This document shows, one piece after another, positions 1 to 55,997 of a stretch of 55,997 nucleotides of DNA. Below the pieces are notes generated by a model. The model ran no database searches. It was not told where the DNA came from and saw only the letters and a list, made by a program, of their open reading frames with translations. The stretch spans positions 1 through 55,997 of the IMG/VR virus record IMGVR_UViG_3300048597_000462; one strand, 5' to 3'. The DNA comes from a virus (lineage: Duplodnaviria > Caudoviricetes). Numbering within the stretch: position 1 is the stretch's first letter; the number at the start of each line of letters is the position of its first letter. A program made the position numbers and the translations under genes.

Positions 1-360
1 CATAAGGTTCCTCATTATATTTTTACTCTTCCCGCAAATTTATACGGACAATATTTATCTACAGGTTTAATAGCAAAAGCTGTTAAAGATTTCTGCGATC
101 CTTCTGAGTATGGGGAACCCGAATTTTGGGCTTACTATGCCGATTATGATTGGGTTGCTTTCTGCCAATTATTTGGAACTATGATGGCCCTACCGCCATC
201 CTTTCCAATGTATTGCCGAGATATTAAGCAATTATGTGATTCTTTGGGTAACCCTAAATTACCTAAGCAAAAAACAGAGAAACATAATGCGTTAGAAGAT
301 GCTCGTTGGAATAAACAAGCTTATGATTATTTGATTAATATTGATTACCCCAGGAAGTAA
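1..360 (+). CDS. 3'-5' exoribonuclease, Rv2179c/DUF5051-like (5' partial)
   Basis: Frame 1 is open to TAA at 358-360; motifs FWAYYADYDWVAFCQLFG.MM.LP..FPMYCRD and HNALEDARW. Confidence 0.85.
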   Translation, partial: HKVPHYIFTLPANLYGQYLSTGLIAKAVKDFCDPSEYGEPEFWAYYADYDWVAFCQLFGTMMALPPSFPMYCRDIKQLCDSLGNPKLPKQKTEKHNALEDARWNKQAYDYLINIDYPRK

Positions 361-441
361 AACCATTATTAAATCGGTTGCGCTTAAATCCCCCTGGGGT
401 ATTTTGTTGGCTAGAAATCGTGCCATCCATTGAATGGGTAC

Positions 442-828
442 TTACATTGTCCCTGCACGGTATCCACAAATCCCATCCCACGCCAGATCGATTTTGCTTT
501 TTACCTTGAAAGGAATAAACTTCCAAATAAGTTCATTTTGCATCGCAGGCAACCCACCGGACTGAGCAATTATTTCTCCAGCCCTTTTAAAATCCCTCCA
601 TTGATCCGCCGATCCGTCATAGACATCCTCATGTTCTTCTCTCTCGTGGCAAATTGCCTTTAGTAGAGCTATTCGACCCTGCTCAAAAAGTGACAAGCTT
701 TCTAATAGAATCGAACCATCTAATTCTTGACATTCAAGATAAACTCGATGAATTTCCTCCCTACATTTATCATATTGCTCAAATCGCAATAATTCTTCCT
801 GAGTAAAAGCAGAATCCCAGCTAGTCAT
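442..828 (-). CDS. hypothetical protein
   Basis: 128-aa ORF directly downstream of nrdB on the same strand. Confidence 0.6.
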   Translation of the reverse strand: MTSWDSAFTQEELLRFEQYDKCREEIHRVYLECQELDGSILLESLSLFEQGRIALLKAICHEREEHEDVYDGSADQWRDFKRAGEIIAQSGGLPAMQNELIWKFIPFKVKSKIDLAWDGICGYRAGTM

Positions 829-870
829 ATTTATTGGGTATCAATTAAATCAACACCCAATAATAATCAA

Positions 871-1923
871 TTAAAAATTGTGCCATCCTCCGACCGCCGC
901 TGACATCGAATATTGCACTTGGCTTTCAAAAAAGTTTGCCTTAGTACCGGCATCATTACTGACATCTGCTATCTTGTCTAAGTGCTTGTAGGGATTCTTT
1001 TTTTGTCCGTATAATTCTTTTAAACCAATGCTACGAAGCCGTAAGTCTGCCAAGTATTCTGTATATTGCTTGATGCTAGTTTCTGTGATACCAAGAAAGT
1101 CTTGACCAATGATGTGGTTAGCCCATTTTGACTCTTGATTAACCGCCGCATCCATCATTTCGTATAGCTTTTCCTCTGAGTAGCTAAACGTTTTCATTGC
1201 CTCAGTTAATATCTTTTGAAACAGGAATACATGGAGTTTTTCGTCCCGATGGATCATTTTTACAATGTCGGCGGTTCCATTCATTAATTGCCGAGTTGAT
1301 AGAACATAAAATGTGACAAAGCCGTTGTAAAAATATAGCCCTTCCAGCAAATAATCGGCAAACAAAGCATAGAAATAATCCTCGTCGCTTCGGGTATCTA
1401 GGTAGTTTTGATAGTAGGTTAAGATGCCCCGGCAACGTTCTTCTAGGATGCTATCAGTGCGCCAAAATTCGTAGATTTCATTTCGTTTCTCCACTGGCAA
1501 TAATGCCTCGACGATGTACTTATAGCTTTCGCTGTGGATGCCTTCAAAAAATGCCTGCTCTGCCACGCAATGGCGCACTGCCGGGGCGGTCATAACGTCG
1601 CCTATATTAGGGAGCATTGCCTCCTGAATTGAGTCCAGGTAAATTAAATAACTCAGGATGCCGTTATATGCTCGTTTCTCCCCTTCCATTAAGTTTTGAA
1701 AATCATTGATATCACCCGTCAAATCGGTGCGCTGGGGCACCCAAAAGAACTCCCTCATCTGGTTATAAATCTGCAACGCCCAGGCAAATTGGGGGCGGTC
1801 TAACAGCATTAAATTGGTGGTCTTGCCGTTCCAAAGCTGGATGTCATCATCGGTGGCAGTGGGGTCAAACAGGGGGGCTTTCAGCATTGTTCCAGAAATA
1901 AACAGTTCCCCTATTTTAGGCAA
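871..1923 (-). CDS. nrdB: class I ribonucleotide reductase beta subunit
   Basis: Dimetal ligands and radical Tyr (LDSIQ, EGIHSESY, LEGLYFY, RDEKLH) and NFFE tail; start may be ATG 1887. Confidence 0.93.
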   Translation of the reverse strand: MPKIGELFISGTMLKAPLFDPTATDDDIQLWNGKTTNLMLLDRPQFAWALQIYNQMREFFWVPQRTDLTGDINDFQNLMEGEKRAYNGILSYLIYLDSIQEAMLPNIGDVMTAPAVRHCVAEQAFFEGIHSESYKYIVEALLPVEKRNEIYEFWRTDSILEERCRGILTYYQNYLDTRSDEDYFYALFADYLLEGLYFYNGFVTFYVLSTRQLMNGTADIVKMIHRDEKLHVFLFQKILTEAMKTFSYSEEKLYEMMDAAVNQESKWANHIIGQDFLGITETSIKQYTEYLADLRLRSIGLKELYGQKKNPYKHLDKIADVSNDAGTKANFFESQVQYSMSAAVGGWHNF

Positions 1924-1965
1924 TTTCCCCCTACCGTGCCGAGAGCCATTGGTACATTTCTACCT

Positions 1966-2005
1966 GTTAAGTGGTGCTATAAGGACTTCTATAGGAGCAC
2001 TTAAT
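1966..2005. promoter_or_regulatory. 40-bp palindrome, copy 1
   Basis: GTTAAGTGGTGCTATA-AGGACTTC-TATAGGAGCACTTAAT. Confidence 0.85.
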
Positions 2006-2058
2006 ACCCTGGGCTGGAATGTTTGCTAACATTGGTCTGTACACAAACAAGGATTGTT

Positions 2059-2262
2059 ATGAAAGAAAGGAAGGATGTGCCGGGGCAATGTCGGCGATGT
2101 GGGTCGAGTAATTTAGGCTCCCATGGTCGGGGGCGGGCTAGATGCCGAGACTGTGGGGCAACGATGTCCCTCTACCGGAAACGGGCTGGCCCACCGATGC
2201 TAGGCGATCGCCCAATGAGTAATGCTGAGCGGCAAAGGAGATGGCGAGAAAGGCACGGTTAA
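2059..2262 (+). CDS. small zinc-ribbon protein
   Basis: CRRC..CRDC plus MSNAERQRRWRER; ATG 2059 follows AAGGA. Confidence 0.7.
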   Translation: MKERKDVPGQCRRCGSSNLGSHGRGRARCRDCGATMSLYRKRAGPPMLGDRPMSNAERQRRWRERHG

Positions 2263-2285
2263 AATTAAATAAACCGAGGTTTTCC

Positions 2286-3047
2286 ATGCCCAGAAAAGCC
2301 GCAAGACACAGTAAAAACCGGGACGGACGCAATGCGCCGTCTTTTTCTGTCGACAATCTGGTGCCCATTAATCAGCACTGGAAACAGCCTGACCATTTCA
2401 AAGCCTTGACTGCCAATCACCGCCGGATGGTTAGGTCAATCCATGAAGTTGATATAACCATCGTCCATGGCTGTGCCGGTACATTAAAGACTTTTTTGGC
2501 ATTGCAGACCGGGCTGAAATTAATCAAGGACAGACAGTTTGGAAAGTACCTGTATGTTAGGCAGAATATCAAGCGACCCAATGAACAAGGGTTGGGTTTC
2601 AGACCGGGGCACGAGTCCGAGAAGCTGTCGCCGTTGCTAAAACCCATTGAAGATAATTTGGCGGCAATTGCCCCCCAGGGTGAGATTGATTACCTACTCA
2701 GAACCAAGCGAATTGAAGCCTCGGATATGGAAATGTTGCGGGGACGTTCCCCATTGGACACGGTGATCCATTTAGACGAAGCCCAAAACGCTGATTTAAA
2801 CGGATTGCTTTGTGTGATGACCCGTTTACCGGAGTCTAGTCGGTTGATTATCACCGGGGATTTTAAGGGACAGAGAGATATTGATGCCCCAGAGTTTGAC
2901 GCCTTTGCCGGGGTCTGCCGGGTGTTCCGCAACCATCCCCGCATCCATGTCATTGGCTTTACTGAGGATGATATTCTCCGCAATGAGCTAATCAAGGACA
3001 TTTTGGAGGGCTTCGACCGGATTAAGAAGGGTGTCACCAATACCTAG
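2286..3047 (+). CDS. phoH: PhoH-family ATPase
   Basis: HGCAGTLKT P-loop, LGFRPG, LRGRS, LDEAQN, TRL, ITGD. Confidence 0.92.
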   Translation: MPRKAARHSKNRDGRNAPSFSVDNLVPINQHWKQPDHFKALTANHRRMVRSIHEVDITIVHGCAGTLKTFLALQTGLKLIKDRQFGKYLYVRQNIKRPNEQGLGFRPGHESEKLSPLLKPIEDNLAAIAPQGEIDYLLRTKRIEASDMEMLRGRSPLDTVIHLDEAQNADLNGLLCVMTRLPESSRLIITGDFKGQRDIDAPEFDAFAGVCRVFRNHPRIHVIGFTEDDILRNELIKDILEGFDRIKKGVTNT

Positions 3048-3060
3048 ACCCCGTACAAAC

Positions 3061-3085
3061 AACCCCGCCATTACGACGGGGCTTT
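3061..3085. terminator. hairpin between convergent genes
   Basis: CCCCG-CCATTACGA-CGGGG followed by CTTT. Confidence 0.55.
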
Positions 3086-3148
3086 GTGTCTCACTTTTTA
3101 GCAACAAACAGGGTTGATGATCGAAAATGACAGTTTATGCAACACAAG

Positions 3149-3478
3149 CTACTTTATAAGCAGGGTTGATTCTGAACGATTTTCCCAGGATTCAATTAAA
3201 TCTAGTTTTTCTTGAATCTTTTGGGGATAAACCCGTAAAATTTCTTCATACTTTTCAAGTTCCAGGCGAAGTCTTGTTATGATAAACTGCTTTGCCTCTT
3301 CGTAGGTTTCAAACGTAAACTGCCAATCTGAAATTCGACGAAATACTCTTACTTTTCCTGACATAGATTCTCTCCAGTAACTTTTGTCAGTAAACCGTAT
3401 AACTTCAACTTTTTTGATTTCAGTGTACGGTAGTTTAACTATGTACAAATAAACTTTGCTGTCGTTAGAATTGCTCAT
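3149..3478 (-). CDS. hypothetical phage protein
   Basis: 109-aa ORF whose start overlaps the upstream stop codon. Confidence 0.7.
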   Translation of the reverse strand: MSNSNDSKVYLYIVKLPYTEIKKVEVIRFTDKSYWRESMSGKVRVFRRISDWQFTFETYEEAKQFIITRLRLELEKYEEILRVYPQKIQEKLDLIESWENRSESTLLIK

Positions 3479-3804
3479 AGTTTCAGCTCCAATTGGTTAA
3501 CATGCTTGCCAATGCCGGACTTAAGCAGAAAAACTTCCATGTCAAAGTTGGCGATCAGGTAATCGGTCAACTTTTCGGCAGTGTCTTGGTCTAGCTGGTC
3601 GGGAATAACAGCATCCATAATGAAGTCTTCGGCATTATCCACAAATCGTTGCCAGTTATCAGGGATGGTCAGTAAGTTATCCAGCCGTTCATAGGCGGGC
3701 AATAGATAATGACGGATACCCATCTGGGTCAGCCGGGTCATTAGGGGCTTTAGAACTGCTTCGGTTAAGCCCAACAGAATTAGAGAAAGAAGAATAGTTT
3801 TCAT
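3475..3804 (-). CDS. protein with N-terminal hydrophobic segment (possible lysis accessory)
   Basis: MKTILLSLILLGL; lies in the run of genes downstream of the RlpA-like gene. Confidence 0.6.
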   Translation of the reverse strand: MKTILLSLILLGLTEAVLKPLMTRLTQMGIRHYLLPAYERLDNLLTIPDNWQRFVDNAEDFIMDAVIPDQLDQDTAEKLTDYLIANFDMEVFLLKSGIGKHVNQLELKL

Positions 3805-3806
3805 GG

Positions 3807-4010
3807 TTAGAAAGGTGGGATTTCAACCCACCCTAAATCAGGGAAATACTCGTACTTACCAGGGCGGTTAGCGATGCAAGACTTGTTGTAGGCACAGTGA
3901 TTGATAGCCCACCAAGAAAGGGTTAGGTAGTAGAAAAAAGAGTCACTGTCATTGCTAACACCGGCCATCAAAAAAGCCCAGCCACCCAGCGAAAGGAAAA
4001 AGAGTCGCAT
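3807..4010 (-). CDS. small membrane protein
   Basis: Hydrophobic 67-aa ORF, tightly packed between neighbours. Confidence 0.55.
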   Translation of the reverse strand: MRLFFLSLGGWAFLMAGVSNDSDSFFYYLTLSWWAINHCAYNKSCIANRPGKYEYFPDLGWVEIPPF

Positions 4011-4012
4011 GG

Positions 4013-4336
4013 TTAAAACCTTGTAATTTTTACTGGAACCCGCCCTTGTTTTAGGGAGGCAATGCGTTGGAATGCCGCCCGTGACAAATCAATGGAGCAA
4101 TTGCCACAGCGGTCTGTAATAGTCACCACCACACTCCGCCCAGTACGTCGATTAGTTACCCTCACCCGTTGTCCGAGCCGGTAATTATTACTGGCGGCGG
4201 TCATGGCATTGGGATACGCTCGACCATTAGCCTTGGTTCTCCCCGCCAAACTAGGGTGGTAATATGTGGCAACTTGGGCGTTTACTGGCAGGGCAATTAA
4301 TAAACTGGACAGGGTAATTAAGAGTTTTGTAAGCAT
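4013..4336 (-). CDS. RlpA-like double-psi beta-barrel lytic transglycosylase with signal peptide
   Basis: ATYY, MTAA, VRVTN..TGRSVVVTITDR, IDLSRAAF; signal peptide ending VNA. Confidence 0.88.
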   Translation of the reverse strand: MLTKLLITLSSLLIALPVNAQVATYYHPSLAGRTKANGRAYPNAMTAASNNYRLGQRVRVTNRRTGRSVVVTITDRCGNCSIDLSRAAFQRIASLKQGRVPVKITRF

Positions 4337-4623
4337 TCTTCTGGGTACGTAATTGGTTGCCAGTCAATGATAGGACTGTGGATTTTTAGAAAGCTAAACT
4401 CATACCAAGAAAGTACAGACTCGTACCACCCTTCTAGCCAATAACACTTATCTGTACTTTCTAGACATTCATAGCCTAGGTCATCTAAGTCATCGTCGAA
4501 TTCCCTTGAATAACGGGGAATATATTGGGCAATTACAGGAATAACGCCTTGATTTTTGGTTTGAACAAAAGCCAAGACATTTTGCCCCGGCTCTGGTAAT
4601 CTTTCTAAACTTGATGAATCCAT
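4318..4623 (-). CDS. hypothetical phage protein (DUF551-like)
   Basis: ERLPE.GQ.VL ... IIDWQP pattern. Confidence 0.6.
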   Translation of the reverse strand: MDSSSLERLPEPGQNVLAFVQTKNQGVIPVIAQYIPRYSREFDDDLDDLGYECLESTDKCYWLEGWYESVLSWYEFSFLKIHSPIIDWQPITYPEECLQNS

Positions 4624-5048
4624 GGTGGTAGTAATTGATTGGTGTTTTGCTCAATCTTAATAAACGCAACCGGGTCATCCTTGGAGTGAAAAAGTTTAAT
4701 GCTTTTCCCCACAACCACCTTGGCATTATCGTTGGGCAAAATCCCCGATTGTACCAGGGCGTCTAGGATAGAGCCGAGGATATTATCTAAGTCACCCCTG
4801 CGGCTATGTTTGCCCTGGAGGATAACTTCAATGGTGAACCCGTCACCTGTTAGAGCGGCATGCTCGCATTTCAGGATATTTACGGTAGAAGTCTTCCAAA
4901 GTCTGTAATTCTCTGGGAGATAACTGCCCCAGCGGTTGTGCCGGGGTCGGGCTTTCGGTACTATCTGACCGGGTAATTTGATAATTAGAGGTTTTTCTGT
5001 CACGACGGATGGTGAATGGTGCTTTCCTGACAAACTTTTTATCAGCAA
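4605..5048 (-). CDS. rusA: RusA-family Holliday junction resolvase
   Basis: PKARPR, GDLDNILGSILDAL, NDN; start uncertain. Confidence 0.88.
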   Translation of the reverse strand: MLIKSLSGKHHSPSVVTEKPLIIKLPGQIVPKARPRHNRWGSYLPENYRLWKTSTVNILKCEHAALTGDGFTIEVILQGKHSRRGDLDNILGSILDALVQSGILPNDNAKVVVGKSIKLFHSKDDPVAFIKIEQNTNQLLPPWIHQV

Positions 5049-5164
5049 AGGTTTTAGATTCTTTGATTTCCAGTGTTAATGGTTTACCATTTCTGAAGGT
5101 TCTAATGATAGGAGAACAGGGCATATCCCAGCGATGGCGGCGGTTTTCTCCTAGTGAACGGTAG

Positions 5165-5377
5165 TCAGGATTCATGGTTGGATAACTCAATAGGAACGAA
5201 GTGATCATTAACTAATTCCATTGGGGTTTGCGCCCCGGAAATATTAACAACTTGAATAAAGCCGGACTTGCAATCCTGAACCATTTCTTCTGTTAATTTT
5301 TTAGTTAGTTCAAGTACACAGTCGCCATGGATAATCAAGAAAAGCGATTCATTCATGTTTACAATAGAATGGAACAT
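5165..5377 (-). CDS. hypothetical protein
   Basis: 70-aa ORF in the minus-strand run. Confidence 0.45.
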   Translation of the reverse strand: MFHSIVNMNESLFLIIHGDCVLELTKKLTEEMVQDCKSGFIQVVNISGAQTPMELVNDHFVPIELSNHES

Positions 5378-5390
5378 TCAATATTAAAAG

Positions 5391-5594
5391 ATGAAAAGCA
5401 TCAAGGATAAAGTTTACCGCCGTATTTCTACAGGAGAGCTTTTCACTATTAAGCATAAAGGGATGGTGGTTATTAACTCGGTCAGCAAATACGTCGTTAT
5501 TTGTGAATCTTTGACCAGTGAACTAATATTGATTATCCCCGCTTATGATTTTGATAGCTCATTTGAGGAAGAACAACCCCCTAGTCAACTATGA
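5391..5594 (+). CDS. hypothetical protein
   Basis: Coupled to the next gene by an ATGA overlap. Confidence 0.6.
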   Translation: MKSIKDKVYRRISTGELFTIKHKGMVVINSVSKYVVICESLTSELILIIPAYDFDSSFEEEQPPSQL

Positions 5595-6079
5595 AATATC
5601 CAGAAGCTAAGCTAACCCCAATTGACAAGATTAAGCCCTACGCCAATAATGCTAAAAAGCATCCCCAGTCCCAGATTGACCTATTGGTTAAACAGATAAG
5701 CGAAGGGTTTGACCAGCCCATTGTAGTGGACAAGAATATGACCATCATCAAGGGGCATGGGCGACGGTTAGCTTGCCTACAGATGGGGCTTAAAGAAGTG
5801 CCGGTTATCGTCAGGGATGACCTAACGCCCGACCAAGTAAAAGCCGCTCGGATTGCCGATAATAAGCTGGCGGAAACTGATTGGGATATGGCTCTGCTAG
5901 CCGAAGAATTAGAAGCCTTGGATGCCGGTGGCTATGATGTGGCTTGCCTGGGGTTTGATGATGAAGAATTGGAGCAATTGTTGGGAGAGTTGGAGAGGGA
6001 GGAAATAGAGGAAGAGGAGCCGATAGAAAGCGAAGAAAAAGAGGGCAGTGTGTGCCCCCATTGTGGTGGTGTTATTTAG
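5591..6079 (+). CDS. ParB/Srx N-terminal-domain protein with C-terminal CPHC
   Basis: IKPYANNAKKH, GFDQPIVVD, IIKGHGR, RIADNKL. Confidence 0.85.
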   Translation: MKYPEAKLTPIDKIKPYANNAKKHPQSQIDLLVKQISEGFDQPIVVDKNMTIIKGHGRRLACLQMGLKEVPVIVRDDLTPDQVKAARIADNKLAETDWDMALLAEELEALDAGGYDVACLGFDDEELEQLLGELEREEIEEEEPIESEEKEGSVCPHCGGVI

Positions 6080-6086
6080 GGTTTGG

Positions 6087-7025
6087 TTAGGGGTTATCCC
6101 TTTTAAACTTAGTCTCCATTGATGTCATATATCCAATAAGTTCACGCAATGGAACTTTGCCCAGGCTTTCCCAAACCAAACTCAATGTTTGAACATACTT
6201 TGTGGTCACAATTTCCCCTAATTCATCATGCGATTCCATCTTAGGGGCATCATCCCCGGTACTTTCCACTATGTCTGTCCATAGTCCAAATAGGACACCG
6301 TCAAAGTCATAGCCATCGGCTACTTCATGCTCTTTAATCTGCTTCCACCCACTTTCACCAAATAGTTGATATACAATGTAGGCAGAAAAGTTGGTGTCTT
6401 TTAGTTCAGGAAATTTTGCCTCAGTGCCATCAATTAAGCTCGTAAGGTAAACTACGCAATAATCAATATCCCCTAATGCAAGATGGGCAGATAATCGGGC
6501 TTTACCACGGGATACAAGTCGTTCAAAATAGTCAGGATGCACACCTACGTTGGTGGCGATTTGAGTTAGTGTTTGAGTGGACTCCGTAGGGAGTTTGGTA
6601 GTCTTTTCTCGAAATGCTTGCCGCCGATGATCTGGAATATGAGATAGCAAATGCTCTGTTGCATCACCGCTGGTAATCAATTGTCCCTCAGCGTCAAGGC
6701 TAAAATCCTTACCGGGGGCAAATCCTGACTCAATTAAATCACTAACTAAAATCTCGTTTGCTTTTGCCATTGCTTCTTTCATCATCCCAGACTTTTCTAA
6801 ACTCTCAAAAATACATTCCCAGTAAAACTCACAATCAGCGTCAGTTAAATCTAGCCAATCTGAATCATTCACCATATAGCGAGACAGTGTTTCACCGACG
6901 GACCTTTTCCCCATGTGGGTATAACCCCATTCCATAGCAGTAAAAACACTTGATTTTTTGCGAGATTTTAACGCAGATACTATCATCTTGCGAAAAGTTT
7001 TAGCGTTAGGGTTGAATCCTTTCAT
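6087..7025 (-). CDS. hypothetical protein
   Basis: 312-aa ORF with GGAG ribosome-binding site. Confidence 0.75.
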   Translation of the reverse strand: MKGFNPNAKTFRKMIVSALKSRKKSSVFTAMEWGYTHMGKRSVGETLSRYMVNDSDWLDLTDADCEFYWECIFESLEKSGMMKEAMAKANEILVSDLIESGFAPGKDFSLDAEGQLITSGDATEHLLSHIPDHRRQAFREKTTKLPTESTQTLTQIATNVGVHPDYFERLVSRGKARLSAHLALGDIDYCVVYLTSLIDGTEAKFPELKDTNFSAYIVYQLFGESGWKQIKEHEVADGYDFDGVLFGLWTDIVESTGDDAPKMESHDELGEIVTTKYVQTLSLVWESLGKVPLRELIGYMTSMETKFKRDNP

Positions 7026-7076
7026 TGGTTTGCTCCGTAATGTTGTGTTGAAACTACCCCGTCATTTAGACGAGGT

Positions 7077-7098
7077 GATTGTAGTCAGTCAAACGTGG
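7077..7098 (+). promoter_or_regulatory. 22-bp GTTTG-N8-CAAACGTGG motif
   Basis: GATTG-TAGTCAGT-CAAAC-GTGG, abutting the stop codon of the AntA-like gene. Confidence 0.7.
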
Positions 7099-7887
7099 CT
7101 AGGAGTCACCTAAAAGCAACTGGGTTCCTTGAGCCTTGCGGTACTGCGCCCAGAGTTCTTTCACTTTGCGAATATTTTCAGTGGGAATGTAGGGAGCCTG
7201 AACAGCACGGAAACCCTCACAGATTAGCCCTTGATGCTTGATTTGGGTTAACCATTGCTCAAACTGCTTCCCTGTTTTGAAGCCTAGTTCTCGCCCTAAA
7301 TCTGCGGTGGATTTACCCTCAAAGCTAACATTACGACCATTTTGGCAAATAACAGTCTCGGTAATCTTCTCTACCTTTTCCACTACGGCATCGGGGCGAC
7401 CTTGGATTAAAGCCAGAACTTGCGGGCCGTGCAAGTTCATGATGACTTCTGATTTCTCCATGATGAAACGCTGGTCAGACATCATGGAAGCATTCGCCGT
7501 GGCAATGTCAGCATGTAGCTTCATCAACTCAATTTGCTGAGTAAATTCCGGGTTAACCTTTTCGGCTAACTTCCACTTTTTCTCTACCTCGATAAAGTAT
7601 TGGCGGATAGCTTCCCCCTCCGAGGTCTCGGACATTAGCCCCAAGTGCTTTAAGCCATCGCAAGAAAGATGGATTTTTTCAACGGGGCGACCGCCGGTCT
7701 TTTCCACCGATTTGTGGTAAAGCTTGCCCTGAGAGGATTTCGGCAGTTTTCGCTTAGCCGAGTCCTTCCGGGAGTAACCTGTGATTTTCCATGCAACATC
7801 AAAATCCACTGGAAACTGATTGCCGTTTTGCTCGGCTTCATACCAGCTATCAATCAACGAAAAAATATCAGACGATACTATATCCAT
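7099..7887 (-). CDS. AntA/AntB-type antirepressor-like protein
   Basis: FPVDFDVAW..GY..K..AKRKL ... GEAIRQYFIEVEK; C-terminal half paralogous to 23191-23985. Confidence 0.8.
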   Translation of the reverse strand: MDIVSSDIFSLIDSWYEAEQNGNQFPVDFDVAWKITGYSRKDSAKRKLPKSSQGKLYHKSVEKTGGRPVEKIHLSCDGLKHLGLMSETSEGEAIRQYFIEVEKKWKLAEKVNPEFTQQIELMKLHADIATANASMMSDQRFIMEKSEVIMNLHGPQVLALIQGRPDAVVEKVEKITETVICQNGRNVSFEGKSTADLGRELGFKTGKQFEQWLTQIKHQGLICEGFRAVQAPYIPTENIRKVKELWAQYRKAQGTQLLLGDS

Positions 7888-8016
7888 AGACTGTTACCTC
7901 ATGGGGGTAATGGTTAAAGTCCTCCGGCTGACACCGGGGGCACACTTTATTGTAACTCACACAAACGTAGCGGTTTTTCGCATCACACCACCGCCGCCCA
8001 CCCTATAGATCAACGA

Positions 8017-8178
8017 CTAATCGCCAGGGTTGGACTCTTTTTCCTTGTCCACCATTTCCGCCAGCAACAGTTCGATGAGATTGCTAAGACTACGACGTTT
8101 GCGCTGGGCTATTCGCTCAGCCTCTTTTTTTAGATCCTCGGGGATGTATGCTCCCACTCTTGCTTTTGCAGTTGCCAT
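8017..8178 (-). CDS. ribbon-helix-helix (Arc/CopG-like) regulator
   Basis: RVGAYIPEDLK ... RSLSNLIELLL. Confidence 0.8.
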   Translation of the reverse strand: MATAKARVGAYIPEDLKKEAERIAQRKRRSLSNLIELLLAEMVDKEKESNPGD

Positions 8179-8256
8179 AAAAACTCCCAGTGCTTGTGCC
8201 AAGGTATCAATACCTAGCGACATTATAACAGACTCCGCCTTAATCCAGTGATAGAC

Positions 8257-8286
8257 TTGACAAAAGTAACACTACCTCGCTACATT
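8257..8286 (+). promoter_or_regulatory. sigma70-type promoter
   Basis: TTGACA-18 nt-TACATT. Confidence 0.7.
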
Positions 8287-8415
8287 AGAAGCATAGAGAA
8301 ACGGACAACCCGCCGCAAGCTCAGAGTTAACCAAAGGGTAGATACAACAAAGCGATAGCCGCCCGTGGAAAGAACGCTATCGCCCTGTAAATCCATTTAG
8401 AAAAGGATTACGACC

Positions 8416-8673
8416 ATGTTAAGTCCGATTGATCATTACCAGCAAGTAGAAATGACCGTAGCCGAAGCTGACTCGCTTCAGGCTGACCAGTTCGAGGCTC
8501 AGGAAATCAGCAAAGGGCAGTGGGATGCCATCACCGCTCCCTTCATGCAGAATCTTCTAGCTAGCGGCAAGTCTAGCGCCTACTGGGAAGGTTTCATCTC
8601 CGAGTTGGCAGACCGAGCGGGAGTGAGCTTTGCGCTTTTCCCCCAACCCCATCTAACTGCCGACGAATTTTAA
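8416..8673 (+). CDS. small acidic protein, paralog of 49199-49450
   Basis: Aligns end to end with the 49199 product; AAGG ribosome-binding site. Confidence 0.8.
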   Translation: MLSPIDHYQQVEMTVAEADSLQADQFEAQEISKGQWDAITAPFMQNLLASGKSSAYWEGFISELADRAGVSFALFPQPHLTADEF

Positions 8674-8686
8674 TCAACCATTACCG

Positions 8687-8706
8687 GGGGCTTAGTGCCC
8701 CTTTTT
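8687..8706 (+). terminator. intrinsic terminator or attenuator
   Basis: GGGGC-TTAGT-GCCCC-TTTTT. Confidence 0.55.
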
Positions 8707-8709
8707 CTA

Positions 8710-9414
8710 ATGATTTCAATCAATGAGCAAGAGCAAGTACGGGCATGGTTAGAAGCTGAACGGAAAGGCGATCGCTTCCCCGTCGACTTTGACATCGCCT
8801 GGGTGATGGCTGGTTATGCAATGAAGCACCATGCAAAACGCCGGTTAACTAATCAGTCATCCTATCTGGTTTTGAATGAGGATTACAAAATAGACAAAGG
8901 GGCTGTACTTATCACCCAATCGGGTGAATCGACGATTTCTGGTCGTTCTAGCGACCGGATAGTAATGACTTGTGATGCTTTTAAACATTTCTGCCTCATG
9001 GCGCAAACTGCCAAGGGGCGTGATGTCCGGCAATATTTCATCGAAGCAGAAAAAACATTGCTAACATCCATCCCCACCTGTCAATTGTTAAACGAGGAAC
9101 TGCAAAATCTCCGCCAACAGTTGGCAAGGGCACAGCGACCGGCTGAGTCTGGCAAGTTTCAACTGCACTGCGACAAACTCCCCACCACCTACCGCTATAC
9201 CCTGGCGGTTCAGGTAAGCGAGACTCAATATATTGAGTTAATGCACTACACCCTGCCAGAGTGGATTGCCCAGGAAACTGACTATGAGAAATTCAAAGTC
9301 CTCCACAAGGCGGCGATAGAACCCATCACGGAGTTGATGCGGATGCTAAACCGGATGAGCCGGGAATTTACCCCGATAGATAAACCGGCGATCACCCGAT
9401 ACGCTAACCGATAA
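8710..9414 (+). CDS. AntA-type antirepressor-like protein
   Basis: FPVDFDIAW..GY..K..AKRRL ... GRDVRQYFIEAEK. Confidence 0.78.
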   Translation: MISINEQEQVRAWLEAERKGDRFPVDFDIAWVMAGYAMKHHAKRRLTNQSSYLVLNEDYKIDKGAVLITQSGESTISGRSSDRIVMTCDAFKHFCLMAQTAKGRDVRQYFIEAEKTLLTSIPTCQLLNEELQNLRQQLARAQRPAESGKFQLHCDKLPTTYRYTLAVQVSETQYIELMHYTLPEWIAQETDYEKFKVLHKAAIEPITELMRMLNRMSREFTPIDKPAITRYANR

Positions 9415-9421
9415 ATTACTG

Positions 9422-9447
9422 ACCCCTGGCATTAGCTGGGGTTTTTT
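9422..9447 (+). terminator. intrinsic terminator
   Basis: ACCCCTGGC-ATTA-GCTGGGGT-TTTTT. Confidence 0.65.
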
Positions 9448-9769
9448 AGCGAATAGGCAACATATTAAACTGAGGGCAAGTAAGGTTGATATAGCGAAAC
9501 ATCCCGTCAAGATAAGACCTAGGGGCGGGATTGTCCGGGTTTTGGCGCAAAACATAAGCAAGAAATCCCACCCATGATTGCTCTTCATATTGCATAAAAC
9601 TACTTACTGCCATTTCATTAACCTCTGATTGGGTTCGACTCAATGGCAATGCCCGACAGCAATGAAAACCCATCATTCCACCCAATCTAAATGTCAGATT
9701 AGGATCTTTAGCCGCTTCTGGGTACGGAATAGTTTGAGCCATCAATATTCCCGCCAACAATATATCCAC
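9446..9769 (-). CDS. hypothetical protein
   Basis: 107-aa ORF. Confidence 0.55.
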   Translation of the reverse strand: MDILLAGILMAQTIPYPEAAKDPNLTFRLGGMMGFHCCRALPLSRTQSEVNEMAVSSFMQYEEQSWVGFLAYVLRQNPDNPAPRSYLDGMFRYINLTCPQFNMLPIR

Positions 9770-9772
9770 ATT

Positions 9773-10030
9773 TCAATCCTCTAATGTGTACGTTTCAATG
9801 GTAACCCGTCCCATAACCTTCAGGGTGGATTGTTGTTCATCGTTCAGCAGATTAAAAGCATCGGTCAGATCTTTAGCCTGATACTCCCGCTTCACCGCCA
9901 GCACTTCTGAAACATCCCCATTATCAATCGCATCCAATAGCCGCAGAGCAATATCAGTCACCACAGCAGTATTGGTGGTCGGTGGCTCAGCAAAGTCAAA
10001 TTTCCCCATCAGCATCCCGGTCAAACTCAT
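9773..10030 (-). CDS. hypothetical protein
   Basis: 85-aa ORF. Confidence 0.6.
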   Translation of the reverse strand: MSLTGMLMGKFDFAEPPTTNTAVVTDIALRLLDAIDNGDVSEVLAVKREYQAKDLTDAFNLLNDEQQSTLKVMGRVTIETYTLED

Positions 10031-10100
10031 CCACCGCTAGATTAATCCTCAACCCTTACCAGATAAGCCCTTTACTATCATCAATAGTTCATCCACACCT

Positions 10101-10140
10101 ATTAAGCGATGCTATAGAAGACTTTATAGGACCACTTAAT
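10101..10140. promoter_or_regulatory. 40-bp palindrome, copy 2
   Basis: ATTAAGCGATGCTATA-GAAGACTT-TATAGGACCACTTAAT. Confidence 0.85.
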
Positions 10141-10222
10141 AGGTAATTATGCTTAATCTTTGTGTGTACAATGCAACGGAGTTATGTTATGATGTGAGGG
10201 TACACAATACGGGAGATACCCC

Positions 10223-10909
10223 ATGGAGAATTTGATTAAAGCATTGGTTAAGGCTCGGTCTGAGTTTGACCGGGTGACGAAGGATAGCAATAACCCTTTC
10301 TTTAAAAGTAAATATGCTGACCTAGCGTCAGTAGTAGCGGCAATCACCCCAGCACTATCCGCCAATGGTCTGGTGGTGACTCAGCCCATTGTGACGATTG
10401 ACCCTACGCTATCCCCGATACTACCCAAGCCGGTAAAAACGGAAAAGTCGGAATCTCCAGTGGATGTCCCTATGACGACCATAGGGGTTTTAACCCAGGT
10501 ATGGCATGAGTCTGGAGAAAAGCTGGAAAGCGTCTTCCCTGTTCCCCCCATGGAAGACATCCAAAAGGTGGGATCTGCGATCACGTATATCCGCCGGTAT
10601 GCCCTGTCATCTTTGTTGGGGGTTGCCCCGGAGGATGATGATGGCAACGCCGCCAGTCAAGGTAACAATGGCAATGGTAACGGTGCGGTAAAAAAGCCTG
10701 CTAACGGCACCATCAGCCGTGAAGAATGGCTCAAAAAGCAGGGCAAGACTGCCCCGCCGCCCAAGCCAGAAGTTCCCAAACCATTGGCTCCCAAGGACGT
10801 TCAGGCATTAAAGGAAGATTTGGGAGTTGCCCCGGAGTTACCCAAAGTGGAAGCACCCCCCAAGGCTACAGTTCCGGCAACTGTGCCTGATGATGAGCCT
10901 CCCTTTTAA
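10223..10909 (+). CDS. ERF-family single-strand annealing protein
   Basis: NPFFKSKYADL, HESGE, QKVGSAITYIRRYAL, EDDDGN. Confidence 0.92.
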   Translation: MENLIKALVKARSEFDRVTKDSNNPFFKSKYADLASVVAAITPALSANGLVVTQPIVTIDPTLSPILPKPVKTEKSESPVDVPMTTIGVLTQVWHESGEKLESVFPVPPMEDIQKVGSAITYIRRYALSSLLGVAPEDDDGNAASQGNNGNGNGAVKKPANGTISREEWLKKQGKTAPPPKPEVPKPLAPKDVQALKEDLGVAPELPKVEAPPKATVPATVPDDEPPF

Positions 10910-10984
10910 ACGTTCCACCGTACACAAACAATCCTGGGTTATCCCGAAAGGCAAGCCGCATAGCCCAGGTTAGGAGAATAAACT

Positions 10985-13543
10985 ATGCTTCAATTGCGAG
11001 ACTATCAAGAAAAGGTCAAGCGTGACCTTTACACTCTAGTCAGGGAAGGTTTTAGCAAAGTATTGGTTGTGGCCAGCACCGGGTCGGGCAAGTGTCTGGG
11101 GAAAGGAACCCCGGTCATGCTGTATGACGGCACAATCAAGCCAGTAGAAGAAATCAAGGTAGGCGATCAACTAATGGGCGACGATTCTACCCCCCGGACA
11201 GTATTAAGCCTGGCAAGGGGGCAGGAAGAATTGTTTAAGGTAACGCCGGTCAAGGGGGATTCATGGGTATGCAATAAATCGCATATTCTATCCCTCGTCT
11301 GTAATGCTAAAAAAGGAGCCTTGCAACACGGTCAAATTTACGATATTCCTGTTGGGGATTACCTCGAACTAGGGCGAACCCACAAACACGTTCTAAAGCA
11401 ATATCGAGTGGGTGTTACTGAGTTTGGCAACAATAGCGGCGATCTCCCTGTAGATCCATGGCTGTTGGGATTGTTCATCGGGGATGGGCATAAAACAGGC
11501 AATTCATTTCATCTCAATGACACCACAAAGATTGATGTTGCGGTTAAAGCTTCATCGGTATTAGTCGATTCAGGGTTTAGCCCTTCATCAAGCAGGGAAG
11601 GGAGTGCCCATGGAGTCCGACTTGGTATTCGCATGAATACCGCAACAGAAAGGTTTATCTATTTTGTGAGGAGGGCATGGGACGGTGAAATACTTAACGC
11701 CCACAACATTTACATCCCTCACAAGTACAAGACATCATCTATTGAAAACAGACTTGCATTATTGGCTGGGCTAATAGACTCTGATGGAAGCTTTGATGGA
11801 ATGTGCTTTTCATTTTCTACCGTCAGCGAGTCACTGGCGGATGATGTGTGCTTTGTTGCCCGTTCACTGGGACTTGCCGCCTATAAAGCATTTCGGGCAA
11901 CAAAATGTGATGGCAAGTCCTTCCCATCATTTCGGGTTAGCATTAGTGGCGATTTGTCCGGTCTGCCTTGCGCCCGGTGGCAAACGTCTGAGCGTAAGCA
12001 GATAAAAAGTGTTTTACGCACAGGCTTTTCTATTGAGTCGCTGGGTGTTGGCGATTACTATGGCTTTACTATTGACGGCAACCACCGATTTTTACTAGGG
12101 GACTTTACCGTTACCCATAACACCGAAACAGCCGTATCAATAGTGGAGGATGCCCTATCCAAGGGGAGGCGGGTTGCCTTTGTTGTCCACCGGGATAACC
12201 TAGTCAGGCAGACCTTAGCCCGGTTCCAGAAATATGGTCTAAACCCATCGGCGGTAAAAGCAGGATTTAAACCGGACTATGACAATCCCTGTCAGGTGGT
12301 CAGTTTACAGACAGTGGTACGGCGCAAAAATGCCCTGCATACCCTGGAGGACATCGCCATCTATGACGAAGCCCACATCACCGCTTGGTCAACGCTGGGC
12401 AAAGATTTAATCACCAATAACGCCCACCGGCTCACCATCGGGTTGACTGCCACACCTTGGCGGTTGTCCAAAAGGGAGGAAATGGGCGATTTATTCTCCG
12501 AGGTGGTGTGCGCTCCATTGCCCGCTCAGTTAATTGAGAAAGGGTTTTTGGTGCCGCCCCGGTACTTTGGGCTGGATGGCATTGATACCAGCGAGGTTAG
12601 AACCACCGCCGGAGATTTTAACCTGGGAGACTTGGGCGTTTTAACCAATGACCCCGAGGTGGTACAAACCGCTGTCAGAGAATGGCTACGTTTGGCTGAG
12701 AACAGAAAGACCATTGTATTCTGCGTGAACGTTGCCCACTCTCAGGCAATCGCCCGTGAGTTTAACCGTCAGGGCATCCCCGCCGCCCACGTTGACGGCA
12801 CCATGGACTCGGTTAAAGAGTGTCAGCCACTATATGACAAGCTAGCCAAAGGTAAAATCAAGGTCATTAGTTCTTGTGAGAAACTCTCGGAGGGCTTTGA
12901 CGTGCCGGATATTGGCTGTGCCATGCTGTGCCGTCCTACTAAGTCCAGGGCAAAATACGTTCAACAGATTGGTCGTGCCCTACGGATATTCCCCGGCAAA
13001 AAAGATGCGATAATCCTCGACCAAGCTGGCAACGTTCCCCGCCATGGCTTTGTGGAGGATTTAACCAAAGCTGATTTCAGGTTGTATCTTTCCACCGATG
13101 CCCCAAAGGGGGAGCCGCCAGTTAAAGAGTGCGAGTGTTGCCATGCCCTGGTCAGAATATCCGCCAGGGAATGCCCAGAGTGTGGCAACCCCTTTCCCAT
13201 TAAGGAGCGGGAAAAGGCAGTGGGGCAATTGACTGAGTTGCGGCAACCTATACTGGTTGAATCAGAGCTACCCTATCGCCATCAGCAGTACCGGCAATGG
13301 CGTTGGGAAGCGTACAAAAAGGGTATTGCACCGGGCTATGCCATGGCAAAGTACAGGGAAATCTATGATGATTGGCCACCCAACAACCTATCCCTGGGGG
13401 CAGTGTTTAAGGGCAAAAATGATGACAAAACCCAAAAGCACTTTCTAAACTACCTGGAAAGAATTGCCATCAAGAAAAGCTGGGATAAAAAGAAAATCAC
13501 CCAAGAATTTACTAGGGAATTTGGCTTCCCCCCGGCAATATAA
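10985..13543 (+). CDS. superfamily 2 (DEAH) helicase containing an intein
   Basis: LRDYQ, TGSGK|T, DEAH, TAT, EGFDVP, QQIGRALR, C-terminal zinc finger. Confidence 0.93.
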   Translation: MLQLRDYQEKVKRDLYTLVREGFSKVLVVASTGSGKCLGKGTPVMLYDGTIKPVEEIKVGDQLMGDDSTPRTVLSLARGQEELFKVTPVKGDSWVCNKSHILSLVCNAKKGALQHGQIYDIPVGDYLELGRTHKHVLKQYRVGVTEFGNNSGDLPVDPWLLGLFIGDGHKTGNSFHLNDTTKIDVAVKASSVLVDSGFSPSSSREGSAHGVRLGIRMNTATERFIYFVRRAWDGEILNAHNIYIPHKYKTSSIENRLALLAGLIDSDGSFDGMCFSFSTVSESLADDVCFVARSLGLAAYKAFRATKCDGKSFPSFRVSISGDLSGLPCARWQTSERKQIKSVLRTGFSIESLGVGDYYGFTIDGNHRFLLGDFTVTHNTETAVSIVEDALSKGRRVAFVVHRDNLVRQTLARFQKYGLNPSAVKAGFKPDYDNPCQVVSLQTVVRRKNALHTLEDIAIYDEAHITAWSTLGKDLITNNAHRLTIGLTATPWRLSKREEMGDLFSEVVCAPLPAQLIEKGFLVPPRYFGLDGIDTSEVRTTAGDFNLGDLGVLTNDPEVVQTAVREWLRLAENRKTIVFCVNVAHSQAIAREFNRQGIPAAHVDGTMDSVKECQPLYDKLAKGKIKVISSCEKLSEGFDVPDIGCAMLCRPTKSRAKYVQQIGRALRIFPGKKDAIILDQAGNVPRHGFVEDLTKADFRLYLSTDAPKGEPPVKECECCHALVRISARECPECGNPFPIKEREKAVGQLTELRQPILVESELPYRHQQYRQWRWEAYKKGIAPGYAMAKYREIYDDWPPNNLSLGAVFKGKNDDKTQKHFLNYLERIAIKKSWDKKKITQEFTREFGFPPAI
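11093..12121 (+). mobile_element. intein with LAGLIDADG homing endonuclease
   Basis: Begins CLGKGT, ends VTHN followed by T; LGLFIGDG and LAGLIDSDG motifs; 343 aa. Confidence 0.93.
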
Positions 13544-13564
13544 ACCAACACTAGAGGTAAAACA

Positions 13565-14140
13565 ATGAGTAACGAAAAGATCGATACGTCCGCCATCCTG
13601 CGGCAGTTTGAAAAAAACTTCGAGGCAAGGGAGGCGTTTGCTACCGAGTTGATTGAGCATTGGAGCTTGATCGTAGAAAAAATCAGCATAGCTATCAGAG
13701 AAGATTTAGCTCCAGCCATCATCGACTTTCTTGAAAAGCAAGACAGGGCTGCTGAACAATCCAAAAAGTTGATAACGGACTATCAGGCTAGGCGATCGCA
13801 GTTGAACGAATCAATTGCAAATAAAAACACCCAAGAACCAAACTATGGAGAACCAATCAAAAAATCTTCAGTTGGGCAAATTGAAGGCGTCAGCTACCTA
13901 GAAGGAGGTAAAATTATGTGGATTGAAGGATCAATTCCCGCAGACGGAGACTTGTATTTAGTTGCAATATCTTCTGGCAAGTTAAATCACTATGATTTTT
14001 ATCTTTGTTCAGGGGATATGGATGAAAATCTAATTGATCCGAATGGCAAAATAATCCCATGGGTTAAGCAGAAAGACGTTGAATTTTATATGGACATCCC
14101 TCAAATCCCTACCCCTGATTATCTTTTGCCTGACGCATAA
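13565..14140 (+). CDS. hypothetical protein
   Basis: 191-aa ORF with GAGG ribosome-binding site. Confidence 0.7.
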   Translation: MSNEKIDTSAILRQFEKNFEAREAFATELIEHWSLIVEKISIAIREDLAPAIIDFLEKQDRAAEQSKKLITDYQARRSQLNESIANKNTQEPNYGEPIKKSSVGQIEGVSYLEGGKIMWIEGSIPADGDLYLVAISSGKLNHYDFYLCSGDMDENLIDPNGKIIPWVKQKDVEFYMDIPQIPTPDYLLPDA

Positions 14141-14199
14141 CTATAAACTAAATTCTAAACTTCCCCAAACTATTATCAAGCAAAGTTTGGGGATTTTTT

Positions 14200-14349
14200 A
14201 TGGAAACTATCCTGGCAATTATATGGGGCGCTTGCATTTTTATGATGTTTCTAAACATTGCCCTATGGCGAGATATTCTAATCCAACGCCACCGTAGGAA
14301 CGTCTATCGCCAAAAATTCCGCTGGCACAACAATAAGGAGAAAAAGTAA
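14200..14349 (+). CDS. 49-aa membrane peptide (not in ORF track)
   Basis: METILAIIWGACIFMMFLNIALW followed by a basic tail; TAATG coupling to the next ORF. Confidence 0.55.
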   Translation: METILAIIWGACIFMMFLNIALWRDILIQRHRRNVYRQKFRWHNNKEKK

Positions 14350-14531
14350 TGCGCTGTCCCGCCTGTGGAGTGGTCATAACTCCCGATGATTCTGTTCTAT
14401 TCTCCTACGGTAAACCCGGCACCAGGGCAAGGCTTTGGGCAAGAGTTTGTCAATATGCAAAACGTCCCGATTGCATCAACAAAGACGAAACTAAGATAGG
14501 GGACGTTACGCCGGAGGATTACTACAATTGA
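14349..14531 (+). CDS. small Cys-containing protein
   Basis: CPAC ... RVCQY ... CIN; AAGGAG upstream. Confidence 0.65.
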   Translation: MRCPACGVVITPDDSVLFSYGKPGTRARLWARVCQYAKRPDCINKDETKIGDVTPEDYYN

Positions 14532-14842
14532 AATGCGTTGTTTGTGGGGGGAAATTAAAAGAATCGTCCTATCAGTCCGTTGAAAATAACCGTCGGATAG
14601 CAAAATGCTGGGAGTGTCAAACCTGTGGACAAAAACAGGTAGGTAGTAAGTTGGTAGGAAAAAAGCGTACCCATTATCCCAACTGCGCCCACTGTGGTTC
14701 CATCAGGACAGTAAAAAATGGGCTATATAATGGCAAACAACGGATTAGATGCCGAGATTGCGGTAAGACTATGTTACTCAGATGTCCGATGTCGTCGGTC
14801 ATTTTCGCCAATAACGTAGAGGTCTATCCCCATGGCGGATAG
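14528..14842 (+). CDS. double zinc-ribbon protein (InsA-like ribbon)
   Basis: CVVC/CQTC plus CAHCGS..VKNG..GKQR..CRDC. Confidence 0.6.
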   Translation: MKCVVCGGKLKESSYQSVENNRRIAKCWECQTCGQKQVGSKLVGKKRTHYPNCAHCGSIRTVKNGLYNGKQRIRCRDCGKTMLLRCPMSSVIFANNVEVYPHGG

Positions 14843-15178
14843 CTGTTTCAAAATATCGTGCTTAGCCTCCTTTTGGCGTTCCACTTCCAGCTTTAACTCC
14901 TTTACTTCATGCTCTTGCCGTACTAAATCTTCGTGAAAGTTAGATATTTTTTCCGATAAAGAAATAAACCGATTCTCAATTTTTAGAAGGGTCATTTCTC
15001 CTTGCAGCCTAATCGATTTATCTAACTCTTCTAACTTAGCCCTCATGGTAAAAAAGAAACCTACCGCTACCACTAACGGCACCAACAAACCACCAACGGC
15101 GGCAACATCCTGGATGGGATTATTAACATATTGATATGGAGGCGACTGGGTCTGTTGGGCGTTCATAATATTATCCAC
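14774..15178 (-). CDS. single-TM coiled-coil protein (holin-like candidate)
   Basis: One hydrophobic helix followed by a coiled coil. Confidence 0.6.
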   Translation of the reverse strand: MDNIMNAQQTQSPPYQYVNNPIQDVAAVGGLLVPLVVAVGFFFTMRAKLEELDKSIRLQGEMTLLKIENRFISLSEKISNFHEDLVRQEHEVKELKLEVERQKEAKHDILKQLSAMGIDLYVIGENDRRHRTSE

Positions 15179-15191
15179 GTCTTACTTAATA

Positions 15192-15851
15192 CTAATTCAG
15201 CCAACCGTTTCTAAGCTTTAATAAATCTTCGTAACTACCGTAGTGGATACTGCATTTGCAATTGGTGCGGCATTGGCAAGCGGTCATGGGCAATGGCAAT
15301 TCCCCCACGGGTCTAATGCCCATAGCAAAATATCTGATGCAATCAGGGCAATTTTCTGCCCTATCATTAATCTTTCTGACGGCATATTGAGTCTGCCTGG
15401 AGGCAACGCCTTTCTGATAGCTTACCCGTGAGCCTCGGATGTAGGACGCCAATCTTTGGTCTAACTGCTTTCGTGACAGCTTCCCATCCCTTAAATCCTC
15501 CACCATTTTGCGCAAATAGGGATACTGATTGCGTCTCAATTCATTGGCAACGTCCAGGTAGTGAATACCGTAGGTTTGGTCTTTGCCGCCCCGTCCTATC
15601 CGCATTGCTTGCACATGGGCATCCCTAACCGATTCTGCCACCACCCTCTCCCAACTCGCCAGGGAAACTTCATTTCTAACTAGCCTATTGGTGGCTTCAA
15701 TAACATCGGTTAGGTAGCCAGCTTGTACCCGTTGGATTAACTGATTAACAGCTCGCTGGGGCACCGCCCGACCGTTGGGGTAGTAATAACGACCCTCCCG
15801 CTCAGACCATGTTAAATCACTTAATCCCAGGGCATCAATGATGTTTTCCAT
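15192..15851 (-). CDS. putative minor head morphogenesis protein
   Basis: C-terminal CPDC ... CQCRTNCKC, as in gp7/Mu F-like proteins. Confidence 0.55.
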   Translation of the reverse strand: MENIIDALGLSDLTWSEREGRYYYPNGRAVPQRAVNQLIQRVQAGYLTDVIEATNRLVRNEVSLASWERVVAESVRDAHVQAMRIGRGGKDQTYGIHYLDVANELRRNQYPYLRKMVEDLRDGKLSRKQLDQRLASYIRGSRVSYQKGVASRQTQYAVRKINDRAENCPDCIRYFAMGIRPVGELPLPMTACQCRTNCKCSIHYGSYEDLLKLRNGWLN

Positions 15852-15881
15852 AACCAATATTAAAGCCCGCCAATAAATGGA

Positions 15882-16094
15882 TTATTCTTTTTTCCCTTTA
15901 ATCGACTTTTTTACATTTGAAACAAAGGAATAGACGGCAAATATTGGCCAAAAGAAAACAGTGACAAAAAACGAAACAAATAAATTCACATAAGTCATTG
16001 TGCATTTGAAGTCAAGAAATACTTGACGGTGAAGGTAAAGCCCAAAAGCCAAATAAGAGGCGGCAACTAAAGTGATTAGAACAGTTAAAAACAT
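15882..16094 (-). CDS. small two-TM protein
   Basis: Two hydrophobic segments, FWP motif, basic C-terminus. Confidence 0.6.
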   Translation of the reverse strand: MFLTVLITLVAASYLAFGLYLHRQVFLDFKCTMTYVNLFVSFFVTVFFWPIFAVYSFVSNVKKSIKGKKE

Positions 16095-16099
16095 AATTT

Positions 16100-16546
16100 T
16101 TATTTAATGTTAAAGAATGGCTGTAAATCTACCACCCAGAAATATTCATATCTATTCCCAAGCTCGACCCTGATTTGAATTAAGTCTTTAATCTCATACT
16201 TTAACTCTAGTATTTTCTTGTAAACTCTTTTTCTTTTTTCGTCTGTCCACCCAATCAAAAGATACTTAAAACCTTTCTGACGTATTTTACTTAGATTATC
16301 TTTGATGACTTGAGTCGCCCAACTTACAGCTTCTATATTGCTTCCGGTGTATGTTGCGTTTATTCGCCGGGATCGCTTGGAATCTGCCCCTTTTCTTATC
16401 CAGTCATTAGCATATCTTCTATGGGGATGGGCAACCAAGGCAACCAACGCATACTCCGAGCTGTCACAGTAATACTTCTGTAACTTCAACCTTGCGTGTC
16501 GCCCATCGTTTAACTTTTTCTTGAAAACTAAATCAGCCATTGTCAA
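16100..16546 (-). CDS. hypothetical basic protein
   Basis: 148-aa ORF. Confidence 0.6.
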   Translation of the reverse strand: MTMADLVFKKKLNDGRHARLKLQKYYCDSSEYALVALVAHPHRRYANDWIRKGADSKRSRRINATYTGSNIEAVSWATQVIKDNLSKIRQKGFKYLLIGWTDEKRKRVYKKILELKYEIKDLIQIRVELGNRYEYFWVVDLQPFFNIK

Positions 16547-16617
16547 TGCTTAATTAGGTGGTCAATAATAAAGCCCGCTATGGGGACGGGCTAGGGGGCT
16601 AATCCTTGTTTGCCGGA

Positions 16618-16776
16618 TTAAAACGCTAAGTGATTATCGTCTTCCCATTCAGCCATCATTTGAAGAATAACTTCCCATTCCGAGTCGCATGGGCCATATA
16701 AATAACCACCCACGGCAATACAATAACTTTCATTTTCGCTAATTAGTCTTGGAGGGTTGCAGATTAATTTTGGCAT
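16618..16776 (-). CDS. 52-aa hypothetical protein (not in ORF track)
   Basis: MPKLICNPP...DNHLAF; start overlaps the upstream gene end. Confidence 0.45.
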   Translation of the reverse strand: MPKLICNPPRLISENESYCIAVGGYLYGPCDSEWEVILQMMAEWEDDNHLAF

Positions 16777-17114
16777 AATTTGTTGTCCTCAATGGTAAGC
16801 TCAATCAAAGTGCCTTTTATTCTCTTTTGAAAGTCAAGAATTTGTTTGCTATTCCCATCTGCTCTTAACTCGTGCAATAGATCGTCTATTGATTTTATCT
16901 GTTCGATTACGACTTTTATAGTCTGCAAAGATAGCTTTTCTCTCAGCCGTTGGATAATTTTTAATTGAATAACTTGCTCAACACTGTATATAACAATTGG
17001 TCGTTTTGGGTTACCTCGTTTTTCTGGAACCACCAATCCCGTGCTGTCCAGATAGCTAAGTTTTCCTGCTTTGATACCTGTCATGGTTATGACTTCTTGG
17101 CGGGTAAAAGACAT
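16764..17114 (-). CDS. MerR-type HTH protein
   Basis: FTRQEV..TGI...LSYLD.TGLVVP ... YS.EQVI; GGAG ribosome-binding site. Confidence 0.78.
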   Translation of the reverse strand: MSFTRQEVITMTGIKAGKLSYLDSTGLVVPEKRGNPKRPIVIYSVEQVIQLKIIQRLREKLSLQTIKVVIEQIKSIDDLLHELRADGNSKQILDFQKRIKGTLIELTIEDNKLCQN

Positions 17115-17134
17115 GATATTTCTCCGTTTGTTAT

Positions 17135-17551
17135 TTAACTTTTCCAATAATCATCCAAAGTAGTCCAATCTTTCTCTTGGATTTCCGAAGGATCAATCCC
17201 AACCTCTCGCCATTGTTGCTGGTACTCTTTGATGTCTTTTTCTTTTAGCCCCCAATGGTCAGTCATTCCGTTGGGGGTCGTGCCAGTGACACTCATTAAA
17301 TAGGCGACATCAAACATCAAGTCTTCACTTGCGAGACAGGTTACATAGGCACTATTAGCGGTTAACTCTGGATTTTTCCAGTCGATAATCAGCAACTCTA
17401 TTGGCTTCATTTTTAGTGCCAATTCAACCGCCGATCCGACTAATGGATGGGTATGGTCGAAAGATTTTGACTCAAGCTTATTCAGTTCTTTAATTGACTT
17501 GATATATTTTCTGACGATGGGCTTTTTTAGAATTTGTTCAACGGTAGTCAT
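17135..17551 (-). CDS. hypothetical protein
   Basis: 138-aa ORF. Confidence 0.65.
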   Translation of the reverse strand: MTTVEQILKKPIVRKYIKSIKELNKLESKSFDHTHPLVGSAVELALKMKPIELLIIDWKNPELTANSAYVTCLASEDLMFDVAYLMSVTGTTPNGMTDHWGLKEKDIKEYQQQWREVGIDPSEIQEKDWTTLDDYWKS

Positions 17552-17587
17552 AATGTTGTAGTGGTAAAGCCCCAGACTAGCCGGAGC

Positions 17588-17609
17588 GTTTGTGGTTAAT
17601 CAAACGTGG
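17588..17609 (+). promoter_or_regulatory. 22-bp motif
   Basis: GTTTG-TGGTTAAT-CAAAC-GTGG, abutting the stop codon of the P63C gene. Confidence 0.75.
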
Positions 17610-18377
17610 TTATTTGAGCTTGCCAGAAAATAGGCTTAATTGATATTTCCGGGTTTTACTCTGCTCTAGGAAAGCGACCACTTCACTAAGCGACCCGGCG
17701 CAGGTCATTAAAGTTATAACCTTTTTCAGTTGCTCCCCCAGTAATTCAATACCCTGCTCACTTAGATATTGATGGAGCTTTTTATTGGGGTCGGTTGCAG
17801 ACTGCCATGCCTTGATTTCCTCATAAACCCCTTTAGGCATATAGTCATAAACCATTTCCTTGGTGAGCCGTGCCCATAGCAGGGGACGTTTATGCCCAAT
17901 GGGTTGCAATCCGGTCAACCGGGATAGTTGGTCATAAAATTCAACGCTGAACCGGGGTTGCCAATCCGTGGGCACTGGCAAGCACATAATCTCGACAATC
18001 TCCCGCTCTGTTAACCGACGGGGAGGCTCCCATCCTAGAGTGGACTGGATAATGGTTCGCAGACCAACAGCTCCCAAAGCATCGTCGGTATCCTGGGCAA
18101 CCTCTTTCCCCTGGCGAGAGTAGTATTTAATTATGGCTGAAGCCAGCACATCGGGAATATGGTCTGCACTATCAAAGCTAAGCCCAGCAAAGGGTTTAAG
18201 GTTTTTGGGAGTGTTTTGGCCCGCACCCTCTATCAGTTTTAAAAGCTTGCGGATAGAACTCTCATGTACTCCACTTAGTCGGGCAGTGCCACGGCGACTA
18301 ACAAAGCCATGACCTTTTTCATCTACTGAAAATTCCTTGGCAATACTTTCGGGTAATTCAAAACTTACAATACTCAT
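17610..18377 (-). CDS. P63C-domain antirepressor-like protein
   Basis: WQPRFSVEFY.QL.RL, RP.LWARLT...VY, KLHQYL. Confidence 0.8.
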   Translation of the reverse strand: MSIVSFELPESIAKEFSVDEKGHGFVSRRGTARLSGVHESSIRKLLKLIEGAGQNTPKNLKPFAGLSFDSADHIPDVLASAIIKYYSRQGKEVAQDTDDALGAVGLRTIIQSTLGWEPPRRLTEREIVEIMCLPVPTDWQPRFSVEFYDQLSRLTGLQPIGHKRPLLWARLTKEMVYDYMPKGVYEEIKAWQSATDPNKKLHQYLSEQGIELLGEQLKKVITLMTCAGSLSEVVAFLEQSKTRKYQLSLFSGKLK

Positions 18378-18455
18378 CGTGAGCCTTCCTGTCTTAGGTT
18401 TACTGCCGTTGGGGACTCCCATCCCGTGAACGGCTTTCCCATATTATAACCTTCT

Positions 18456-18477
18456 GTTTGTAGCCACTCAAACGTGT
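18456..18477 (+). promoter_or_regulatory. 22-bp motif overlapping the -35 of the P63C gene promoter
   Basis: GTTTG-TAGCCACT-CAAAC-GTGT; minus-strand TTGAGT-17 nt-TATAAT. Confidence 0.75.
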
Positions 18478-18575
18478 TAAACGCCACACCCGCCCCGACT
18501 TTTTCGGATTAAGTCGTAAAAGTGGACTAACGCATTGCCATGGTGTTATCCAACCCCAACTAAGTATGAATACTC

Positions 18576-18615
18576 ATTAAGCGGTGCTATAAAGTCTTCT
18601 ATAGAGGGACTTAAC
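18576..18615. promoter_or_regulatory. 40-bp palindrome, copy 3
   Basis: ATTAAGCGGTGCTATA-AAGTCTTC-TATAGAGGGACTTAAC. Confidence 0.85.
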
Positions 18616-18691
18616 AGGGTAAGTAGTTACTACTGATGGTGGTAAAAGCCTTTGGTGGATTACTATACAGAGTCCTGCCATTGCCATTCCT

Positions 18692-20941
18692 ATGCAATCC
18701 AAATTGTCCGTTACGTCGAGTCATCAAGCGCAAGTAATCCGTCGGGACGGATCTTCAACACCGCTAAATATTGGCAAAATTCGGGCAGTGGTGGACTGGG
18801 CTTGTCTTGGGTTGGAAGTAAACTCCATCGCCCTAGAAGCGGGGCTAACCACTCGGTTAAGGGAAGGGATTAGCACTAGAGAGATTCAAGATAATCTGAT
18901 TAGCTGTGCTTTGGAAATGTGCAGTCCCAACGAACCAGATTGGCGTTATGTTGCTGGTCGCTTACACATTTGGAGTCTGTGGAAAGATACCTTGGTGCGT
19001 CGGGGTTATCAGTATGGTCAATATCTACGCACGGTGCAAACGAAGGTCACCAACGGGGAATATGACTCCCGCATCTTGACCTACAGCGAAGCGGAATTGC
19101 AGGAAGCGGGCTGTTGGATTAACTCGGACTGGGACACAGACTATGACTATGCCGGGGCGGTGTTGCTTACCAGCCGTTATCTTTTGCCCAATGAGTTGCC
19201 CCAGGAAGCATTACTCACCTGTGCTTTGTTGCTAGCTTCGGTAGAAGATCCCGATCGCCGTTTGCAATGGGCCAGAAGATTTTATGAGGCGATCGCTGCT
19301 CGACGCATTTCTTTAGCTACCCCTATTCTGGCTAATTTGCGAGTCCCCGGTGGTTCCCTGACCTCCTGTTTTATCGTGGCCATGGAGGATAACCTGGAAA
19401 GTATTTTTGGGGAAATCACCAATGCCGCTAGAATCTCTAAAAATGGTGGTGGGGTTGGAGTTAACGTTTCCCGCATCCGAGCCACCGGTAGTTGGGTAAT
19501 GGGTAAGCCCAACGCTTCCGGGGGAGTTATTCCCTGGACAAAACTGCTCAACGATACGGCGATCGCTGTTAATCAGGGGGGGCGCAGAGCCGGAGCCGTA
19601 ACCGTAGGGCTGGATGTGTGGCATTTAGATGTACCAGAATTTCTGGAAATGCAGGCGGAAAACGGTGACCAACGGCGTAAAGCCTATGATATTTTTCCCC
19701 AGTTAATCTTGCCCGATGAATTTATGCGGCGGGTAATCAATAAAGAAGATTGGACGTTGGTGGACCCCTACGAAGTTAGGGAAAAAATGGGCATTGAGTT
19801 AGCCGAGCTCTGGGGCGAACAGTTTGAAACTGCCTATCGGGAAATTGAATCAAACCTGGACACCACCATTACCCTCTACAAGCGTATTAATGCTAGGGAA
19901 CTGTTTAAGCAGATAATGCGTACCCAGGTGGAAACAGGGATGCCCTATCTTTCCTTTAAGGACACTATTAATAAAGCCAATCCTAATAAACATTTGGGTT
20001 ATATTCCTGGCACTAATCTTTGCTGTGAAAGTTTTAGTAACGTTACCCCCGGCCAGGATGCCCATTGCTGTAACCTAGTTAGCCTCAACCTTGCCAATCT
20101 AGACTTGCAAGACATTGCTGGGGTCAGTCAGATTGCTGTGCGGATGCTGGATAACACCATTGAATTGACTGCGCCTCCCTTTGCCGATGCCAAAAGCCAT
20201 AACAACAAATACCGCACCATCGGGGTGGGAGCCATGGGGTTAGCAGACTGGCTGGCTAAACGTCGTCTAAATTATGACGAGTTGGCAGACATTAACCGCC
20301 TATTCGAGGAAATTGGCTATTGGTGTACCCAATCCTCCATGGAATTAGCCAAGGAACGGGGAGCTTACCCCGCTTTTCCCGGTAGTGACTGGCAAAAAGG
20401 TTTATTAATTGGCTCCAAACCTGTCAGTTGGTTTCAAACTAATGCGGCGAAACCCGAACGGTGGGAAAAACTTGCCAACGATATTCAAACCCATGGCATT
20501 CGCAACTCCCACATCACGGCGATCGCTCCCAACACTTCCTCTTCCCTAGTCCAAGGTTGCACCGCCAGCATTTTGCCGGTCTATAGCCGCTTCTTTTACG
20601 ATAAATGGGCCAAGGGCACTGTCCCCATTGCACCGCCCTTCATTGGCAATTGTTTCTGGTTCTACCCGGAGAATAAAACCATGGACCAGCGCAAAGTAGT
20701 CAAAGCCGTGGCTGCCATCCAACAATGGACAGATACGGGCATCTCCATGGAGTTATTATTTAACCTCAATGCAGGTATTTATTTCCCAGAAGAACCGGAA
20801 AGAAGCCTCAATGCTAAGGACATTTTTGACACCTTGGTCATGGCATGGGAGTCCGGTTGTAAGGCTATTTACTATATCCGCACTGTGCAAAAGGATGACT
20901 TCAAGGATTCCTCTAATGGCTGTGTTGCCTGTGCTAATTAG
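18692..20941 (+). CDS. nrdA: class I ribonucleotide reductase alpha subunit with ATP-cone
   Basis: VIRRDG cone, ATP..SCF, TNLCCE, CNL, IAPNTSSS, YY, C-terminal CVAC. Confidence 0.96.
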   Translation: MQSKLSVTSSHQAQVIRRDGSSTPLNIGKIRAVVDWACLGLEVNSIALEAGLTTRLREGISTREIQDNLISCALEMCSPNEPDWRYVAGRLHIWSLWKDTLVRRGYQYGQYLRTVQTKVTNGEYDSRILTYSEAELQEAGCWINSDWDTDYDYAGAVLLTSRYLLPNELPQEALLTCALLLASVEDPDRRLQWARRFYEAIAARRISLATPILANLRVPGGSLTSCFIVAMEDNLESIFGEITNAARISKNGGGVGVNVSRIRATGSWVMGKPNASGGVIPWTKLLNDTAIAVNQGGRRAGAVTVGLDVWHLDVPEFLEMQAENGDQRRKAYDIFPQLILPDEFMRRVINKEDWTLVDPYEVREKMGIELAELWGEQFETAYREIESNLDTTITLYKRINARELFKQIMRTQVETGMPYLSFKDTINKANPNKHLGYIPGTNLCCESFSNVTPGQDAHCCNLVSLNLANLDLQDIAGVSQIAVRMLDNTIELTAPPFADAKSHNNKYRTIGVGAMGLADWLAKRRLNYDELADINRLFEEIGYWCTQSSMELAKERGAYPAFPGSDWQKGLLIGSKPVSWFQTNAAKPERWEKLANDIQTHGIRNSHITAIAPNTSSSLVQGCTASILPVYSRFFYDKWAKGTVPIAPPFIGNCFWFYPENKTMDQRKVVKAVAAIQQWTDTGISMELLFNLNAGIYFPEEPERSLNAKDIFDTLVMAWESGCKAIYYIRTVQKDDFKDSSNGCVACAN

Positions 20942-21229
20942 TCGAGCGCTTCCATACTTTCACCATAAATTGTCCTTGCCACCCGTAAAAGCACCAAATA
21001 ACCCATCAAATCCCGTTCAACGTCTTCAGTATCATCGGATTGCCCTGATACCAACCGGGATAACTTGTCGTCAATCCTGACCTTGATTTGCTCAATAGCA
21101 TCAGCCTTGGAAAAAATCCGCTGGGGGCATAAAGCACTATTTCCATACTTGCGATTTTTATCAAGCAACATGAACTTTAGGTCGTCGCATTCCTGGGCAA
21201 TGAACATTGCCGCATCGGTGTTACTGATC
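20938..21229 (-). CDS. nucleotide-modification-associated domain (DUF1599-like) protein
   Basis: KNRKYGNS ... VRIDDKLSR ... DLMGY. Confidence 0.7.
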
Positions 21230-21245
21230 ATAGATTTTTCCTTTG

Positions 21246-21476
21246 TCACTGATTTAACGTGGAGATGATTAACTTTGACTCCGGTGTTGGCTGCAAATTC
21301 ACCAACCAAGGTGACAATTCAACGTCAATGCCCAAGGATTCAATTTCGTCATACGTTTCCATCAAAATGTCCACCCAGTGATACCATCGCAAATTCATTT
21401 GCGTCCCCCTGCTTTCTTCTAAGCGTCGGTATAGGCGATGGCATCGGCGGAATAGGTGAAATACTTGCTTGGTCAT
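21246..21476 (-). CDS. hypothetical protein
   Basis: 76-aa ORF. Confidence 0.45.
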   Translation of the reverse strand: MTKQVFHLFRRCHRLYRRLEESRGTQMNLRWYHWVDILMETYDEIESLGIDVELSPWLVNLQPTPESKLIISTLNQ

Positions 21477-21639
21477 CCTTTTGACTCCTGCACTTGGCGA
21501 TCACCGGGTTGCCAATAAATGCAGAGGTTCCACCACCAAAGCAGAATCCGATAAAATGGGTGCCCGAATTTTTCAGACTGGCTTAGAAACCCTATCCCCC
21601 ATAAACCGGAATATTTAGACTCAATAAGCTTAAATTTCA

Positions 21640-22245
21640 TTAGCCTTTACTCTCCATGACTGTTTTATCTCCGTTATAGCGGCCGGTCTGGGCGTAGGTT
21701 TTACGGGGAACTCCCAATGTAAGGCTGAATATTAACTGCCCCATTCGTAGCCCAGGGTAAAACGGCAGAGGCTCAGCATCCATATTAATAATCTCCATGG
21801 TTAGTTTTGAACCGTGCCATTGGGGATCACAAAAACCCGCTTCCATATGTTCGTACCACTCTCGTCCCCGGCTTGACTTTAACCGGAATTGGGCGCAGAG
21901 AAATTCCGGCAGGTTAAAGGTTTCCAGGCTGGACACCAATAGGCGATCGCCAGGGGGTAGCCAGTAAGGGTTCTCAACATCAAAACTACTGAGGTCAATG
22001 GGGGCATAGCCGCAGACCTTGCCGCCATCAATAACATTGCGGACGGTGCGAAGTTTTGCCGTGGTGCCAATCCGAATATCGAGACTGGCCGGATTAATTA
22101 GCCTAGGGTCATACTGCTCTACCATTGGCAAGGGATTCCCAATCCAGTGCCCTGTAAATAGATACCCTAGCCTGATATACCAAGGCACTTCGCCCCGGCA
22201 TAACTGGTCAATTTGATGGTCAACTAAAATCATTTTATGCTCCAA
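21640..22245 (-). CDS. dcd: dCTP deaminase
   Basis: INPASLDIRIG, LKSSRGR, AGFCDP.W.G.LTMEI, GQLIF, GRY. Confidence 0.9.
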   Translation of the reverse strand: MEHKMILVDHQIDQLCRGEVPWYIRLGYLFTGHWIGNPLPMVEQYDPRLINPASLDIRIGTTAKLRTVRNVIDGGKVCGYAPIDLSSFDVENPYWLPPGDRLLVSSLETFNLPEFLCAQFRLKSSRGREWYEHMEAGFCDPQWHGSKLTMEIINMDAEPLPFYPGLRMGQLIFSLTLGVPRKTYAQTGRYNGDKTVMESKG

Positions 22246-22246
22246 G

Positions 22247-23056
22247 CTAAGGGGCTAATTTTGCTTTTTTCCAACGGTTTTTCAGATACCATTCAGCAAC
22301 TTCAGGGCACCATATCTTAAACTGCCCCATCAACAATTCGCAGAACCATTGGCACTCCAATTGAGCGTCTTCCTTTGCTCTTAAATCGAGTAGGTGCATT
22401 AGAGAGCGAACATTGACAGACATCACAAAATGTTGCCGGTAATCAAATGGTAGAGTTCCTCTACAGTGTTCTTCACTAATACCTTTACTGCGGTCTAGAT
22501 AATATCGCCAAGCCGCATTGTAAATGGTCTCGTAATGCTTGGTTTGGTCTTCTTCGGTGTAGCTATATTTCTCACCTTTTCGGTTGGTATATTCCCCTAC
22601 CGGACGAACATAGAAGTTCTCAAGAATCAATCCCCTGACCGCATCTCCTAACGGCTGATTATGGTAATTAGGCAACTCGTTTATTTCTTCGACCATATTG
22701 ACAATCCTTTGCCCGGTATAGCGCATCGACTGCACATCAAAGGTTATACCGACCCGGTGGGTTCTGATCTGTTGGATAAGCGAATGGGGGAAGTTGCCGC
22801 AGGCTAGGGTAATCTGTGGGGCTTCAAAGCATCCATAATGCCCCCTTCCTCCAGCCAATAAATGCTTAACAATCCGCCTCCCGGCGACTTCCTCAACGTT
22901 AGGATTATCTTTAAACAATTTGAACGCCATGCCGTCTTTCCATTGCAGGTCATCATAAACAAAGTTTTCGCAATAATCCTGGTGCATGGCGGCATAAATT
23001 ACCTGTTGAGGGTTAGGTGTTGCCGCTATAGTTTCAATCCTGAATAAACTGTCCAT
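22247..23056 (-). CDS. thyX: flavin-dependent thymidylate synthase
   Basis: GHYGCFE, QIRTHRVGITFDVQSMRY, EHCR, NVRSLMHLLDLR. Confidence 0.92.
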   Translation of the reverse strand: MDSLFRIETIAATPNPQQVIYAAMHQDYCENFVYDDLQWKDGMAFKLFKDNPNVEEVAGRRIVKHLLAGGRGHYGCFEAPQITLACGNFPHSLIQQIRTHRVGITFDVQSMRYTGQRIVNMVEEINELPNYHNQPLGDAVRGLILENFYVRPVGEYTNRKGEKYSYTEEDQTKHYETIYNAAWRYYLDRSKGISEEHCRGTLPFDYRQHFVMSVNVRSLMHLLDLRAKEDAQLECQWFCELLMGQFKIWCPEVAEWYLKNRWKKAKLAP

Positions 23057-23095
23057 CTTTGCACTTAATGTGTACAAAGTATTTTAAGGTTGCTT

Positions 23096-23117
23096 GTTTG
23101 TGGCTGAACAAACGTGG
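23096..23117 (+). promoter_or_regulatory. 22-bp motif in the Rha gene promoter
   Basis: GTTTG-TGGCTGAA-CAAAC-GTGG; TATAAT at 23122. Confidence 0.75.
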
Positions 23118-23190
23118 CGGGTATAATAGGAAAGCCCTTCACGGAGCGCAAACTCCCAAGGGCAGTAACCACTAGACAGGAGTGATCACA

Positions 23191-23985
23191 GTGAGTATTG
23201 TAAGTTACGACCCGTCCGAGTACCAGTCAGCTATTACGGTGGAATCCAACGGAGATGTCTTGGTCGTTGATTCCCGGTTAATTGCGCTAGACCTGGACAT
23301 TCAGCATGAAGTATTGATGCGGACGGTGAAGAAGCATCAAGTCAAGATAGAGCAACGGTTTGGAATAATCCGTTTTGAAAACGGAAAAATAAACGGGAGG
23401 GGGCGTCCTGAGAAGTTTGCATGGCTAACGGAAGACCAAGCAATGTTTGTGATGACACTATCCCGCAACTCGGATCGGGTGATGGACTGCAAGGCAAACT
23501 TGGTGGAGGCATTCAGTAAGGCTCGGCGGTTAATCCCCGCCCAGTCCGAAAAAATACGAGAGCTAGAGCTTCGGCTGAAAATTGCAGAGCTAGAAAAAGG
23601 TACTAGTGACAATCAGGCTTATTTGTTGGCACGGTCTGAGTTTATTGCCACGACTCAGGGGCCACAGATGCTTGCACTAATCCAAGGTCGCCCTGATGCT
23701 GTAGTGGAAAAGGTTGAGAAGGTAACAGAAACCATCATTGTTCGTGATGGTCGGAATGTCAGCTTTGAAGGTAAGTCCACCGCCGAGCTAGCCCGTGAGC
23801 TTGGTTATAAAAGCGGCAAGCAGTTAGAAGATTTTCTCCGCAAGCAAAAGCGGTCTGATTTAATCTGTGAAGGATTCCGGGCTGTTCAGGCTCCCTATAT
23901 CCCCACGACTAACCTAAGCGAGGTCAAAAAACTATGGAGTGAGAGCCGTAAAGCTTCCGGCACTCAATTATTCCTGGGCGAATAA
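23191..23985 (+). CDS. Rha-family regulatory/antirepressor protein
   Basis: VDSRLIA..L.IQH, GRPEKFAWLTEDQA, LVEAF; probable GTG start. Confidence 0.85.
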   Translation: MSIVSYDPSEYQSAITVESNGDVLVVDSRLIALDLDIQHEVLMRTVKKHQVKIEQRFGIIRFENGKINGRGRPEKFAWLTEDQAMFVMTLSRNSDRVMDCKANLVEAFSKARRLIPAQSEKIRELELRLKIAELEKGTSDNQAYLLARSEFIATTQGPQMLALIQGRPDAVVEKVEKVTETIIVRDGRNVSFEGKSTAELARELGYKSGKQLEDFLRKQKRSDLICEGFRAVQAPYIPTTNLSEVKKLWSESRKASGTQLFLGE

Positions 23986-23987
23986 CT

Positions 23988-24009
23988 CCACGTTCTAATT
24001 CACACAATC
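23988..24009 (-). promoter_or_regulatory. degenerate 22-bp motif, inverted
   Basis: CCAC-GTTCT-AATTCACA-CAATC directly after the stop codon. Confidence 0.5.
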
Positions 24010-24060
24010 ACCCGTCAGCAATGGCGGGTTTATTATTCCCCGTACAGTTTGTGACTGGTT

Positions 24061-24267
24061 ATGACAAAATTCTCTAAAACCACAAAAGAGGTTGCCAATC
24101 ACTATGGCGTCAGTGAGCGGTCAGTGATTCGTTGGATTGAAGCGGGGATGTTTAAATATGGCGTGGAGTATATTGATCTGCGGATGCCAGGGGGACGCAA
24201 GGCAAAGCTTAGATTCAACATTGACTCAATAGATAAGACCTTGGCTATTCCCCCGGAGAAACGTTAG
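24061..24267 (+). CDS. xis: excisionase-like HTH protein
   Basis: TKEVANHYGVSERSVIRWI; adjacent to the integrase. Confidence 0.72.
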   Translation: MTKFSKTTKEVANHYGVSERSVIRWIEAGMFKYGVEYIDLRMPGGRKAKLRFNIDSIDKTLAIPPEKR

Positions 24268-25336
24268 CATCCCGAATCCTCTCCCAGGCTTTGCTATGGT
24301 CGGCATCGGTCAACCATGCATTATAGGTGTTGGTATGAATCTGATGGCTGTGGCGCATTTGCTGGGCCGCCAGTCTGCTATCTAACCCTAACTCGATGGC
24401 CCGCCGTGCCCAACAATGGCGCAAATCATAAGGGTGGAACGGAATGTTAGACCGAGCAAAAGCACGGCTCACCCTCTGCCCATTTGCCCGGTTATCCTTG
24501 CCATTGATCCTGGGCATCCTGACATTTTTCAGGTCAAATAACTCCACCCAATCCGGGTATAGTGGCCAGACCTTCCCCCCGTGGGACTTACTGGTTAATA
24601 TCTTCCCCTCACTATTCAACCTCTCCCCGACATAGCAGATGCCAGTTTCTTGCAAGTATTCCAGGTCAACCAGAAAGACTTCGTGGTTTCGCAGGGCATA
24701 GGTAGCCATGACGCCATAGACCCAGTAGTAAGGGGCATAGGTGAACCGGTTTACTGCTTCAACTATTTCCTTGTCAGTGGGGAGATCCCTGGGGTTAACT
24801 GACCTTTGCCCATAATTGCCCTTTAACCGGCTAACATCCAAATCCACATCAAAACGGTCTGCCAGTAACTTGTAAGCTTGACAGGCCAATTGCCTGCCCC
24901 GGCTATTCGCCTCCGTGGTTAATATCCCCTCGGTTAATGCTTCCGTGGTCAGCACCGCATCGGGTAATCGCTTAAACCAGTTTTCATAATTACCCACCCA
25001 GGTTGTTTCAGTTTTTGGCGATCGCCCCTTTTCTGAAAAATACTGGGCTTTAAATATTTCCACCGCTTCCCCGGTGAGCAATTTTTCTCGCTTCGGCTCC
25101 CAGGTAAATTTTCCTTCCGCCAACCGTAGCCCCAACTTTTTCGCCTCTAGCTCAGCTCGCTTAATACCGGCTGGGTTAGCTTTCACCCCCAAGGCGATTC
25201 TTTGCTGGTGGGGGCGGGTTCTATTAGTCCCCGGCTTAGCCGGTAGCGTCGCCACCAGGTAAAGGCGATCGCCACGTTGCTCTACCCTCACCCCGACCCG
25301 CCCCGCCTTTAACCTAGCATTGACTTCTTCCAACAT
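24245..25336 (-). CDS. int: tyrosine integrase
   Basis: YALRNHE, HPYDLRH, MRHS..IHT.TY. Confidence 0.92.
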   Translation of the reverse strand: MLEEVNARLKAGRVGVRVEQRGDRLYLVATLPAKPGTNRTRPHQQRIALGVKANPAGIKRAELEAKKLGLRLAEGKFTWEPKREKLLTGEAVEIFKAQYFSEKGRSPKTETTWVGNYENWFKRLPDAVLTTEALTEGILTTEANSRGRQLACQAYKLLADRFDVDLDVSRLKGNYGQRSVNPRDLPTDKEIVEAVNRFTYAPYYWVYGVMATYALRNHEVFLVDLEYLQETGICYVGERLNSEGKILTSKSHGGKVWPLYPDWVELFDLKNVRMPRINGKDNRANGQRVSRAFARSNIPFHPYDLRHCWARRAIELGLDSRLAAQQMRHSHQIHTNTYNAWLTDADHSKAWERIRDANVSPGE

Positions 25337-25368
25337 TGGCTTAAACCTTGGATTAAAAATGGCTTAAA
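25337..25368 (+). repeat. integrase arm-type direct repeats (left)
   Basis: TGGCTTAAA, TGGATTAAA, TGGCTTAAA. Confidence 0.7.
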
Positions 25369-25418
25369 TTACTGTCCTAATCTGTCAATTTTTGCCGATT
25401 GTGTCAAGACTATGGGCA

Positions 25419-25445
25419 ACAAAAAAGCCCTCGGTGAAGGGCTTA
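25419..25445 (-). terminator. terminator between attP and int
   Basis: Minus strand AAGCCCT-TCACCG-AGGGCTT-TTTT. Confidence 0.7.
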
Positions 25446-25473
25446 GAATGGTGTAATGTCGGTATTTCGTTAG

Positions 25474-25520
25474 TCGGGATGACAGGATTTGAACCTGCGA
25501 CATCCTGCTCCCAAAGCAGG
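25474..25520 (-). other. attP core: 3' half of tRNA-Pro(UGG)
   Basis: CCTGC-TTTGGGA-GCAGG anticodon arm, GGTTCAAATCC T-arm, CATCCCGA acceptor strand; no 5' half. Confidence 0.9.
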
Positions 25521-25531
25521 AAGGCTGGGTT

Positions 25532-25828
25532 TTACAAGCTAGACCGGGTAAGGGTTTCGGGGTTTGATTTTAGAGGCTGGCTTAAACTTGGCTTAATTGG
25601 AGAGTGCAACTCGCACATCCCTACCGGTCTGATCGGCACGGCAATCCCTTTCTCATCTTGCAAAACAAGACAAGCTCCGTAGCCAGATTGCTCAGTCATC
25701 CTCCCTTTTAATTCTTGGATAGGCATCCATGGGTGTTTTACCAAGGGGACAAAATAGCTACAGTTTTGACAAGACGCAGATTCCATGGCGTTAGTTTGTG
25801 TAACGGCTCCCAATAATAAACGCGCCAT
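25532..25828 (-). CDS. Cys-containing hypothetical protein
   Basis: CQNC ... GAC ... CELH. Confidence 0.45.
   Translation of the reverse strand: MARLLLGAVTQTNAMESASCQNCSYFVPLVKHPWMPIQELKGRMTEQSGYGACLVLQDEKGIAVPIRPVGMCELHSPIKPSLSQPLKSNPETLTRSSL
25578..25597 (+). repeat. integrase arm-type direct repeats (right)
   Basis: TGGCTTAAA, TGGCTTAAT. Confidence 0.7.
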
Positions 25829-25844
25829 CGCTGACGGGATTGAT

Positions 25845-25979
25845 TTATTTTTTGCGGTTGAATTGCTTTTTGCAGTCTCGGCACAGCCATTGTTGCTTGC
25901 CGTATTTAGTTACGCCGTTTTTGACTGTGTTTAGACTTCCGCAGGCTGGACAGGCTTTCCCATTAATTCCGCCTTCCAT
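25845..25979 (-). CDS. 44-aa InsA-like zinc ribbon (not in ORF track)
   Basis: MEGGINGKACPACGSLNTVKNGVTKYGKQQWLCRDCKKQFNRKK. Confidence 0.65.
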   Translation of the reverse strand: MEGGINGKACPACGSLNTVKNGVTKYGKQQWLCRDCKKQFNRKK

Positions 25980-26158
25980 TCTTCAACTTTCCGGTCGCAA
26001 CGGGTTAACCCACGGGGATTAATTTCAGTGGCAAACCAGATTTCTTCTTGGCGATCGCCCATTTCCAGGCGACGTCCTACCTTAGAACTCCAGGGATATT
26101 CTCCTCGCATACCGAGGTCAAAAATTCGTCCGTTTTCGTTTTCAAAAATGATTTTCAT
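25931..26158 (-). CDS. hypothetical protein
   Basis: 75-aa ORF with GAGG ribosome-binding site. Confidence 0.6.
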   Translation of the reverse strand: MKIIFENENGRIFDLGMRGEYPWSSKVGRRLEMGDRQEEIWFATEINPRGLTRCDRKVEEWKAELMGKPVQPAEV

Positions 26159-26212
26159 GTTTTTTCCTCAATGTGGTTGGTTGTGTCACTCATTAGGCGG
26201 AGTGGCGATCGC

Positions 26213-26614
26213 TCAATGACTAATTGAGGTCTCAATGAGATCCTTGGCCCAATCCCATGCTTCTTGGTCAAGCCAGGATTGTTTTTCTTGCTCGGTTAGG
26301 GAATTCCACTCCTCTTCAGAGTAAGACGAGTCAAAAGCCGGGTTAGTTTTTTCTGTTTGACTTGCATTTGCAAGCCCAATACTTAAACTCATTGTGTAGT
26401 AATGGTTGTAGGGATAATTCATCTTTTTTGTGTGGTTGGTTGACGGGGATTCCACCAAGTGCAATCTTCCCTTGAAATCTTCGTAAATGTCTTCTTGAGA
26501 GACTGCCCATTCCCATATTTCATCCATGGAGAAATTTCGGGCAGTGCCCCCAGTCCTCCGCTTGTACAAATCGGCAAGATCGTCCCAAGTCAAAGCAGGT
26601 TCTGCAATGTTCAT
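26213..26614 (-). CDS. hypothetical protein
   Basis: Start placed at ATG 26614, downstream of a GTACACAAAC motif. Confidence 0.55.
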   Translation of the reverse strand: MNIAEPALTWDDLADLYKRRTGGTARNFSMDEIWEWAVSQEDIYEDFKGRLHLVESPSTNHTKKMNYPYNHYYTMSLSIGLANASQTEKTNPAFDSSYSEEEWNSLTEQEKQSWLDQEAWDWAKDLIETSISH

Positions 26615-26702
26615 AATTTTGTGCTTGTTTGTGTACATTCTTAATATCCCATCAATTCCCGCACTTATCATGTTGTGTTGTAACACTTTGTAGATTGACA
26701 CA

Positions 26703-27149
26703 CTACAGCATCACCCTAAACACAGCGCATATTCTTTTCCTCCACCGCTCCCCTAGGTCGGGAATCTCACAAACCCTATCCAACCGTTGGTCAGCGTGAA
26801 CCATGCCGTGCCCATTGCAGATACCAACGTGACCCGGCTCTACTCCGACCATAAACACCAACAAATCTCCCGGCTCCCGGTAATCAGCACTGGGGAGTTC
26901 CATTAAACAGTCAATTGCCCTGATTTGTTTTAGTAGGTTGCCATTCTGGGCACGGCGGGAATAGTTTTCTAATTTGACCTCAACCCCCAGGGATTCCAGC
27001 ACCGCCCCATACAGCCGGGCACAATCTACCCCCACTCCTTTGCAAGCTTGGTTATGATGCCATGGTGTTCCAATCCATGACCGTGCCTCCGTTAATATCC
27101 GTTCCGCCAGTTCTAAGTTAACGTCAGGAATATTGGTAGTTATACTCAT
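26703..27149 (-). CDS. NlpC/P60 tail-associated peptidase
   Basis: ARSWIGTPWHH, GVDC, GDLLVF, HVGI, MVHA. Confidence 0.9.
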   Translation of the reverse strand: MSITTNIPDVNLELAERILTEARSWIGTPWHHNQACKGVGVDCARLYGAVLESLGVEVKLENYSRRAQNGNLLKQIRAIDCLMELPSADYREPGDLLVFMVGVEPGHVGICNGHGMVHADQRLDRVCEIPDLGERWRKRICAVFRVML

Positions 27150-27738
27150 CTAATCTCCCCAGGAATTCGTAGAAATAATAATCAATATGCTCTTGTCTCA
27201 ACTCAAACACCTGGCATTGGTTGGCATCCTCCGGTAATACCACTACACAGCATCGCTCTGCCTTGATGCCGTCACATTCCTCCAATGCCTTCTGGTAGGC
27301 GGAAACCTGCAATAGGTAATCGGTGACCTGAGACGATGTTTTAGATCGGGTTGACCCTTTCCAGTCAAATAGGGTTAACTGCCCGCCCCAATAGCCCAGG
27401 GCATCCAGGGAGCCACTATAACCAAACTCAGAAAATACCTGATGCTCCCACACCACCAGCTCGATATTGTCCAGAATCTCCAGAGCCATGCCAAATAAAG
27501 GGTGGTCGGATGGGCGGCGTTCGATTAGGTATCCCTCGATTGCTTCATGAAGGGTCAACCCCCGCTTAATAGTCCGGGCTGATTCTTCCGGGTTATTAGC
27601 CCGCCATATTGAAAAATCAAACTTACAGGTTTTGCCCGTGATGGTAGTCACCCCCGGCAGTTCTCCTAGTGGCGTGACGTGGTAGCGGGCACCATTCTTG
27701 TAACTATGCTCGGCAATCCGACGTTCTAGCGTGACCAT
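27124..27738 (-). CDS. PD-(D/E)XK exonuclease
   Basis: PGVTTI, RG..LH..IE, GSLDA, FDWK, LQVSAY. Confidence 0.85.
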   Translation of the reverse strand: MVTLERRIAEHSYKNGARYHVTPLGELPGVTTITGKTCKFDFSIWRANNPEESARTIKRGLTLHEAIEGYLIERRPSDHPLFGMALEILDNIELVVWEHQVFSEFGYSGSLDALGYWGGQLTLFDWKGSTRSKTSSQVTDYLLQVSAYQKALEECDGIKAERCCVVVLPEDANQCQVFELRQEHIDYYFYEFLGRLDEYNYQYS

Positions 27739-27802
27739 ACATCCTCCCTTGTTTGTCCTATTGTAATATCCACAGACAGCTACCGACTAAGCATAATTAC
27801 TT

Positions 27803-27842
27803 ATTAAGCGGTGCTATAAAGAGTCTTATAGAGGCGCTTAAT
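27803..27842. promoter_or_regulatory. 40-bp palindrome, copy 4
   Basis: ATTAAGCGGTGCTATA-AAGAGTCT-TATAGAGGCGCTTAAT. Confidence 0.85.
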
Positions 27843-27890
27843 GGGTGTAAATGTATTACCCGGCATAGTGAAAGCCTGATTCTGTGATCG

Positions 27891-28163
27891 TTATTGCTGA
27901 GTTTTATTCTCTGTTACCCAGGCGGTCAATCGACCGGAGACAGACTGGTAGGCATCAATTAAATCGCCATCATTTTTGGATAGTTGTTTGATGTCCTGCG
28001 CCATGGATTCAATCACCCTGGCTACAGTGGGGACAAACTCTCCCCGGAGGCTATCCATTTCTGCCTCTAGGGTTTCGACTCGCTCATCTGTATCACGGCT
28101 ACGCAGTCCATAGCCTATGATGATGCCAAAGAAAAAGATTGCAGCGCCAGCAAAGAATTCCAT
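27891..28163 (-). CDS. membrane-anchored coiled-coil protein
   Basis: N-terminal TM helix followed by a coiled coil. Confidence 0.65.
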   Translation of the reverse strand: MEFFAGAAIFFFGIIIGYGLRSRDTDERVETLEAEMDSLRGEFVPTVARVIESMAQDIKQLSKNDGDLIDAYQSVSGRLTAWVTENKTQQ

Positions 28164-28165
28164 AA

Positions 28166-28531
28166 TTACTCCAATAGGTAGCCGGCGATCGCCGTGCCAA
28201 AATAGGACTCTAAACCAAAGCCGCCGAGAGTTGTGCCCAGCAAGTAAAAACGGGCATTGTAGATTTGATTTTGCAAGTTAATGGTGATGGGATAGAATTG
28301 CCGGATTTTCAGCTCAGGGATTGTGGTTTCAATCCTCCCCTCTAGATAGGCAATGGGATTATCCACTCCAGGCAGATGTTTTTCCTGGGGCTCTTTTTTA
28401 TTTTCCAGAAAAGCTTTTAATTGAATAGTGTTGCCGGGACTAAAAATGGGTTGCCCGGTTACTTCATCCCAACCCGTCGGTTCAGGGTTGGCAGTAGCAA
28501 TGGTTATAACGGCGTTAGTTTGACTCAGCAT
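28166..28531 (-). CDS. putative head-closure protein
   Basis: WDEVTGQP motif, size, and position next to the head operon. Confidence 0.45.
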   Translation of the reverse strand: MLSQTNAVITIATANPEPTGWDEVTGQPIFSPGNTIQLKAFLENKKEPQEKHLPGVDNPIAYLEGRIETTIPELKIRQFYPITINLQNQIYNARFYLLGTTLGGFGLESYFGTAIAGYLLE

Positions 28532-28572
28532 AATGTCAATCGGCTAATATCTAATAGTATTAGGAGGTTGTT

Positions 28573-29730
28573 ATGGTTTTTATTCAGGATTTTAAAGAGT
28601 TCCCATCGTCGGTAGAATTTACCGATGAAGGTTTTATGACCGCCACTGCCAACATTGCTAGAGTGGGTATTCAAGAATATCTAGGGCATGAGTTGGGCAA
28701 GAAAGGAGACAACAATGTTTACCGAGTATTGCGCCCGGTGGAAGTAGTTAAAGACTCGGTTAAGTCGTTTGTTAATAAGTCCATCACCGTTGGGCATCAA
28801 GGGCTAATTACGATAAAAAATGCCCATAAATTAGCCAAAGGATTTGTAAGGGATGCTTGGTTTGAGGACAGTACAGGCTGGATTAAGGCTGATGAGTGCA
28901 TTAATCATCCTGATGGCATTGATGCCTTTAATGATGGTTATCGCTGGCATAGTTGCGGATACCGAGCAGATATTAACTGGGAATCAGGAGAATGGATTGA
29001 TGAACTAGGGGTAATGGGTGAACCGGGGCAAAGCTATCAGTATGATGCAAGCTTTGTTAAGATTAAAGGCAACCATAATGCCTTAGTGAAAGACCCCAGA
29101 GCAGGGGATAATGCAACTTTTGATGAGGGTATTAATATTAATCAAGATTCAAGTGGAGTTTCTATGACTAAAAAGTATGAAATTCGACTGCCTGATAATG
29201 CGGTGCTGATGTTAGACGGTGAGAACGCCGCCGATATTAGCAAAGCATTTACAGAATTGCAGTCCAAGACCGAAAAACTTGACAAAGCCCTATTGGACTC
29301 CAATTCTAAAATTCAGGAATTGGAATCTAAAGTGAAGACTTTGGAGAGTGAAAAAGATACCCTGTCTGGTCAGTTGGAAGGGCTGAAAACTGTCAACGAT
29401 TCCAAGCCAGAAACTTCTAATGAACGGGCAGAATGGTTTGCCGTTTATGACAGTGTGCGGGGCTTAATTAAAGATGAGCCGTTTACTAAAACCATCGAAG
29501 ATTTGAAGATTGCCGGGATTAAATCTGTCAATCCTAACGTGGTACTGGATGGCAAATCTGCCGAGTTTATCTCCGGGATGTTTGAGTCGGTGAAAGACCG
29601 GCTAGCAGGCAAGTCTGTCCCTCCGAGCAAGGAGACTTTGAATGATTCTGCTCCGGCGGATTCTGACCCTATGGCAACTGCCGACAAGACCTATCGTGAG
29701 GCTGTAGAAAAAGCCTGGGAGAAATTTTAA
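28573..29730 (+). CDS. head maturation protease/scaffold (DUF2213)
   Basis: IARVGIQEY, SCGY, NHNALV..PRAG, coiled-coil C-terminus. Confidence 0.85.
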   Translation: MVFIQDFKEFPSSVEFTDEGFMTATANIARVGIQEYLGHELGKKGDNNVYRVLRPVEVVKDSVKSFVNKSITVGHQGLITIKNAHKLAKGFVRDAWFEDSTGWIKADECINHPDGIDAFNDGYRWHSCGYRADINWESGEWIDELGVMGEPGQSYQYDASFVKIKGNHNALVKDPRAGDNATFDEGININQDSSGVSMTKKYEIRLPDNAVLMLDGENAADISKAFTELQSKTEKLDKALLDSNSKIQELESKVKTLESEKDTLSGQLEGLKTVNDSKPETSNERAEWFAVYDSVRGLIKDEPFTKTIEDLKIAGIKSVNPNVVLDGKSAEFISGMFESVKDRLAGKSVPPSKETLNDSAPADSDPMATADKTYREAVEKAWEKF

Positions 29731-30473
29731 TGGTTGCTAAAGACGTTACGTCGAATTATTCTTTATTCTCTGACCGTGGCTTAGAGGGTCATGTTAGCTC
29801 TCTGCTCCCTGGTGCTTATTTCTCCGGTACTGCCGAGGGACTGTTCAACGATGATGCCGCCCCCTTACCCTTTGGTCGGGTAGTGGTGTTCAAGTCTGAT
29901 AGCGGTGTGGGTCTACCTACCGCCACGGGGCAAGCCGTTGCTGGTGTCACGTTCTATCAAGCCCAGTTTGAGGCTAATGCCCAGTTTGCGGGAGACGCTG
30001 GCACCCCGGCAGATTACCCCGTTACGTTGGCACGTCGGAACGTAATCATGTTTATGATGCCCGAAACCAATATAGACAAAGGCTCTTCCGTGTTTTTCCG
30101 TGCCATCAATAAGGGTACTGTTGGAGCCAATGAGGCTTTAGGGCGCATTCGTTCCAATGCTGATGCGCTGACCATTACCAACGTTGCGCTGACCTCTAAT
30201 GTGGCGACTATTACCGTTGCCAACCATGGATTGACTGTTGGACAGGTGATTACTATCGCTGGTCTGACAACTACAGCGTTAAACGGCACCCATACCATTA
30301 CTGCTGTGCCCACCGCCAATACTTTTACGTTTGCGTTAACGAATGCAAATATCAGTAGCACCAGTGACAGTGGAACTATTGCCCGTGCGGCGGCATTATC
30401 CGGGGTGCGGTTAATTGAGGATGCCGTTGCTGGCACTCCCGTCAAAGTCGAACTAATCAATGTAGGAGTTTAA
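29730..30473 (+). CDS. head decoration protein with inserted beta domain
   Basis: PFGRVVV motif; lies between protease and capsid genes. Confidence 0.75.
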   Translation: MVAKDVTSNYSLFSDRGLEGHVSSLLPGAYFSGTAEGLFNDDAAPLPFGRVVVFKSDSGVGLPTATGQAVAGVTFYQAQFEANAQFAGDAGTPADYPVTLARRNVIMFMMPETNIDKGSSVFFRAINKGTVGANEALGRIRSNADALTITNVALTSNVATITVANHGLTVGQVITIAGLTTTALNGTHTITAVPTANTFTFALTNANISSTSDSGTIARAAALSGVRLIEDAVAGTPVKVELINVGV

Positions 30474-30474
30474 G

Positions 30475-31413
30475 ATGCCAGCCATCACTCAATATCGAGA
30501 TTTTCTTAATAAGCAATTGGAGCAAAAGCTCCCCGGCGTGTTGATGCGCCGTTATCCCGGACTACCCTTTGCCAACGGTCAATATTTGCCCGCCATTGGT
30601 GACCTGGCGATTGGTGCCCAGTACCTCACCAAAGAAGTAATGGAGCAGTTTGGCGAGGCTCAGATTTATTCTGAAACGTCCTCCGACCTGCCCACTATCT
30701 CCACCACCGTAGATGAATTGGGATACCGGATTGTCACCTTTGTCTCCGGTGTGAAGTGGAATTATGCTGAGTTGGAGCATGCCAGCTTTGCCAACGTTGA
30801 TATCGTATCCCGTCGGACTCAGTTCCTGCCCAGGGTATTTGATGAGGCGATCCAGAAGTTTGTCCTAGCTGGTAATACCAATTTAGGTATTACTGGGTTC
30901 CTGAACAACCCCGATGTCCCTGCCGGTAACGACTCCTATGACCCTAACACTGGGGATGCAGACGATGCCATGGACTTTGTTTACCGGGTAATGACCGCTG
31001 TGCCCAACCGGACTAACCTGACCGCTGAATCGGCTGTGATGCTGGTGCCGGCTAAGCTTCGTCAGAAATGGGCCCGACTGGTTCTATCCGGTACATCCGT
31101 GACTGTGTTAGAACACATTATCAGCAACTATGGCAGTCAAAGTGGCGGTAGCCTCCGTGCCATTGTAGGCATTAACGAAATGCGATCTGACATTTTGGAA
31201 GCCTATGGCGTGAATGCCCCCGGCACCAACAAAGACATGGTGATGGTTGCTCCGGTTGACCCCACCGCCGCTGACCGTCGTTTTAACGCCCGCCGTGCCC
31301 TGCCTCTGGAGTATAACGATACGTTGTACAAACAGTTCTATCTGCAATCCACCAGTGAGGTTCGCTTTGAACGTCCTGATGAATTCCAGATTTTCAACAT
31401 TGCTAAGCTGTAG
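30475..31413 (+). CDS. major capsid protein (DUF2184-like)
   Basis: FL..QL, GEAQI..DLP, G....GITGFLNNP; gene order. Confidence 0.85.
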   Translation: MPAITQYRDFLNKQLEQKLPGVLMRRYPGLPFANGQYLPAIGDLAIGAQYLTKEVMEQFGEAQIYSETSSDLPTISTTVDELGYRIVTFVSGVKWNYAELEHASFANVDIVSRRTQFLPRVFDEAIQKFVLAGNTNLGITGFLNNPDVPAGNDSYDPNTGDADDAMDFVYRVMTAVPNRTNLTAESAVMLVPAKLRQKWARLVLSGTSVTVLEHIISNYGSQSGGSLRAIVGINEMRSDILEAYGVNAPGTNKDMVMVAPVDPTAADRRFNARRALPLEYNDTLYKQFYLQSTSEVRFERPDEFQIFNIAKL

Positions 31414-31421
31414 GAGGTTGA

Positions 31422-31670
31422 ATGGAACTTTTTTATAATCCCGCCAAATACTTCAGTGGCTCCCCAAATTCTTTGACTTTCTATTTTGACGGCAAGGAGA
31501 TTGGACTAAAACCGGGGTTGAATGAAGTGGATGAGGCAATTACTGGTCATCCTGACTATGAAAAGTTAGTGGAGATTGGCGCTTTTTCCGCCAAGCCGGA
31601 GCCGACCGCTGCCCCAAAAACTATCCGCAAAAAAGCTCCGGTAACTGAGCCGATTAAGCTGGAAGAATAG
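31422..31670 (+). CDS. small virion-associated protein
   Basis: AGGAGG ribosome-binding site, LKPGLNEV, follows capsid gene. Confidence 0.7.
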   Translation: MELFYNPAKYFSGSPNSLTFYFDGKEIGLKPGLNEVDEAITGHPDYEKLVEIGAFSAKPEPTAAPKTIRKKAPVTEPIKLEE

Positions 31671-31708
31671 TTAACCCAGCTCGTCTACCATGCGTGGAAG
31701 GAGTAACG

Positions 31709-31748
31709 GAGTCGTCTAACCATTGAGTTAGGCGGCTCTAGTCGTTTT
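31709..31748 (+). terminator. hairpin after the capsid genes
   Basis: GAGTCGTCTAAC-CATTGA-GTTAGGCGGCTC. Confidence 0.55.
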
Positions 31749-31753
31749 AATAT

Positions 31754-31966
31754 TTGATAGAGTTGGCAAAGTTTATGGATATTTTACCTGTTGGCACGAA
31801 GATTTTCCGGGCATTTGATGAAGCTATCTACCGCAAAAATCAATCCAGTTATGATCCCAAAAGTCCAGTGGCATGGGTGTCTGAGTCGGGCAATAAAATA
31901 TTTGTTTCCGATGTTGCTATTCAAACTAACTTTAAAATGTACCGCAACCTAACTTTGCCGCTATGA
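31754..31966 (+). CDS. hypothetical protein
   Basis: ATGA coupling to the next gene. Confidence 0.5.
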   Translation: MIELAKFMDILPVGTKIFRAFDEAIYRKNQSSYDPKSPVAWVSESGNKIFVSDVAIQTNFKMYRNLTLPL

Positions 31967-32316
31967 ACTATCAGAAATTTATTGAACTATTTCCTGAGTT
32001 TGAAGACCGTATCGACGAAGATATAGTAACCAAATATATCAATAATATCCTAATTGAAACAAACGGCTATTGTGGTATTGAAACAGAAGCAATCAGAGAT
32101 TATGCCGTAGCGTTGCACGTCGCTTTTTTACTCCAAAAAGATTATCCCTCTGACCCATTGACCGGGTTGGGTGTAATCAAAAGAATGAAAAACTTTAATG
32201 ATGAGGTGGAATTTGCCCCATCAACGCTGGATACTACCGGATTTGATGTCAATAGTTATGGTCAGAGATTAAAGCGGTTACTGGCGGCAAATTACATGGG
32301 TGGTATGTATGTCTGA
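31963..32316 (+). CDS. head-tail connector (DUF4054-like)
   Basis: F...FPEF, AVALHVA, SYGQR. Confidence 0.75.
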   Translation: MNYQKFIELFPEFEDRIDEDIVTKYINNILIETNGYCGIETEAIRDYAVALHVAFLLQKDYPSDPLTGLGVIKRMKNFNDEVEFAPSTLDTTGFDVNSYGQRLKRLLAANYMGGMYV

Positions 32317-33913
32317 GCTAAAAATCTACGGGCATGAGCCGGTAGAAACTGCCTGGGGTAGCCCTACATCACAGCGGGAGCCATTGCTGCGGGTAACGGT
32401 TAATTGGTCTACCAGGATAGTGGAGGGGCATCGTTCTGGGTTGGAATATCGCACTCCCTTGATAACAGAACCACGGTATGAGATTGAGGGTTCCGAATTT
32501 GTGCTGACCGATGAAAGTTACGCCACGTTGTCTCAGGCATTTCAGAATACTGGTGGGCGGGCAAGAAGTTTCCCATTTAAAAACCCGATTGATTATTACT
32601 GCACTGCTGACCCGGAGGCTTTAGCAGAGGACATTTATCAGCAGGGGTTTATTGTGCCCACAGGTGATGGTAAAGGGCGCATCGTCAAGCAGTTTCATTG
32701 TCATGGAGTGAACGCCTACAAAACGGTTTTGTATCCCATTGCGGATAGCTTGAGCGTTGAAGGATTGACAGTTGATGAAGAGACCGGGGAAGTTGACGGT
32801 GTTAGTGGAACAGAATGGATTGCCTGCAATTGTGAATACCGGCAAAGATTTCGTTTTGACGTTTCTGACTTGCAACTGACCCAGATCAAAAGAGCGTTGG
32901 ATGAGTTTGATGTTAACGTTTACCAAACAGTTAACTTTCGGCTGGTGGAAGATAGTTATGAGAAATTGGGAGACTTGATTGTTGCTGACGATTGGGGTGT
33001 TGATATAGATTTTGACTTACTGTTATTACCGCATGCCGATTTAACCTATTCAGATATCATTTCTACCCGGATTGAGCGGTCAATTAGTCAAAAAGAATTA
33101 AGGGAAGAAGTCACCAACCTCAAGCAGAATATTATTTTGGAGTCTGGCAATTTAAACAGGCTCAATACTCAGATCTTTTTAACCATCTATAGCGTCTGCA
33201 AAGGTCGGCTAAACGGGATAAACTTTGGTGAAGAATTAGTTCGTTTTGACGATGACACCCTAGCGATTGAGCAGTTAGGTGTTAACGCCTTTGCTATTAA
33301 TGGGTTGCCGATTAGGGCGATCGCCCCTACAGATACTCCCGATGGTGGGGGGATACCTGTCTGCACAACCGGAACTCCTTATTCTGCAAATCTAGCTCTA
33401 CCTCTAATTGCAGTTGAAGCTCCTAGGCAAACTGAAACAATATCATTCTCAATCTCAGAAATAAATGGCGACATTCTGCCTATAACCAATTTTGTGTTAG
33501 ATGATTTTGCCTTTATCGTCCCATCTGATCACGATATTATGACCGGCTATTCTTTGGTCGGAACAAACAGAGCTATTACAATTCCAAGTGAGGCTTTAAT
33601 TGTTTACGAGGGTGGAAATCCGAACTATGCAGATGGTGCTTTGACATTGAACTTAACAACAACTTTTACCTATGAATCTCAAACTTACACAATCAATCGA
33701 AATGACATCGATCCTGACTCTACTATTCCTTTAAGTGAGGGGATTGTTGGCGTTATTGCCATGGGTGTCACCGCTCAGCCCCATAATGCCATATCGCTTA
33801 ATTTTCTTTCTGATAATGGTTACATTTCTGACGGAATTATCTCATTTAAAATAATGCACATTGCTTTTGGTGGCGGAAATATTGAACTAGGAATTAATGT
33901 CCCAGCTTGCTAA
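32309..33913 (+). CDS. DUF2460-like distal tail protein
   Basis: GGRARSFPFKNPIDY, FRFD and a second GRLNG..VRFDDD module. Confidence 0.65.
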   Translation: MSELKIYGHEPVETAWGSPTSQREPLLRVTVNWSTRIVEGHRSGLEYRTPLITEPRYEIEGSEFVLTDESYATLSQAFQNTGGRARSFPFKNPIDYYCTADPEALAEDIYQQGFIVPTGDGKGRIVKQFHCHGVNAYKTVLYPIADSLSVEGLTVDEETGEVDGVSGTEWIACNCEYRQRFRFDVSDLQLTQIKRALDEFDVNVYQTVNFRLVEDSYEKLGDLIVADDWGVDIDFDLLLLPHADLTYSDIISTRIERSISQKELREEVTNLKQNIILESGNLNRLNTQIFLTIYSVCKGRLNGINFGEELVRFDDDTLAIEQLGVNAFAINGLPIRAIAPTDTPDGGGIPVCTTGTPYSANLALPLIAVEAPRQTETISFSISEINGDILPITNFVLDDFAFIVPSDHDIMTGYSLVGTNRAITIPSEALIVYEGGNPNYADGALTLNLTTTFTYESQTYTINRNDIDPDSTIPLSEGIVGVIAMGVTAQPHNAISLNFLSDNGYISDGIISFKIMHIAFGGGNIELGINVPAC

Positions 33914-34737
33914 GGTAAGAATGGAGGCTCATCTTTATATGGGTGAGTAAGAGGTAGTAATGATGCGTATCCCCATTTATAAGCAAGATACCCCTCTACT
34001 TTTTCAGTGTCGTCACTAGAAAGGGTTGTGTCGTAAATTAAAAGCTCTTTAATATCAAACTGTCCAAAAAAAGTATCACCAAAATTACTTGCATATTGTC
34101 CAAGTGCGTATTCCCCGTTAAAACTTAAGGGGGAAATACCTGCCGAGTTTGCAGCAGTCACGCTATTGCCATTTTTTCTCCCGACGGTTACGGTGCTATT
34201 TGCCACTAAAGAGGTAATCGCAAAGTTTGAATCATCAGAAAACAGTCCCGAAGTAAATTTGTCTACATTGTTAATTCGGCACAATGTAGGGAATGAAATT
34301 ACATTCGTCCAAATCAACTCTAGTCCAACCTGAGCGTTAGTCCGTGGCCCAAAAAAACAATCATTGTTTTGTAGTGGGCCAGCCATCAAGAAAAACATTG
34401 AAAACTGTGCCCAATTATGCATAAATCCCGATGGAAATAAAAGAGCATCATTTATTCCGTCAAAAGATACATATTCGTTGTAGGTATATGTAGGGCTGGT
34501 TCCAGTAAATAACCCGGTAGGGCTACTTGAATAACCAAATAAGTTAAACCATCTTGTAACATTTGATCCACTTAGTTCTAACGATAAACTCCCCCCTAAC
34601 GCTTCAACCCAAAATTGCAATCCAGAGGCATTTTTGGGAGTCCATAATTCTACCAAATCACTTCCTGGCGGCAGGGGGTCTGGGATGCCCCAGTAATAAT
34701 TATTGATACTTTTTCCTCTGTACAAAATATTAGCCAT
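33910..34737 (-). CDS. LamG/ConA-like receptor-binding protein
   Basis: FDGINDAL, IKELLIY...LS.D..KVEGYLAYKWG..LP..HPYK. Confidence 0.7.
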   Translation of the reverse strand: MANILYRGKSINNYYWGIPDPLPPGSDLVELWTPKNASGLQFWVEALGGSLSLELSGSNVTRWFNLFGYSSSPTGLFTGTSPTYTYNEYVSFDGINDALLFPSGFMHNWAQFSMFFLMAGPLQNNDCFFGPRTNAQVGLELIWTNVISFPTLCRINNVDKFTSGLFSDDSNFAITSLVANSTVTVGRKNGNSVTAANSAGISPLSFNGEYALGQYASNFGDTFFGQFDIKELLIYDTTLSSDDTEKVEGYLAYKWGYASLLPLTHPYKDEPPFLP

Positions 34738-35081
34738 TAAAAATATCCTCTAATCCAAACTTGCCAAATGAAACCGTCCCAGTAAGCGTAAACAGAACGA
34801 GCTAGATCACCATCATTTTCTAGCGTCACTATTGGCGTGTTATCAGGTTCTTGCACCACGATGGCGTTAGTGGTAGATATATTGACAATCTCACACTCAA
34901 AATAATCGCTTCCTGTAACAGTGGGTAGCTTAACAATTACACTGGCGACAGTTGGGGTTAAAAATTGAAAATAAGCATCTGTTAAAAGCAAATTTTTGGT
35001 GGCTGAAATAGACTGAATGTTTTTGGTTTTAGTAGAGCTACCACCTCCAATCCCCCCCGTCTTATAAATAGTGCTAGCCAT
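34737..35081 (-). CDS. tail-fibre adapter-like protein, paralog of the tail-tip C-terminus
   Basis: YFQFLTPT..VIV.LP.VTGSDYFE ... WDG.IW. Confidence 0.7.
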   Translation of the reverse strand: MASTIYKTGGIGGGSSTKTKNIQSISATKNLLLTDAYFQFLTPTVASVIVKLPTVTGSDYFECEIVNISTTNAIVVQEPDNTPIVTLENDGDLARSVYAYWDGFIWQVWIRGYF

Positions 35082-38000
35082 AAACATTCCTCTCAAAAAT
35101 ACGCCAAATCGACCCATCCCAATAATAATAAATGGAACGAATCAAATCGGCAATAGATAGGGTGATAATTGGGGTGCCATCACTTTCTTGAACTTCCAAA
35201 GCGTTACTCCCGTCTCCCGCATTAATTATTTCTCCTTCAAAATAATCACTACCAGTGACCGCAGGTAGTTCAACAACAACACTAGATGATGTAGGGGTCA
35301 GAAATTGGAAATATTCAGAGGTTAGACTTAATGACTTTGTGGTAGAAATTGATTCAACATTTTTAGATTTATTTGCCGTTCCACTTATGACAGATAACCC
35401 ACCATAAATATTAACTTCCCTATCAACAATTGGCGCAATAATATCTCCAGCTAAAAATTCTGTTTCGGTTACTAATCCGGTGGCATCACGCTCCAGGGTC
35501 AAGGTATTTCCTGATCGCCCGATGCACAACATCTGAGCATAGCCACTGCCACTGCCAACGGTGCTAGTCCTAAATAAACAGACCGGAACCGACGGCGCAA
35601 ACCCGTCAGGGTCAGCTAGGGTGACGTTGACAGTCCCTCCCACACTGGGAATTGTCACGTTGCCGGTGATGGTGGTAAACCGGCGAATGCGATCAAACCT
35701 GTTCTGGAGATCTAGCTGGTCACGGATTTCCCCACCAATCTGGCCCCAATTAATACCCAATTCAACAATTACGAAATCTGTCAGGCTGAATCCGGTACCC
35801 ACAGCATTGGTCACACCCACTTTCCCAGTGGTGGTTCCATCTGCCACAGTGCCGGTGATAGTGTTGTCATCTACTACCACAAAATCTTCTATTGGCTCTC
35901 CGGCAATCGCCGCCCCGGTAGCACCAGTAAAGCCAGAACCAAAGATGCTAATTTCTACCCCAATCTCACCCTGGGTAGGGCTGAATCCTTCCACCACTGG
36001 CAGCAACACCCCCAGCACTGGGCTAATCGTCGCTTCCAGCCCATAGCCCCGGTCAGTATCAATCCCCGCAGCTAAACCATATTCCTTACTTAGCTGGTAA
36101 ATGATTACATCTAGGGTCGATTGAACAGATCCAAAGTCTTCAATCTGTTGGTCAACAGTGTAGGTCAGCGAATTGGTGCCAACGGTAAAAACTCTTTCTG
36201 GTGTGGCATCAGGTATAAACACATCAAATTCAAAGGGCACCAACTCTTCCAATCCGGTATTATTTCCCTGCCAGACCATGGTTATATTCCCACTCTGGTC
36301 TTTTACTGACTCCAAATCACTGGGGCGATAGGGACGGTAATAGTTCCCCCGAACAGTGATGGTGGCGACACTCTCAATAGACTCAAGAGTAAAGTTACGG
36401 GGCACCAGTTTAATACTCAGTTCCTTGTCAATTAAGCCACTGCCCCCGTTGAGTCGGATTACTTGTCCTGGCCCCCGCAGCACAGTAATTGGAGTTCCCG
36501 CAGCATGGGCAGCGGCGATGGTGCCATTATGCCCCCGCTTAAAATTTCCAATCGTGTAGGTCAATGGATCAATCAGCGTCACGTCCTTGACCGATATTTG
36601 CTCTTCTCCCACCAATAGAATCAATTGATTGCTCGTAAATTGAGCGTCGGTCAGAGGGTCGAGAAATCCTCGGTCTAGCACAATGTCCACCGTTTGAGTC
36701 GGCTGCAATCCCTCCGTCAAAGGCAAGCTTGCAACCAATTCCCCGGTGGTGGTAGCCCCAATTGCTGTCCCCACCTGGGTGAAAGGAGAATCATCAACAC
36801 TGGCGAAGATGATTGTGTCTCCCACATCGCCATACTCTGGGTCTGGAGTGATCGCCAAGTAAAGACAGGGCGGATCTGTGGCATTAACCCGGTGGATGTC
36901 CAAGATAGTCGCCACCGGCTCACCAAAAAAGTCAAATTCATCCTCCGGGCGATAGTCGTCAATATCGTCATTAACTTCAGCCTGGTAATCAACACAAACC
37001 CTAACCCCGCTATCAATGCCAGTCAGCGTAATTAGTCCAGTAGCATAATTAACGGTGTAGTCCGTGCCTTCTACCAGCAAGTCGCCATCAGCCCTCACCA
37101 CTGGAGTTGCTGTAATGTTGGGCTGCAACTGGATCGGAGTGCCATTGTAAATCCGGCAACGACTCCGGGCAATGGATGGCACCCCAGCGAAAGCCTCCCC
37201 ATTGAACAGTGTGGCACTGACTTCTCCCGTCAGGTCAGCCCCGATGGTCACTTGATTAATCTGAAAGGTGGTCGCCGGATCTCCAGCCCTTAGCGGCAAA
37301 TTAATAAACTGACCTGAATACAATTCCAGGGCAATGCTGGGGTCAAACTTGAAACTGTACCGATTCCGCTGGTCATACATTAACCCCAGATAACGCCAGC
37401 AGAATTCCCTTGCCATCCCCGGAGTCAACACCAACGCAGTTGACAATGACTGGGGGCGATGGTGCAATGCAACGGGACGATTCCATGACTCTGTACCGCC
37501 GTTATAACCGTCCTCAACGTTTGTAAAACTGAGGCTTACCTCCGACGGCAAATCTTTTTGGCTAACAATTGTCTCAGTGTAGGGTTCCGCTACATCACTG
37601 GTTGGTTCCCCTGCTCCCAAATCTTCATAGGCAATACTCCTTGTCGGGACAATCACATTCCCCAGTCTCTCTTCGTTGATGCAGATCTTTCCTTCCGAGT
37701 CCAAATAGGACATCAAAAAGTGAACTTGCATTACATCATCCAGAAATGATTTAACGCTAGAGCCATCCTGTTTCATGGTGGCACCAATCAAAGTTCTGGT
37801 TATTTCTAATTCTCGGTAGTCAACCCCAGATTGCAACCCTACCTGCTCCATGGCATCCCGTACCACGGCAGTTAAACTATTCCCTACATCGGCAATACCA
37901 AAAAGCTCTACGTCAATTTGCCCTGGCAGTTCATTTCCGAATGGAGCTAATGGCAAATCTTGAATTACACAATACGCTAATCCAGCAAAATGAATGCGGT

Positions 38001-38529
38001 CAAAATCTTCAAATTGCTGCATTATATTAGATGGGCCCTGACTCACCCCACCTTTTTTTATCTCTAGATTTTCTGCTAATCTAAAATTATTTAATTCCTC
38101 TGTCCCAACTGTTTCACCTTGGGTGTTGTACCATACCTCGTCGTTAAATTTAATCTTGACAATATCTCCCACACCGTCAGGATAGCCATCACCAATAGCA
38201 AAGGCAAACGTGCCATAGTAGCGGTGTTGAACTGTTTCTGTTGTGGTAACAGTTCCGCCTCCCCCGCCTTTACCCCCGCCGGTTCTTTCTGTTGTACTAG
38301 TTATTTCGGGTCTGTCAATCTTTGGTAATGCCCAAAAGATAGGGCAACTTTTTACAATAGTTTTGCCATAATGCCGGTCTAAACTCCACCCCATTCCCGC
38401 TTTACGGGTTGAGATATCATCTAACTTGCCGGTTTCCTGCTGATTGTAAATATATTTAGTCGGAGTTAGAGCACGGGATAGCATCCCTAACCCCAAAGAA
38501 ACCGCCGTTCCAATTACAACATTAGCCAT
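35074..38529 (-). CDS. tail tip / host-specificity protein (GTA megatron-like) with IPT domain
   Basis: YG..IFW, FAGLAY, FGNELP, LPSEV.L.F, FSPTQG.IG..I.G.GF. Confidence 0.8.
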   Translation of the reverse strand: MANVVIGTAVSLGLGMLSRALTPTKYIYNQQETGKLDDISTRKAGMGWSLDRHYGKTIVKSCPIFWALPKIDRPEITSTTERTGGGKGGGGGTVTTTETVQHRYYGTFAFAIGDGYPDGVGDIVKIKFNDEVWYNTQGETVGTEELNNFRLAENLEIKKGGVSQGPSNIMQQFEDFDRIHFAGLAYCVIQDLPLAPFGNELPGQIDVELFGIADVGNSLTAVVRDAMEQVGLQSGVDYRELEITRTLIGATMKQDGSSVKSFLDDVMQVHFLMSYLDSEGKICINEERLGNVIVPTRSIAYEDLGAGEPTSDVAEPYTETIVSQKDLPSEVSLSFTNVEDGYNGGTESWNRPVALHHRPQSLSTALVLTPGMAREFCWRYLGLMYDQRNRYSFKFDPSIALELYSGQFINLPLRAGDPATTFQINQVTIGADLTGEVSATLFNGEAFAGVPSIARSRCRIYNGTPIQLQPNITATPVVRADGDLLVEGTDYTVNYATGLITLTGIDSGVRVCVDYQAEVNDDIDDYRPEDEFDFFGEPVATILDIHRVNATDPPCLYLAITPDPEYGDVGDTIIFASVDDSPFTQVGTAIGATTTGELVASLPLTEGLQPTQTVDIVLDRGFLDPLTDAQFTSNQLILLVGEEQISVKDVTLIDPLTYTIGNFKRGHNGTIAAAHAAGTPITVLRGPGQVIRLNGGSGLIDKELSIKLVPRNFTLESIESVATITVRGNYYRPYRPSDLESVKDQSGNITMVWQGNNTGLEELVPFEFDVFIPDATPERVFTVGTNSLTYTVDQQIEDFGSVQSTLDVIIYQLSKEYGLAAGIDTDRGYGLEATISPVLGVLLPVVEGFSPTQGEIGVEISIFGSGFTGATGAAIAGEPIEDFVVVDDNTITGTVADGTTTGKVGVTNAVGTGFSLTDFVIVELGINWGQIGGEIRDQLDLQNRFDRIRRFTTITGNVTIPSVGGTVNVTLADPDGFAPSVPVCLFRTSTVGSGSGYAQMLCIGRSGNTLTLERDATGLVTETEFLAGDIIAPIVDREVNIYGGLSVISGTANKSKNVESISTTKSLSLTSEYFQFLTPTSSSVVVELPAVTGSDYFEGEIINAGDGSNALEVQESDGTPIITLSIADLIRSIYYYWDGSIWRIFERNVYG

Positions 38530-38584
38530 GAAAAAACCTCCCGATAATCAATACTAAAGGGAGGTATCTTTCCTTTAAAATCAC

Positions 38585-38833
38585 CTATCTAGATTTTAAC
38601 CTTTCTCTAAATTGCTGCTCTGCAATCTTAAATTCATTCTGTAGAAATGATGGCAATGCCGGGCGCTTCCTCATGGACACGAAAGCAATATTTATAATTG
38701 CTAAATCATGTCCATCCTCCAATAAAATTCTTTTGCAGTCAGACTCAGTTAGCTTACTGGCTGACTCTACGGTAGTGGAATAGACAAACTCTCCCGTCCA
38801 CCGGCAATAAATATCAATGACAGTCTCGAACAT
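38585..38833 (-). CDS. hypothetical protein with its own promoter
   Basis: TTGCCT-17 nt-TATTGT, GTACACAAAC, AGGA ribosome-binding site. Confidence 0.6.
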   Translation of the reverse strand: MFETVIDIYCRWTGEFVYSTTVESASKLTESDCKRILLEDGHDLAIINIAFVSMRKRPALPSFLQNEFKIAEQQFRERLKSR

Positions 38834-38936
38834 AATCCTAGCTTGTGTTTGTGTACGTTTCACACAATAACACAATTTTGTAGACAAGGCAAACAAAAAA
38901 GGGGGCTACCCCCCATCAAAGCTAGGCAAACAATTT

Positions 38937-39716
38937 TTAGGCAGGAACGGGCACCCCGGCGGCGGCGCAGGCGATCTCAATCTCAGCTTTCCGGGCGTCA
39001 GTTTCGTTCGCATAAACGGTAGTTTTCCGGTAGGGGCTTTGCCATTTGGCGGTCAGCACCGGACGACGCACCTCGTTAATCGGGGCCGGGTCACCACTAA
39101 TCCGCACAAGAGCAGGGCCAAACGCATACTCAAAATTCCCGGCGTTATCAGCAGGCATCCCACCAAAGAGAAACAGCCGACCAGTAAAACCCTCGTGGTT
39201 ATCCACACTGGGCAGAATGTGCCGATAATAGCCAGCGTCATTAGGATAGATGATCATATTGGCGGTCATCTCCCAGGTCACAGACACCCGTTCATCGGAG
39301 TCCTGTTCGCCATTACCAAGTAATTTGGTGTTTACCATGCCCACATCTTGGTTCCAGTTGCCAATCTCAGAAACGGATAGGCGCACCAATCCCCAAATGG
39401 TGGTAGTACCAGAAGCGGCACCAGCAGCAGGGAAAATAGGCACAGTGGTAGAGCTAGTTGCCACCAACGTCCCCTGGGAAACGGTGATGCTGCCAGTGGT
39501 CAAAGTCAACACAGTACCAGCATCTAAAAACACGGGGGCATCAGCAGTGATATCTGCTTCCGTGTCATCAGCAATAACCGATGCAACAGTCAATTCGTAT
39601 TCGTTGGGCAAACCAGTGGTTTCGGTGATCGCCGCACCTTTCAAAAACGCTCGGTTAGTTTGAATACCATTTACGGGAGAGCCTTCGCTCAAAAGCCCTA
39701 AGTCTAATAAAGCCAT
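38937..39716 (-). CDS. putative major tail tube protein
   Basis: 259-aa Ala/Thr/Gly-rich protein, GAGG ribosome-binding site, follows neck-like genes, downstream hairpin. Confidence 0.55.
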   Translation of the reverse strand: MALLDLGLLSEGSPVNGIQTNRAFLKGAAITETTGLPNEYELTVASVIADDTEADITADAPVFLDAGTVLTLTTGSITVSQGTLVATSSTTVPIFPAAGAASGTTTIWGLVRLSVSEIGNWNQDVGMVNTKLLGNGEQDSDERVSVTWEMTANMIIYPNDAGYYRHILPSVDNHEGFTGRLFLFGGMPADNAGNFEYAFGPALVRISGDPAPINEVRRPVLTAKWQSPYRKTTVYANETDARKAEIEIACAAAGVPVPA

Positions 39717-39742
39717 ACATATTCCTCTACGTAGAGTATTTA

Positions 39743-40192
39743 TTAAATATTAATTGCCTCCCTAAAAACGAACTCCCTGAACGAACAATAGAATTGCGGG
39801 AAGCTCCCCACCTTGGGATTGGCATCTTGAAAACTATACTGAAATCCTAAAAATTTTTCTGACCGCTGCATGGTCAAAACGGCATTCATCGCCTTAATAT
39901 CAAGAGTTCCATTTCGCAAAACTATATTAAGGCGATACCTTCCCTGACCAAATATTCTGCCCCCTACCCGATGACTTTTTTCTAGGTCAGGATAGGACAA
40001 AATAAACTCTAACCCTTCAACTTTTGATACCCCGGCAGGAATAGTCCCCACGGCAAAAGCAGTGTTTTGATAGCCATTATTAAAGATGTATTTGCCTATC
40101 ACTCCATAATTCGTAACAGCTTTAGTGGTAGGATTTCTAGTCACCCCTAAAAGCGTTTCAATCTCATTTCTGTAGGCTAAAGGGCTGGTCAT
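39743..40192 (-). CDS. putative tail terminator protein
   Basis: Size and position only. Confidence 0.45.
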   Translation of the reverse strand: MTSPLAYRNEIETLLGVTRNPTTKAVTNYGVIGKYIFNNGYQNTAFAVGTIPAGVSKVEGLEFILSYPDLEKSHRVGGRIFGQGRYRLNIVLRNGTLDIKAMNAVLTMQRSEKFLGFQYSFQDANPKVGSFPQFYCSFREFVFREAINI

Positions 40193-40389
40193 TGGTTCAC
40201 CATTAAAAATCTAACAATATTTTGCTGAATCATAGTGGATCTAGTTGCCGCTAATAACATCGGACGTAATTCTTCGGCGGATAATCTTTCAACTGCCAAC
40301 TCAACTTTTCGGTAATCCAATGATTGATGAAAGTCTAACTCCAATACCTTTTCAGGAATAGCTTTTAACCGCATCACCCTTGCCTCCAT
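40189..40389 (-). CDS. NblA-like small helical protein
   Basis: LDFHQ.L.YR.VE.AVERLSAEELR.ML....R.TMIQQN.VR.LM resembles the NblA pattern (L.LEQ.F....V..MS.EQ...L......M...N...L). Confidence 0.5.
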   Translation of the reverse strand: MEARVMRLKAIPEKVLELDFHQSLDYRKVELAVERLSAEELRPMLLAATRSTMIQQNIVRFLMVNQ

Positions 40390-40775
40390 CCTTTATAAAA
40401 TTCTTGTTTGATATTAACTTTAGCCACTCCCACATCCGGGAACGGTCGCCCCGGCACTCGCCCATTAGCCGTTGACCACCCGGTATAAACCAACGTCGCT
40501 GGTGTTTCCCCTAAACCATTCCACTCCCAAATCGTTTGATAACCCTGCCTGGTCATATTTTGGGATTCACCCAAATTACCCAAATCCAAAATATTCCGAT
40601 AGCTCCCCACCACCACTTCCCCATTACGGCGGTGAGTAATTCCAAACCCCGGCTCCCACTGACTGGGAAAAACAATTGTCTCTAAAATAGCATCGTCAAT
40701 GGCGTTAGAGACGGCATCAATTGCCGCCAAAACTTTCTGTTCATAATCATCATTATTGCGGCTAAATCTTTTCAC
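40374..40775 (-). CDS. putative neck/tail-completion protein
   Basis: RNI.DLGNL..S, LVYTG, PGRPF. Confidence 0.55.
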   Translation of the reverse strand: MKRFSRNNDDYEQKVLAAIDAVSNAIDDAILETIVFPSQWEPGFGITHRRNGEVVVGSYRNILDLGNLGESQNMTRQGYQTIWEWNGLGETPATLVYTGWSTANGRVPGRPFPDVGVAKVNIKQEFYKGWRQG

Positions 40776-41572
40776 TTTCTTAAATCCGTTGCAGTGGGGA
40801 AAAAATTACCATCGGTGGGAAAACCACCCCACTTTTCTTGATTACCAAAAATAGTTTGGCAAGTCCAGAAACTACCATCGCATCCCGGCACCAATTGCAC
40901 TTCATCTCCGACGGCAAAGGCATAGGGCGGATTCTTTCTGATAGTAACCGTTGATCCACTGACACTATCAATTTCAAATTTAAACCCTGCATTAGCTCCA
41001 GTATTAACCTCAATATAACCGCTTCCACTAGACCAATTAAAAATATGAGGATTAGTGATAGTTTCTGTAATTACAAATTGCTTGGGAGCACCAATACTTA
41101 CAATCGTCCCCAGATGCCCATAATCGTACTTATTCCTGCCACAGCGGGGACTATCTAATCGCCCCGTGTATCGGCAATTTGGCTGCATTATATTATGTAC
41201 TGTGTCATTTAACCTGTCGGCATTTGTCTGTACGGTCATCCGCCATGTTAGTCCATCCTGAACGACTTCGCCCCAGCGTCCTTTAGCCAAAGTTCTGACC
41301 TTCTGTTTTGTGAGCCAATTACCCACAAACACTTCCACTTCGGCATCGGTAAATTTACCCAACCTAATATCAATATCGGAGATTAATTCCGTATTCAAAA
41401 AGCCCTTTACTTCAAAATTACTAGCCCCACTTTCTGAGTCTTGACTTACTGCCGTGGGATCAATGGCACCGCTGGCATGGTAAACCACACCCCCAATTGT
41501 TACGTCACAATCAAACGAGGTAAAGCCTAAATCGCCAATTTTGATAAAGTGTGCGTAGGGTAAAACAGACAT
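40772..41572 (-). CDS. baseplate hub protein (DUF2163/BR0599-like)
   Basis: LGFTSFDCD, CRY..L...RCG, VGD.V.LVPGCD...TC..FGN...GGFP. Confidence 0.85.
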   Translation of the reverse strand: MSVLPYAHFIKIGDLGFTSFDCDVTIGGVVYHASGAIDPTAVSQDSESGASNFEVKGFLNTELISDIDIRLGKFTDAEVEVFVGNWLTKQKVRTLAKGRWGEVVQDGLTWRMTVQTNADRLNDTVHNIMQPNCRYTGRLDSPRCGRNKYDYGHLGTIVSIGAPKQFVITETITNPHIFNWSSGSGYIEVNTGANAGFKFEIDSVSGSTVTIRKNPPYAFAVGDEVQLVPGCDGSFWTCQTIFGNQEKWGGFPTDGNFFPTATDLRK

Positions 41573-41645
41573 TACGGTAAACCTCCTATTGGCAAATCTT
41601 AAACTTAGCGGCTATGTTTGAGTTATACACAGTAGGAGTAAAAAC

Positions 41646-42359
41646 ATGGCACGGCAAAAAACTTTCCCGCCCGAAACGGTGCGGGTTTTTAAGCTAGCAA
41701 GAAAAATTTGTGACCTTTTCACGGAGGATGAATTGCGCCGCATTTCCCCCGTAGACCCCTACACAATTCAGCGGTGGGCAGAAGAAAAGCATGGCCCACG
41801 GGGCAACAATGACCTGGCCATGGCTCAAATAATTGCGGTTAAAGAATCCAGTATCCAAGCTTACCTGGACGGAGACATTGACCTGGAAACCCTATGGAGT
41901 CGCCGTAATGAAGCCCCACGGGTGAACGTAGCAGAGTCCACAAACTTTGACGATATTGTGGTAATCGTCAAAAATCTTTGCTCCACAGACCGATTCAGAC
42001 TCGCAATGATCGCCTTGGAGTCAATCAAGCCGGGGGAAATCAACCCCGACAGCAATCCTAAAATCCAACTAGGGGCACGTTCCAAAACCCGGCTCAAAGC
42101 CCTTCTTAATACATCGATGACGCACCAGCGCCAAACTCCTAAAACACTGATTACCGCTGGCGTTGACCCTTCCCTAGTCCACGACCTAGTGGATAAATTT
42201 GAGAAGGATTACTCGGAGCAAACCTACCAAACTTTATTACCCTACCTGAGCAAGCCCACTCTGTGGGTAGACGACGACCTAGTCCAGGTTTCTCTTACTG
42301 AAACCATCACTTCCCTGGAGGAACTGTGGACAGAAATCGAATGGACACCACCCGGATAA
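41646..42359 (+). CDS. hypothetical protein, possible N-terminal HTH regulator
   Basis: VDPYTIQRW; AGGAG ribosome-binding site. Confidence 0.6.
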   Translation: MARQKTFPPETVRVFKLARKICDLFTEDELRRISPVDPYTIQRWAEEKHGPRGNNDLAMAQIIAVKESSIQAYLDGDIDLETLWSRRNEAPRVNVAESTNFDDIVVIVKNLCSTDRFRLAMIALESIKPGEINPDSNPKIQLGARSKTRLKALLNTSMTHQRQTPKTLITAGVDPSLVHDLVDKFEKDYSEQTYQTLLPYLSKPTLWVDDDLVQVSLTETITSLEELWTEIEWTPPG

Positions 42360-42711
42360 CCTGAAACCCATGGCAGTTCTCACATTCCATCTCCAATAGC
42401 CCATACTGCCCATCAACCTCTACCGCCGCTGAATTACCCAACACCACCCAGTCCCTAGGGACTGTTTTTTTTCGCAATTCTCGACAAGGTAAATTCTCAT
42501 ATACTATTTCGGCTGTACCAATCCGGCGGATATAAACAGACTCAAGCATCCGTGCCACATGGTATTCCAAGCACCCTCGTACTGCCCCATCGATGGCTTC
42601 AGGGCGGGTTTCTGCCGAAATGAAGAATTCACAGTGGGCGTTCCAAGCCCTGGCGATCCACTCGTTGCTTTCTCGCTGAACACTAATTTTGAAGTCTTTA
42701 ACCAGTAGCAT
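42307..42711 (-). CDS. hypothetical protein
   Basis: Overlaps the primase stop; CENC near C-terminus. Confidence 0.5.
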   Translation of the reverse strand: MLLVKDFKISVQRESNEWIARAWNAHCEFFISAETRPEAIDGAVRGCLEYHVARMLESVYIRRIGTAEIVYENLPCRELRKKTVPRDWVVLGNSAAVEVDGQYGLLEMECENCHGFQVIRVVSIRFLSTVPPGK

Positions 42712-45700
42712 ACAGATCACCTTTGCAAACTCTGATTATCCTAAATAGGAGTCTCAATGACTTACTTACGGGCAATCTGTTGATGGACTCTAAAACGTTC
42801 TCCCATTTGAATGGGGCGATATAATCCCGGAACCCTTCGCTAAACTCTCGGTCTGACAATGGCAACTCAGACAATGCGGGGATTAACTCGGTGGTGAGCA
42901 TTGCCACTTCTTCCCGGTCAGCTTCCGCCAATGCCTCATCCTGCTTAGGCTCCGGGTTCATAATCGCCAACACCACCTGCTTGAAACGCTCAAAACTGCC
43001 CAGATATTTCTTGCACCACTGGCTCAATGCTGATGCTGTCACCCCCAGGTTATAAGCAAACCTGTTCTGGGAAAGTTTTAACCACTCTTCCTCGCCAAAT
43101 TCTTTGACCCAGGCGATCGCCGCTGACTGATTCCTCGCCTTGACTCGGTTCTCAATGGTGCCAAACTCCGGGTCTAGCGTGCCAATGTCTATCCGCTCTA
43201 CCTTGATGCCTAATTCTTCAAGGAAGCTCAGGTCACCCTCCGCCACGACATGGAAAGTCAATCCTTCCCCTGGGCGGCGGTTGGCCCGCAGTCTGCCCGT
43301 TTCCTGTTGCACCGTAGCCGCTACCTTATGGGCATAGTACCGACAAAATCCTTCATCTTCAAAGCTGACAATGGTGCCAGTCATTGCCTGATATTCATTC
43401 AGCACTGCCCCTAAATTGGGTCGATATAACCCCAGGGACAATACATGGCGCTTGTGCTGGAAGGCGTTACTGCCCCGGCTATCCCCGCCATGGATTAAAT
43501 CCCCCGGCTCACTATGGGCTTTGAACTCAATTACTCCCAAGTCTTTATACTTTTCGCTGAAATATTTACGGATCTTTTTAGCCCGGTTTAGTTCATCCTT
43601 TGACCTCTGGTTCCCCAACCGTCCGGCTCCCACATACTGTTTCACTGTCAAATTTTCCAACCGGTCTGACTCTTGGCGAATCACTAAAATCTCAGACTCC
43701 GGCACTCCCAAGGCGATCGCCAATTGCTCCCGGCTATGGGTCGCATCCTGAAAAAACGTACAGTGACAATCTTTTAAACTGTCCACCATGCGCTGATTCC
43801 TGACAGTCATGGTCAGGATTTTATTGCCCGCCGATAAACTCCCCGCCATCCGCTTAGTTAAAATCGCCACCAATTTATAAAGGAAGTTCTGGTGTAACTC
43901 GGCACCGGCGACCAACTCTTTTATCTCAGGGCGGCTCCCCGCTTCAAACTCTTTAATCTGCTCTAAATATTCGTCTAGCCCTGGCAGATCAGCATCGGCA
44001 AACTTTTCCATTAAGCCCGCCATCGTCCATCCCCACCGGGGAGCAGGGCTGTTCTCACTGTCGTAAATCTCTGAAAGAGTGTCTTTTAGCGGCAATAACC
44101 GCCGGTATAATTCCCGGTTGGCTTCTTTCAGCTTGCTAAAAACTGACCGGAGATCCCGCTCCGTCACCTCTACTGTGACCGTCCACTCTGCCATCTCCGA
44201 CTCGTCAACGATGGACACCACGTTGTGGTCTAAAAGTTTTTCCGGGATGCCCCGGAGATGAGCATGGATTTTATCTTGACTCTTGATATTCTTGGTCATG
44301 GACAGATAGCCATAGCCATCGCCCCGTTCCGTCCGGCACTTTTGGAAATGTTCACACCCACCACATATCCCTTTCGGGTCGTGTCCCTTGGTGTAGCAAT
44401 CGGTGAATAGGTGGGCTAAATGGCACGTTGCCTTGGTTCTTAATTCTGGCTCAGTGTCCGGATCTTCGATTTGCGTCCGGGTTGGTCTACCACCGGGGGT
44501 TAATTTATCGTAATTCAGCAAAAACCCCTGGTTCCGGGTGGGCATCTCGAAAAAATCGTCTTCAATCTTGGCGCTGTTGGGATTACGTGGTGATTGACTG
44601 AAGTAAATCAAACGTTTGAAGCTATCGTCTTCTTCATCTTCAAACACAAAAAATGACTTTGGTGACAGGTTGCCGACGGTGTGAGTTTTGCCGGAACCGG
44701 TAGGGGAACAATCCAAAACATATTTATATCCTAACCGTCCTGCTTCCTGGTATATTTTCGCCCCGTCGCCCCGCTTAAACTCTACTATCTGCCCTTCGTA
44801 ATCTTCCTTCAAAACCAACCGGGCCTGCTTTGCCCCACCGTTTTTTATAGTGGTTATCGGTGTTGACCGCCAGAGCTTAAGGGCGAATTTCGATAAACGG
44901 CTGAGTAAACTTTTCTGCCCCTGTACTTCCCTCCTTTTTTCTACACTTTCCTTATATGCCTTAGCCTGTAAAGGATTGTACCCCGCTTGCTTTTTACGCC
45001 ATGCCAGAATGCAATTCTCCATTGCCTCTGGAGTTAATGATGGTCGGGATGCCCTTTTTCGGGCATTGAAAAGCACTTTATCTATATCGGATGAGGAACG
45101 GTAAGACTCCGAACTTCTCAGAGCAAATTCGCTAAATAAGTCCTCAGCATTACCGGTGAACCGATACCCTGACTGCTCCAACCATTCCTGGGTCGCAATC
45201 AAATTACACGCCAATTTGAAGCCTTGGTTATAACCCAGTCCCTTTGGAACGCCACTGTTTATCAAATCTCGGTCAGATTTAGTTAGGCAAACTTCCAAAG
45301 GAAAGTCAGCATCCCCTACAATTTCCTTTCTTTGTTTGAGTTCAGCCAAACGTACTTTTACTTCAGCAGGGTCTATAGCTGCACTCACTTCCGCCCATGA
45401 CGTATCATCCCAGTTAGGCAACAATCCGTCTAAAGTTTCCAGACTGTACCTTATGCCGCTACCCTGACACACGGTAACAGGGTAGGGTTCCGCCCCTCCC
45501 TTCATATGGTTAAATCCAGCCAACCGCATTAGCCGGGATTCATTGTGAATACTGCGGTCTGAGTCCATTAACTGAATTAACCGCTGTTGATATTTTCGCC
45601 AATCCTCACCAGCTAAATCAGTTTGATCTAAGTAGTAATAAATATGAAGACTATGCCTGGTGTCAATTACGGCTGATGGCTCAATAGGTAAGCGCTCTAG

Positions 45701-46048
45701 ACGCTTCCACTGCTCATCCTTCGACATATAGTCGCATTCAAAAAAGAGGGAGGTAAACTCTGTAATGTCTGCATCCTCATTACCTCCTTTGTTAACCACT
45801 AGATAAACGCCATAGCCACGGTCATTGAGCTTTTCTAGATACCTCAGCCCATCTTTCTTTGTATATTGATATTTCCCACTAGTCTTGAAAAACTCCCACG
45901 TCCCTATAGTGAGAGTCCCCGTCATGGGGTAAAGCTTATCTTCCTTTACATCAAATCCTTTGCCAGCTATCAGACGGACATGAAGCGTTTCACCGTCTCG
46001 GTAGCCTAGGTCGTAAACTTGCTGGATTGCTGGATGTTTGTGCGCCAT
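42698..46048 (-). CDS. RepB-like primase fused to a helicase-like domain
   Basis: GVYLVVN, FFECD, SLHIYY, SRLMRLAGF.H; PTGSGKT, IVDE, QETGRLR. Confidence 0.82.
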   Translation of the reverse strand: MAHKHPAIQQVYDLGYRDGETLHVRLIAGKGFDVKEDKLYPMTGTLTIGTWEFFKTSGKYQYTKKDGLRYLEKLNDRGYGVYLVVNKGGNEDADITEFTSLFFECDYMSKDEQWKRLERLPIEPSAVIDTRHSLHIYYYLDQTDLAGEDWRKYQQRLIQLMDSDRSIHNESRLMRLAGFNHMKGGAEPYPVTVCQGSGIRYSLETLDGLLPNWDDTSWAEVSAAIDPAEVKVRLAELKQRKEIVGDADFPLEVCLTKSDRDLINSGVPKGLGYNQGFKLACNLIATQEWLEQSGYRFTGNAEDLFSEFALRSSESYRSSSDIDKVLFNARKRASRPSLTPEAMENCILAWRKKQAGYNPLQAKAYKESVEKRREVQGQKSLLSRLSKFALKLWRSTPITTIKNGGAKQARLVLKEDYEGQIVEFKRGDGAKIYQEAGRLGYKYVLDCSPTGSGKTHTVGNLSPKSFFVFEDEEDDSFKRLIYFSQSPRNPNSAKIEDDFFEMPTRNQGFLLNYDKLTPGGRPTRTQIEDPDTEPELRTKATCHLAHLFTDCYTKGHDPKGICGGCEHFQKCRTERGDGYGYLSMTKNIKSQDKIHAHLRGIPEKLLDHNVVSIVDESEMAEWTVTVEVTERDLRSVFSKLKEANRELYRRLLPLKDTLSEIYDSENSPAPRWGWTMAGLMEKFADADLPGLDEYLEQIKEFEAGSRPEIKELVAGAELHQNFLYKLVAILTKRMAGSLSAGNKILTMTVRNQRMVDSLKDCHCTFFQDATHSREQLAIALGVPESEILVIRQESDRLENLTVKQYVGAGRLGNQRSKDELNRAKKIRKYFSEKYKDLGVIEFKAHSEPGDLIHGGDSRGSNAFQHKRHVLSLGLYRPNLGAVLNEYQAMTGTIVSFEDEGFCRYYAHKVAATVQQETGRLRANRRPGEGLTFHVVAEGDLSFLEELGIKVERIDIGTLDPEFGTIENRVKARNQSAAIAWVKEFGEEEWLKLSQNRFAYNLGVTASALSQWCKKYLGSFERFKQVVLAIMNPEPKQDEALAEADREEVAMLTTELIPALSELPLSDREFSEGFRDYIAPFKWENVLESINRLPVSKSLRLLFRIIRVCKGDLYATG

Positions 46049-46166
46049 AGCTCATATTCTTGCCGATTGACTTTCATTGTAGCTCACAGGCACAAAAAAA
46101 TCTCCCCAAAAAAAAGGAGATTTTAAGTAATCGACAAAAATGAGCATGTTATACACACTTCCGATT

Positions 46167-46361
46167 CTATGATAACACACAAACGTTCACCAAATCTAGG
46201 GACTCTGCTTTAGACAATGCTTCCCGCCCCAACCATTTATGGAACGCCCCGCAGTCAAAGCAGTTAACCTTGGCGGCGTGGAGATTGCCAGTGGGAACCA
46301 TTATAGCCCCATGCTGAGACCCGCAGTGCCGACAAGGTACCTTCAGTTTACATTTTTTCAT
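46167..46361 (-). CDS. zinc-ribbon protein
   Basis: CRHCGS ... HAAK..CFDCGAFHKWL. Confidence 0.7.
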   Translation of the reverse strand: MKKCKLKVPCRHCGSQHGAIMVPTGNLHAAKVNCFDCGAFHKWLGREALSKAESLDLVNVCVLS

Positions 46362-46392
46362 TTGAATGTGTGAGTAAACAACATAACAAACT

Positions 46393-47022
46393 TTAAACAA
46401 CCTTAAACTCAATTACCCATACCCACGGGTTAGACTCCCATGGGTGCTTATTGGAATAAATAGAATTCCAAAGAAACTTGAAAGCCCATTTAGCGTGATA
46501 CAGTTTATATTCGTAATAATTACGGCTACAAAACGAGCAACCACTTTGCAGATCTTCTGACAAGGCTTCTGTCACCCCCTCGGCAATAGCGTCCTGTTCG
46601 GAAATATCCTGCAATCTTTCAACCCTTATACCAGTAATTTCTAGGGTGATGCGGGATGCTTCACGGGGCATATGGATTGATGGTTTCCATTTGATTTTTT
46701 TAATTAGCTTAGGGTCACTGTAGTCGGCACGATAAACAATATAGTCACAGTCCATCTCGCCCCCGTGAATCCCTGAAAACCCAGTGCTGGTTAACTCAGC
46801 CCAGGTTTCCCTCACCCAAAGATAATCTCCAATATTGCCATAAGGGTAAGGAATTGCGTCTAGTGATTCCCCACCCCACTCCATCCCGTAGTTCCCATAT
46901 ATGGGGGTAGTATTTTGGTAAATAGGTTGACGGCTAACAACTCGCCTAGTCTGCTTTTTGCGTCCATCCAAAATAGCTCGAACCATTTCGGCATTGAAAA
47001 TAATTGGCTTAGTCTGTGGCAT
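46393..47022 (-). CDS. ASCH-like phage protein
   Basis: FNAEMVRAILDGRK.QTRR, LWVRETW, WKPSIHMPR, NPWVWVIEF. Confidence 0.88.
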   Translation of the reverse strand: MPQTKPIIFNAEMVRAILDGRKKQTRRVVSRQPIYQNTTPIYGNYGMEWGGESLDAIPYPYGNIGDYLWVRETWAELTSTGFSGIHGGEMDCDYIVYRADYSDPKLIKKIKWKPSIHMPREASRITLEITGIRVERLQDISEQDAIAEGVTEALSEDLQSGCSFCSRNYYEYKLYHAKWAFKFLWNSIYSNKHPWESNPWVWVIEFKVV

Positions 47023-47080
47023 CTTAATTATCTCCATTTGTGTACATCTACAATATAACATAATTTTGTAGTCACAGGGT

Positions 47081-47120
47081 ATTAAGTGCATCTATAAAAG
47101 ACTCTATAGCACCGCTTAAT
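47081..47120. promoter_or_regulatory. 40-bp palindrome, copy 5
   Basis: ATTAAGTGCATCTATA-AAAGACTC-TATAGCACCGCTTAAT. Confidence 0.85.
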
Positions 47121-47229
47121 ATCCCCCGGATGCCCCTAAAGTCCTTACTGTTTATAGGTTTACTCACTTTGTTTGACTCCCCCACGAAAACAGTGTTACC
47201 CTTGTTGTGTACACAATCATAGATAAACG

Positions 47230-47793
47230 ATGTCATTTGCAAGCATTACCCTCGGCGGAACGGTTCTTTCAGTCGAACGAAACGACAAGCGAGTTGAAGC
47301 CCGGTTCCAGCCTGACACCCCCCACGCCCCCGAGCTGACCATCTCCGGCTACGGCGAGATAGCTGACAAATTAGAACAGTTGGTAGGTTCTCCCTCTGTT
47401 ATTGCCGGACAGATAAAACATTTACACGCTAATAACACATTTACTATTGATGTTAGTGACGCATGGGTTTCTGCTCCGTTTGGTAAGCCAAGGGCGATGG
47501 TATCTCTGGTGGGGCGGTATAGCGACCGATACGCCGAGGATAAAGGGGAGGCTTACAAGTTCCAGGTAAGTTATCCGTCGGGGCTGAAAAAAGATGATGG
47601 TGGCAATGCCTACTTCAATTGGCGGGTTACCACCTTTGGGAAAACATCAGAGAACATTAAGAAATTTTTCCAGGATGGAAAGACCATTGGCATCCCCCAG
47701 GGGGAGTTGCAGTGGTATGCCACTGAGGACAAGTTATACTTGTCGGTAACCGCCCGCACTTTTACGTTTGTAGGAGGACGGACGGATGATTAA
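47230..47793 (+). CDS. ssb: single-stranded DNA-binding protein, probably two OB folds
   Basis: SLVGR ... WRVTTFGKTSE..G..I..QGEL; similar pattern in the N-terminal half. Confidence 0.65.
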   Translation: MSFASITLGGTVLSVERNDKRVEARFQPDTPHAPELTISGYGEIADKLEQLVGSPSVIAGQIKHLHANNTFTIDVSDAWVSAPFGKPRAMVSLVGRYSDRYAEDKGEAYKFQVSYPSGLKKDDGGNAYFNWRVTTFGKTSENIKKFFQDGKTIGIPQGELQWYATEDKLYLSVTARTFTFVGGRTDD

Positions 47794-48661
47794 GGTTAAC
47801 CTATCCATGGCTCGCTCCCTGCAAAAGGCACTTTTGAACACTGACGAGCAGTTACGACTGTTCGAGGAATTTTTGCCACTGCGGGAAGCCCTCAAAGCCG
47901 AGTTAGCCCGACGCAATGGTGGAGTAGACCCCTTTGCCCAGCTAGAGCTTGACCTGGGGGTAGAATCAACGGCAAAGCGCAGGTCTCCCCGGACGGTTTT
48001 CTCCGGTGGTTACCGCAATCTAAACTTGCATCAGGTCTTTCAATCCTTGCCTCGGACAAAGGAGTTGGTCAGGGCACGGCGGGCACAGGAGAAATTAATT
48101 GAGCGTAATATGCCCATGGCGGTCAATTATGCCCATAAGTGCTATCAGGCTAAAAAGCAGATCAACGTCAACGGTGATGACTATGCCCAGGTGGGGTGTC
48201 TGGGGCTGACCTACGCCACCTATCACTACCAGCCCATCGCCAAGGGTAAGCGGGTGAAGTTTTCCACCTACGCTCAGTTCTGGATTAAAGCCCTCATTCT
48301 GGAAGAATTAAAGTCCAATAAACTGATTAAATCCAACAAAGGGGAGCGGGAACCAGTCTTTTACACCGAGGTGAAGGATGGAGATGGCAACTATGCGCCC
48401 ATCTTTGAAACTTTGGAAATTGAGGATGAGCCTAGCCTTGCCGATCAGTTGACCATGGTGGTGGATGGCAGGGCAACCCTACGCCCGGAGATTACCGCCC
48501 AACTGACCCCGGAGGAGAACAATCTGCTCATCCTGGACCTTGGTAGCCCGTTGATGGTTTCTGCCATGCTGGGACTACCTCTGGGGCAGGATTCCTTGAC
48601 GGTGGCCAGGGAGCGCAAAGCCAAAGCAGTGGACAAGCTCAAAACCCTACTGTCAGCCTAA
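47786..48661 (+). CDS. sigma70-family (region 2) phage sigma factor
   Basis: QEKLIERNM.MAV..A, DDYAQVG.LGL, KFSTYA.FWIK. Confidence 0.75.
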   Translation: MIKVNLSMARSLQKALLNTDEQLRLFEEFLPLREALKAELARRNGGVDPFAQLELDLGVESTAKRRSPRTVFSGGYRNLNLHQVFQSLPRTKELVRARRAQEKLIERNMPMAVNYAHKCYQAKKQINVNGDDYAQVGCLGLTYATYHYQPIAKGKRVKFSTYAQFWIKALILEELKSNKLIKSNKGEREPVFYTEVKDGDGNYAPIFETLEIEDEPSLADQLTMVVDGRATLRPEITAQLTPEENNLLILDLGSPLMVSAMLGLPLGQDSLTVARERKAKAVDKLKTLLSA

Positions 48662-48754
48662 GTTAAAATACACACAGAGCGTGGTTAAACTCGTTCTGTT
48701 TGTGTACCGTGAACCCCCTCGCTCCGGTCAGGGGGTTTGCGTTTTCTGGGGCTT

Positions 48755-48967
48755 TTAATCCATTCCCAATAAATCGGCAACAGAGCAACCCAAGGCTTTG
48801 CATATGCCGTCAATCTCAGCTCCGCTAACTTTAGGCATTTCGTCAACTGTTCGCCACCTAGAGATCGTGTTGGGATGAACACCTAGGCTGTTAGCTAGCT
48901 CAATATTTCCTATCCGTTTATCCGCCATTAACTGGCGCAATTTCCATTTAACCAATGTTATAGCCAT
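48755..48967 (-). CDS. Cro/XRE HTH regulator
   Basis: WKLRQLMA...ELA..LGVHPNTISRW ... ICKALGCSVADL. Confidence 0.88.
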   Translation of the reverse strand: MAITLVKWKLRQLMADKRIGNIELANSLGVHPNTISRWRTVDEMPKVSGAEIDGICKALGCSVADLLGMD

Positions 48968-49049
48968 GTTTGTGTACCTTGATTATCGGTGATTTGACAC
49001 TTTCATTTTAGCGTCACACCAAAAAAAGACTCAATAAAACAAAAAATAG

Positions 49050-49078
49050 TTGCATAACACCATTTTTGGTGTTATAGT
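49050..49078 (+). promoter_or_regulatory. promoter with perfect operator palindrome
   Basis: TTGCAT-17 nt-TATAGT overlapped by ATAACACCA-TTTT-TGGTGTTAT (49054-49075). Confidence 0.8.
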
Positions 49079-49198
49079 AGGAGGTGTGGAGACAGGAAGC
49101 GCCCTGCAAGCCAAAAGTTAACCAAAGCGCAAAGCGACCGCATTCTTTTGCAGGGACGGCGATCGCCTTGTAAACCTATTTCGTAAAGGTCTAGCACT

Positions 49199-49450
49199 AT
49201 GTTATCCCAGATTGATTATTACCAGCCTACGGAAATGTCGTTGCAGGAAGCCGACGAGTGCCAAGCTGATGCTTTAGAGGCTGAATACACCAAAGGTCAG
49301 CGGGAAGCTATTAACGCTCCCTATATTAGCCGCTTTGCTGGTCACAGCCCAGAGTGGTGGGCAGGATTTTTGACTGAGTTGGCAGATCGCAATGGCGTTA
49401 GCTTTGCCTGCTTCCCTCAGCCTCAATTATCTAAGCCTGAAGAATTTTAA
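49199..49450 (+). CDS. small acidic protein, paralog of 8416-8673
   Basis: MLS.ID.YQ..EM...EAD..QAD ... KGQ..AI.AP ... W.GF..ELADR.GVSFA.FPQP.L. Confidence 0.8.
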   Translation: MLSQIDYYQPTEMSLQEADECQADALEAEYTKGQREAINAPYISRFAGHSPEWWAGFLTELADRNGVSFACFPQPQLSKPEEF

Positions 49451-49490
49451 TTGTCATTGCTTATGTTTACAAACATTGGGAGCGTCAAAA

Positions 49491-50243
49491 ATGGAATTGC
49501 AAAAATTCTTGTCTAAGTTGCCTGATTATGCTCAAAAAGAATTTTCTGATGATGGTTATATTTCTCTGCGAGGACTAGGGCGACTTTGTGGTATCAGACA
49601 TGGAGCCTGGAAACGAAAAGATTGGGTTTTTAACAAAAAAATAGACGAAATGCTACTCCAAAACAACCTAAATATTTCTACAGTTATATCTGATAAAGGA
49701 ATTTATTTTGATGTTGCATTGGTGGTCATTTCTTACTACGCTTACAAATCTTCAAATAACTCTACACTGAAGGCTAAAAAGCTGATGGCAGAGTTAAATG
49801 GATTAGAGGTATTTTCAGTGTCCCCCAAGCCACCGTCTCACAAAGGATTTATCTACCTAATCCAAAACGCAAATACAGGCAATGTGAAAATAGGTTATTC
49901 AGCAAATCCTTGCAACCGATTGGCAACTCATCAAATATCAACTGATTGCGAATTGCGATTGCTGGCGCATAGAAAAGGAAGCCAGCCGGAAGAGCGACAA
50001 CTTCATAAAAAGTTTGCCGATTATCTTGTTCGTGGTGAATGGTTTTGTCCTGCAACTGAGATTATGCTTTACTTTGGTATTGCTCAAGACACTGAGACAT
50101 TACAGGCAAAAAGAGCGGTGGCGCAACTAAAAACTATTCAGGATAGCCTGTGTTTTTGCCGTCAAACATCTTATCTAACAGAAAAAGGTATTGATAATAT
50201 ACTTCAATCCCTTGATGTTGCAATTAATCTATTAGCTAAATAA
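49491..50243 (+). CDS. T5orf172/GIY-YIG-like domain protein
   Basis: GFIYLI..VKIGYS.NP.NRL ... E..LH.KF..Y.VRGEWF. Confidence 0.82.
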   Translation: MELQKFLSKLPDYAQKEFSDDGYISLRGLGRLCGIRHGAWKRKDWVFNKKIDEMLLQNNLNISTVISDKGIYFDVALVVISYYAYKSSNNSTLKAKKLMAELNGLEVFSVSPKPPSHKGFIYLIQNANTGNVKIGYSANPCNRLATHQISTDCELRLLAHRKGSQPEERQLHKKFADYLVRGEWFCPATEIMLYFGIAQDTETLQAKRAVAQLKTIQDSLCFCRQTSYLTEKGIDNILQSLDVAINLLAK

Positions 50244-50255
50244 CATGTAAAAGTC

Positions 50256-50582
50256 ATGGAAGAAAAAAGCTTTACTCCAATCAAGAAAAAGTTAGAGATT
50301 GCCTCTGTTGCTTTTTACGAAATCAAGTTAGTTTTATCAGCGATTCTTCTGATAAAAGCTCGTAATCGACAAATGCTCAAGTCGATATACATGGCGGCAT
50401 ACAAGTATTTAGGAGGGCATGAGTTGTATTGCCTGTTCTCTATGTACTTGGACGCAAACTTAAACCCATTTAAGTTAAGTCAAAATGACTTGTTTTTTCT
50501 ATGGGGAGTTATCCGAAATTGCGGGGAAGAATTAGACGACCCTATTCTAAAAAGCATTTTTGTCCCTAGTGAATGGCGTTAA
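50256..50582 (+). CDS. hypothetical protein
   Basis: 108-aa AT-rich ORF. Confidence 0.55.
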   Translation: MEEKSFTPIKKKLEIASVAFYEIKLVLSAILLIKARNRQMLKSIYMAAYKYLGGHELYCLFSMYLDANLNPFKLSQNDLFFLWGVIRNCGEELDDPILKSIFVPSEWR

Positions 50583-50588
50583 TTAAAT

Positions 50589-50615
50589 AGGCTCGGTCAG
50601 TTGTTAACCGAGCCT
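50589..50615. terminator. hairpin between convergent genes
   Basis: AGGCTCGGT...ACCGAGCCT. Confidence 0.55.
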
Positions 50616-50620
50616 TCCCC

Positions 50621-53600
50621 TTACCCCCCCCGCATAGTCCGACGGTAACGGGCGGCCGCCTCTGCATCCATTTGCTTCTGAGACCGTTTAAAGGAGTCCG
50701 CATCATTGGTTTTGACCGTCCAGTTTTGAACTACCGTTACCCCGCCTCCGGTTCCCCCGGAACGTCCAGGGCTAACCGATGGGCCGCCAATATTATCACT
50801 CCCCAGGGCATAGCGTTCTGGGGATTTTGCCTTGAACTGTTCCCAGTCCCCAGACCGTTTCAAAGCTCGGTATAGCTGGGCGTCACCATTCAGGGTAGAA
50901 AGCACTGCCTCGCCCTGGTGGAGGACAGCCAATAGCGGGGATTTGCCGGACTGTAGCCGCTCCTGGGTCATCACATCATCAATACCCTGGGCAAAGGCAG
51001 GGAGTTGAACGGTGTTGCCGGTAAACCCTCCGGCGATCGCCCCCAGGATTCCACCGCCACCGCCAGTAAATGTGTTAAATAATCCTCCGGCGGCAGTGGT
51101 GGCAGTATTCATTCCCATGCTGGCGGTGAACTGAACCAGGGCCAATGTGGCGGCGTTCAGGGCTCCAATAAAGGTCATCAAAGCGGTTTGCTCCGTAACC
51201 ACGGATTGAGCAGTCTGAATTGTGTTTTCAACAATGCTACTGGTGAAGTTAGGCAGTTGCCCCGATACCTCGGTTAGTCCCCCGGCAACGGTATCCACCG
51301 CACCAGTGAAGCTTTCCAGTATGGGGGGCGCCTGCATGGGGGCACCATACATGGTCGGGTCGGTCATCCCCTGGCGGAAATAGGGGCTAGATGCCGCCGC
51401 CGAGTCAACTAGTAGCCCGGTTCCCATTCCGTAGAACTCAGGCATATTTTCTGATACCTGATCTAAGCCGAAGATTGAAACGACATTCTGGGATAACCAG
51501 TTCTGAATAGGTTTGCCCACAAGCAAGTCGAATATCTGGGTGGCCATATTTTTGAGGACACCGGATATTACTTCCCCAAATGATTTTGCCTCCAGCAACA
51601 TATCCCGCATCCCGGCGGTCAATTCACCAACAAAGGGCACCGCATCCCGGTAGGCTTTAGCTAAATTTAGCTCGGCAATCTGTTGACGCATTTCAACAAA
51701 TTTGCTGGTTTCTTCTGTGTTGAGCTTAAGAGCCATTGCTTCAGATTTAGCCCTTGCTTCAAGCCCTACCATGGCCGCCTGGGCTTGCATAATGCCACTG
51801 GTATTGATTAATTGCCCGCCCATTTCGTATTGCAGGGTAGCAAGCTCACCCATTTTAGAGGTGAAGCCATCAATAGCCTGTAGCCGCATCTGCTCAAAGG
51901 CTAGGTTTTGAGCGTTGAAAGATGCCTGCCGTTGCATATTGTTTAGTTGCTGTTCTTGAACTCCAAGGTATTCGTAATGGAGTGATAATTGAGCCAATTG
52001 TTGATCGGCTTGTCCCACCGCTGTTTCTAACTGGGCTCGTTGTTCCCCGGTTAAATTCTTGCTCATTGCCAGCATATTTGCGGCATTAGCCTTGATGGTT
52101 TCCCGGCTTTCCAATTGGCGCTCAATGGCAATTCTTTGATCCTGGATTGACCGTTTTTGCTGCTCATATTGCATATAGTTGTCAGCCCCAGTTTGTAGGG
52201 CAGATTCCAATATGGTCTGATAGCCTTTAACATTTGTTCTCATGTTGTTAATAGCCAAGGCTGAGTCCATATAGGACTGGGTATTTTTCCGGTTAGCATC
52301 CATCAGCCCACGGGTTAGGCTCAGGATTGAGTCTAAAGCTTGCCGTTGGCTCATCAAGAAGCTGCTGGCATTTTCATCCGACCTTGCCGCAATGATTTGT
52401 TTATTGATGCTGTCAATTTCTTGAACCAAGTTTTTCAAGGGATCATAGTTCAGCATCGGGGGAGCCGCTGGCATTTGAGGCATAGTGAATTGTCCTACAT
52501 TAGGCATCGCCATTTCCCGTTGATATACCTGCGTGAACTGCGGGTCATTGGCGTTGAATCCGGTAGGGCGAAACTGGTTGGGATTGACTGGGGTGTATTC
52601 AATCGGTGGTGGGCTAACATCTTTGCCGGTGCCGGGGGCAACATAACCTGGAGGCTTGTCCCATAGCTCCATATCGGACTGGAGCTTGCGGATGCCCTGA
52701 TTTACTGTACCAAGTTTTTCATCTTTGAATATATCCTGGAGGGGCTTAATAATCAGCCTATCAAAACTATTGATAAAACCAGGGGTTTGGCGGGAACCAC
52801 TATTCCTGTCAATAGTGTCAAAAATCCCCAGCAAAGGTCTTGACAAATCTATTAATGGTTGAGCCTGTCTTGGGTCAATAGCTTGGGCAGTTTGCCCTAA
52901 CTCAATGGACTCTGGAATGCCAAAGTTTAATTTGGATTGGAGGTTGGGAATAGTGTTTTTTAGGTAATCAACCAAAGTATCAGCCAGTCCTGGAACCCGC
53001 TTCCATCCATCACTTACCCCTTGCCAGTTGCTTCCTCCTAATCCAGTACCCTGCATGAACCGGATCAGATCAGAGCCGGTGTTTACTCTGCCACCTAAAA
53101 CTTGACTGGTTAAATTTCCGGCAAAGTCAAATTTCCTAGCTGAATTAGGGGTTCTGGTTTGGCCATGGAGCGTGCCGCCCAACGTGTTCAGGTAAGACTG
53201 GGGGTTTGCGGTATTTCTAGCGTGGTAAACCTGGTTATATTGGGCAAAGCCCTTCATGTTGTTGCCAGTGCCACCCATACGGGTAAACCAGTCTGTCCGC
53301 TGAGTTCCCCGACCAAACGCTTCGGTTCCACCAATGCCCAGTGCCAATACCAACGCTGATGCCCCGTCCCTGGTTGTAGGGGCAAACATGGGATGGTTGA
53401 CTAGGTATTGATTGGCCAATCCTTGCAAAGACTGATAGCCGGGGGGTAGTCCTAACCCCGTCCTGGTAGAGGATTGTGGCTGATTATAAACAGGGGCAGG
53501 AGCAATTATCTGGGTTGGTGTAACAGAGGCCGGCCTTTGTCCCATAGACCGATAACCATAATCATTCATTGACCGATAGCCCATGCTTTGCATCGGTTGA

Positions 53601-55996
53601 TATTGGGGTTGTGCCGGTGCAGTGAGCGATCGCCCGCTTTGATTATTGTTCATGGCATCCTGCAAGATACCCAGATCACCAGCTTGGCGACGGGGAGCCT
53701 CGTTTAAATAGGCCCTGTTAGCATCCCGTACAGCAATGGGGTCAAAATCAGGCTGATAGGATTGGGCACCGCCAAATCTTGCGGCTTCTGCCGGGGTAGG
53801 ATTCCAGGGGTCGGCATAGGAAAAATTAGGCTGAACCAATTGACGCTGGTAGCTTTGGTTCACAATGCCTCCAGGTAAAATTCCATACCCACCCGGAGGA
53901 GGAGGAGGTAAGGCCCCGGAATAACCACTGAACGCCACCGCTTGGGGATTATATGAACCCGTCAACCCTTGGGCCATACCCATCAACATTCTTCCTACTT
54001 CAGAGGTAATGTCAGAGCGCCTAATACTTTCTACCAAGTCCTCAGTCGCCCGCTTCATTTGCAGGGCTGAGTCTTCAAATTGGCGGGTTAAATCCTGTAC
54101 TTGCCGCCCCAAATCACGGAGTTGCCGTTCATGGTTTCTGATGGCATCGGCATTAGCTTCCTCTAATTCTCGAATGCGTCGTAGTAACCCCGTCCGTTCC
54201 CGCTCTAGGTTGAGAACGTCAATTTTTATCTGCCTTTCATTGGCATCTAGGTTTAAGGATTGCTCGACAAACTGGAGGAGAATATTGTCAATTTGGCGGG
54301 CAACACTATCAGAATTGCCTGGGGCGATCGCAATATTCGCCGCCCTCATTTGATTAATTGCCACCTTGTCCTGGGTGTCCCGTAAAGTCTTTTCAGCGGT
54401 AGCGAGTTGAATATTTAGCTCAGTTGCCATGTCGTTGTAGGCACTCTGAATCTGCCGAGTCTGCCGCTGCATTTGGATGGATGTGTCAATAATGGTGAAT
54501 TGCAGATCCTCCACTGCCCTTTGGTCTTGAATTTTTTGGGCTTGAATTTGGCGAGACAGGTCAATAAATTGTCTGGCTGTGTCCCGAATGTAATCCTTGC
54601 GGGTTAACTCAAATTGCTCTAGGGCTTTATTAGCCTCGGCCAATCCAACCTCGGCTTTGGATAGCTCGGTTTTGATGTTTACCATGCGTTCAATAACACC
54701 CAGGATTTCATCCCCAAATTTACCTTTAATGTTTTGGTCGTTTTCTAACCGCATCCGCAGTTCGGTTATATCCTGCATGGAAGCATCAGTTAAGGGCTTA
54801 CCGATAATTTCTTCTACCAAGGCCCTATCTCCTGGGGCGATCGCATCGGAGGCAAGGTAATTTTGCTGGGCGGCAAACTCAATTTGTAATTGCCGCATCA
54901 TTTCTGATTGCTCAAATACTGCAAATTGCAGGTTTTCTAATTCGTCAACCTGGGTCTGTAATCCCCGCTCAATTTGATTGGTTATCAAGCTGGCTTTCTG
55001 TTCAGATATGCCAATCTCAAAGTTCTGGTTCATCTGGGCAATCGCCGCTGACAGGTTAATAAACGTCAACCGCTGACGGCTTAGGGTATTGCCCAGTTCC
55101 TGCATGTATTGGTCGTAGGTCTTAATCTGCCCATTGAGTTGGCCAATTTGTTTATCTAGTCCGGCGATTTCTTGCTTTAATTGGGCAACTTTTTGGGGCT
55201 GTTGCTTGGGGTCAAGGGAGTCTAATTGGGCCTTGCGCTCATCCCTGACACCCACCAAGGCATCCCTGGTTTGCTCCCTGGCATTTTGCCCTACTGCGTC
55301 GAATTGTTTCAGTAACTCTGACCGTTGCTCATTGAGGGATTTTAACTCCTGCCCCAGGGCTTCAATTTGACCGGCATTTGCCTTGGCATCCCCAGAACGG
55401 AGGGCTGCAATTCGTGACTGAGTGGTGGCAATCTGACGGTCGAAGCTATCCAATTGCTCAATTAATCCACCCATGGCTAATGGATCTGTCACCTGGGATG
55501 AACCACTAATAATTTCCCCGGCTTTTTTCTGCAACTCTTCAATTTGCTTAGATGTCCGGTCAAACTCAACATCACCAAAGGTTGGCAATAGATTCCGCCC
55601 CTGCAAGTTACCAATGGCAGTAGGCAGGGAAACCATGCTCATCAAATCTCCTAGGGGTCCAAGCTTTTTGAGTAAATTGTCAACATCCCTGGAAGCTTTA
55701 TCTAAAAAGTTTAGGAATCCATTATTCGTCTCAACATAACCTTTCAGGTCAACGGTGCTAACACTCCTTTTGTCTAGCTTGGCAAGTTGGCGATCGATAA
55801 CGTCAATGGCATTGGTTACTTCCTCGCTTCCCGTTGTTTTAAAAGCGAAGCTAATTACCTCATAGGCCGTCACTGCCGCCAGCATGATTAACAGAGGCTT
55901 TAGTGCCACGGACATGGCTGCTTTTGCCGTGGTGCCCAGGGTTCGTAAGCCCACGTTTAGCTTGCCTATAACCGCAGACCATCCGCCCATTGCCAG
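50621..55996 (-). CDS. tail tape measure protein (5' partial)
   Basis: >1790 aa coiled coil, frame open at the window edge; C-terminal PAFAQG, AVLHQGEAVL, DADSFKRSQ.Q. Confidence 0.85.
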   Translation of the reverse strand: MAMGGWSAVIGKLNVGLRTLGTTAKAAMSVALKPLLIMLAAVTAYEVISFAFKTTGSEEVTNAIDVIDRQLAKLDKRSVSTVDLKGYVETNNGFLNFLDKASRDVDNLLKKLGPLGDLMSMVSLPTAIGNLQGRNLLPTFGDVEFDRTSKQIEELQKKAGEIISGSSQVTDPLAMGGLIEQLDSFDRQIATTQSRIAALRSGDAKANAGQIEALGQELKSLNEQRSELLKQFDAVGQNAREQTRDALVGVRDERKAQLDSLDPKQQPQKVAQLKQEIAGLDKQIGQLNGQIKTYDQYMQELGNTLSRQRLTFINLSAAIAQMNQNFEIGISEQKASLITNQIERGLQTQVDELENLQFAVFEQSEMMRQLQIEFAAQQNYLASDAIAPGDRALVEEIIGKPLTDASMQDITELRMRLENDQNIKGKFGDEILGVIERMVNIKTELSKAEVGLAEANKALEQFELTRKDYIRDTARQFIDLSRQIQAQKIQDQRAVEDLQFTIIDTSIQMQRQTRQIQSAYNDMATELNIQLATAEKTLRDTQDKVAINQMRAANIAIAPGNSDSVARQIDNILLQFVEQSLNLDANERQIKIDVLNLERERTGLLRRIRELEEANADAIRNHERQLRDLGRQVQDLTRQFEDSALQMKRATEDLVESIRRSDITSEVGRMLMGMAQGLTGSYNPQAVAFSGYSGALPPPPPGGYGILPGGIVNQSYQRQLVQPNFSYADPWNPTPAEAARFGGAQSYQPDFDPIAVRDANRAYLNEAPRRQAGDLGILQDAMNNNQSGRSLTAPAQPQYQPMQSMGYRSMNDYGYRSMGQRPASVTPTQIIAPAPVYNQPQSSTRTGLGLPPGYQSLQGLANQYLVNHPMFAPTTRDGASALVLALGIGGTEAFGRGTQRTDWFTRMGGTGNNMKGFAQYNQVYHARNTANPQSYLNTLGGTLHGQTRTPNSARKFDFAGNLTSQVLGGRVNTGSDLIRFMQGTGLGGSNWQGVSDGWKRVPGLADTLVDYLKNTIPNLQSKLNFGIPESIELGQTAQAIDPRQAQPLIDLSRPLLGIFDTIDRNSGSRQTPGFINSFDRLIIKPLQDIFKDEKLGTVNQGIRKLQSDMELWDKPPGYVAPGTGKDVSPPPIEYTPVNPNQFRPTGFNANDPQFTQVYQREMAMPNVGQFTMPQMPAAPPMLNYDPLKNLVQEIDSINKQIIAARSDENASSFLMSQRQALDSILSLTRGLMDANRKNTQSYMDSALAINNMRTNVKGYQTILESALQTGADNYMQYEQQKRSIQDQRIAIERQLESRETIKANAANMLAMSKNLTGEQRAQLETAVGQADQQLAQLSLHYEYLGVQEQQLNNMQRQASFNAQNLAFEQMRLQAIDGFTSKMGELATLQYEMGGQLINTSGIMQAQAAMVGLEARAKSEAMALKLNTEETSKFVEMRQQIAELNLAKAYRDAVPFVGELTAGMRDMLLEAKSFGEVISGVLKNMATQIFDLLVGKPIQNWLSQNVVSIFGLDQVSENMPEFYGMGTGLLVDSAAASSPYFRQGMTDPTMYGAPMQAPPILESFTGAVDTVAGGLTEVSGQLPNFTSSIVENTIQTAQSVVTEQTALMTFIGALNAATLALVQFTASMGMNTATTAAGGLFNTFTGGGGGILGAIAGGFTGNTVQLPAFAQGIDDVMTQERLQSGKSPLLAVLHQGEAVLSTLNGDAQLYRALKRSGDWEQFKAKSPERYALGSDNIGGPSVSPGRSGGTGGGVTVVQNWTVKTNDADSFKRSQKQMDAEAAARYRRTMRGG

Positions 55997-55997
55997 A

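Follow-up and report, generated by a model that had tools for sequence, protein, structure and literature searches.

What controls a short phage operon in which a divergent repressor, a promoter, a leader of about 125 nt, a small acidic protein and an antirepressor-like gene lie in close succession, and in which molecule does its leader act? The question is raised by positions 8,017 to 9,414 (cassette 1) of a 55,997-nt stretch of caudoviricete DNA (IMG/VR record IMGVR_UViG_3300048597_000462), the whole of which is referred to here as the window. All of the elements named in an original prediction are present in the sequence, and the layout is seen again at 48755-50243 (cassette 2). In the reading favoured here, held with moderate confidence, each cassette would be the region that controls an early operon of antirepressor type in a temperate cyanophage, with four layers that would include an antisense RNA.

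Architecture of the Two Cassettes

The promoter of cassette 1 had been called strong. It scores 10/12 in a consensus scan and is the sole promoter-like site within 7800-9600, while that of cassette 2 scores 8/12, under the scanner threshold (Table 1). Each divergent promoter of cassette 1 is overlain by one copy of a 28-nt direct repeat, and these repeats may function as operators. The real start of the ribbon-helix-helix (RHH) repressor may be the ATG at 8178; TGTTATAAT overlaps the annotated ATG. The second gene of the leftward operon encodes an Ant-like paralogue that has an N-terminal motif in common with the product of 8710-9414, and the same arrangement is found in two related loci (L003, L007).

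Table 1. Features of the two cassettes and of their flanks (positions in the window).
Feature	Position	Strand	Evidence or detail
Cassette 1
Ant-like paralogue, gene 2 of leftward (repressor) operon	7099..7887	-	PHROG anti-repressor families, E 2e-7
Divergent RHH (CopG/Arc-like) repressor	8017..8223	-	Pfam RHH_5 27.7 bits (cut-off 26); PHROG Arc-like repressor
Two 28-nt direct repeats, candidate operators	8201-8228 and 8263-8290		79% identical; repeat search
Sigma-70-type promoter	8257..8286	+	TTGACA (8257-8262), 18-nt spacer, TACATT (8281-8286)
Leader pseudoknot, copy 1 (H-type, ~45 nt)	8296..8339	+	CM R2 64.4 bits, E 4e-17
Outer helix	8296-8298 / 8320-8322	+	GAG/CUC
Inner helix	8302-8304 / 8313-8315	+	CGG/CCG
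Knot helix	8308-8311 / 8336-8339	+	ACCC/GGGU
Stem GCGATAGC / GCTATCGC	8352-8359 / 8376-8383		Plus-strand letters
Stem AATCC / GGATT	8390-8394 / 8405-8409		Covers Shine–Dalgarno AAGGA (8403-8407)
Predicted cis-antisense RNA, copy 1	8342..8410	-	H1 anti-Shine–Dalgarno hairpin (8390-8409), H2 long G·U-containing hairpin (8346-8388), tail UUUGUUGUAU
-10-like hexamer TAACAT, candidate antisense promoter	8416..8421	-	ATG TTA read in reverse complement; lies 6 nt upstream of H1
Acidic orphan protein, 85 aa	8416..8673	+	pI 4.08; 13 D+E vs 3 K+R
GC hairpin (8686-8702) and T-run between small ORF and Ant-like gene	8686..8708	+	Terminator-like
Ant-like gene	8710..9414	+	PHROG 'anti-repressor Ant' families, E 1e-7; alternative GTG start 8695
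Terminator ending rightward operon	9424..9441	+	Terminator scan
Cassette 2
Divergent XRE repressor	48755..48967	-	Pfam HTH_26, E 2e-15
Promoter	49050..49078	+	TTGCAT, 17 nt, TATAGT; read from sequence
Perfect 9-4-9 palindrome, candidate XRE operator	49054..49075		Spans promoter spacer and -10
Leader pseudoknot, copy 2	49087..49130	+	UGG/CCA, CAG/CUG, GCGC/GCGC; CM R2 59.4 bits, E 1e-15
Predicted antisense RNA, copy 2	49127..49193	-	H1 49172-49192, H2 49131-49171
Acidic protein paralogue, 83 aa	49199..49450	+	E 2e-30
T5orf172/MUG113 (GIY-YIG-like) domain gene	49491..50243	+	Pfam PF13455 1e-8, PF10544 2e-7

The last gene of cassette 1 had been described as AntA-like. Its product matches PHROG anti-repressor families, and no Pfam match lies above the cut-off. 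Its homologues carry the JGI name 'phage anti-repressor protein', and distant ones carry PF08346 AntA (n=1) or PF09669 (n=1).

The recurrence of the layout with a different repressor and a different third gene was correctly noted, with the correction that the small proteins belong to the same family. The two cassettes differ solely in the repressor (RHH in cassette 1, XRE HTH_26 in cassette 2) and the third gene (Ant-like and T5orf172/MUG113, respectively), and their small acidic proteins are paralogues of 55% identity. Most related loci resemble cassette 2 in having XRE-type HTH proteins, not RHH, as the repressor. The leader core is near-identical in the two cassettes despite the divergence of the proteins, and it recurs in other contigs in which the synonymous sites of the ORF are saturated (pS 0.53-0.85). 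The identity of the leader therefore exceeds chance.

A Pseudoknot at the Start of the Rightward Transcript

The leader holds GCAAGC at 8316-8321, AGTTAACCAAAG at 8325-8336 and the two stems, just as first described. The proposal of a structured leader was half right: structure exists, but a pseudoknot that contains both motifs had been missed, and the two stems pair better on the opposite strand. The architecture is that of two short stacked helices around an AAA/CAAG internal loop, with the hairpin loop pairing with four to six bases located 3′ of an invariant joiner, AGUUAACCAAAG. Read from the sequences, the pseudoknot lies at the 5′ end of the rightward transcript and begins 0-14 nt past the -10 box at every locus.

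All three helices are supported by covariation. Those of copy 2 carry compensatory changes relative to copy 1. Across 13 sequences, 92% of the cells of the stacked helices are paired and four of the six pairs show compensatory changes, a degree of covariation matched by none of 500 shuffles. The knot helix occurs as ACCC/GGGU, GCGC/GCGC, GCAC/GUGC, GGAA/UUCC, GCAUUU/AAAUGC, GCAU/AUGC, GCAUUA/UGAUGC and ACAUUA/UAAUGU, and a further variant, AUGCAC/GUGCAU, was identified by eye in L154. For any single sequence the support for this helix is modest, as its observed length is reached by shuffled loops in 1-74% of trials. The whole set amounts to about 20 sequences, several of them close relatives. 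Signals for the strand of the pseudoknot are mixed, with two possible G·U pairs (L032, L143) pointing to the plus strand and two end positions (L011, L040) to the minus strand.

Rfam 15 gave no match at gathering scores over the whole window. At E values up to 10 the leader matched unrelated families at chance level (best E 1.7-7.7), and in L007 unrelated families alone were matched (the best at E 0.023 with 22.9 bits, where the gathering score is 70.7), all inside the ORF and outside the leader. No description of the element was found in literature listings and abstracts. Judged by its sequence, the pseudoknot appears to be a previously undescribed RNA fold that is absent from Rfam. A leader-peptide reading of the conserved leader was ruled out by an in-frame stop at 8356-8358 in cassette 1 and by 1-nt indels between the cassettes. 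A search for trans targets of the leader 12-mer in the window returned 14 matches with up to two mismatches against 6.3 expected; exact matches occur only in the two leaders, and the window holds no convincing complementary site.

Distribution of the Module

The idea of a portable regulatory module was not only upheld but extended. The pseudoknot element adjoins three types of divergent repressor (RHH, XRE HTH_26 and HTH_31/HTH_3) and, in IMG/VR contigs as well as cyanobacterial genomes, precedes first genes of eight or more unrelated groups. Comparison by hhalign of the two best-sampled small-ORF families among these first genes gave a probability of 0.4%, i.e., no homology. The leader core is also present in three phage or metagenome contigs (L004, L007, L010) and in a Snowella MAG (L011), and covariance model (CM) R1 located further copies in cyanobacterial genomes (L032, L038, L039, L040, L041, L143, L144). 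CM R2, which describes the pseudoknot only, found it at E <1e-9 in 7 of the 61 genomes of one cyanobacterial family, with four copies in one genome (G393), and in 2 of the 89 genomes of the Snowella family.

A class-level sample of 151 genomes yielded nothing new with R1. Matches from IMG/VR pattern scans were nearly all chance, and cmsearch found no copy in 100 of the 101 loci added by one such scan (L042 left out). GenBank phages, searched as protein and DNA, and PLSDB plasmids contained no match. Weaker R1 matches were rejected as bare pairs of the HIP1 palindrome (L033, L034, L036) or as an H2-type hairpin alone (L035, L037). The motif is absent from L148, a locus with the Ant-like paralogue type.

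The Small Acidic Protein

It could be argued that the protein, and not the leader, is the centre of the cassette. The acidic protein would then be a small antirepressor, a DNA mimic or an anti-defence protein, first expressed on induction, and the leader would be ordinary 5′-UTR packaging. The gene predicted at this position is real: it is under purifying selection (dN/dS 0.07-0.34), it is first in the early operon, its small product is as acidic as had been claimed, and two paralogues occur within one phage. The C-terminus is conserved in the alignment as acidic and aromatic (..EF / ..WF / ..EW). Small antirepressors are known in other phages, according to a preprint (bioRxiv 10.1101/2025.11.23.689978).

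Nevertheless, conservation is far higher in the leader than in the protein, and the leader is also found ahead of unrelated genes. The family adjoins three different repressor families, which argues against binding of a specific repressor. The HMM search that had been suggested for the small protein assigned it to no family: Pfam, PHROG, NCBIfam, a PDB sequence profile and the ESM Atlas gave no match, and the Atlas's own model of the protein has a pLDDT of 0.47. An exhaustive profile search of 1.84 billion representatives, together with a word-index search, returned four proteins with E up to 0.001, namely the query, two genuine relatives and a repeat protein (P0004) matched spuriously through 13 short stretches. 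As the module also drives unrelated first genes, the small protein is module cargo rather than an obligatory partner, and the protein-centred explanation is rather doubtful. The suggestion of an acr-aca-like layout did not hold, as the regulator is divergent and not co-transcribed downstream.

Hairpins Predicted on the Opposite Strand

The stretch between the pseudoknot and the start codon is predicted to form two hairpins, H1 and H2, that pair asymmetrically on the two strands. In the GCGATAGC/GCTATCGC and AATCC/GGATT stems, every position that departs from Watson–Crick pairing reads as G·U in minus-strand RNA and as A·C in plus-strand RNA. Copy 1 folds at -25.4 kcal/mol (z -4.65) on the minus strand and at -16.4 kcal/mol on the plus strand; for copy 2 the values are -23.9 kcal/mol (z -3.1) and -17.6 kcal/mol (z -0.8). 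Overall, the minus-strand fold exceeds that of the plus strand in stability by 5-19 kcal/mol, and a U-tract lies at its end. RNAalifold predicts 22 pairs (-26.3 kcal/mol) on the minus strand and 13 pairs (-14.1 kcal/mol) on the plus strand. In a four-helix annotation of one alignment (A6), all 137 cells pair on the minus strand, 23 of them (six column pairs) as G·U where the plus strand has A·C, with no cell showing the reverse, although these counts are biased towards the minus strand by the extension of the helices by hand on that strand.

In all 11 sequences, H2 has greater stability on the minus strand (-15 to -24 kcal/mol) than on the plus strand (-9 to -17 kcal/mol). In the six loci tested, the H1-H2 segment always forms two clean hairpins and a tail on the minus strand, with z-scores from dinucleotide shuffles of -3.1 to -6.1, compared with -0.3 to -3.7 on the plus strand. 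Counted by eye, TTT comes directly after the minus-strand stem in all 11 rows of a further alignment (A9), and the next 8 nt hold 4-6 T. Folding in general is favoured by the G+U-rich composition of the minus strand; the shuffle z-scores speak against composition as the whole cause but leave it a possible share. One locus without the pseudoknot (L003) keeps H1 and a long hairpin, which on the minus strand gains 10 kcal/mol over the plus strand. Two others (L145, L168) keep the pseudoknot and have no H2; therefore, the pseudoknot and the hairpin part are separable.

A candidate promoter for the minus strand overlaps the start codon of the first gene. The start-codon context is ATGNTA or ATNATG, the reverse complements of which (TANCAT/CATNAT) carry A2 and T6 of a -10 box. 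This pattern was seen by eye at 16 of 17 loci with H2 or an equivalent hairpin and in seven of eight unrelated first-gene groups, against a background of 8 among the window's 62 ORFs that start with ATG and encode 90 aa or more. Noticed post hoc and lacking a convincing -35, it makes a weak case for an antisense promoter. The consensus scan detected no minus-strand promoter above threshold at 7800-9600 in cassette 1, and in cassette 2 a single 9/12 site on that strand (49472->49444), within chance expectation.

Several observations stand against the antisense reading. The plus-strand promoter is strong, so the same bases also become an mRNA leader, in which H1 would cover the Shine–Dalgarno sequence. 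The arms of H2 match the cyanobacterial HIP1 palindrome GCGATCGC exactly or nearly so; the window holds 20 copies of it, and any two such copies pair automatically. It may be that all helices belong to the mRNA, with the knot as an aptamer-like sensor, GCGAUAGC/GCUAUCGC and AAUCC/GGAUU as an expression platform that hides or frees the Shine–Dalgarno sequence, and no antisense RNA. The leader would then be a riboswitch or a protein-dependent translational switch. The consensus promoter directly upstream, the knot at the transcript 5′ end and the pairing of H1 with the GG of the Shine–Dalgarno sequence would all fit, as would the order of aptamer, hairpin and Shine–Dalgarno sequence known from riboswitches and the highly conserved unpaired bases beside covarying helices that are typical of aptamers. 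On the plus strand, however, H2 has a C·A mismatch in four of six sequences and two flanking A·C pairs, no U-tract follows it, and several loci fold no better than shuffles (z +1.9 to -1.8 for the whole leader, -0.3 to -3.7 for H1-H2). There is also no Rfam riboswitch match, and a purely plus-strand leader is considered unlikely. From the pairing pattern, the two stems are more likely parts of an antisense RNA than mRNA stems that sequester the Shine–Dalgarno sequence.

Terminator-Like Hairpins and Possible DNA Sites

The gap of 36 nt between the stop codon of the small ORF (8671-8673) and the ATG of the Ant-like gene at 8710 contains a hairpin. The terminator placed here by the original prediction is present as a hairpin with a T-run, but the T-run is peculiar to this copy. 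The hairpin is kept in four of six homologous loci (cassette 1, L004, L007 and L010), is a variant in L003 and is missing from cassette 2. It could be the target of processive antitermination, with the knot as a cis-acting RNA like HK022 put that lets the polymerase read through 8686-8708 into the Ant-like gene. Such a role covers the function of the knot alone and is compatible with the antisense RNA. It would suit a knot that lies directly after early promoters, in two copies per phage genome with one for each early operon, and whose conservation is independent of repressor type and cargo, as expected for a partner of the host RNA polymerase; in cassette 1 the terminator-like hairpin between genes 1 and 2 would also fit. 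The T-run in just one of six loci and the lack of such a hairpin in cassette 2 weigh against it, as does L011, where a good terminator follows the first gene and unrelated genes come after. The put RNAs of HK022, moreover, are two stem-loops and not a pseudoknot. Antitermination has a slim prospect.

That the conserved bases act as DNA, with HIP1-like palindromes and a GTTAAC core as binding or methylation sites (e.g., an operator where a common host or phage protein forms a roadblock) and the helices as by-products, would draw on the H2 arms being HIP1 or one-off variants of it, the 20-fold over-representation of HIP1 in the window, the palindromic GTTAAC and the operator-like direct and inverted repeats nearby, but it is highly improbable because three nested or knotted helices covary across many sequences as a protein site would not permit, the mismatches are all of the single type that RNA tolerates on one strand, the arms of cassette 1 and L004 depart from HIP1 with complementarity kept, and the element is constant while the repressors differ.

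A Proposed Model of Four Layers

In the proposed mechanism, the first layer would be the divergent repressor (RHH in cassette 1, XRE in cassette 2), binding its own operators at the sigma-70 promoter. The second would be the pseudoknot, predicted to stand at the head of the rightward transcript, only a few bases after the transcript begins. Most probably a conserved factor of host or phage, or a small ligand, binds to it and would thereby adjust how stable the early transcript is, or how it is elongated or translated. The third layer would be an antisense RNA of about 70 nt, encoded on the opposite strand of the stretch from knot to start codon, with the U-tract as its terminator and possibly with the -10-like hexamer as its promoter. 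By pairing with the ribosome-binding region, this RNA would prevent the first gene from being translated and so hold the operon off in lysogens, in the manner of sar RNA acting on ant in P22. The fourth layer is the cargo, the acidic protein followed by the Ant-like gene in cassette 1 or the T5orf172 gene in cassette 2.

A bolder version, which we regard as quite unlikely, is that the pseudoknot represents a new class of regulatory RNA carried by phages. It would be a sensor of the riboswitch kind, or else an element that binds polymerase or ribosome, and would read a conserved host signal where early transcripts begin. With the built-in antisense RNA it would place the lysis-lysogeny (antirepressor) genes of temperate cyanophages under a two-key lock, and the unit would move between phages as a cassette, capturing different repressors and cargo genes.

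Temperate cyanophages and their lysogeny switches have hardly been studied, and the cassette offers a concrete, compact and testable control region. In this region a candidate antisense regulator and an orphan early protein accompany a conserved RNA fold that Rfam lacks, and the region recurs among the phages and prophages of freshwater cyanobacteria that form blooms. Host physiology would be linked to prophage induction if the knot binds a host factor or metabolite; if the antisense RNA is real, the logic of P22 and P1 immI would have been independently reinvented in a distant phage lineage. The module could also serve cyanobacterial synthetic biology as a ready-made, repressor-swappable expression cassette.

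Comparison with Known Systems

The cassette is similar to acr-aca operons in that a strong promoter is followed by the gene for a small acidic protein, next to which lies that for a small HTH or RHH regulator. Here, however, the regulator is divergent and upstream, with promoter-like sites and candidate operators of its own, and is not the last gene of the operon. H-type pseudoknot riboswitches and leader knots (preQ1, SAM-II and similar classes) share the small size, the pairing of the loop with a 3′ segment, the A-rich joining strand and the location at the mRNA start. In contrast to these, the present element matches no Rfam class by sequence or covariance model, and no metabolite is suggested by its gene context, namely early or antirepressor operons of phages in which the cargo varies.

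The immI region of P1/P7 (c4 RNA - icd - ant) has the same order of promoter, structured RNA, small ORF and antirepressor. Translation of P1 icd is coupled to that of ant, the two genes overlapping or abutting, whereas the small ORF here ends well before the Ant-like start, with no overlap or translational coupling visible. According to a review (PMC12197685), the c4 RNA, a structured RNA of about 77 nt, inhibits translation at a ribosome-binding site. It is cut from the target's own strand and acts by loop-target pairing, whereas the signal here points to the opposite strand. On neither strand does any Rfam family reach threshold.

In P22 immI the gene order is mnt, Pant - arc - ant, with the sar antisense RNA. 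The likeness lies in the divergent RHH repressor at a strong promoter (in cassette 1, where RHH_5 scores just above its cut-off) and in the small first gene followed by an antirepressor-like gene. It extends to the short two-hairpin antisense RNA predicted over a ribosome-binding site, which would be in the size class of sar, an RNA of 68/69 nt that, according to the same review, pairs with the mRNA and blocks ant translation (PMC12197685). The window holds no Rfam family at threshold, that of sar included if it is in the library. Unlike in P22, the first gene is not of the Arc RHH type, having no Pfam, PHROG or NCBIfam match; the predicted antisense RNA covers the ribosome-binding site of this first gene and not that of ant; cassette 2 has an XRE repressor and a T5orf172 gene; and a 5′ pseudoknot is added.

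Organization of the Cassettes

The DNA studied, 55,997 bases long, is a single virus record from IMG/VR. All elements listed for cassette 1 in the original prediction were found where it had placed them, and the observation as a whole is confirmed. The Ant-like gene has no Pfam match above the cut-off. In the divergent ribbon-helix-helix (RHH) gene, an extended -10-like box, TGTTATAAT, runs over the annotated ATG. The true start of this gene may be the ATG at 8178 (Met16), with a GGGAG Shine–Dalgarno sequence and a 53-aa product. An Ant-like paralogue lies second, after the repressor, in the leftward operon, as it does at 3-827 in L003 and 5740-6573 in L007, two related loci. Both divergent operons thus hold an Ant-like gene, with an N-terminal motif in common. 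In the stretch after the small ORF (8674-8708), the hairpin is kept as the sequence CCATTACCGGGGGCGTAATGCCCC in the related loci L004, L007 and L010. The CATTAC 5′ of it is complementary to GTAATG in the hairpin loop and 3′ side, so the stretch could fold into either of two hairpins that exclude each other.

The small protein of cassette 2 is a paralogue of that of cassette 1 (55% identity, E 2e-30). The two cassettes therefore differ in repressor and third gene, not in the small protein.

Features of the two cassettes and other sites in the window
Feature	Position	Strand	Remarks
Ant-like paralogue	7099-7887	-	
RHH gene, divergent	8017-8223	-	Pfam RHH_5; PHROG Arc-like
Promoter TTGACA-18-TACATT	8257-8286	+	Sole promoter-like site in 7800-9600
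Leader, ~125 nt	AGTTAACCAAAG at 8325-8336	+	Contains GCAAGC and AGTTAACCAAAG
Stem GCGATAGC/GCTATCGC	8352-8359 / 8376-8383		
Stem AATCC/GGATT	8390-8394 / 8405-8409		Over Shine–Dalgarno sequence
85-aa ORF	8416-8673	+	pI 4.08
Hairpin with T-run	8686-8708	+	
Ant-like gene	8710-9414	+	PHROG "anti-repressor Ant" families, E 1e-7
Weak R2 match	10819-10855	+	17.7 bits, E 0.004; within ERF recombinase gene
Helicase gene (ResIII + Helicase_C)	10985-13543	+	Intein (Pfam Hint domain + LAGLIDADG homing endonuclease) just after GSGK of Walker A motif
Sigma70 region 2 domain gene	47786-48661	+	E 7e-6; directly upstream of cassette 2
Terminator-like hairpin	48721-48736		After Sigma70 region 2 gene
Cassette 2	48755-50243		XRE repressor (HTH_26, E 2e-15) and T5orf172/MUG113 gene
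Cassette 2 small protein	49199-49450		
Promoter-like site	49472->49444	-	TTGTAA, 17 nt, TAAAAT; 9/12; just beyond small-ORF stop

A Pseudoknot in the Leader

The leader combines a previously undescribed pseudoknot motif with a probable antisense RNA. In the opening ~45 nt of the transcript, two short helices (xGG/CCx and CGG/CCG) stack on each other, with an AAA/CAAG internal loop between them. Across 13 sequences, 92% of the cells in these helices pair, with compensatory changes in four of the six pairs (e.g., CAG/CUG, GGGC/GCCU, GGGG/CCCC). Further compensatory versions, CAA/UUG and CAAC/GUUG, occur in loci beyond this alignment. The observed covariation was reached by none of 500 shuffles, and slid controls were 23–52% paired. 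The loop of the hairpin can pair with the 4–6 bases after the invariant AGUUAACCAAAG. Nine versions of this complementarity are known, of which a script detected eight and reading by eye one (L154); the length of the complement was matched by shuffled loops in 1–74% of trials, so that each single case is modest.

Read from the sequences, the knot begins 0–14 nt after the -10 box in every locus, and it may be encoded by the plus or the minus strand. A covariance model of the pseudoknot only (R2) finds both window copies at E ≤1e-15. Matches at E <1e-9 occur in two of 89 Snowella-family genomes and in seven of 61 genomes of a second cyanobacterial family, with four of these matches in G393. L145 and L168 have the knot but not the downstream hairpin, and in L003 a simple hairpin takes the knot's place. 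No Rfam family matches the pseudoknot leader, and small H-type riboswitch folds resemble it in outline only. The weak R2 match around AGTTACCCAAAG is probably due to chance.

A Predicted Antisense RNA

The leader had been described as structured, with two stems. It is indeed structured, but these stems fit the opposite strand better. For the plus strand, RNAalifold found 13 pairs at -14.1 kcal/mol, against 22 pairs at -26.3 kcal/mol for the minus strand, and the plus-strand 8-bp stem has a C·A mismatch in four of six sequences. In a four-helix annotation, whose helices were extended on the pairing strand, each of the 137 cells is paired on the minus strand; 23 of them, spread over six column pairs, have G·U there and A·C on the plus strand, with the reverse in none. 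As further caveats, the minus strand is G+U-rich, and the stem arms resemble the cyanobacterial palindrome HIP1, with 20 such palindromes in the window.

On the minus strand, the segment from the long hairpin to the Shine–Dalgarno stem forms two clean hairpins and a U-rich tail, with z-scores of -3.1 to -6.1 versus plus-strand values of -0.3 to -3.7 (all six loci tested). The stability of the long hairpin favours the minus strand in every one of 11 sequences. TTT directly follows its minus-strand stem in all 11 aligned rows, whereas the plus strand mostly lacks such a run. L003, which has no knot, keeps this minus-strand plan, with an anti-Shine–Dalgarno hairpin followed by a long one that is 10 kcal/mol stronger than its plus-strand mirror. 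Since the plus-strand promoter is strong, the same bases are also mRNA leader, and the stems may have a role on that strand too; the mismatch and the weaker z-scores of the plus-strand fold speak against such a role.

The simplest account of the minus-strand pairing is a cis-antisense RNA, probably of ~70 nt. Its first hairpin would carry the anti-Shine–Dalgarno sequence, and the second, with the U-tract, would be its terminator. By base-pairing with the ribosome-binding region, the RNA would keep the first gene from being translated. On the minus strand, the start-codon context gives TANCAT or CATNAT, 5–8 nt before the first hairpin, at 16 of 17 loci and in seven of eight unrelated first-gene groups, both counts being made by eye; the background is eight of 62 ORFs in the window. 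This pattern, found after looking, is a candidate antisense promoter, without a clear -35 and below the threshold of the consensus scanner. In cassette 2, the minus-strand promoter-like site could start a long antisense transcript over the small ORF, ending at the long hairpin; the count in the promoter scan is within chance expectation.

The Small Acidic Protein

The small protein is encoded by a real gene. Six copies compared in pairs give dN/dS values of 0.07–0.34, with synonymous sites near saturation (pS 0.53–0.85), and the pI is 4.1–4.35 in all copies. When the copies are aligned, a conserved N-terminus (MLSxID.Y) is seen, with a W/G/F/R core in the middle and a C-terminus that is acidic and aromatic. 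Sequence searches of Pfam, PHROG, NCBIfam and PDB gave no match, and the ESM Atlas nothing usable (model pLDDT 0.47). A word-index search found one relative; 1.84 billion representatives, searched exhaustively with a profile, yielded two more, along with a repeat protein that was rejected as spurious. Locus searches added copies in L003, L004, L007/L009, L010 and L011 (a Snowella MAG). Judged by these searches, the protein remains an orphan, for which anti-defence, DNA-mimic and icd-like functions were put forward as hypotheses.

Portability of the Leader

Core bases of the leader are near-identical in both cassettes and in L004, L007, L010 and L011, while the proteins behind them are only 30–46% identical at lowest. 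By this comparison, the leader is better conserved than the gene behind it, and is portable. A covariance model of the leader core (R1) found two copies (L032, L038) in G072 among 89 Snowella-family genomes, L039, L040 and L041 in a 151-genome order sample, and L143, L144 and L145/L146 among the 61 second-family genomes; 151 genomes sampled across the class gave nothing new. The first gene differs between these loci, being a 73-aa protein unrelated to the acidic family (hhalign probability 0.4%), a Cys-rich protein or another. The divergent repressor is RHH, XRE HTH_26 or HTH_31/HTH_3. Repressors have candidate operators of their own: the cassette 1 promoter has a 28-nt direct repeat, and that of cassette 2 a perfect 9-4-9 palindrome. 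The leader is thus not their operator. The proposed portable regulatory module thus holds and can be widened to several repressor types and varied first genes.

G393 has four pseudoknot copies (L145, L146, L168, L169), two on identical stretches and three without the HIP1 hairpin. This suggests several related prophages or mobile elements.

Comparison with Known Systems

The acr-aca layout once considered does not apply, because the regulator is divergent. The Rfam search found no c4 match in the leader, nor a sar match if the library includes that model. According to a review (PMC12197685), sar (68/69 nt) blocks ant translation in P22, and c4 acts likewise in P1; the antisense RNA predicted here would act in a comparable way. 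Unlike in P22 immI, the first gene of the cassettes is not Arc-like, and cassette 2 lacks both RHH and Ant. The translational coupling of P1 immI is not visible between the small ORF and the Ant-like gene. The immI regions of P22 and P1 are nonetheless the closest in function: like the cassettes, they have a promoter under repressor control, followed by a small first gene and an antirepressor-like one, together with an RNA, here predicted, that blocks a ribosome-binding site.

Follow-up and report, generated by a model that had tools for sequence, protein, structure and literature searches.

In temperate phages, antirepressor genes can be controlled at the RNA level: ant is regulated in P1 by c4 and in P22 by sar, RNAs that act in trans or as antisense. 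Hairpins near the start of a transcript do other work elsewhere: 5' stem-loops stabilise bacterial mRNAs (ompA, T7 gene 10), and the lambda nut boxB is a short promoter-proximal hairpin in the nascent early transcript. Comeau et al. in 2014 reportedly described the PeSL promoter-stem-loop cassettes of T4-type phages. PeSL cassettes combine a promoter, a stem-loop and a Shine-Dalgarno (SD) sequence and mediate modular shuffling (Arbiol et al. 2010, PMC2839356). In the Aca1 leader (PMC13551039) the promoter carries an inverted repeat, and directly past the transcription start comes a hairpin with two stems parted by unpaired bases, which leaves about 20 nt up to the start codon.

The window considered here is a 55,997-base viral record in its entirety. 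A first-pass annotation had pointed out in it a structured leader shared by two antirepressor-type genes, one for a P63C-domain and one for a Rha-domain protein, and re-reading the record gives the same sequence and hairpin layout for both. These leaders have the Aca1-type arrangement, being phage-borne, with a promoter repeat and a two-tier promoter-proximal hairpin near a start site that is predicted. They are also like the Aca type in the covariation of their stems, and the P63C operon closes with an HTH gene (MerR-like), a candidate counterpart of the co-encoded regulator. They differ from it in that there is no sequence relation, the promoter repeat is unlike the hairpin, the downstream genes encode Bro-like DNA-binding proteins, and no HTH gene accompanies the Rha gene in its unit. 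Pfam and PHROGs recognised no Aca or Acr gene.

With PeSL the leaders share a repeated unit of sigma-70-like promoter, stem-loop and SD placed before accessory genes and joined to different ones. The PeSL stem-loops, however, are G/C-tract terminators that vary in their place around the promoter, and a conserved architecture is not reported for them, whereas the cyanophage hairpin is predicted to be transcribed, has GUAA where a U tract would stand, keeps a fixed two-tier shape and covaries. Neither leader hairpin is among the seven terminator-like sites in 16500-24500. Furthermore, the cyanophage cassette goes with one gene class across unrelated phages, and those phages are not T4-like; the window is a 56-kb genome with integrase-like and excisionase-like genes, and Planktothrix phage PaV-LD has 95 kb.

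Two leaders ahead of unrelated genes

The P63C-domain gene (17610..18377, minus strand; Pfam PF10546, E 2.2e-14; phrog_2384 and phrog_1136) leads an operon that continues on the same strand with a 138-aa ORF (17135-17551) and the MerR-like HTH gene (16764-17147; Pfam MerR_1, E 7e-7), and a terminator scan places a closing terminator-like site at 16592-16572. The predicted sigma-70-type promoter, TTGAGT-17-TATAAT (18443..18471, minus), agrees with the consensus at 10 of 12 positions. Its -10 TATAAT reads directly from the sequence at 18448-18443, and its -35 region is overlapped by an inverted repeat, GTTTG-AG-TGGCT-A-CAAAC (18456..18473, minus), recognised by eye and by alignment to the Rha copy. 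The two-tier hairpin follows at 18405..18434 and emerges from the RNAfold MFE structure, from the covariance models (91.8 bits with model R1, 66.8 with R2) and from covariation across the family. It consists of a 6-bp outer stem (GCCGTT, 18434-18429, with AACGGC, 18410-18405), a CAC bulge (18428-18426), a 4-bp inner stem (GGGA/TCCC), a 6-nt loop and a single C bulge at 18411. From there to the gene (18375..18404) run the tail AGTAAACC, an A-rich linker, the SD, TCAC and the start codon ATG (18377-18375); AGACAGGA stands at 18394-18387 and contains the SD, AGGA, at 18390-18387.

The Rha unit lies on the plus strand. Its inverted repeat, GTTTG-TGGCT-GAA-CAAAC (23096..23113), is 5' of a -10 TATAAT (23122..23127) that was read from the sequence; no good -35 was found, and this site is absent from the hits of the consensus promoter scan. 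The hairpin (23134..23163; RNAfold; R1 91.8 bits, R2 74.1 bits) pairs GCCCTT (23134-23139) with AAGGGC (23158-23163) and has the CAC bulge, an inner stem GGAG/CTCC and a C bulge at 23157. The stretch after it (23164..23193) holds the tail AGTAACC, a linker, the SD AGGAG (23178-23182), TCAC and GTG (23191-23193), with AGACAGGA at 23174-23181. The gene itself (23191..23985; Pfam PF09669, Phage_pRha, E 1.7e-11) was started in the ORF list at an in-frame GTG at 23182, which was rejected, as the family alignment places the start at 23191. A terminator-like hairpin at 24010-24029 comes after the gene, so the unit is taken to be monocistronic. Over its C-terminal 154 aa the Rha protein shares 57% identity with the AntA-like protein.

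About 115 nt are common to the two units, comprising promoter, two-tier hairpin, SD region and the first five codons. The similarity does end about five codons in, 16 nt into the coding sequence, as first described, but it begins farther upstream than had been noted, at the GTTTG..TGGCT..CAAAC repeat. Between the copies, three of the ten base pairs are changed on both sides and none is broken, so the compensatory changes remarked on before are real, and the family as a whole covaries too. That the genes are unrelated is equally clear: the proteins have only MSIVS in common (BLASTP E 0.37), and Pfam confirms P63C in one and Phage_pRha in the other. Whether it is searched by blastn-short, by nhmmer or by the covariance model with filters off, the record yields these two copies and no others. 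The first-pass annotation had overlooked that the promoter and upstream inverted repeat belong to the unit, that the unit is portable between genes and that HNH-like endonuclease genes can follow it.

A third leader, that of the AntA gene (7888-7954, minus), had been called analogous. It does have a hairpin after TACAAT, CCCCCGG/CCGGAGG with one mismatch, followed by TTTAACCATTA, but membership in the family is unsupported: model R2 is silent there at E <= 10 with filters off. Two Rha homologues were also considered and set aside. The one in phage CL131 sits inside an operon without the family leader, and CL131 yields no model match at all. In PaV-LD, the TATAAT of ORF095L is followed by a two-tier hairpin of another kind, which R1 scores at 14.1 bits (E 0.69) and which is absent from the R2 matches at E <= 0.1.

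The analogy with c4 and sar, offered along with the leaders, is not supported. Those RNAs act in trans or antisense, whereas the cyanophage leader is a cis hairpin for which no partner was detected. That an RNA of such a kind, trans or antisense, targets the leader is scarcely credible, even though the downstream genes are of the antirepressor type, as in P1 and P22, and an Arc-like gene (8017-8223) beside an Ant-like gene (7099-7887) recalls P22 immI. Further complementary stretches in the record are at most 11 nt long (blastn-short, E >= 1), no better than chance, and a simple consensus scan finds no promoter-like site on the opposite strand of either leader. Rfam 15 has no match at gathering score anywhere in the window. 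At E <= 10 the two leaders draw a few unrelated weak matches and nothing above chance, such as CRISPR-DR47 (E 0.36) and RAGATH-32 (E 1.9, 13 bits vs 41.8), and in five related loci no Rfam match falls on the leader. The novelty of the family with respect to Rfam, for which c4 and c4-a1b1 were the models of concern, therefore stands.

The leader family and its base pairing

A covariance model was built and cyanobacterial genomes were searched, and what had been suspected from two copies proved to be a strongly covarying family. There are 74 matches, of which 45 are distinct with 20 stem haplotypes (alignment A5), though the 45 distinct rows do not amount to as many independent events, since phage populations that are close relatives contributed many of the sequences. 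The motif occurs in PaV-LD, with four matches against the window's two, in viral contigs of IMG/VR and in a few short MAG contigs, with up to five copies in one genome. A search of 150 further genomes from the phylum Cyanobacteriota turned up none. Nothing in the GenBank phage collection matched 17000-24500 by megablast, and among the viral contigs neither the Rha and P63C proteins as queries for related loci nor two long patterns built on the window's own sequence found anything. Short patterns of 14-15 nt hit 235 loci in those contigs, by chance only, none better than nhmmer E 0.06.

The family hairpin has stems of 6 and 4 bp, a C-R-C bulge on the 5' strand (GC in one subfamily) and a single C on the 3' strand. 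The GUAA tail comes after the stem, then an A-rich linker with the SD, then the start codon. Every match is on the sense strand, 3' of a TATAAT-like -10 and 5' of ATG, GTG or TTG. The loop, of 6-7 nt, differs among the 45 distinct rows while the letters of bulge and tail are kept, an invariance that for the bulge is partly imposed, since its letters were set in the retrieval pattern and raise the model score; about 15 distinct variants found by the model are independent in this respect. The GTTTG..TGGCT..CAAAC string recurs upstream of the ORF028L-type leaders of PaV-LD.

Base pairing in the leader family is under selection. In A5, 98.9% of 444 cells are paired, as opposed to 82.0% in shuffled alignments, none of 500 of which reaches as high, and all ten pairs show double-sided changes. 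The covariation score is 0.586, against 0.253 after shuffling and at most 0.131 with the partners slid. RNAalifold recovers the same hairpin from an independent MAFFT alignment of 20 representatives, with compensatory changes in eight of eight pairs. Pattern scans speak to the same point: the five free stem positions are all Watson-Crick in 37 of 42 matches in viral contigs, in 2 of 32 in metagenomes and in 4 of 135 in genome contigs, the last being the four real copies. That a structured leader family exists is thus highly probable. It is a previously undescribed RNA family of freshwater cyanophages; no description of the motif was found in the literature covered, outside which lay supplements and subscription journals, including the original PaV-LD genome paper.

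The position of the hairpin would also suit another role. In both window copies it starts 6-8 nt past the -10 and finishes 27 nt ahead of the start codon. The former distance, shared by the KilA-N subtype, leaves 0-3 nt to the predicted end of the transcript, as might be expected of an autonomous stabiliser, a hairpin that needs no partner and caps the mRNA against 5'-end-dependent RNases, within a strong and self-contained expression cassette comparable to a moron or a T7 leader. Terminator-like sites bound both window units, and the stretch that links hairpin and start codon lacks structure (mean z about 0), as would suit efficient initiation. A second helix that might mask the SD, pairing ACCU 3' of the tail with AGG(U) of the SD, had been drawn by eye and was dropped because 39 distinct tails fold like dinucleotide shuffles (mean z -0.005). 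Across the family, however, -10 and hairpin lie between 6 and about 14 nt apart, and therefore the length of the 5' single strand is not fixed; at 13-14 nt, the Ant-type and ORF028L-type hairpins of PaV-LD leave an estimated 6-10 unpaired nt. A stabiliser also leaves unexplained why the C-R-C bulge, the single C and the GUAA tail are kept while stems and loop change, and why the leader is restricted to one gene class. I consider it unlikely that stabilisation is the whole story.

Genes under the leader and its movement between them

Nearly the sole setting of the leader is the one first ascribed to it, in front of antirepressor-type genes. An ORF of at least 40 aa follows 61 of the 74 matches, and 55 of these 61, classed by comparison with reference sequences, encode Ant-like, Bro-N-fold, KilA-N, Rha or P63C proteins: 25 are Ant-like, 16 belong to phrog_32599, 12 are KilA-N, and two are the Rha and P63C genes of the window. 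The remainder are two HNH/CapR-like genes and four unknown. All matches in the window (2/2) and in PaV-LD (4/4) precede antirepressor-type genes. The Ant-like and phrog_32599 proteins are not alike in sequence (BLASTP E 21). The latter have a fold resembling the Bro-N/Ant N-terminal domains (AF2 pLDDT 79.8; eight BFVD matches at E <= 1e-3), while Foldseek against the PDB gives none at E <= 0.001, the weak best matches including the Mbp1 DNA-binding domain (E 0.12). HNH-like endonuclease genes stand under the leader in contigs L382 and L362, and a leader-headed KilA-N gene in L366 has a T5orf172 domain. The leader cassette, then, heads free-standing genes for Bro-like DNA-binding proteins and a few for HNH-like endonucleases. 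Homologues of the MerR-like gene adjoin leader copies in four contigs (L365, L385, L399, L402); tblastn finds none in PaV-LD (E 1e-4).

An element like nut or put, in which the nascent hairpin would equip RNA polymerase with an antitermination factor and let it read through the terminators ahead, would also lie close to a promoter, as this hairpin does, and co-directional genes do continue beyond the terminator-like sites, at 24061-24267 past the Rha gene and from 16100-16546 onward past the P63C operon. It would be strange for such an element to occur in up to five copies per genome, each straight before the ribosome-binding site of one gene of a single class. The 6-7-nt loops vary, with no fixed loop of the boxB type, no boxA-like element was recognised, and no N-like protein came to light. 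This explanation is improbable.

How the leader came to precede different genes is suggested by the related phages. PaV-LD ORF068R (phrog_32599) and a KilA-N gene in contig L374 share a 55-nt core that runs from the -10 through GTAA and is the same letter for letter, between flanks that are unrelated, and therefore the unit is a portable promoter-leader cassette. The P63C and Rha leaders of the window are copies of this one expression cassette and not a private duplication. The same core invites the view that the module matters only as DNA, as a recombination joint or a palindrome bound by protein, its RNA fold being incidental. PeSL cassettes shuffle modules in this way (PMC2839356), and there are degenerate or truncated copies (L369:7186, L387:855, L396:3365). 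A joint for recombination would by itself have no need of pairing, though, and covariation extends to positions where a dimeric protein would need no complementarity. The internal loop is asymmetric (3 nt vs 1 nt) and strand-specific, several stem haplotypes exist side by side in one genome, and the orientation ahead of the ORF is always sense. A role in DNA only is thus quite improbable.

A proposed common handle on antirepressor-type genes

As a 5' element common to these genes, the hairpin most likely binds a protein or has a stabilising effect, and it may control the expression of the antirepressor-type genes. I propose that the leader is a portable cassette whose hairpin serves as the common handle for a trans factor, an explanation that, taken whole, stands close to an even chance while falling short of it. 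The cassette comprises a host-type (sigma-70-like) promoter, a structured 5' leader whose RNA would begin at the predicted transcription start or no more than about 10 nt from it, an A-rich linker that is unstructured and holds the SD, and the start codon. One trans-acting factor, encoded by phage or host, would set the translation or stability of all leader-bearing mRNAs jointly. The conserved sequence may double as the recombination joint by which genes are swapped. Specific recognition fits because the loop varies freely while the letters of bulge and tail stay. The nearest model would be the binding by Aca1 and Aca2 of a hairpin just past the transcription start of acr-aca leaders. The mechanism by a trans factor is a tentative one. 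No binding partner was identified: the proteins common to the window and PaV-LD are mainly Ant and Rha, plus ThyX and a ParB-like nuclease, and the ORFs at 28573-29730 and 30475-31413 are matched weakly.

A bolder form of the proposal, and a rather unlikely one, makes the hairpin the operator of an undescribed RNA-binding regulator, providing one post-transcriptional switch over Bro-like and homing-endonuclease-like genes on a cassette that moves across unrelated phages. If it is true, the leader is a mobile regulon tag that holds DNA-binding genes of a selfish or toxic kind silent up to a fixed point of infection or induction.

Bro, KilA-N, Ant and Rha genes belong to the most common and most poorly understood genes that phages and large DNA viruses carry. 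Little is known of how they are expressed and moved, and the leader is a conserved, covarying element specific to them. PaV-LD, a phage of Planktothrix agardhii that carries the leader, is in culture, and this offers a concrete handle on the regulation of these genes and on the factor that may bind the leader. The motif also offers a means to trace gene shuffling among the viruses of bloom-forming cyanobacteria, and it is a candidate for a new Rfam family and for a compact expression part for use in cyanobacteria.

Two leaders in a probable temperate cyanophage

The window is a whole virus record, a single contig of 55,997 bases. Its genes include those for both subunits of RNR (large and small), ThyX, an ERF recombinase, a dCTP-deaminase-like protein and head and tail proteins, along with integrase-like and excisionase-like genes. 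Across the whole window there are 20 copies of the cyanobacterial HIP1 octamer GCGATCGC where 0.42 would be expected, a host-like signature that points to a cyanobacterial host. The window's Rha protein has its closest relatives in Planktothrix phage PaV-LD and Aphanizomenon phage CL131. I read the record as a temperate cyanophage. Its ResIII/SNF2-type helicase gene (10985-13543, plus strand) is interrupted by an intein, a Hint domain with a LAGLIDADG homing endonuclease (residues 37-321).

Two of its genes, encoding a P63C-domain protein (17610-18377, minus strand) and a Rha-domain protein (23191-23985, plus strand), are headed by leaders whose sequences read as the first-pass annotation gave them. 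In both, a hairpin begins 6-8 nt downstream of TATAAT. Its outer stem (6 bp) and inner stem (4 bp) are separated by a CAC bulge in the 5' strand and a lone bulged C in the 3' strand, and a 6-nt loop caps the inner stem; AGTAA(A)CC, AGACAGGA, TCAC and the start codon follow. The claimed compensatory changes are present, three pairs differing on both sides between the copies with none broken, and RNAfold includes the hairpin in the minimum-free-energy structure of both leaders. Similarity starts 5' of the -10, at GTTTG..TGGCT..CAAAC, and ends 16 nt into the coding sequence, close to the five codons or so first estimated. The two proteins are indeed unrelated, MSIVS being their sole common stretch. 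The window holds just these two copies, whether it is searched by blastn, by nhmmer or, with filters off, by a covariance model. Terminator-like sites stand at 24010-24029, behind the Rha gene, and at 16592-16572, behind the P63C-ORF138-MerR-like operon, which makes the two self-contained transcription units.

An analogous hairpin had also been noted before the AntA-like gene (7099-7887, minus strand). The hairpin exists, with one mismatch, after TACAAT, but it gives no match to the leader model and by that measure is not a family member. It lies with TACAAT and TTTAACCATTA in a 129-nt spacer, directly 5' of which is an Arc-like ribbon-helix-helix gene (8017-8223, minus strand; phrog_582, E 1.7e-5). 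The immI region of P22 has an arc-ant layout, and the Arc-like and AntA-like genes (7099-8223, minus strand) are arranged likewise. The AntA-like protein shares its C-terminal domain with the Rha protein (57% identity over 154 aa) but not its N-terminal one, an instance of the domain shuffling that is typical of such genes. At 8695-9414 there is a fourth Ant-like gene.

A family of leaders before Bro-like genes

Among GenBank phages, blastn finds the leader in PaV-LD only, as a single weak intergenic match with identical anatomy and additional compensatory pairs. A covariance model, R1, built from this match and the two window leaders, has no match in CL131 but four across the entire PaV-LD genome. 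These lie directly 5' of ORF068R, ORF028L, ORF099R (with the Ant-like ORF100R after it) and ORF105L, a KilA-N gene. ORF105L is annotated as starting at 75186 (HQ683709 75130-75211, locus L242), upstream of the hairpin, whereas the family alignment places the start near 75135; the ORF as deposited is therefore probably longer than the true one. The PaV-LD Rha homologue, ORF095L (HQ683709, L237:1170-1278), has its own two-tier hairpin directly after TATAAT, with an 8-bp outer stem and a GGAG/CTCC inner stem, a different hairpin of analogous architecture that scores only marginally with the leader model (14.1 bits).

A degenerate pattern that left five stem pairs free, fixing only some stem letters and the bulges, retrieved 41 loci from viral contigs, 39 of which match R1 at E <= 1, and 115 from genome contigs, where four are real, all on short MAG contigs; none of these 115 exact-pattern loci comes from a cyanobacterial species-representative genome. 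A CAC-bulge pattern gave 32 loci in metagenome contigs, including two identical real copies with another new stem. The degenerate pattern also hit many times, at spacings of multiples of 336 bases, a highly repeated stretch in one MAG chromosome, OZ251536.1 (L262, L265, L304, L317, L321 and others); this stretch pairs unlike the leader, is unrelated to it and looks like a long tandem-repeat gene. A second model, R2, run over 55 sources (472,913 bases), gives 74 matches at E <= 0.1, 45 of them distinct, with 20 stem haplotypes, and none in 150 other genomes sampled evenly across Cyanobacteriota (the first-look filter scoring about 31 candidates per genome). Rfam 15 has no match to the leader, and a search of the main texts of open-access papers found no description of the motif.

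An ORF of at least 40 aa runs from the aligned start codon in 61 of the 74 matches; the other 13 lack one for reasons such as a contig end, a 26-aa remnant or a degenerate copy. Compared with reference proteins, 25 of the 61 are Ant-like (PHROG anti-repressor families), 16 belong to phrog_32599 and 12 are KilA-N proteins by Pfam, one fused to T5orf172/MUG113. The eight without a reference match are the window's Rha and P63C proteins, a CapR/HNH-endonuclease-like protein (L362), an HNH endonuclease (L382) and four whose type is unknown. Pfam has no match to the phrog_32599 family; the family's AlphaFold2 model (pLDDT 79.8) has eight matches in BFVD at E <= 1e-3, to Bro-N, 'repressor domain' and Ant N-terminal proteins, and nothing in PDB at that threshold. 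The leader heads Bro-like DNA-binding genes in 55/61 cases and endonuclease-like genes in 2/61.

The core is also portable. An identical 55 nt, from the -10 to GTAA, stands before PaV-LD ORF068R (phrog_32599) and a KilA-N gene on L374, with different flanks on both sides. This recalls the PeSL cassettes of T4-type phages, although their stem-loops are terminators of loose design, unlike the hairpin here (PMC2839356). Truncated or ORF-less copies (L369:7186-7260, L387:855-926, L396:3365-3438), one without half of its 3' arm, are probably left over from gene loss or exchange. The window's GTTTG..TGGCT..CAAAC recurs, with other spacing, before PaV-LD leaders of the ORF028L type. Four viral contigs carry homologues, at 36% identity, of the MerR-like HTH gene that ends the P63C operon (16764-17147, minus strand), for example at L365:4157-4684. 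They sit in an operon divergent from an ORF028L-type leader with this promoter string; the product of the window gene is a candidate regulator.

Selection on the pairing

The structure of the hairpin is under selection. In A5, the alignment of the 74 matches, standard pairs make up 98.9% of the 444 cells, compared with 82.0% when shuffled (none of 500 shuffles as high), all ten pairs change on both sides, and the covariation score, 0.586, falls to 0.253 on shuffling and to 0.131 or less with slid partners. Many of the sequences belong to phage populations that are close relatives. The smaller A4 gives the same picture. Because both alignments were fitted to the model, two independent checks were made. 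From 20 diverse members aligned simply with MAFFT, RNAalifold predicts the same hairpin, with 8/8 pairs compensatory; and the five stem positions left free by the pattern are all Watson-Crick in 37/42 viral matches against 4/135 genome-contig matches, the four being exactly the real copies. The loop varies freely, whereas the bulged letters and GUAA tail persist. That the C-R-C and C bulges stay constant is in part a product of the retrieval pattern, and the model favours it; among about 15 distinct variants found by the model alone the 5' bulge is CGC or GC.

A candidate protein-binding leader

What might such a leader do? No U tract follows the hairpin, which the terminator scan does not list. 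The Shine-Dalgarno sequence lies outside the hairpin, and the linker that leads to the start codon shows no more structure than its shuffled counterparts. The cyanophage leader has the layout reported for the Aca1 and Aca2 leader motifs, in which one HTH protein binds both a repeat in the promoter and a hairpin immediately downstream of the transcription start (PMC13551039). Proteins common to the window phage and PaV-LD include no stand-out candidate binder, and a look through sequencing runs found no RNA run containing the phage. The main rival to protein binding is that the hairpin is a plain 5' stabiliser; nut-like antitermination, a module acting only as DNA and an antisense target are minor rivals.

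I favour protein binding because the Shine-Dalgarno sequence is uncovered, the linker unstructured and the hairpin unlike a terminator, because the bulge and tail letters persist, and because the layout is Aca-like. On this analysis the leader is a candidate protein-binding leader for the whole gene set, a common element that would set the translation or stability of those genes.
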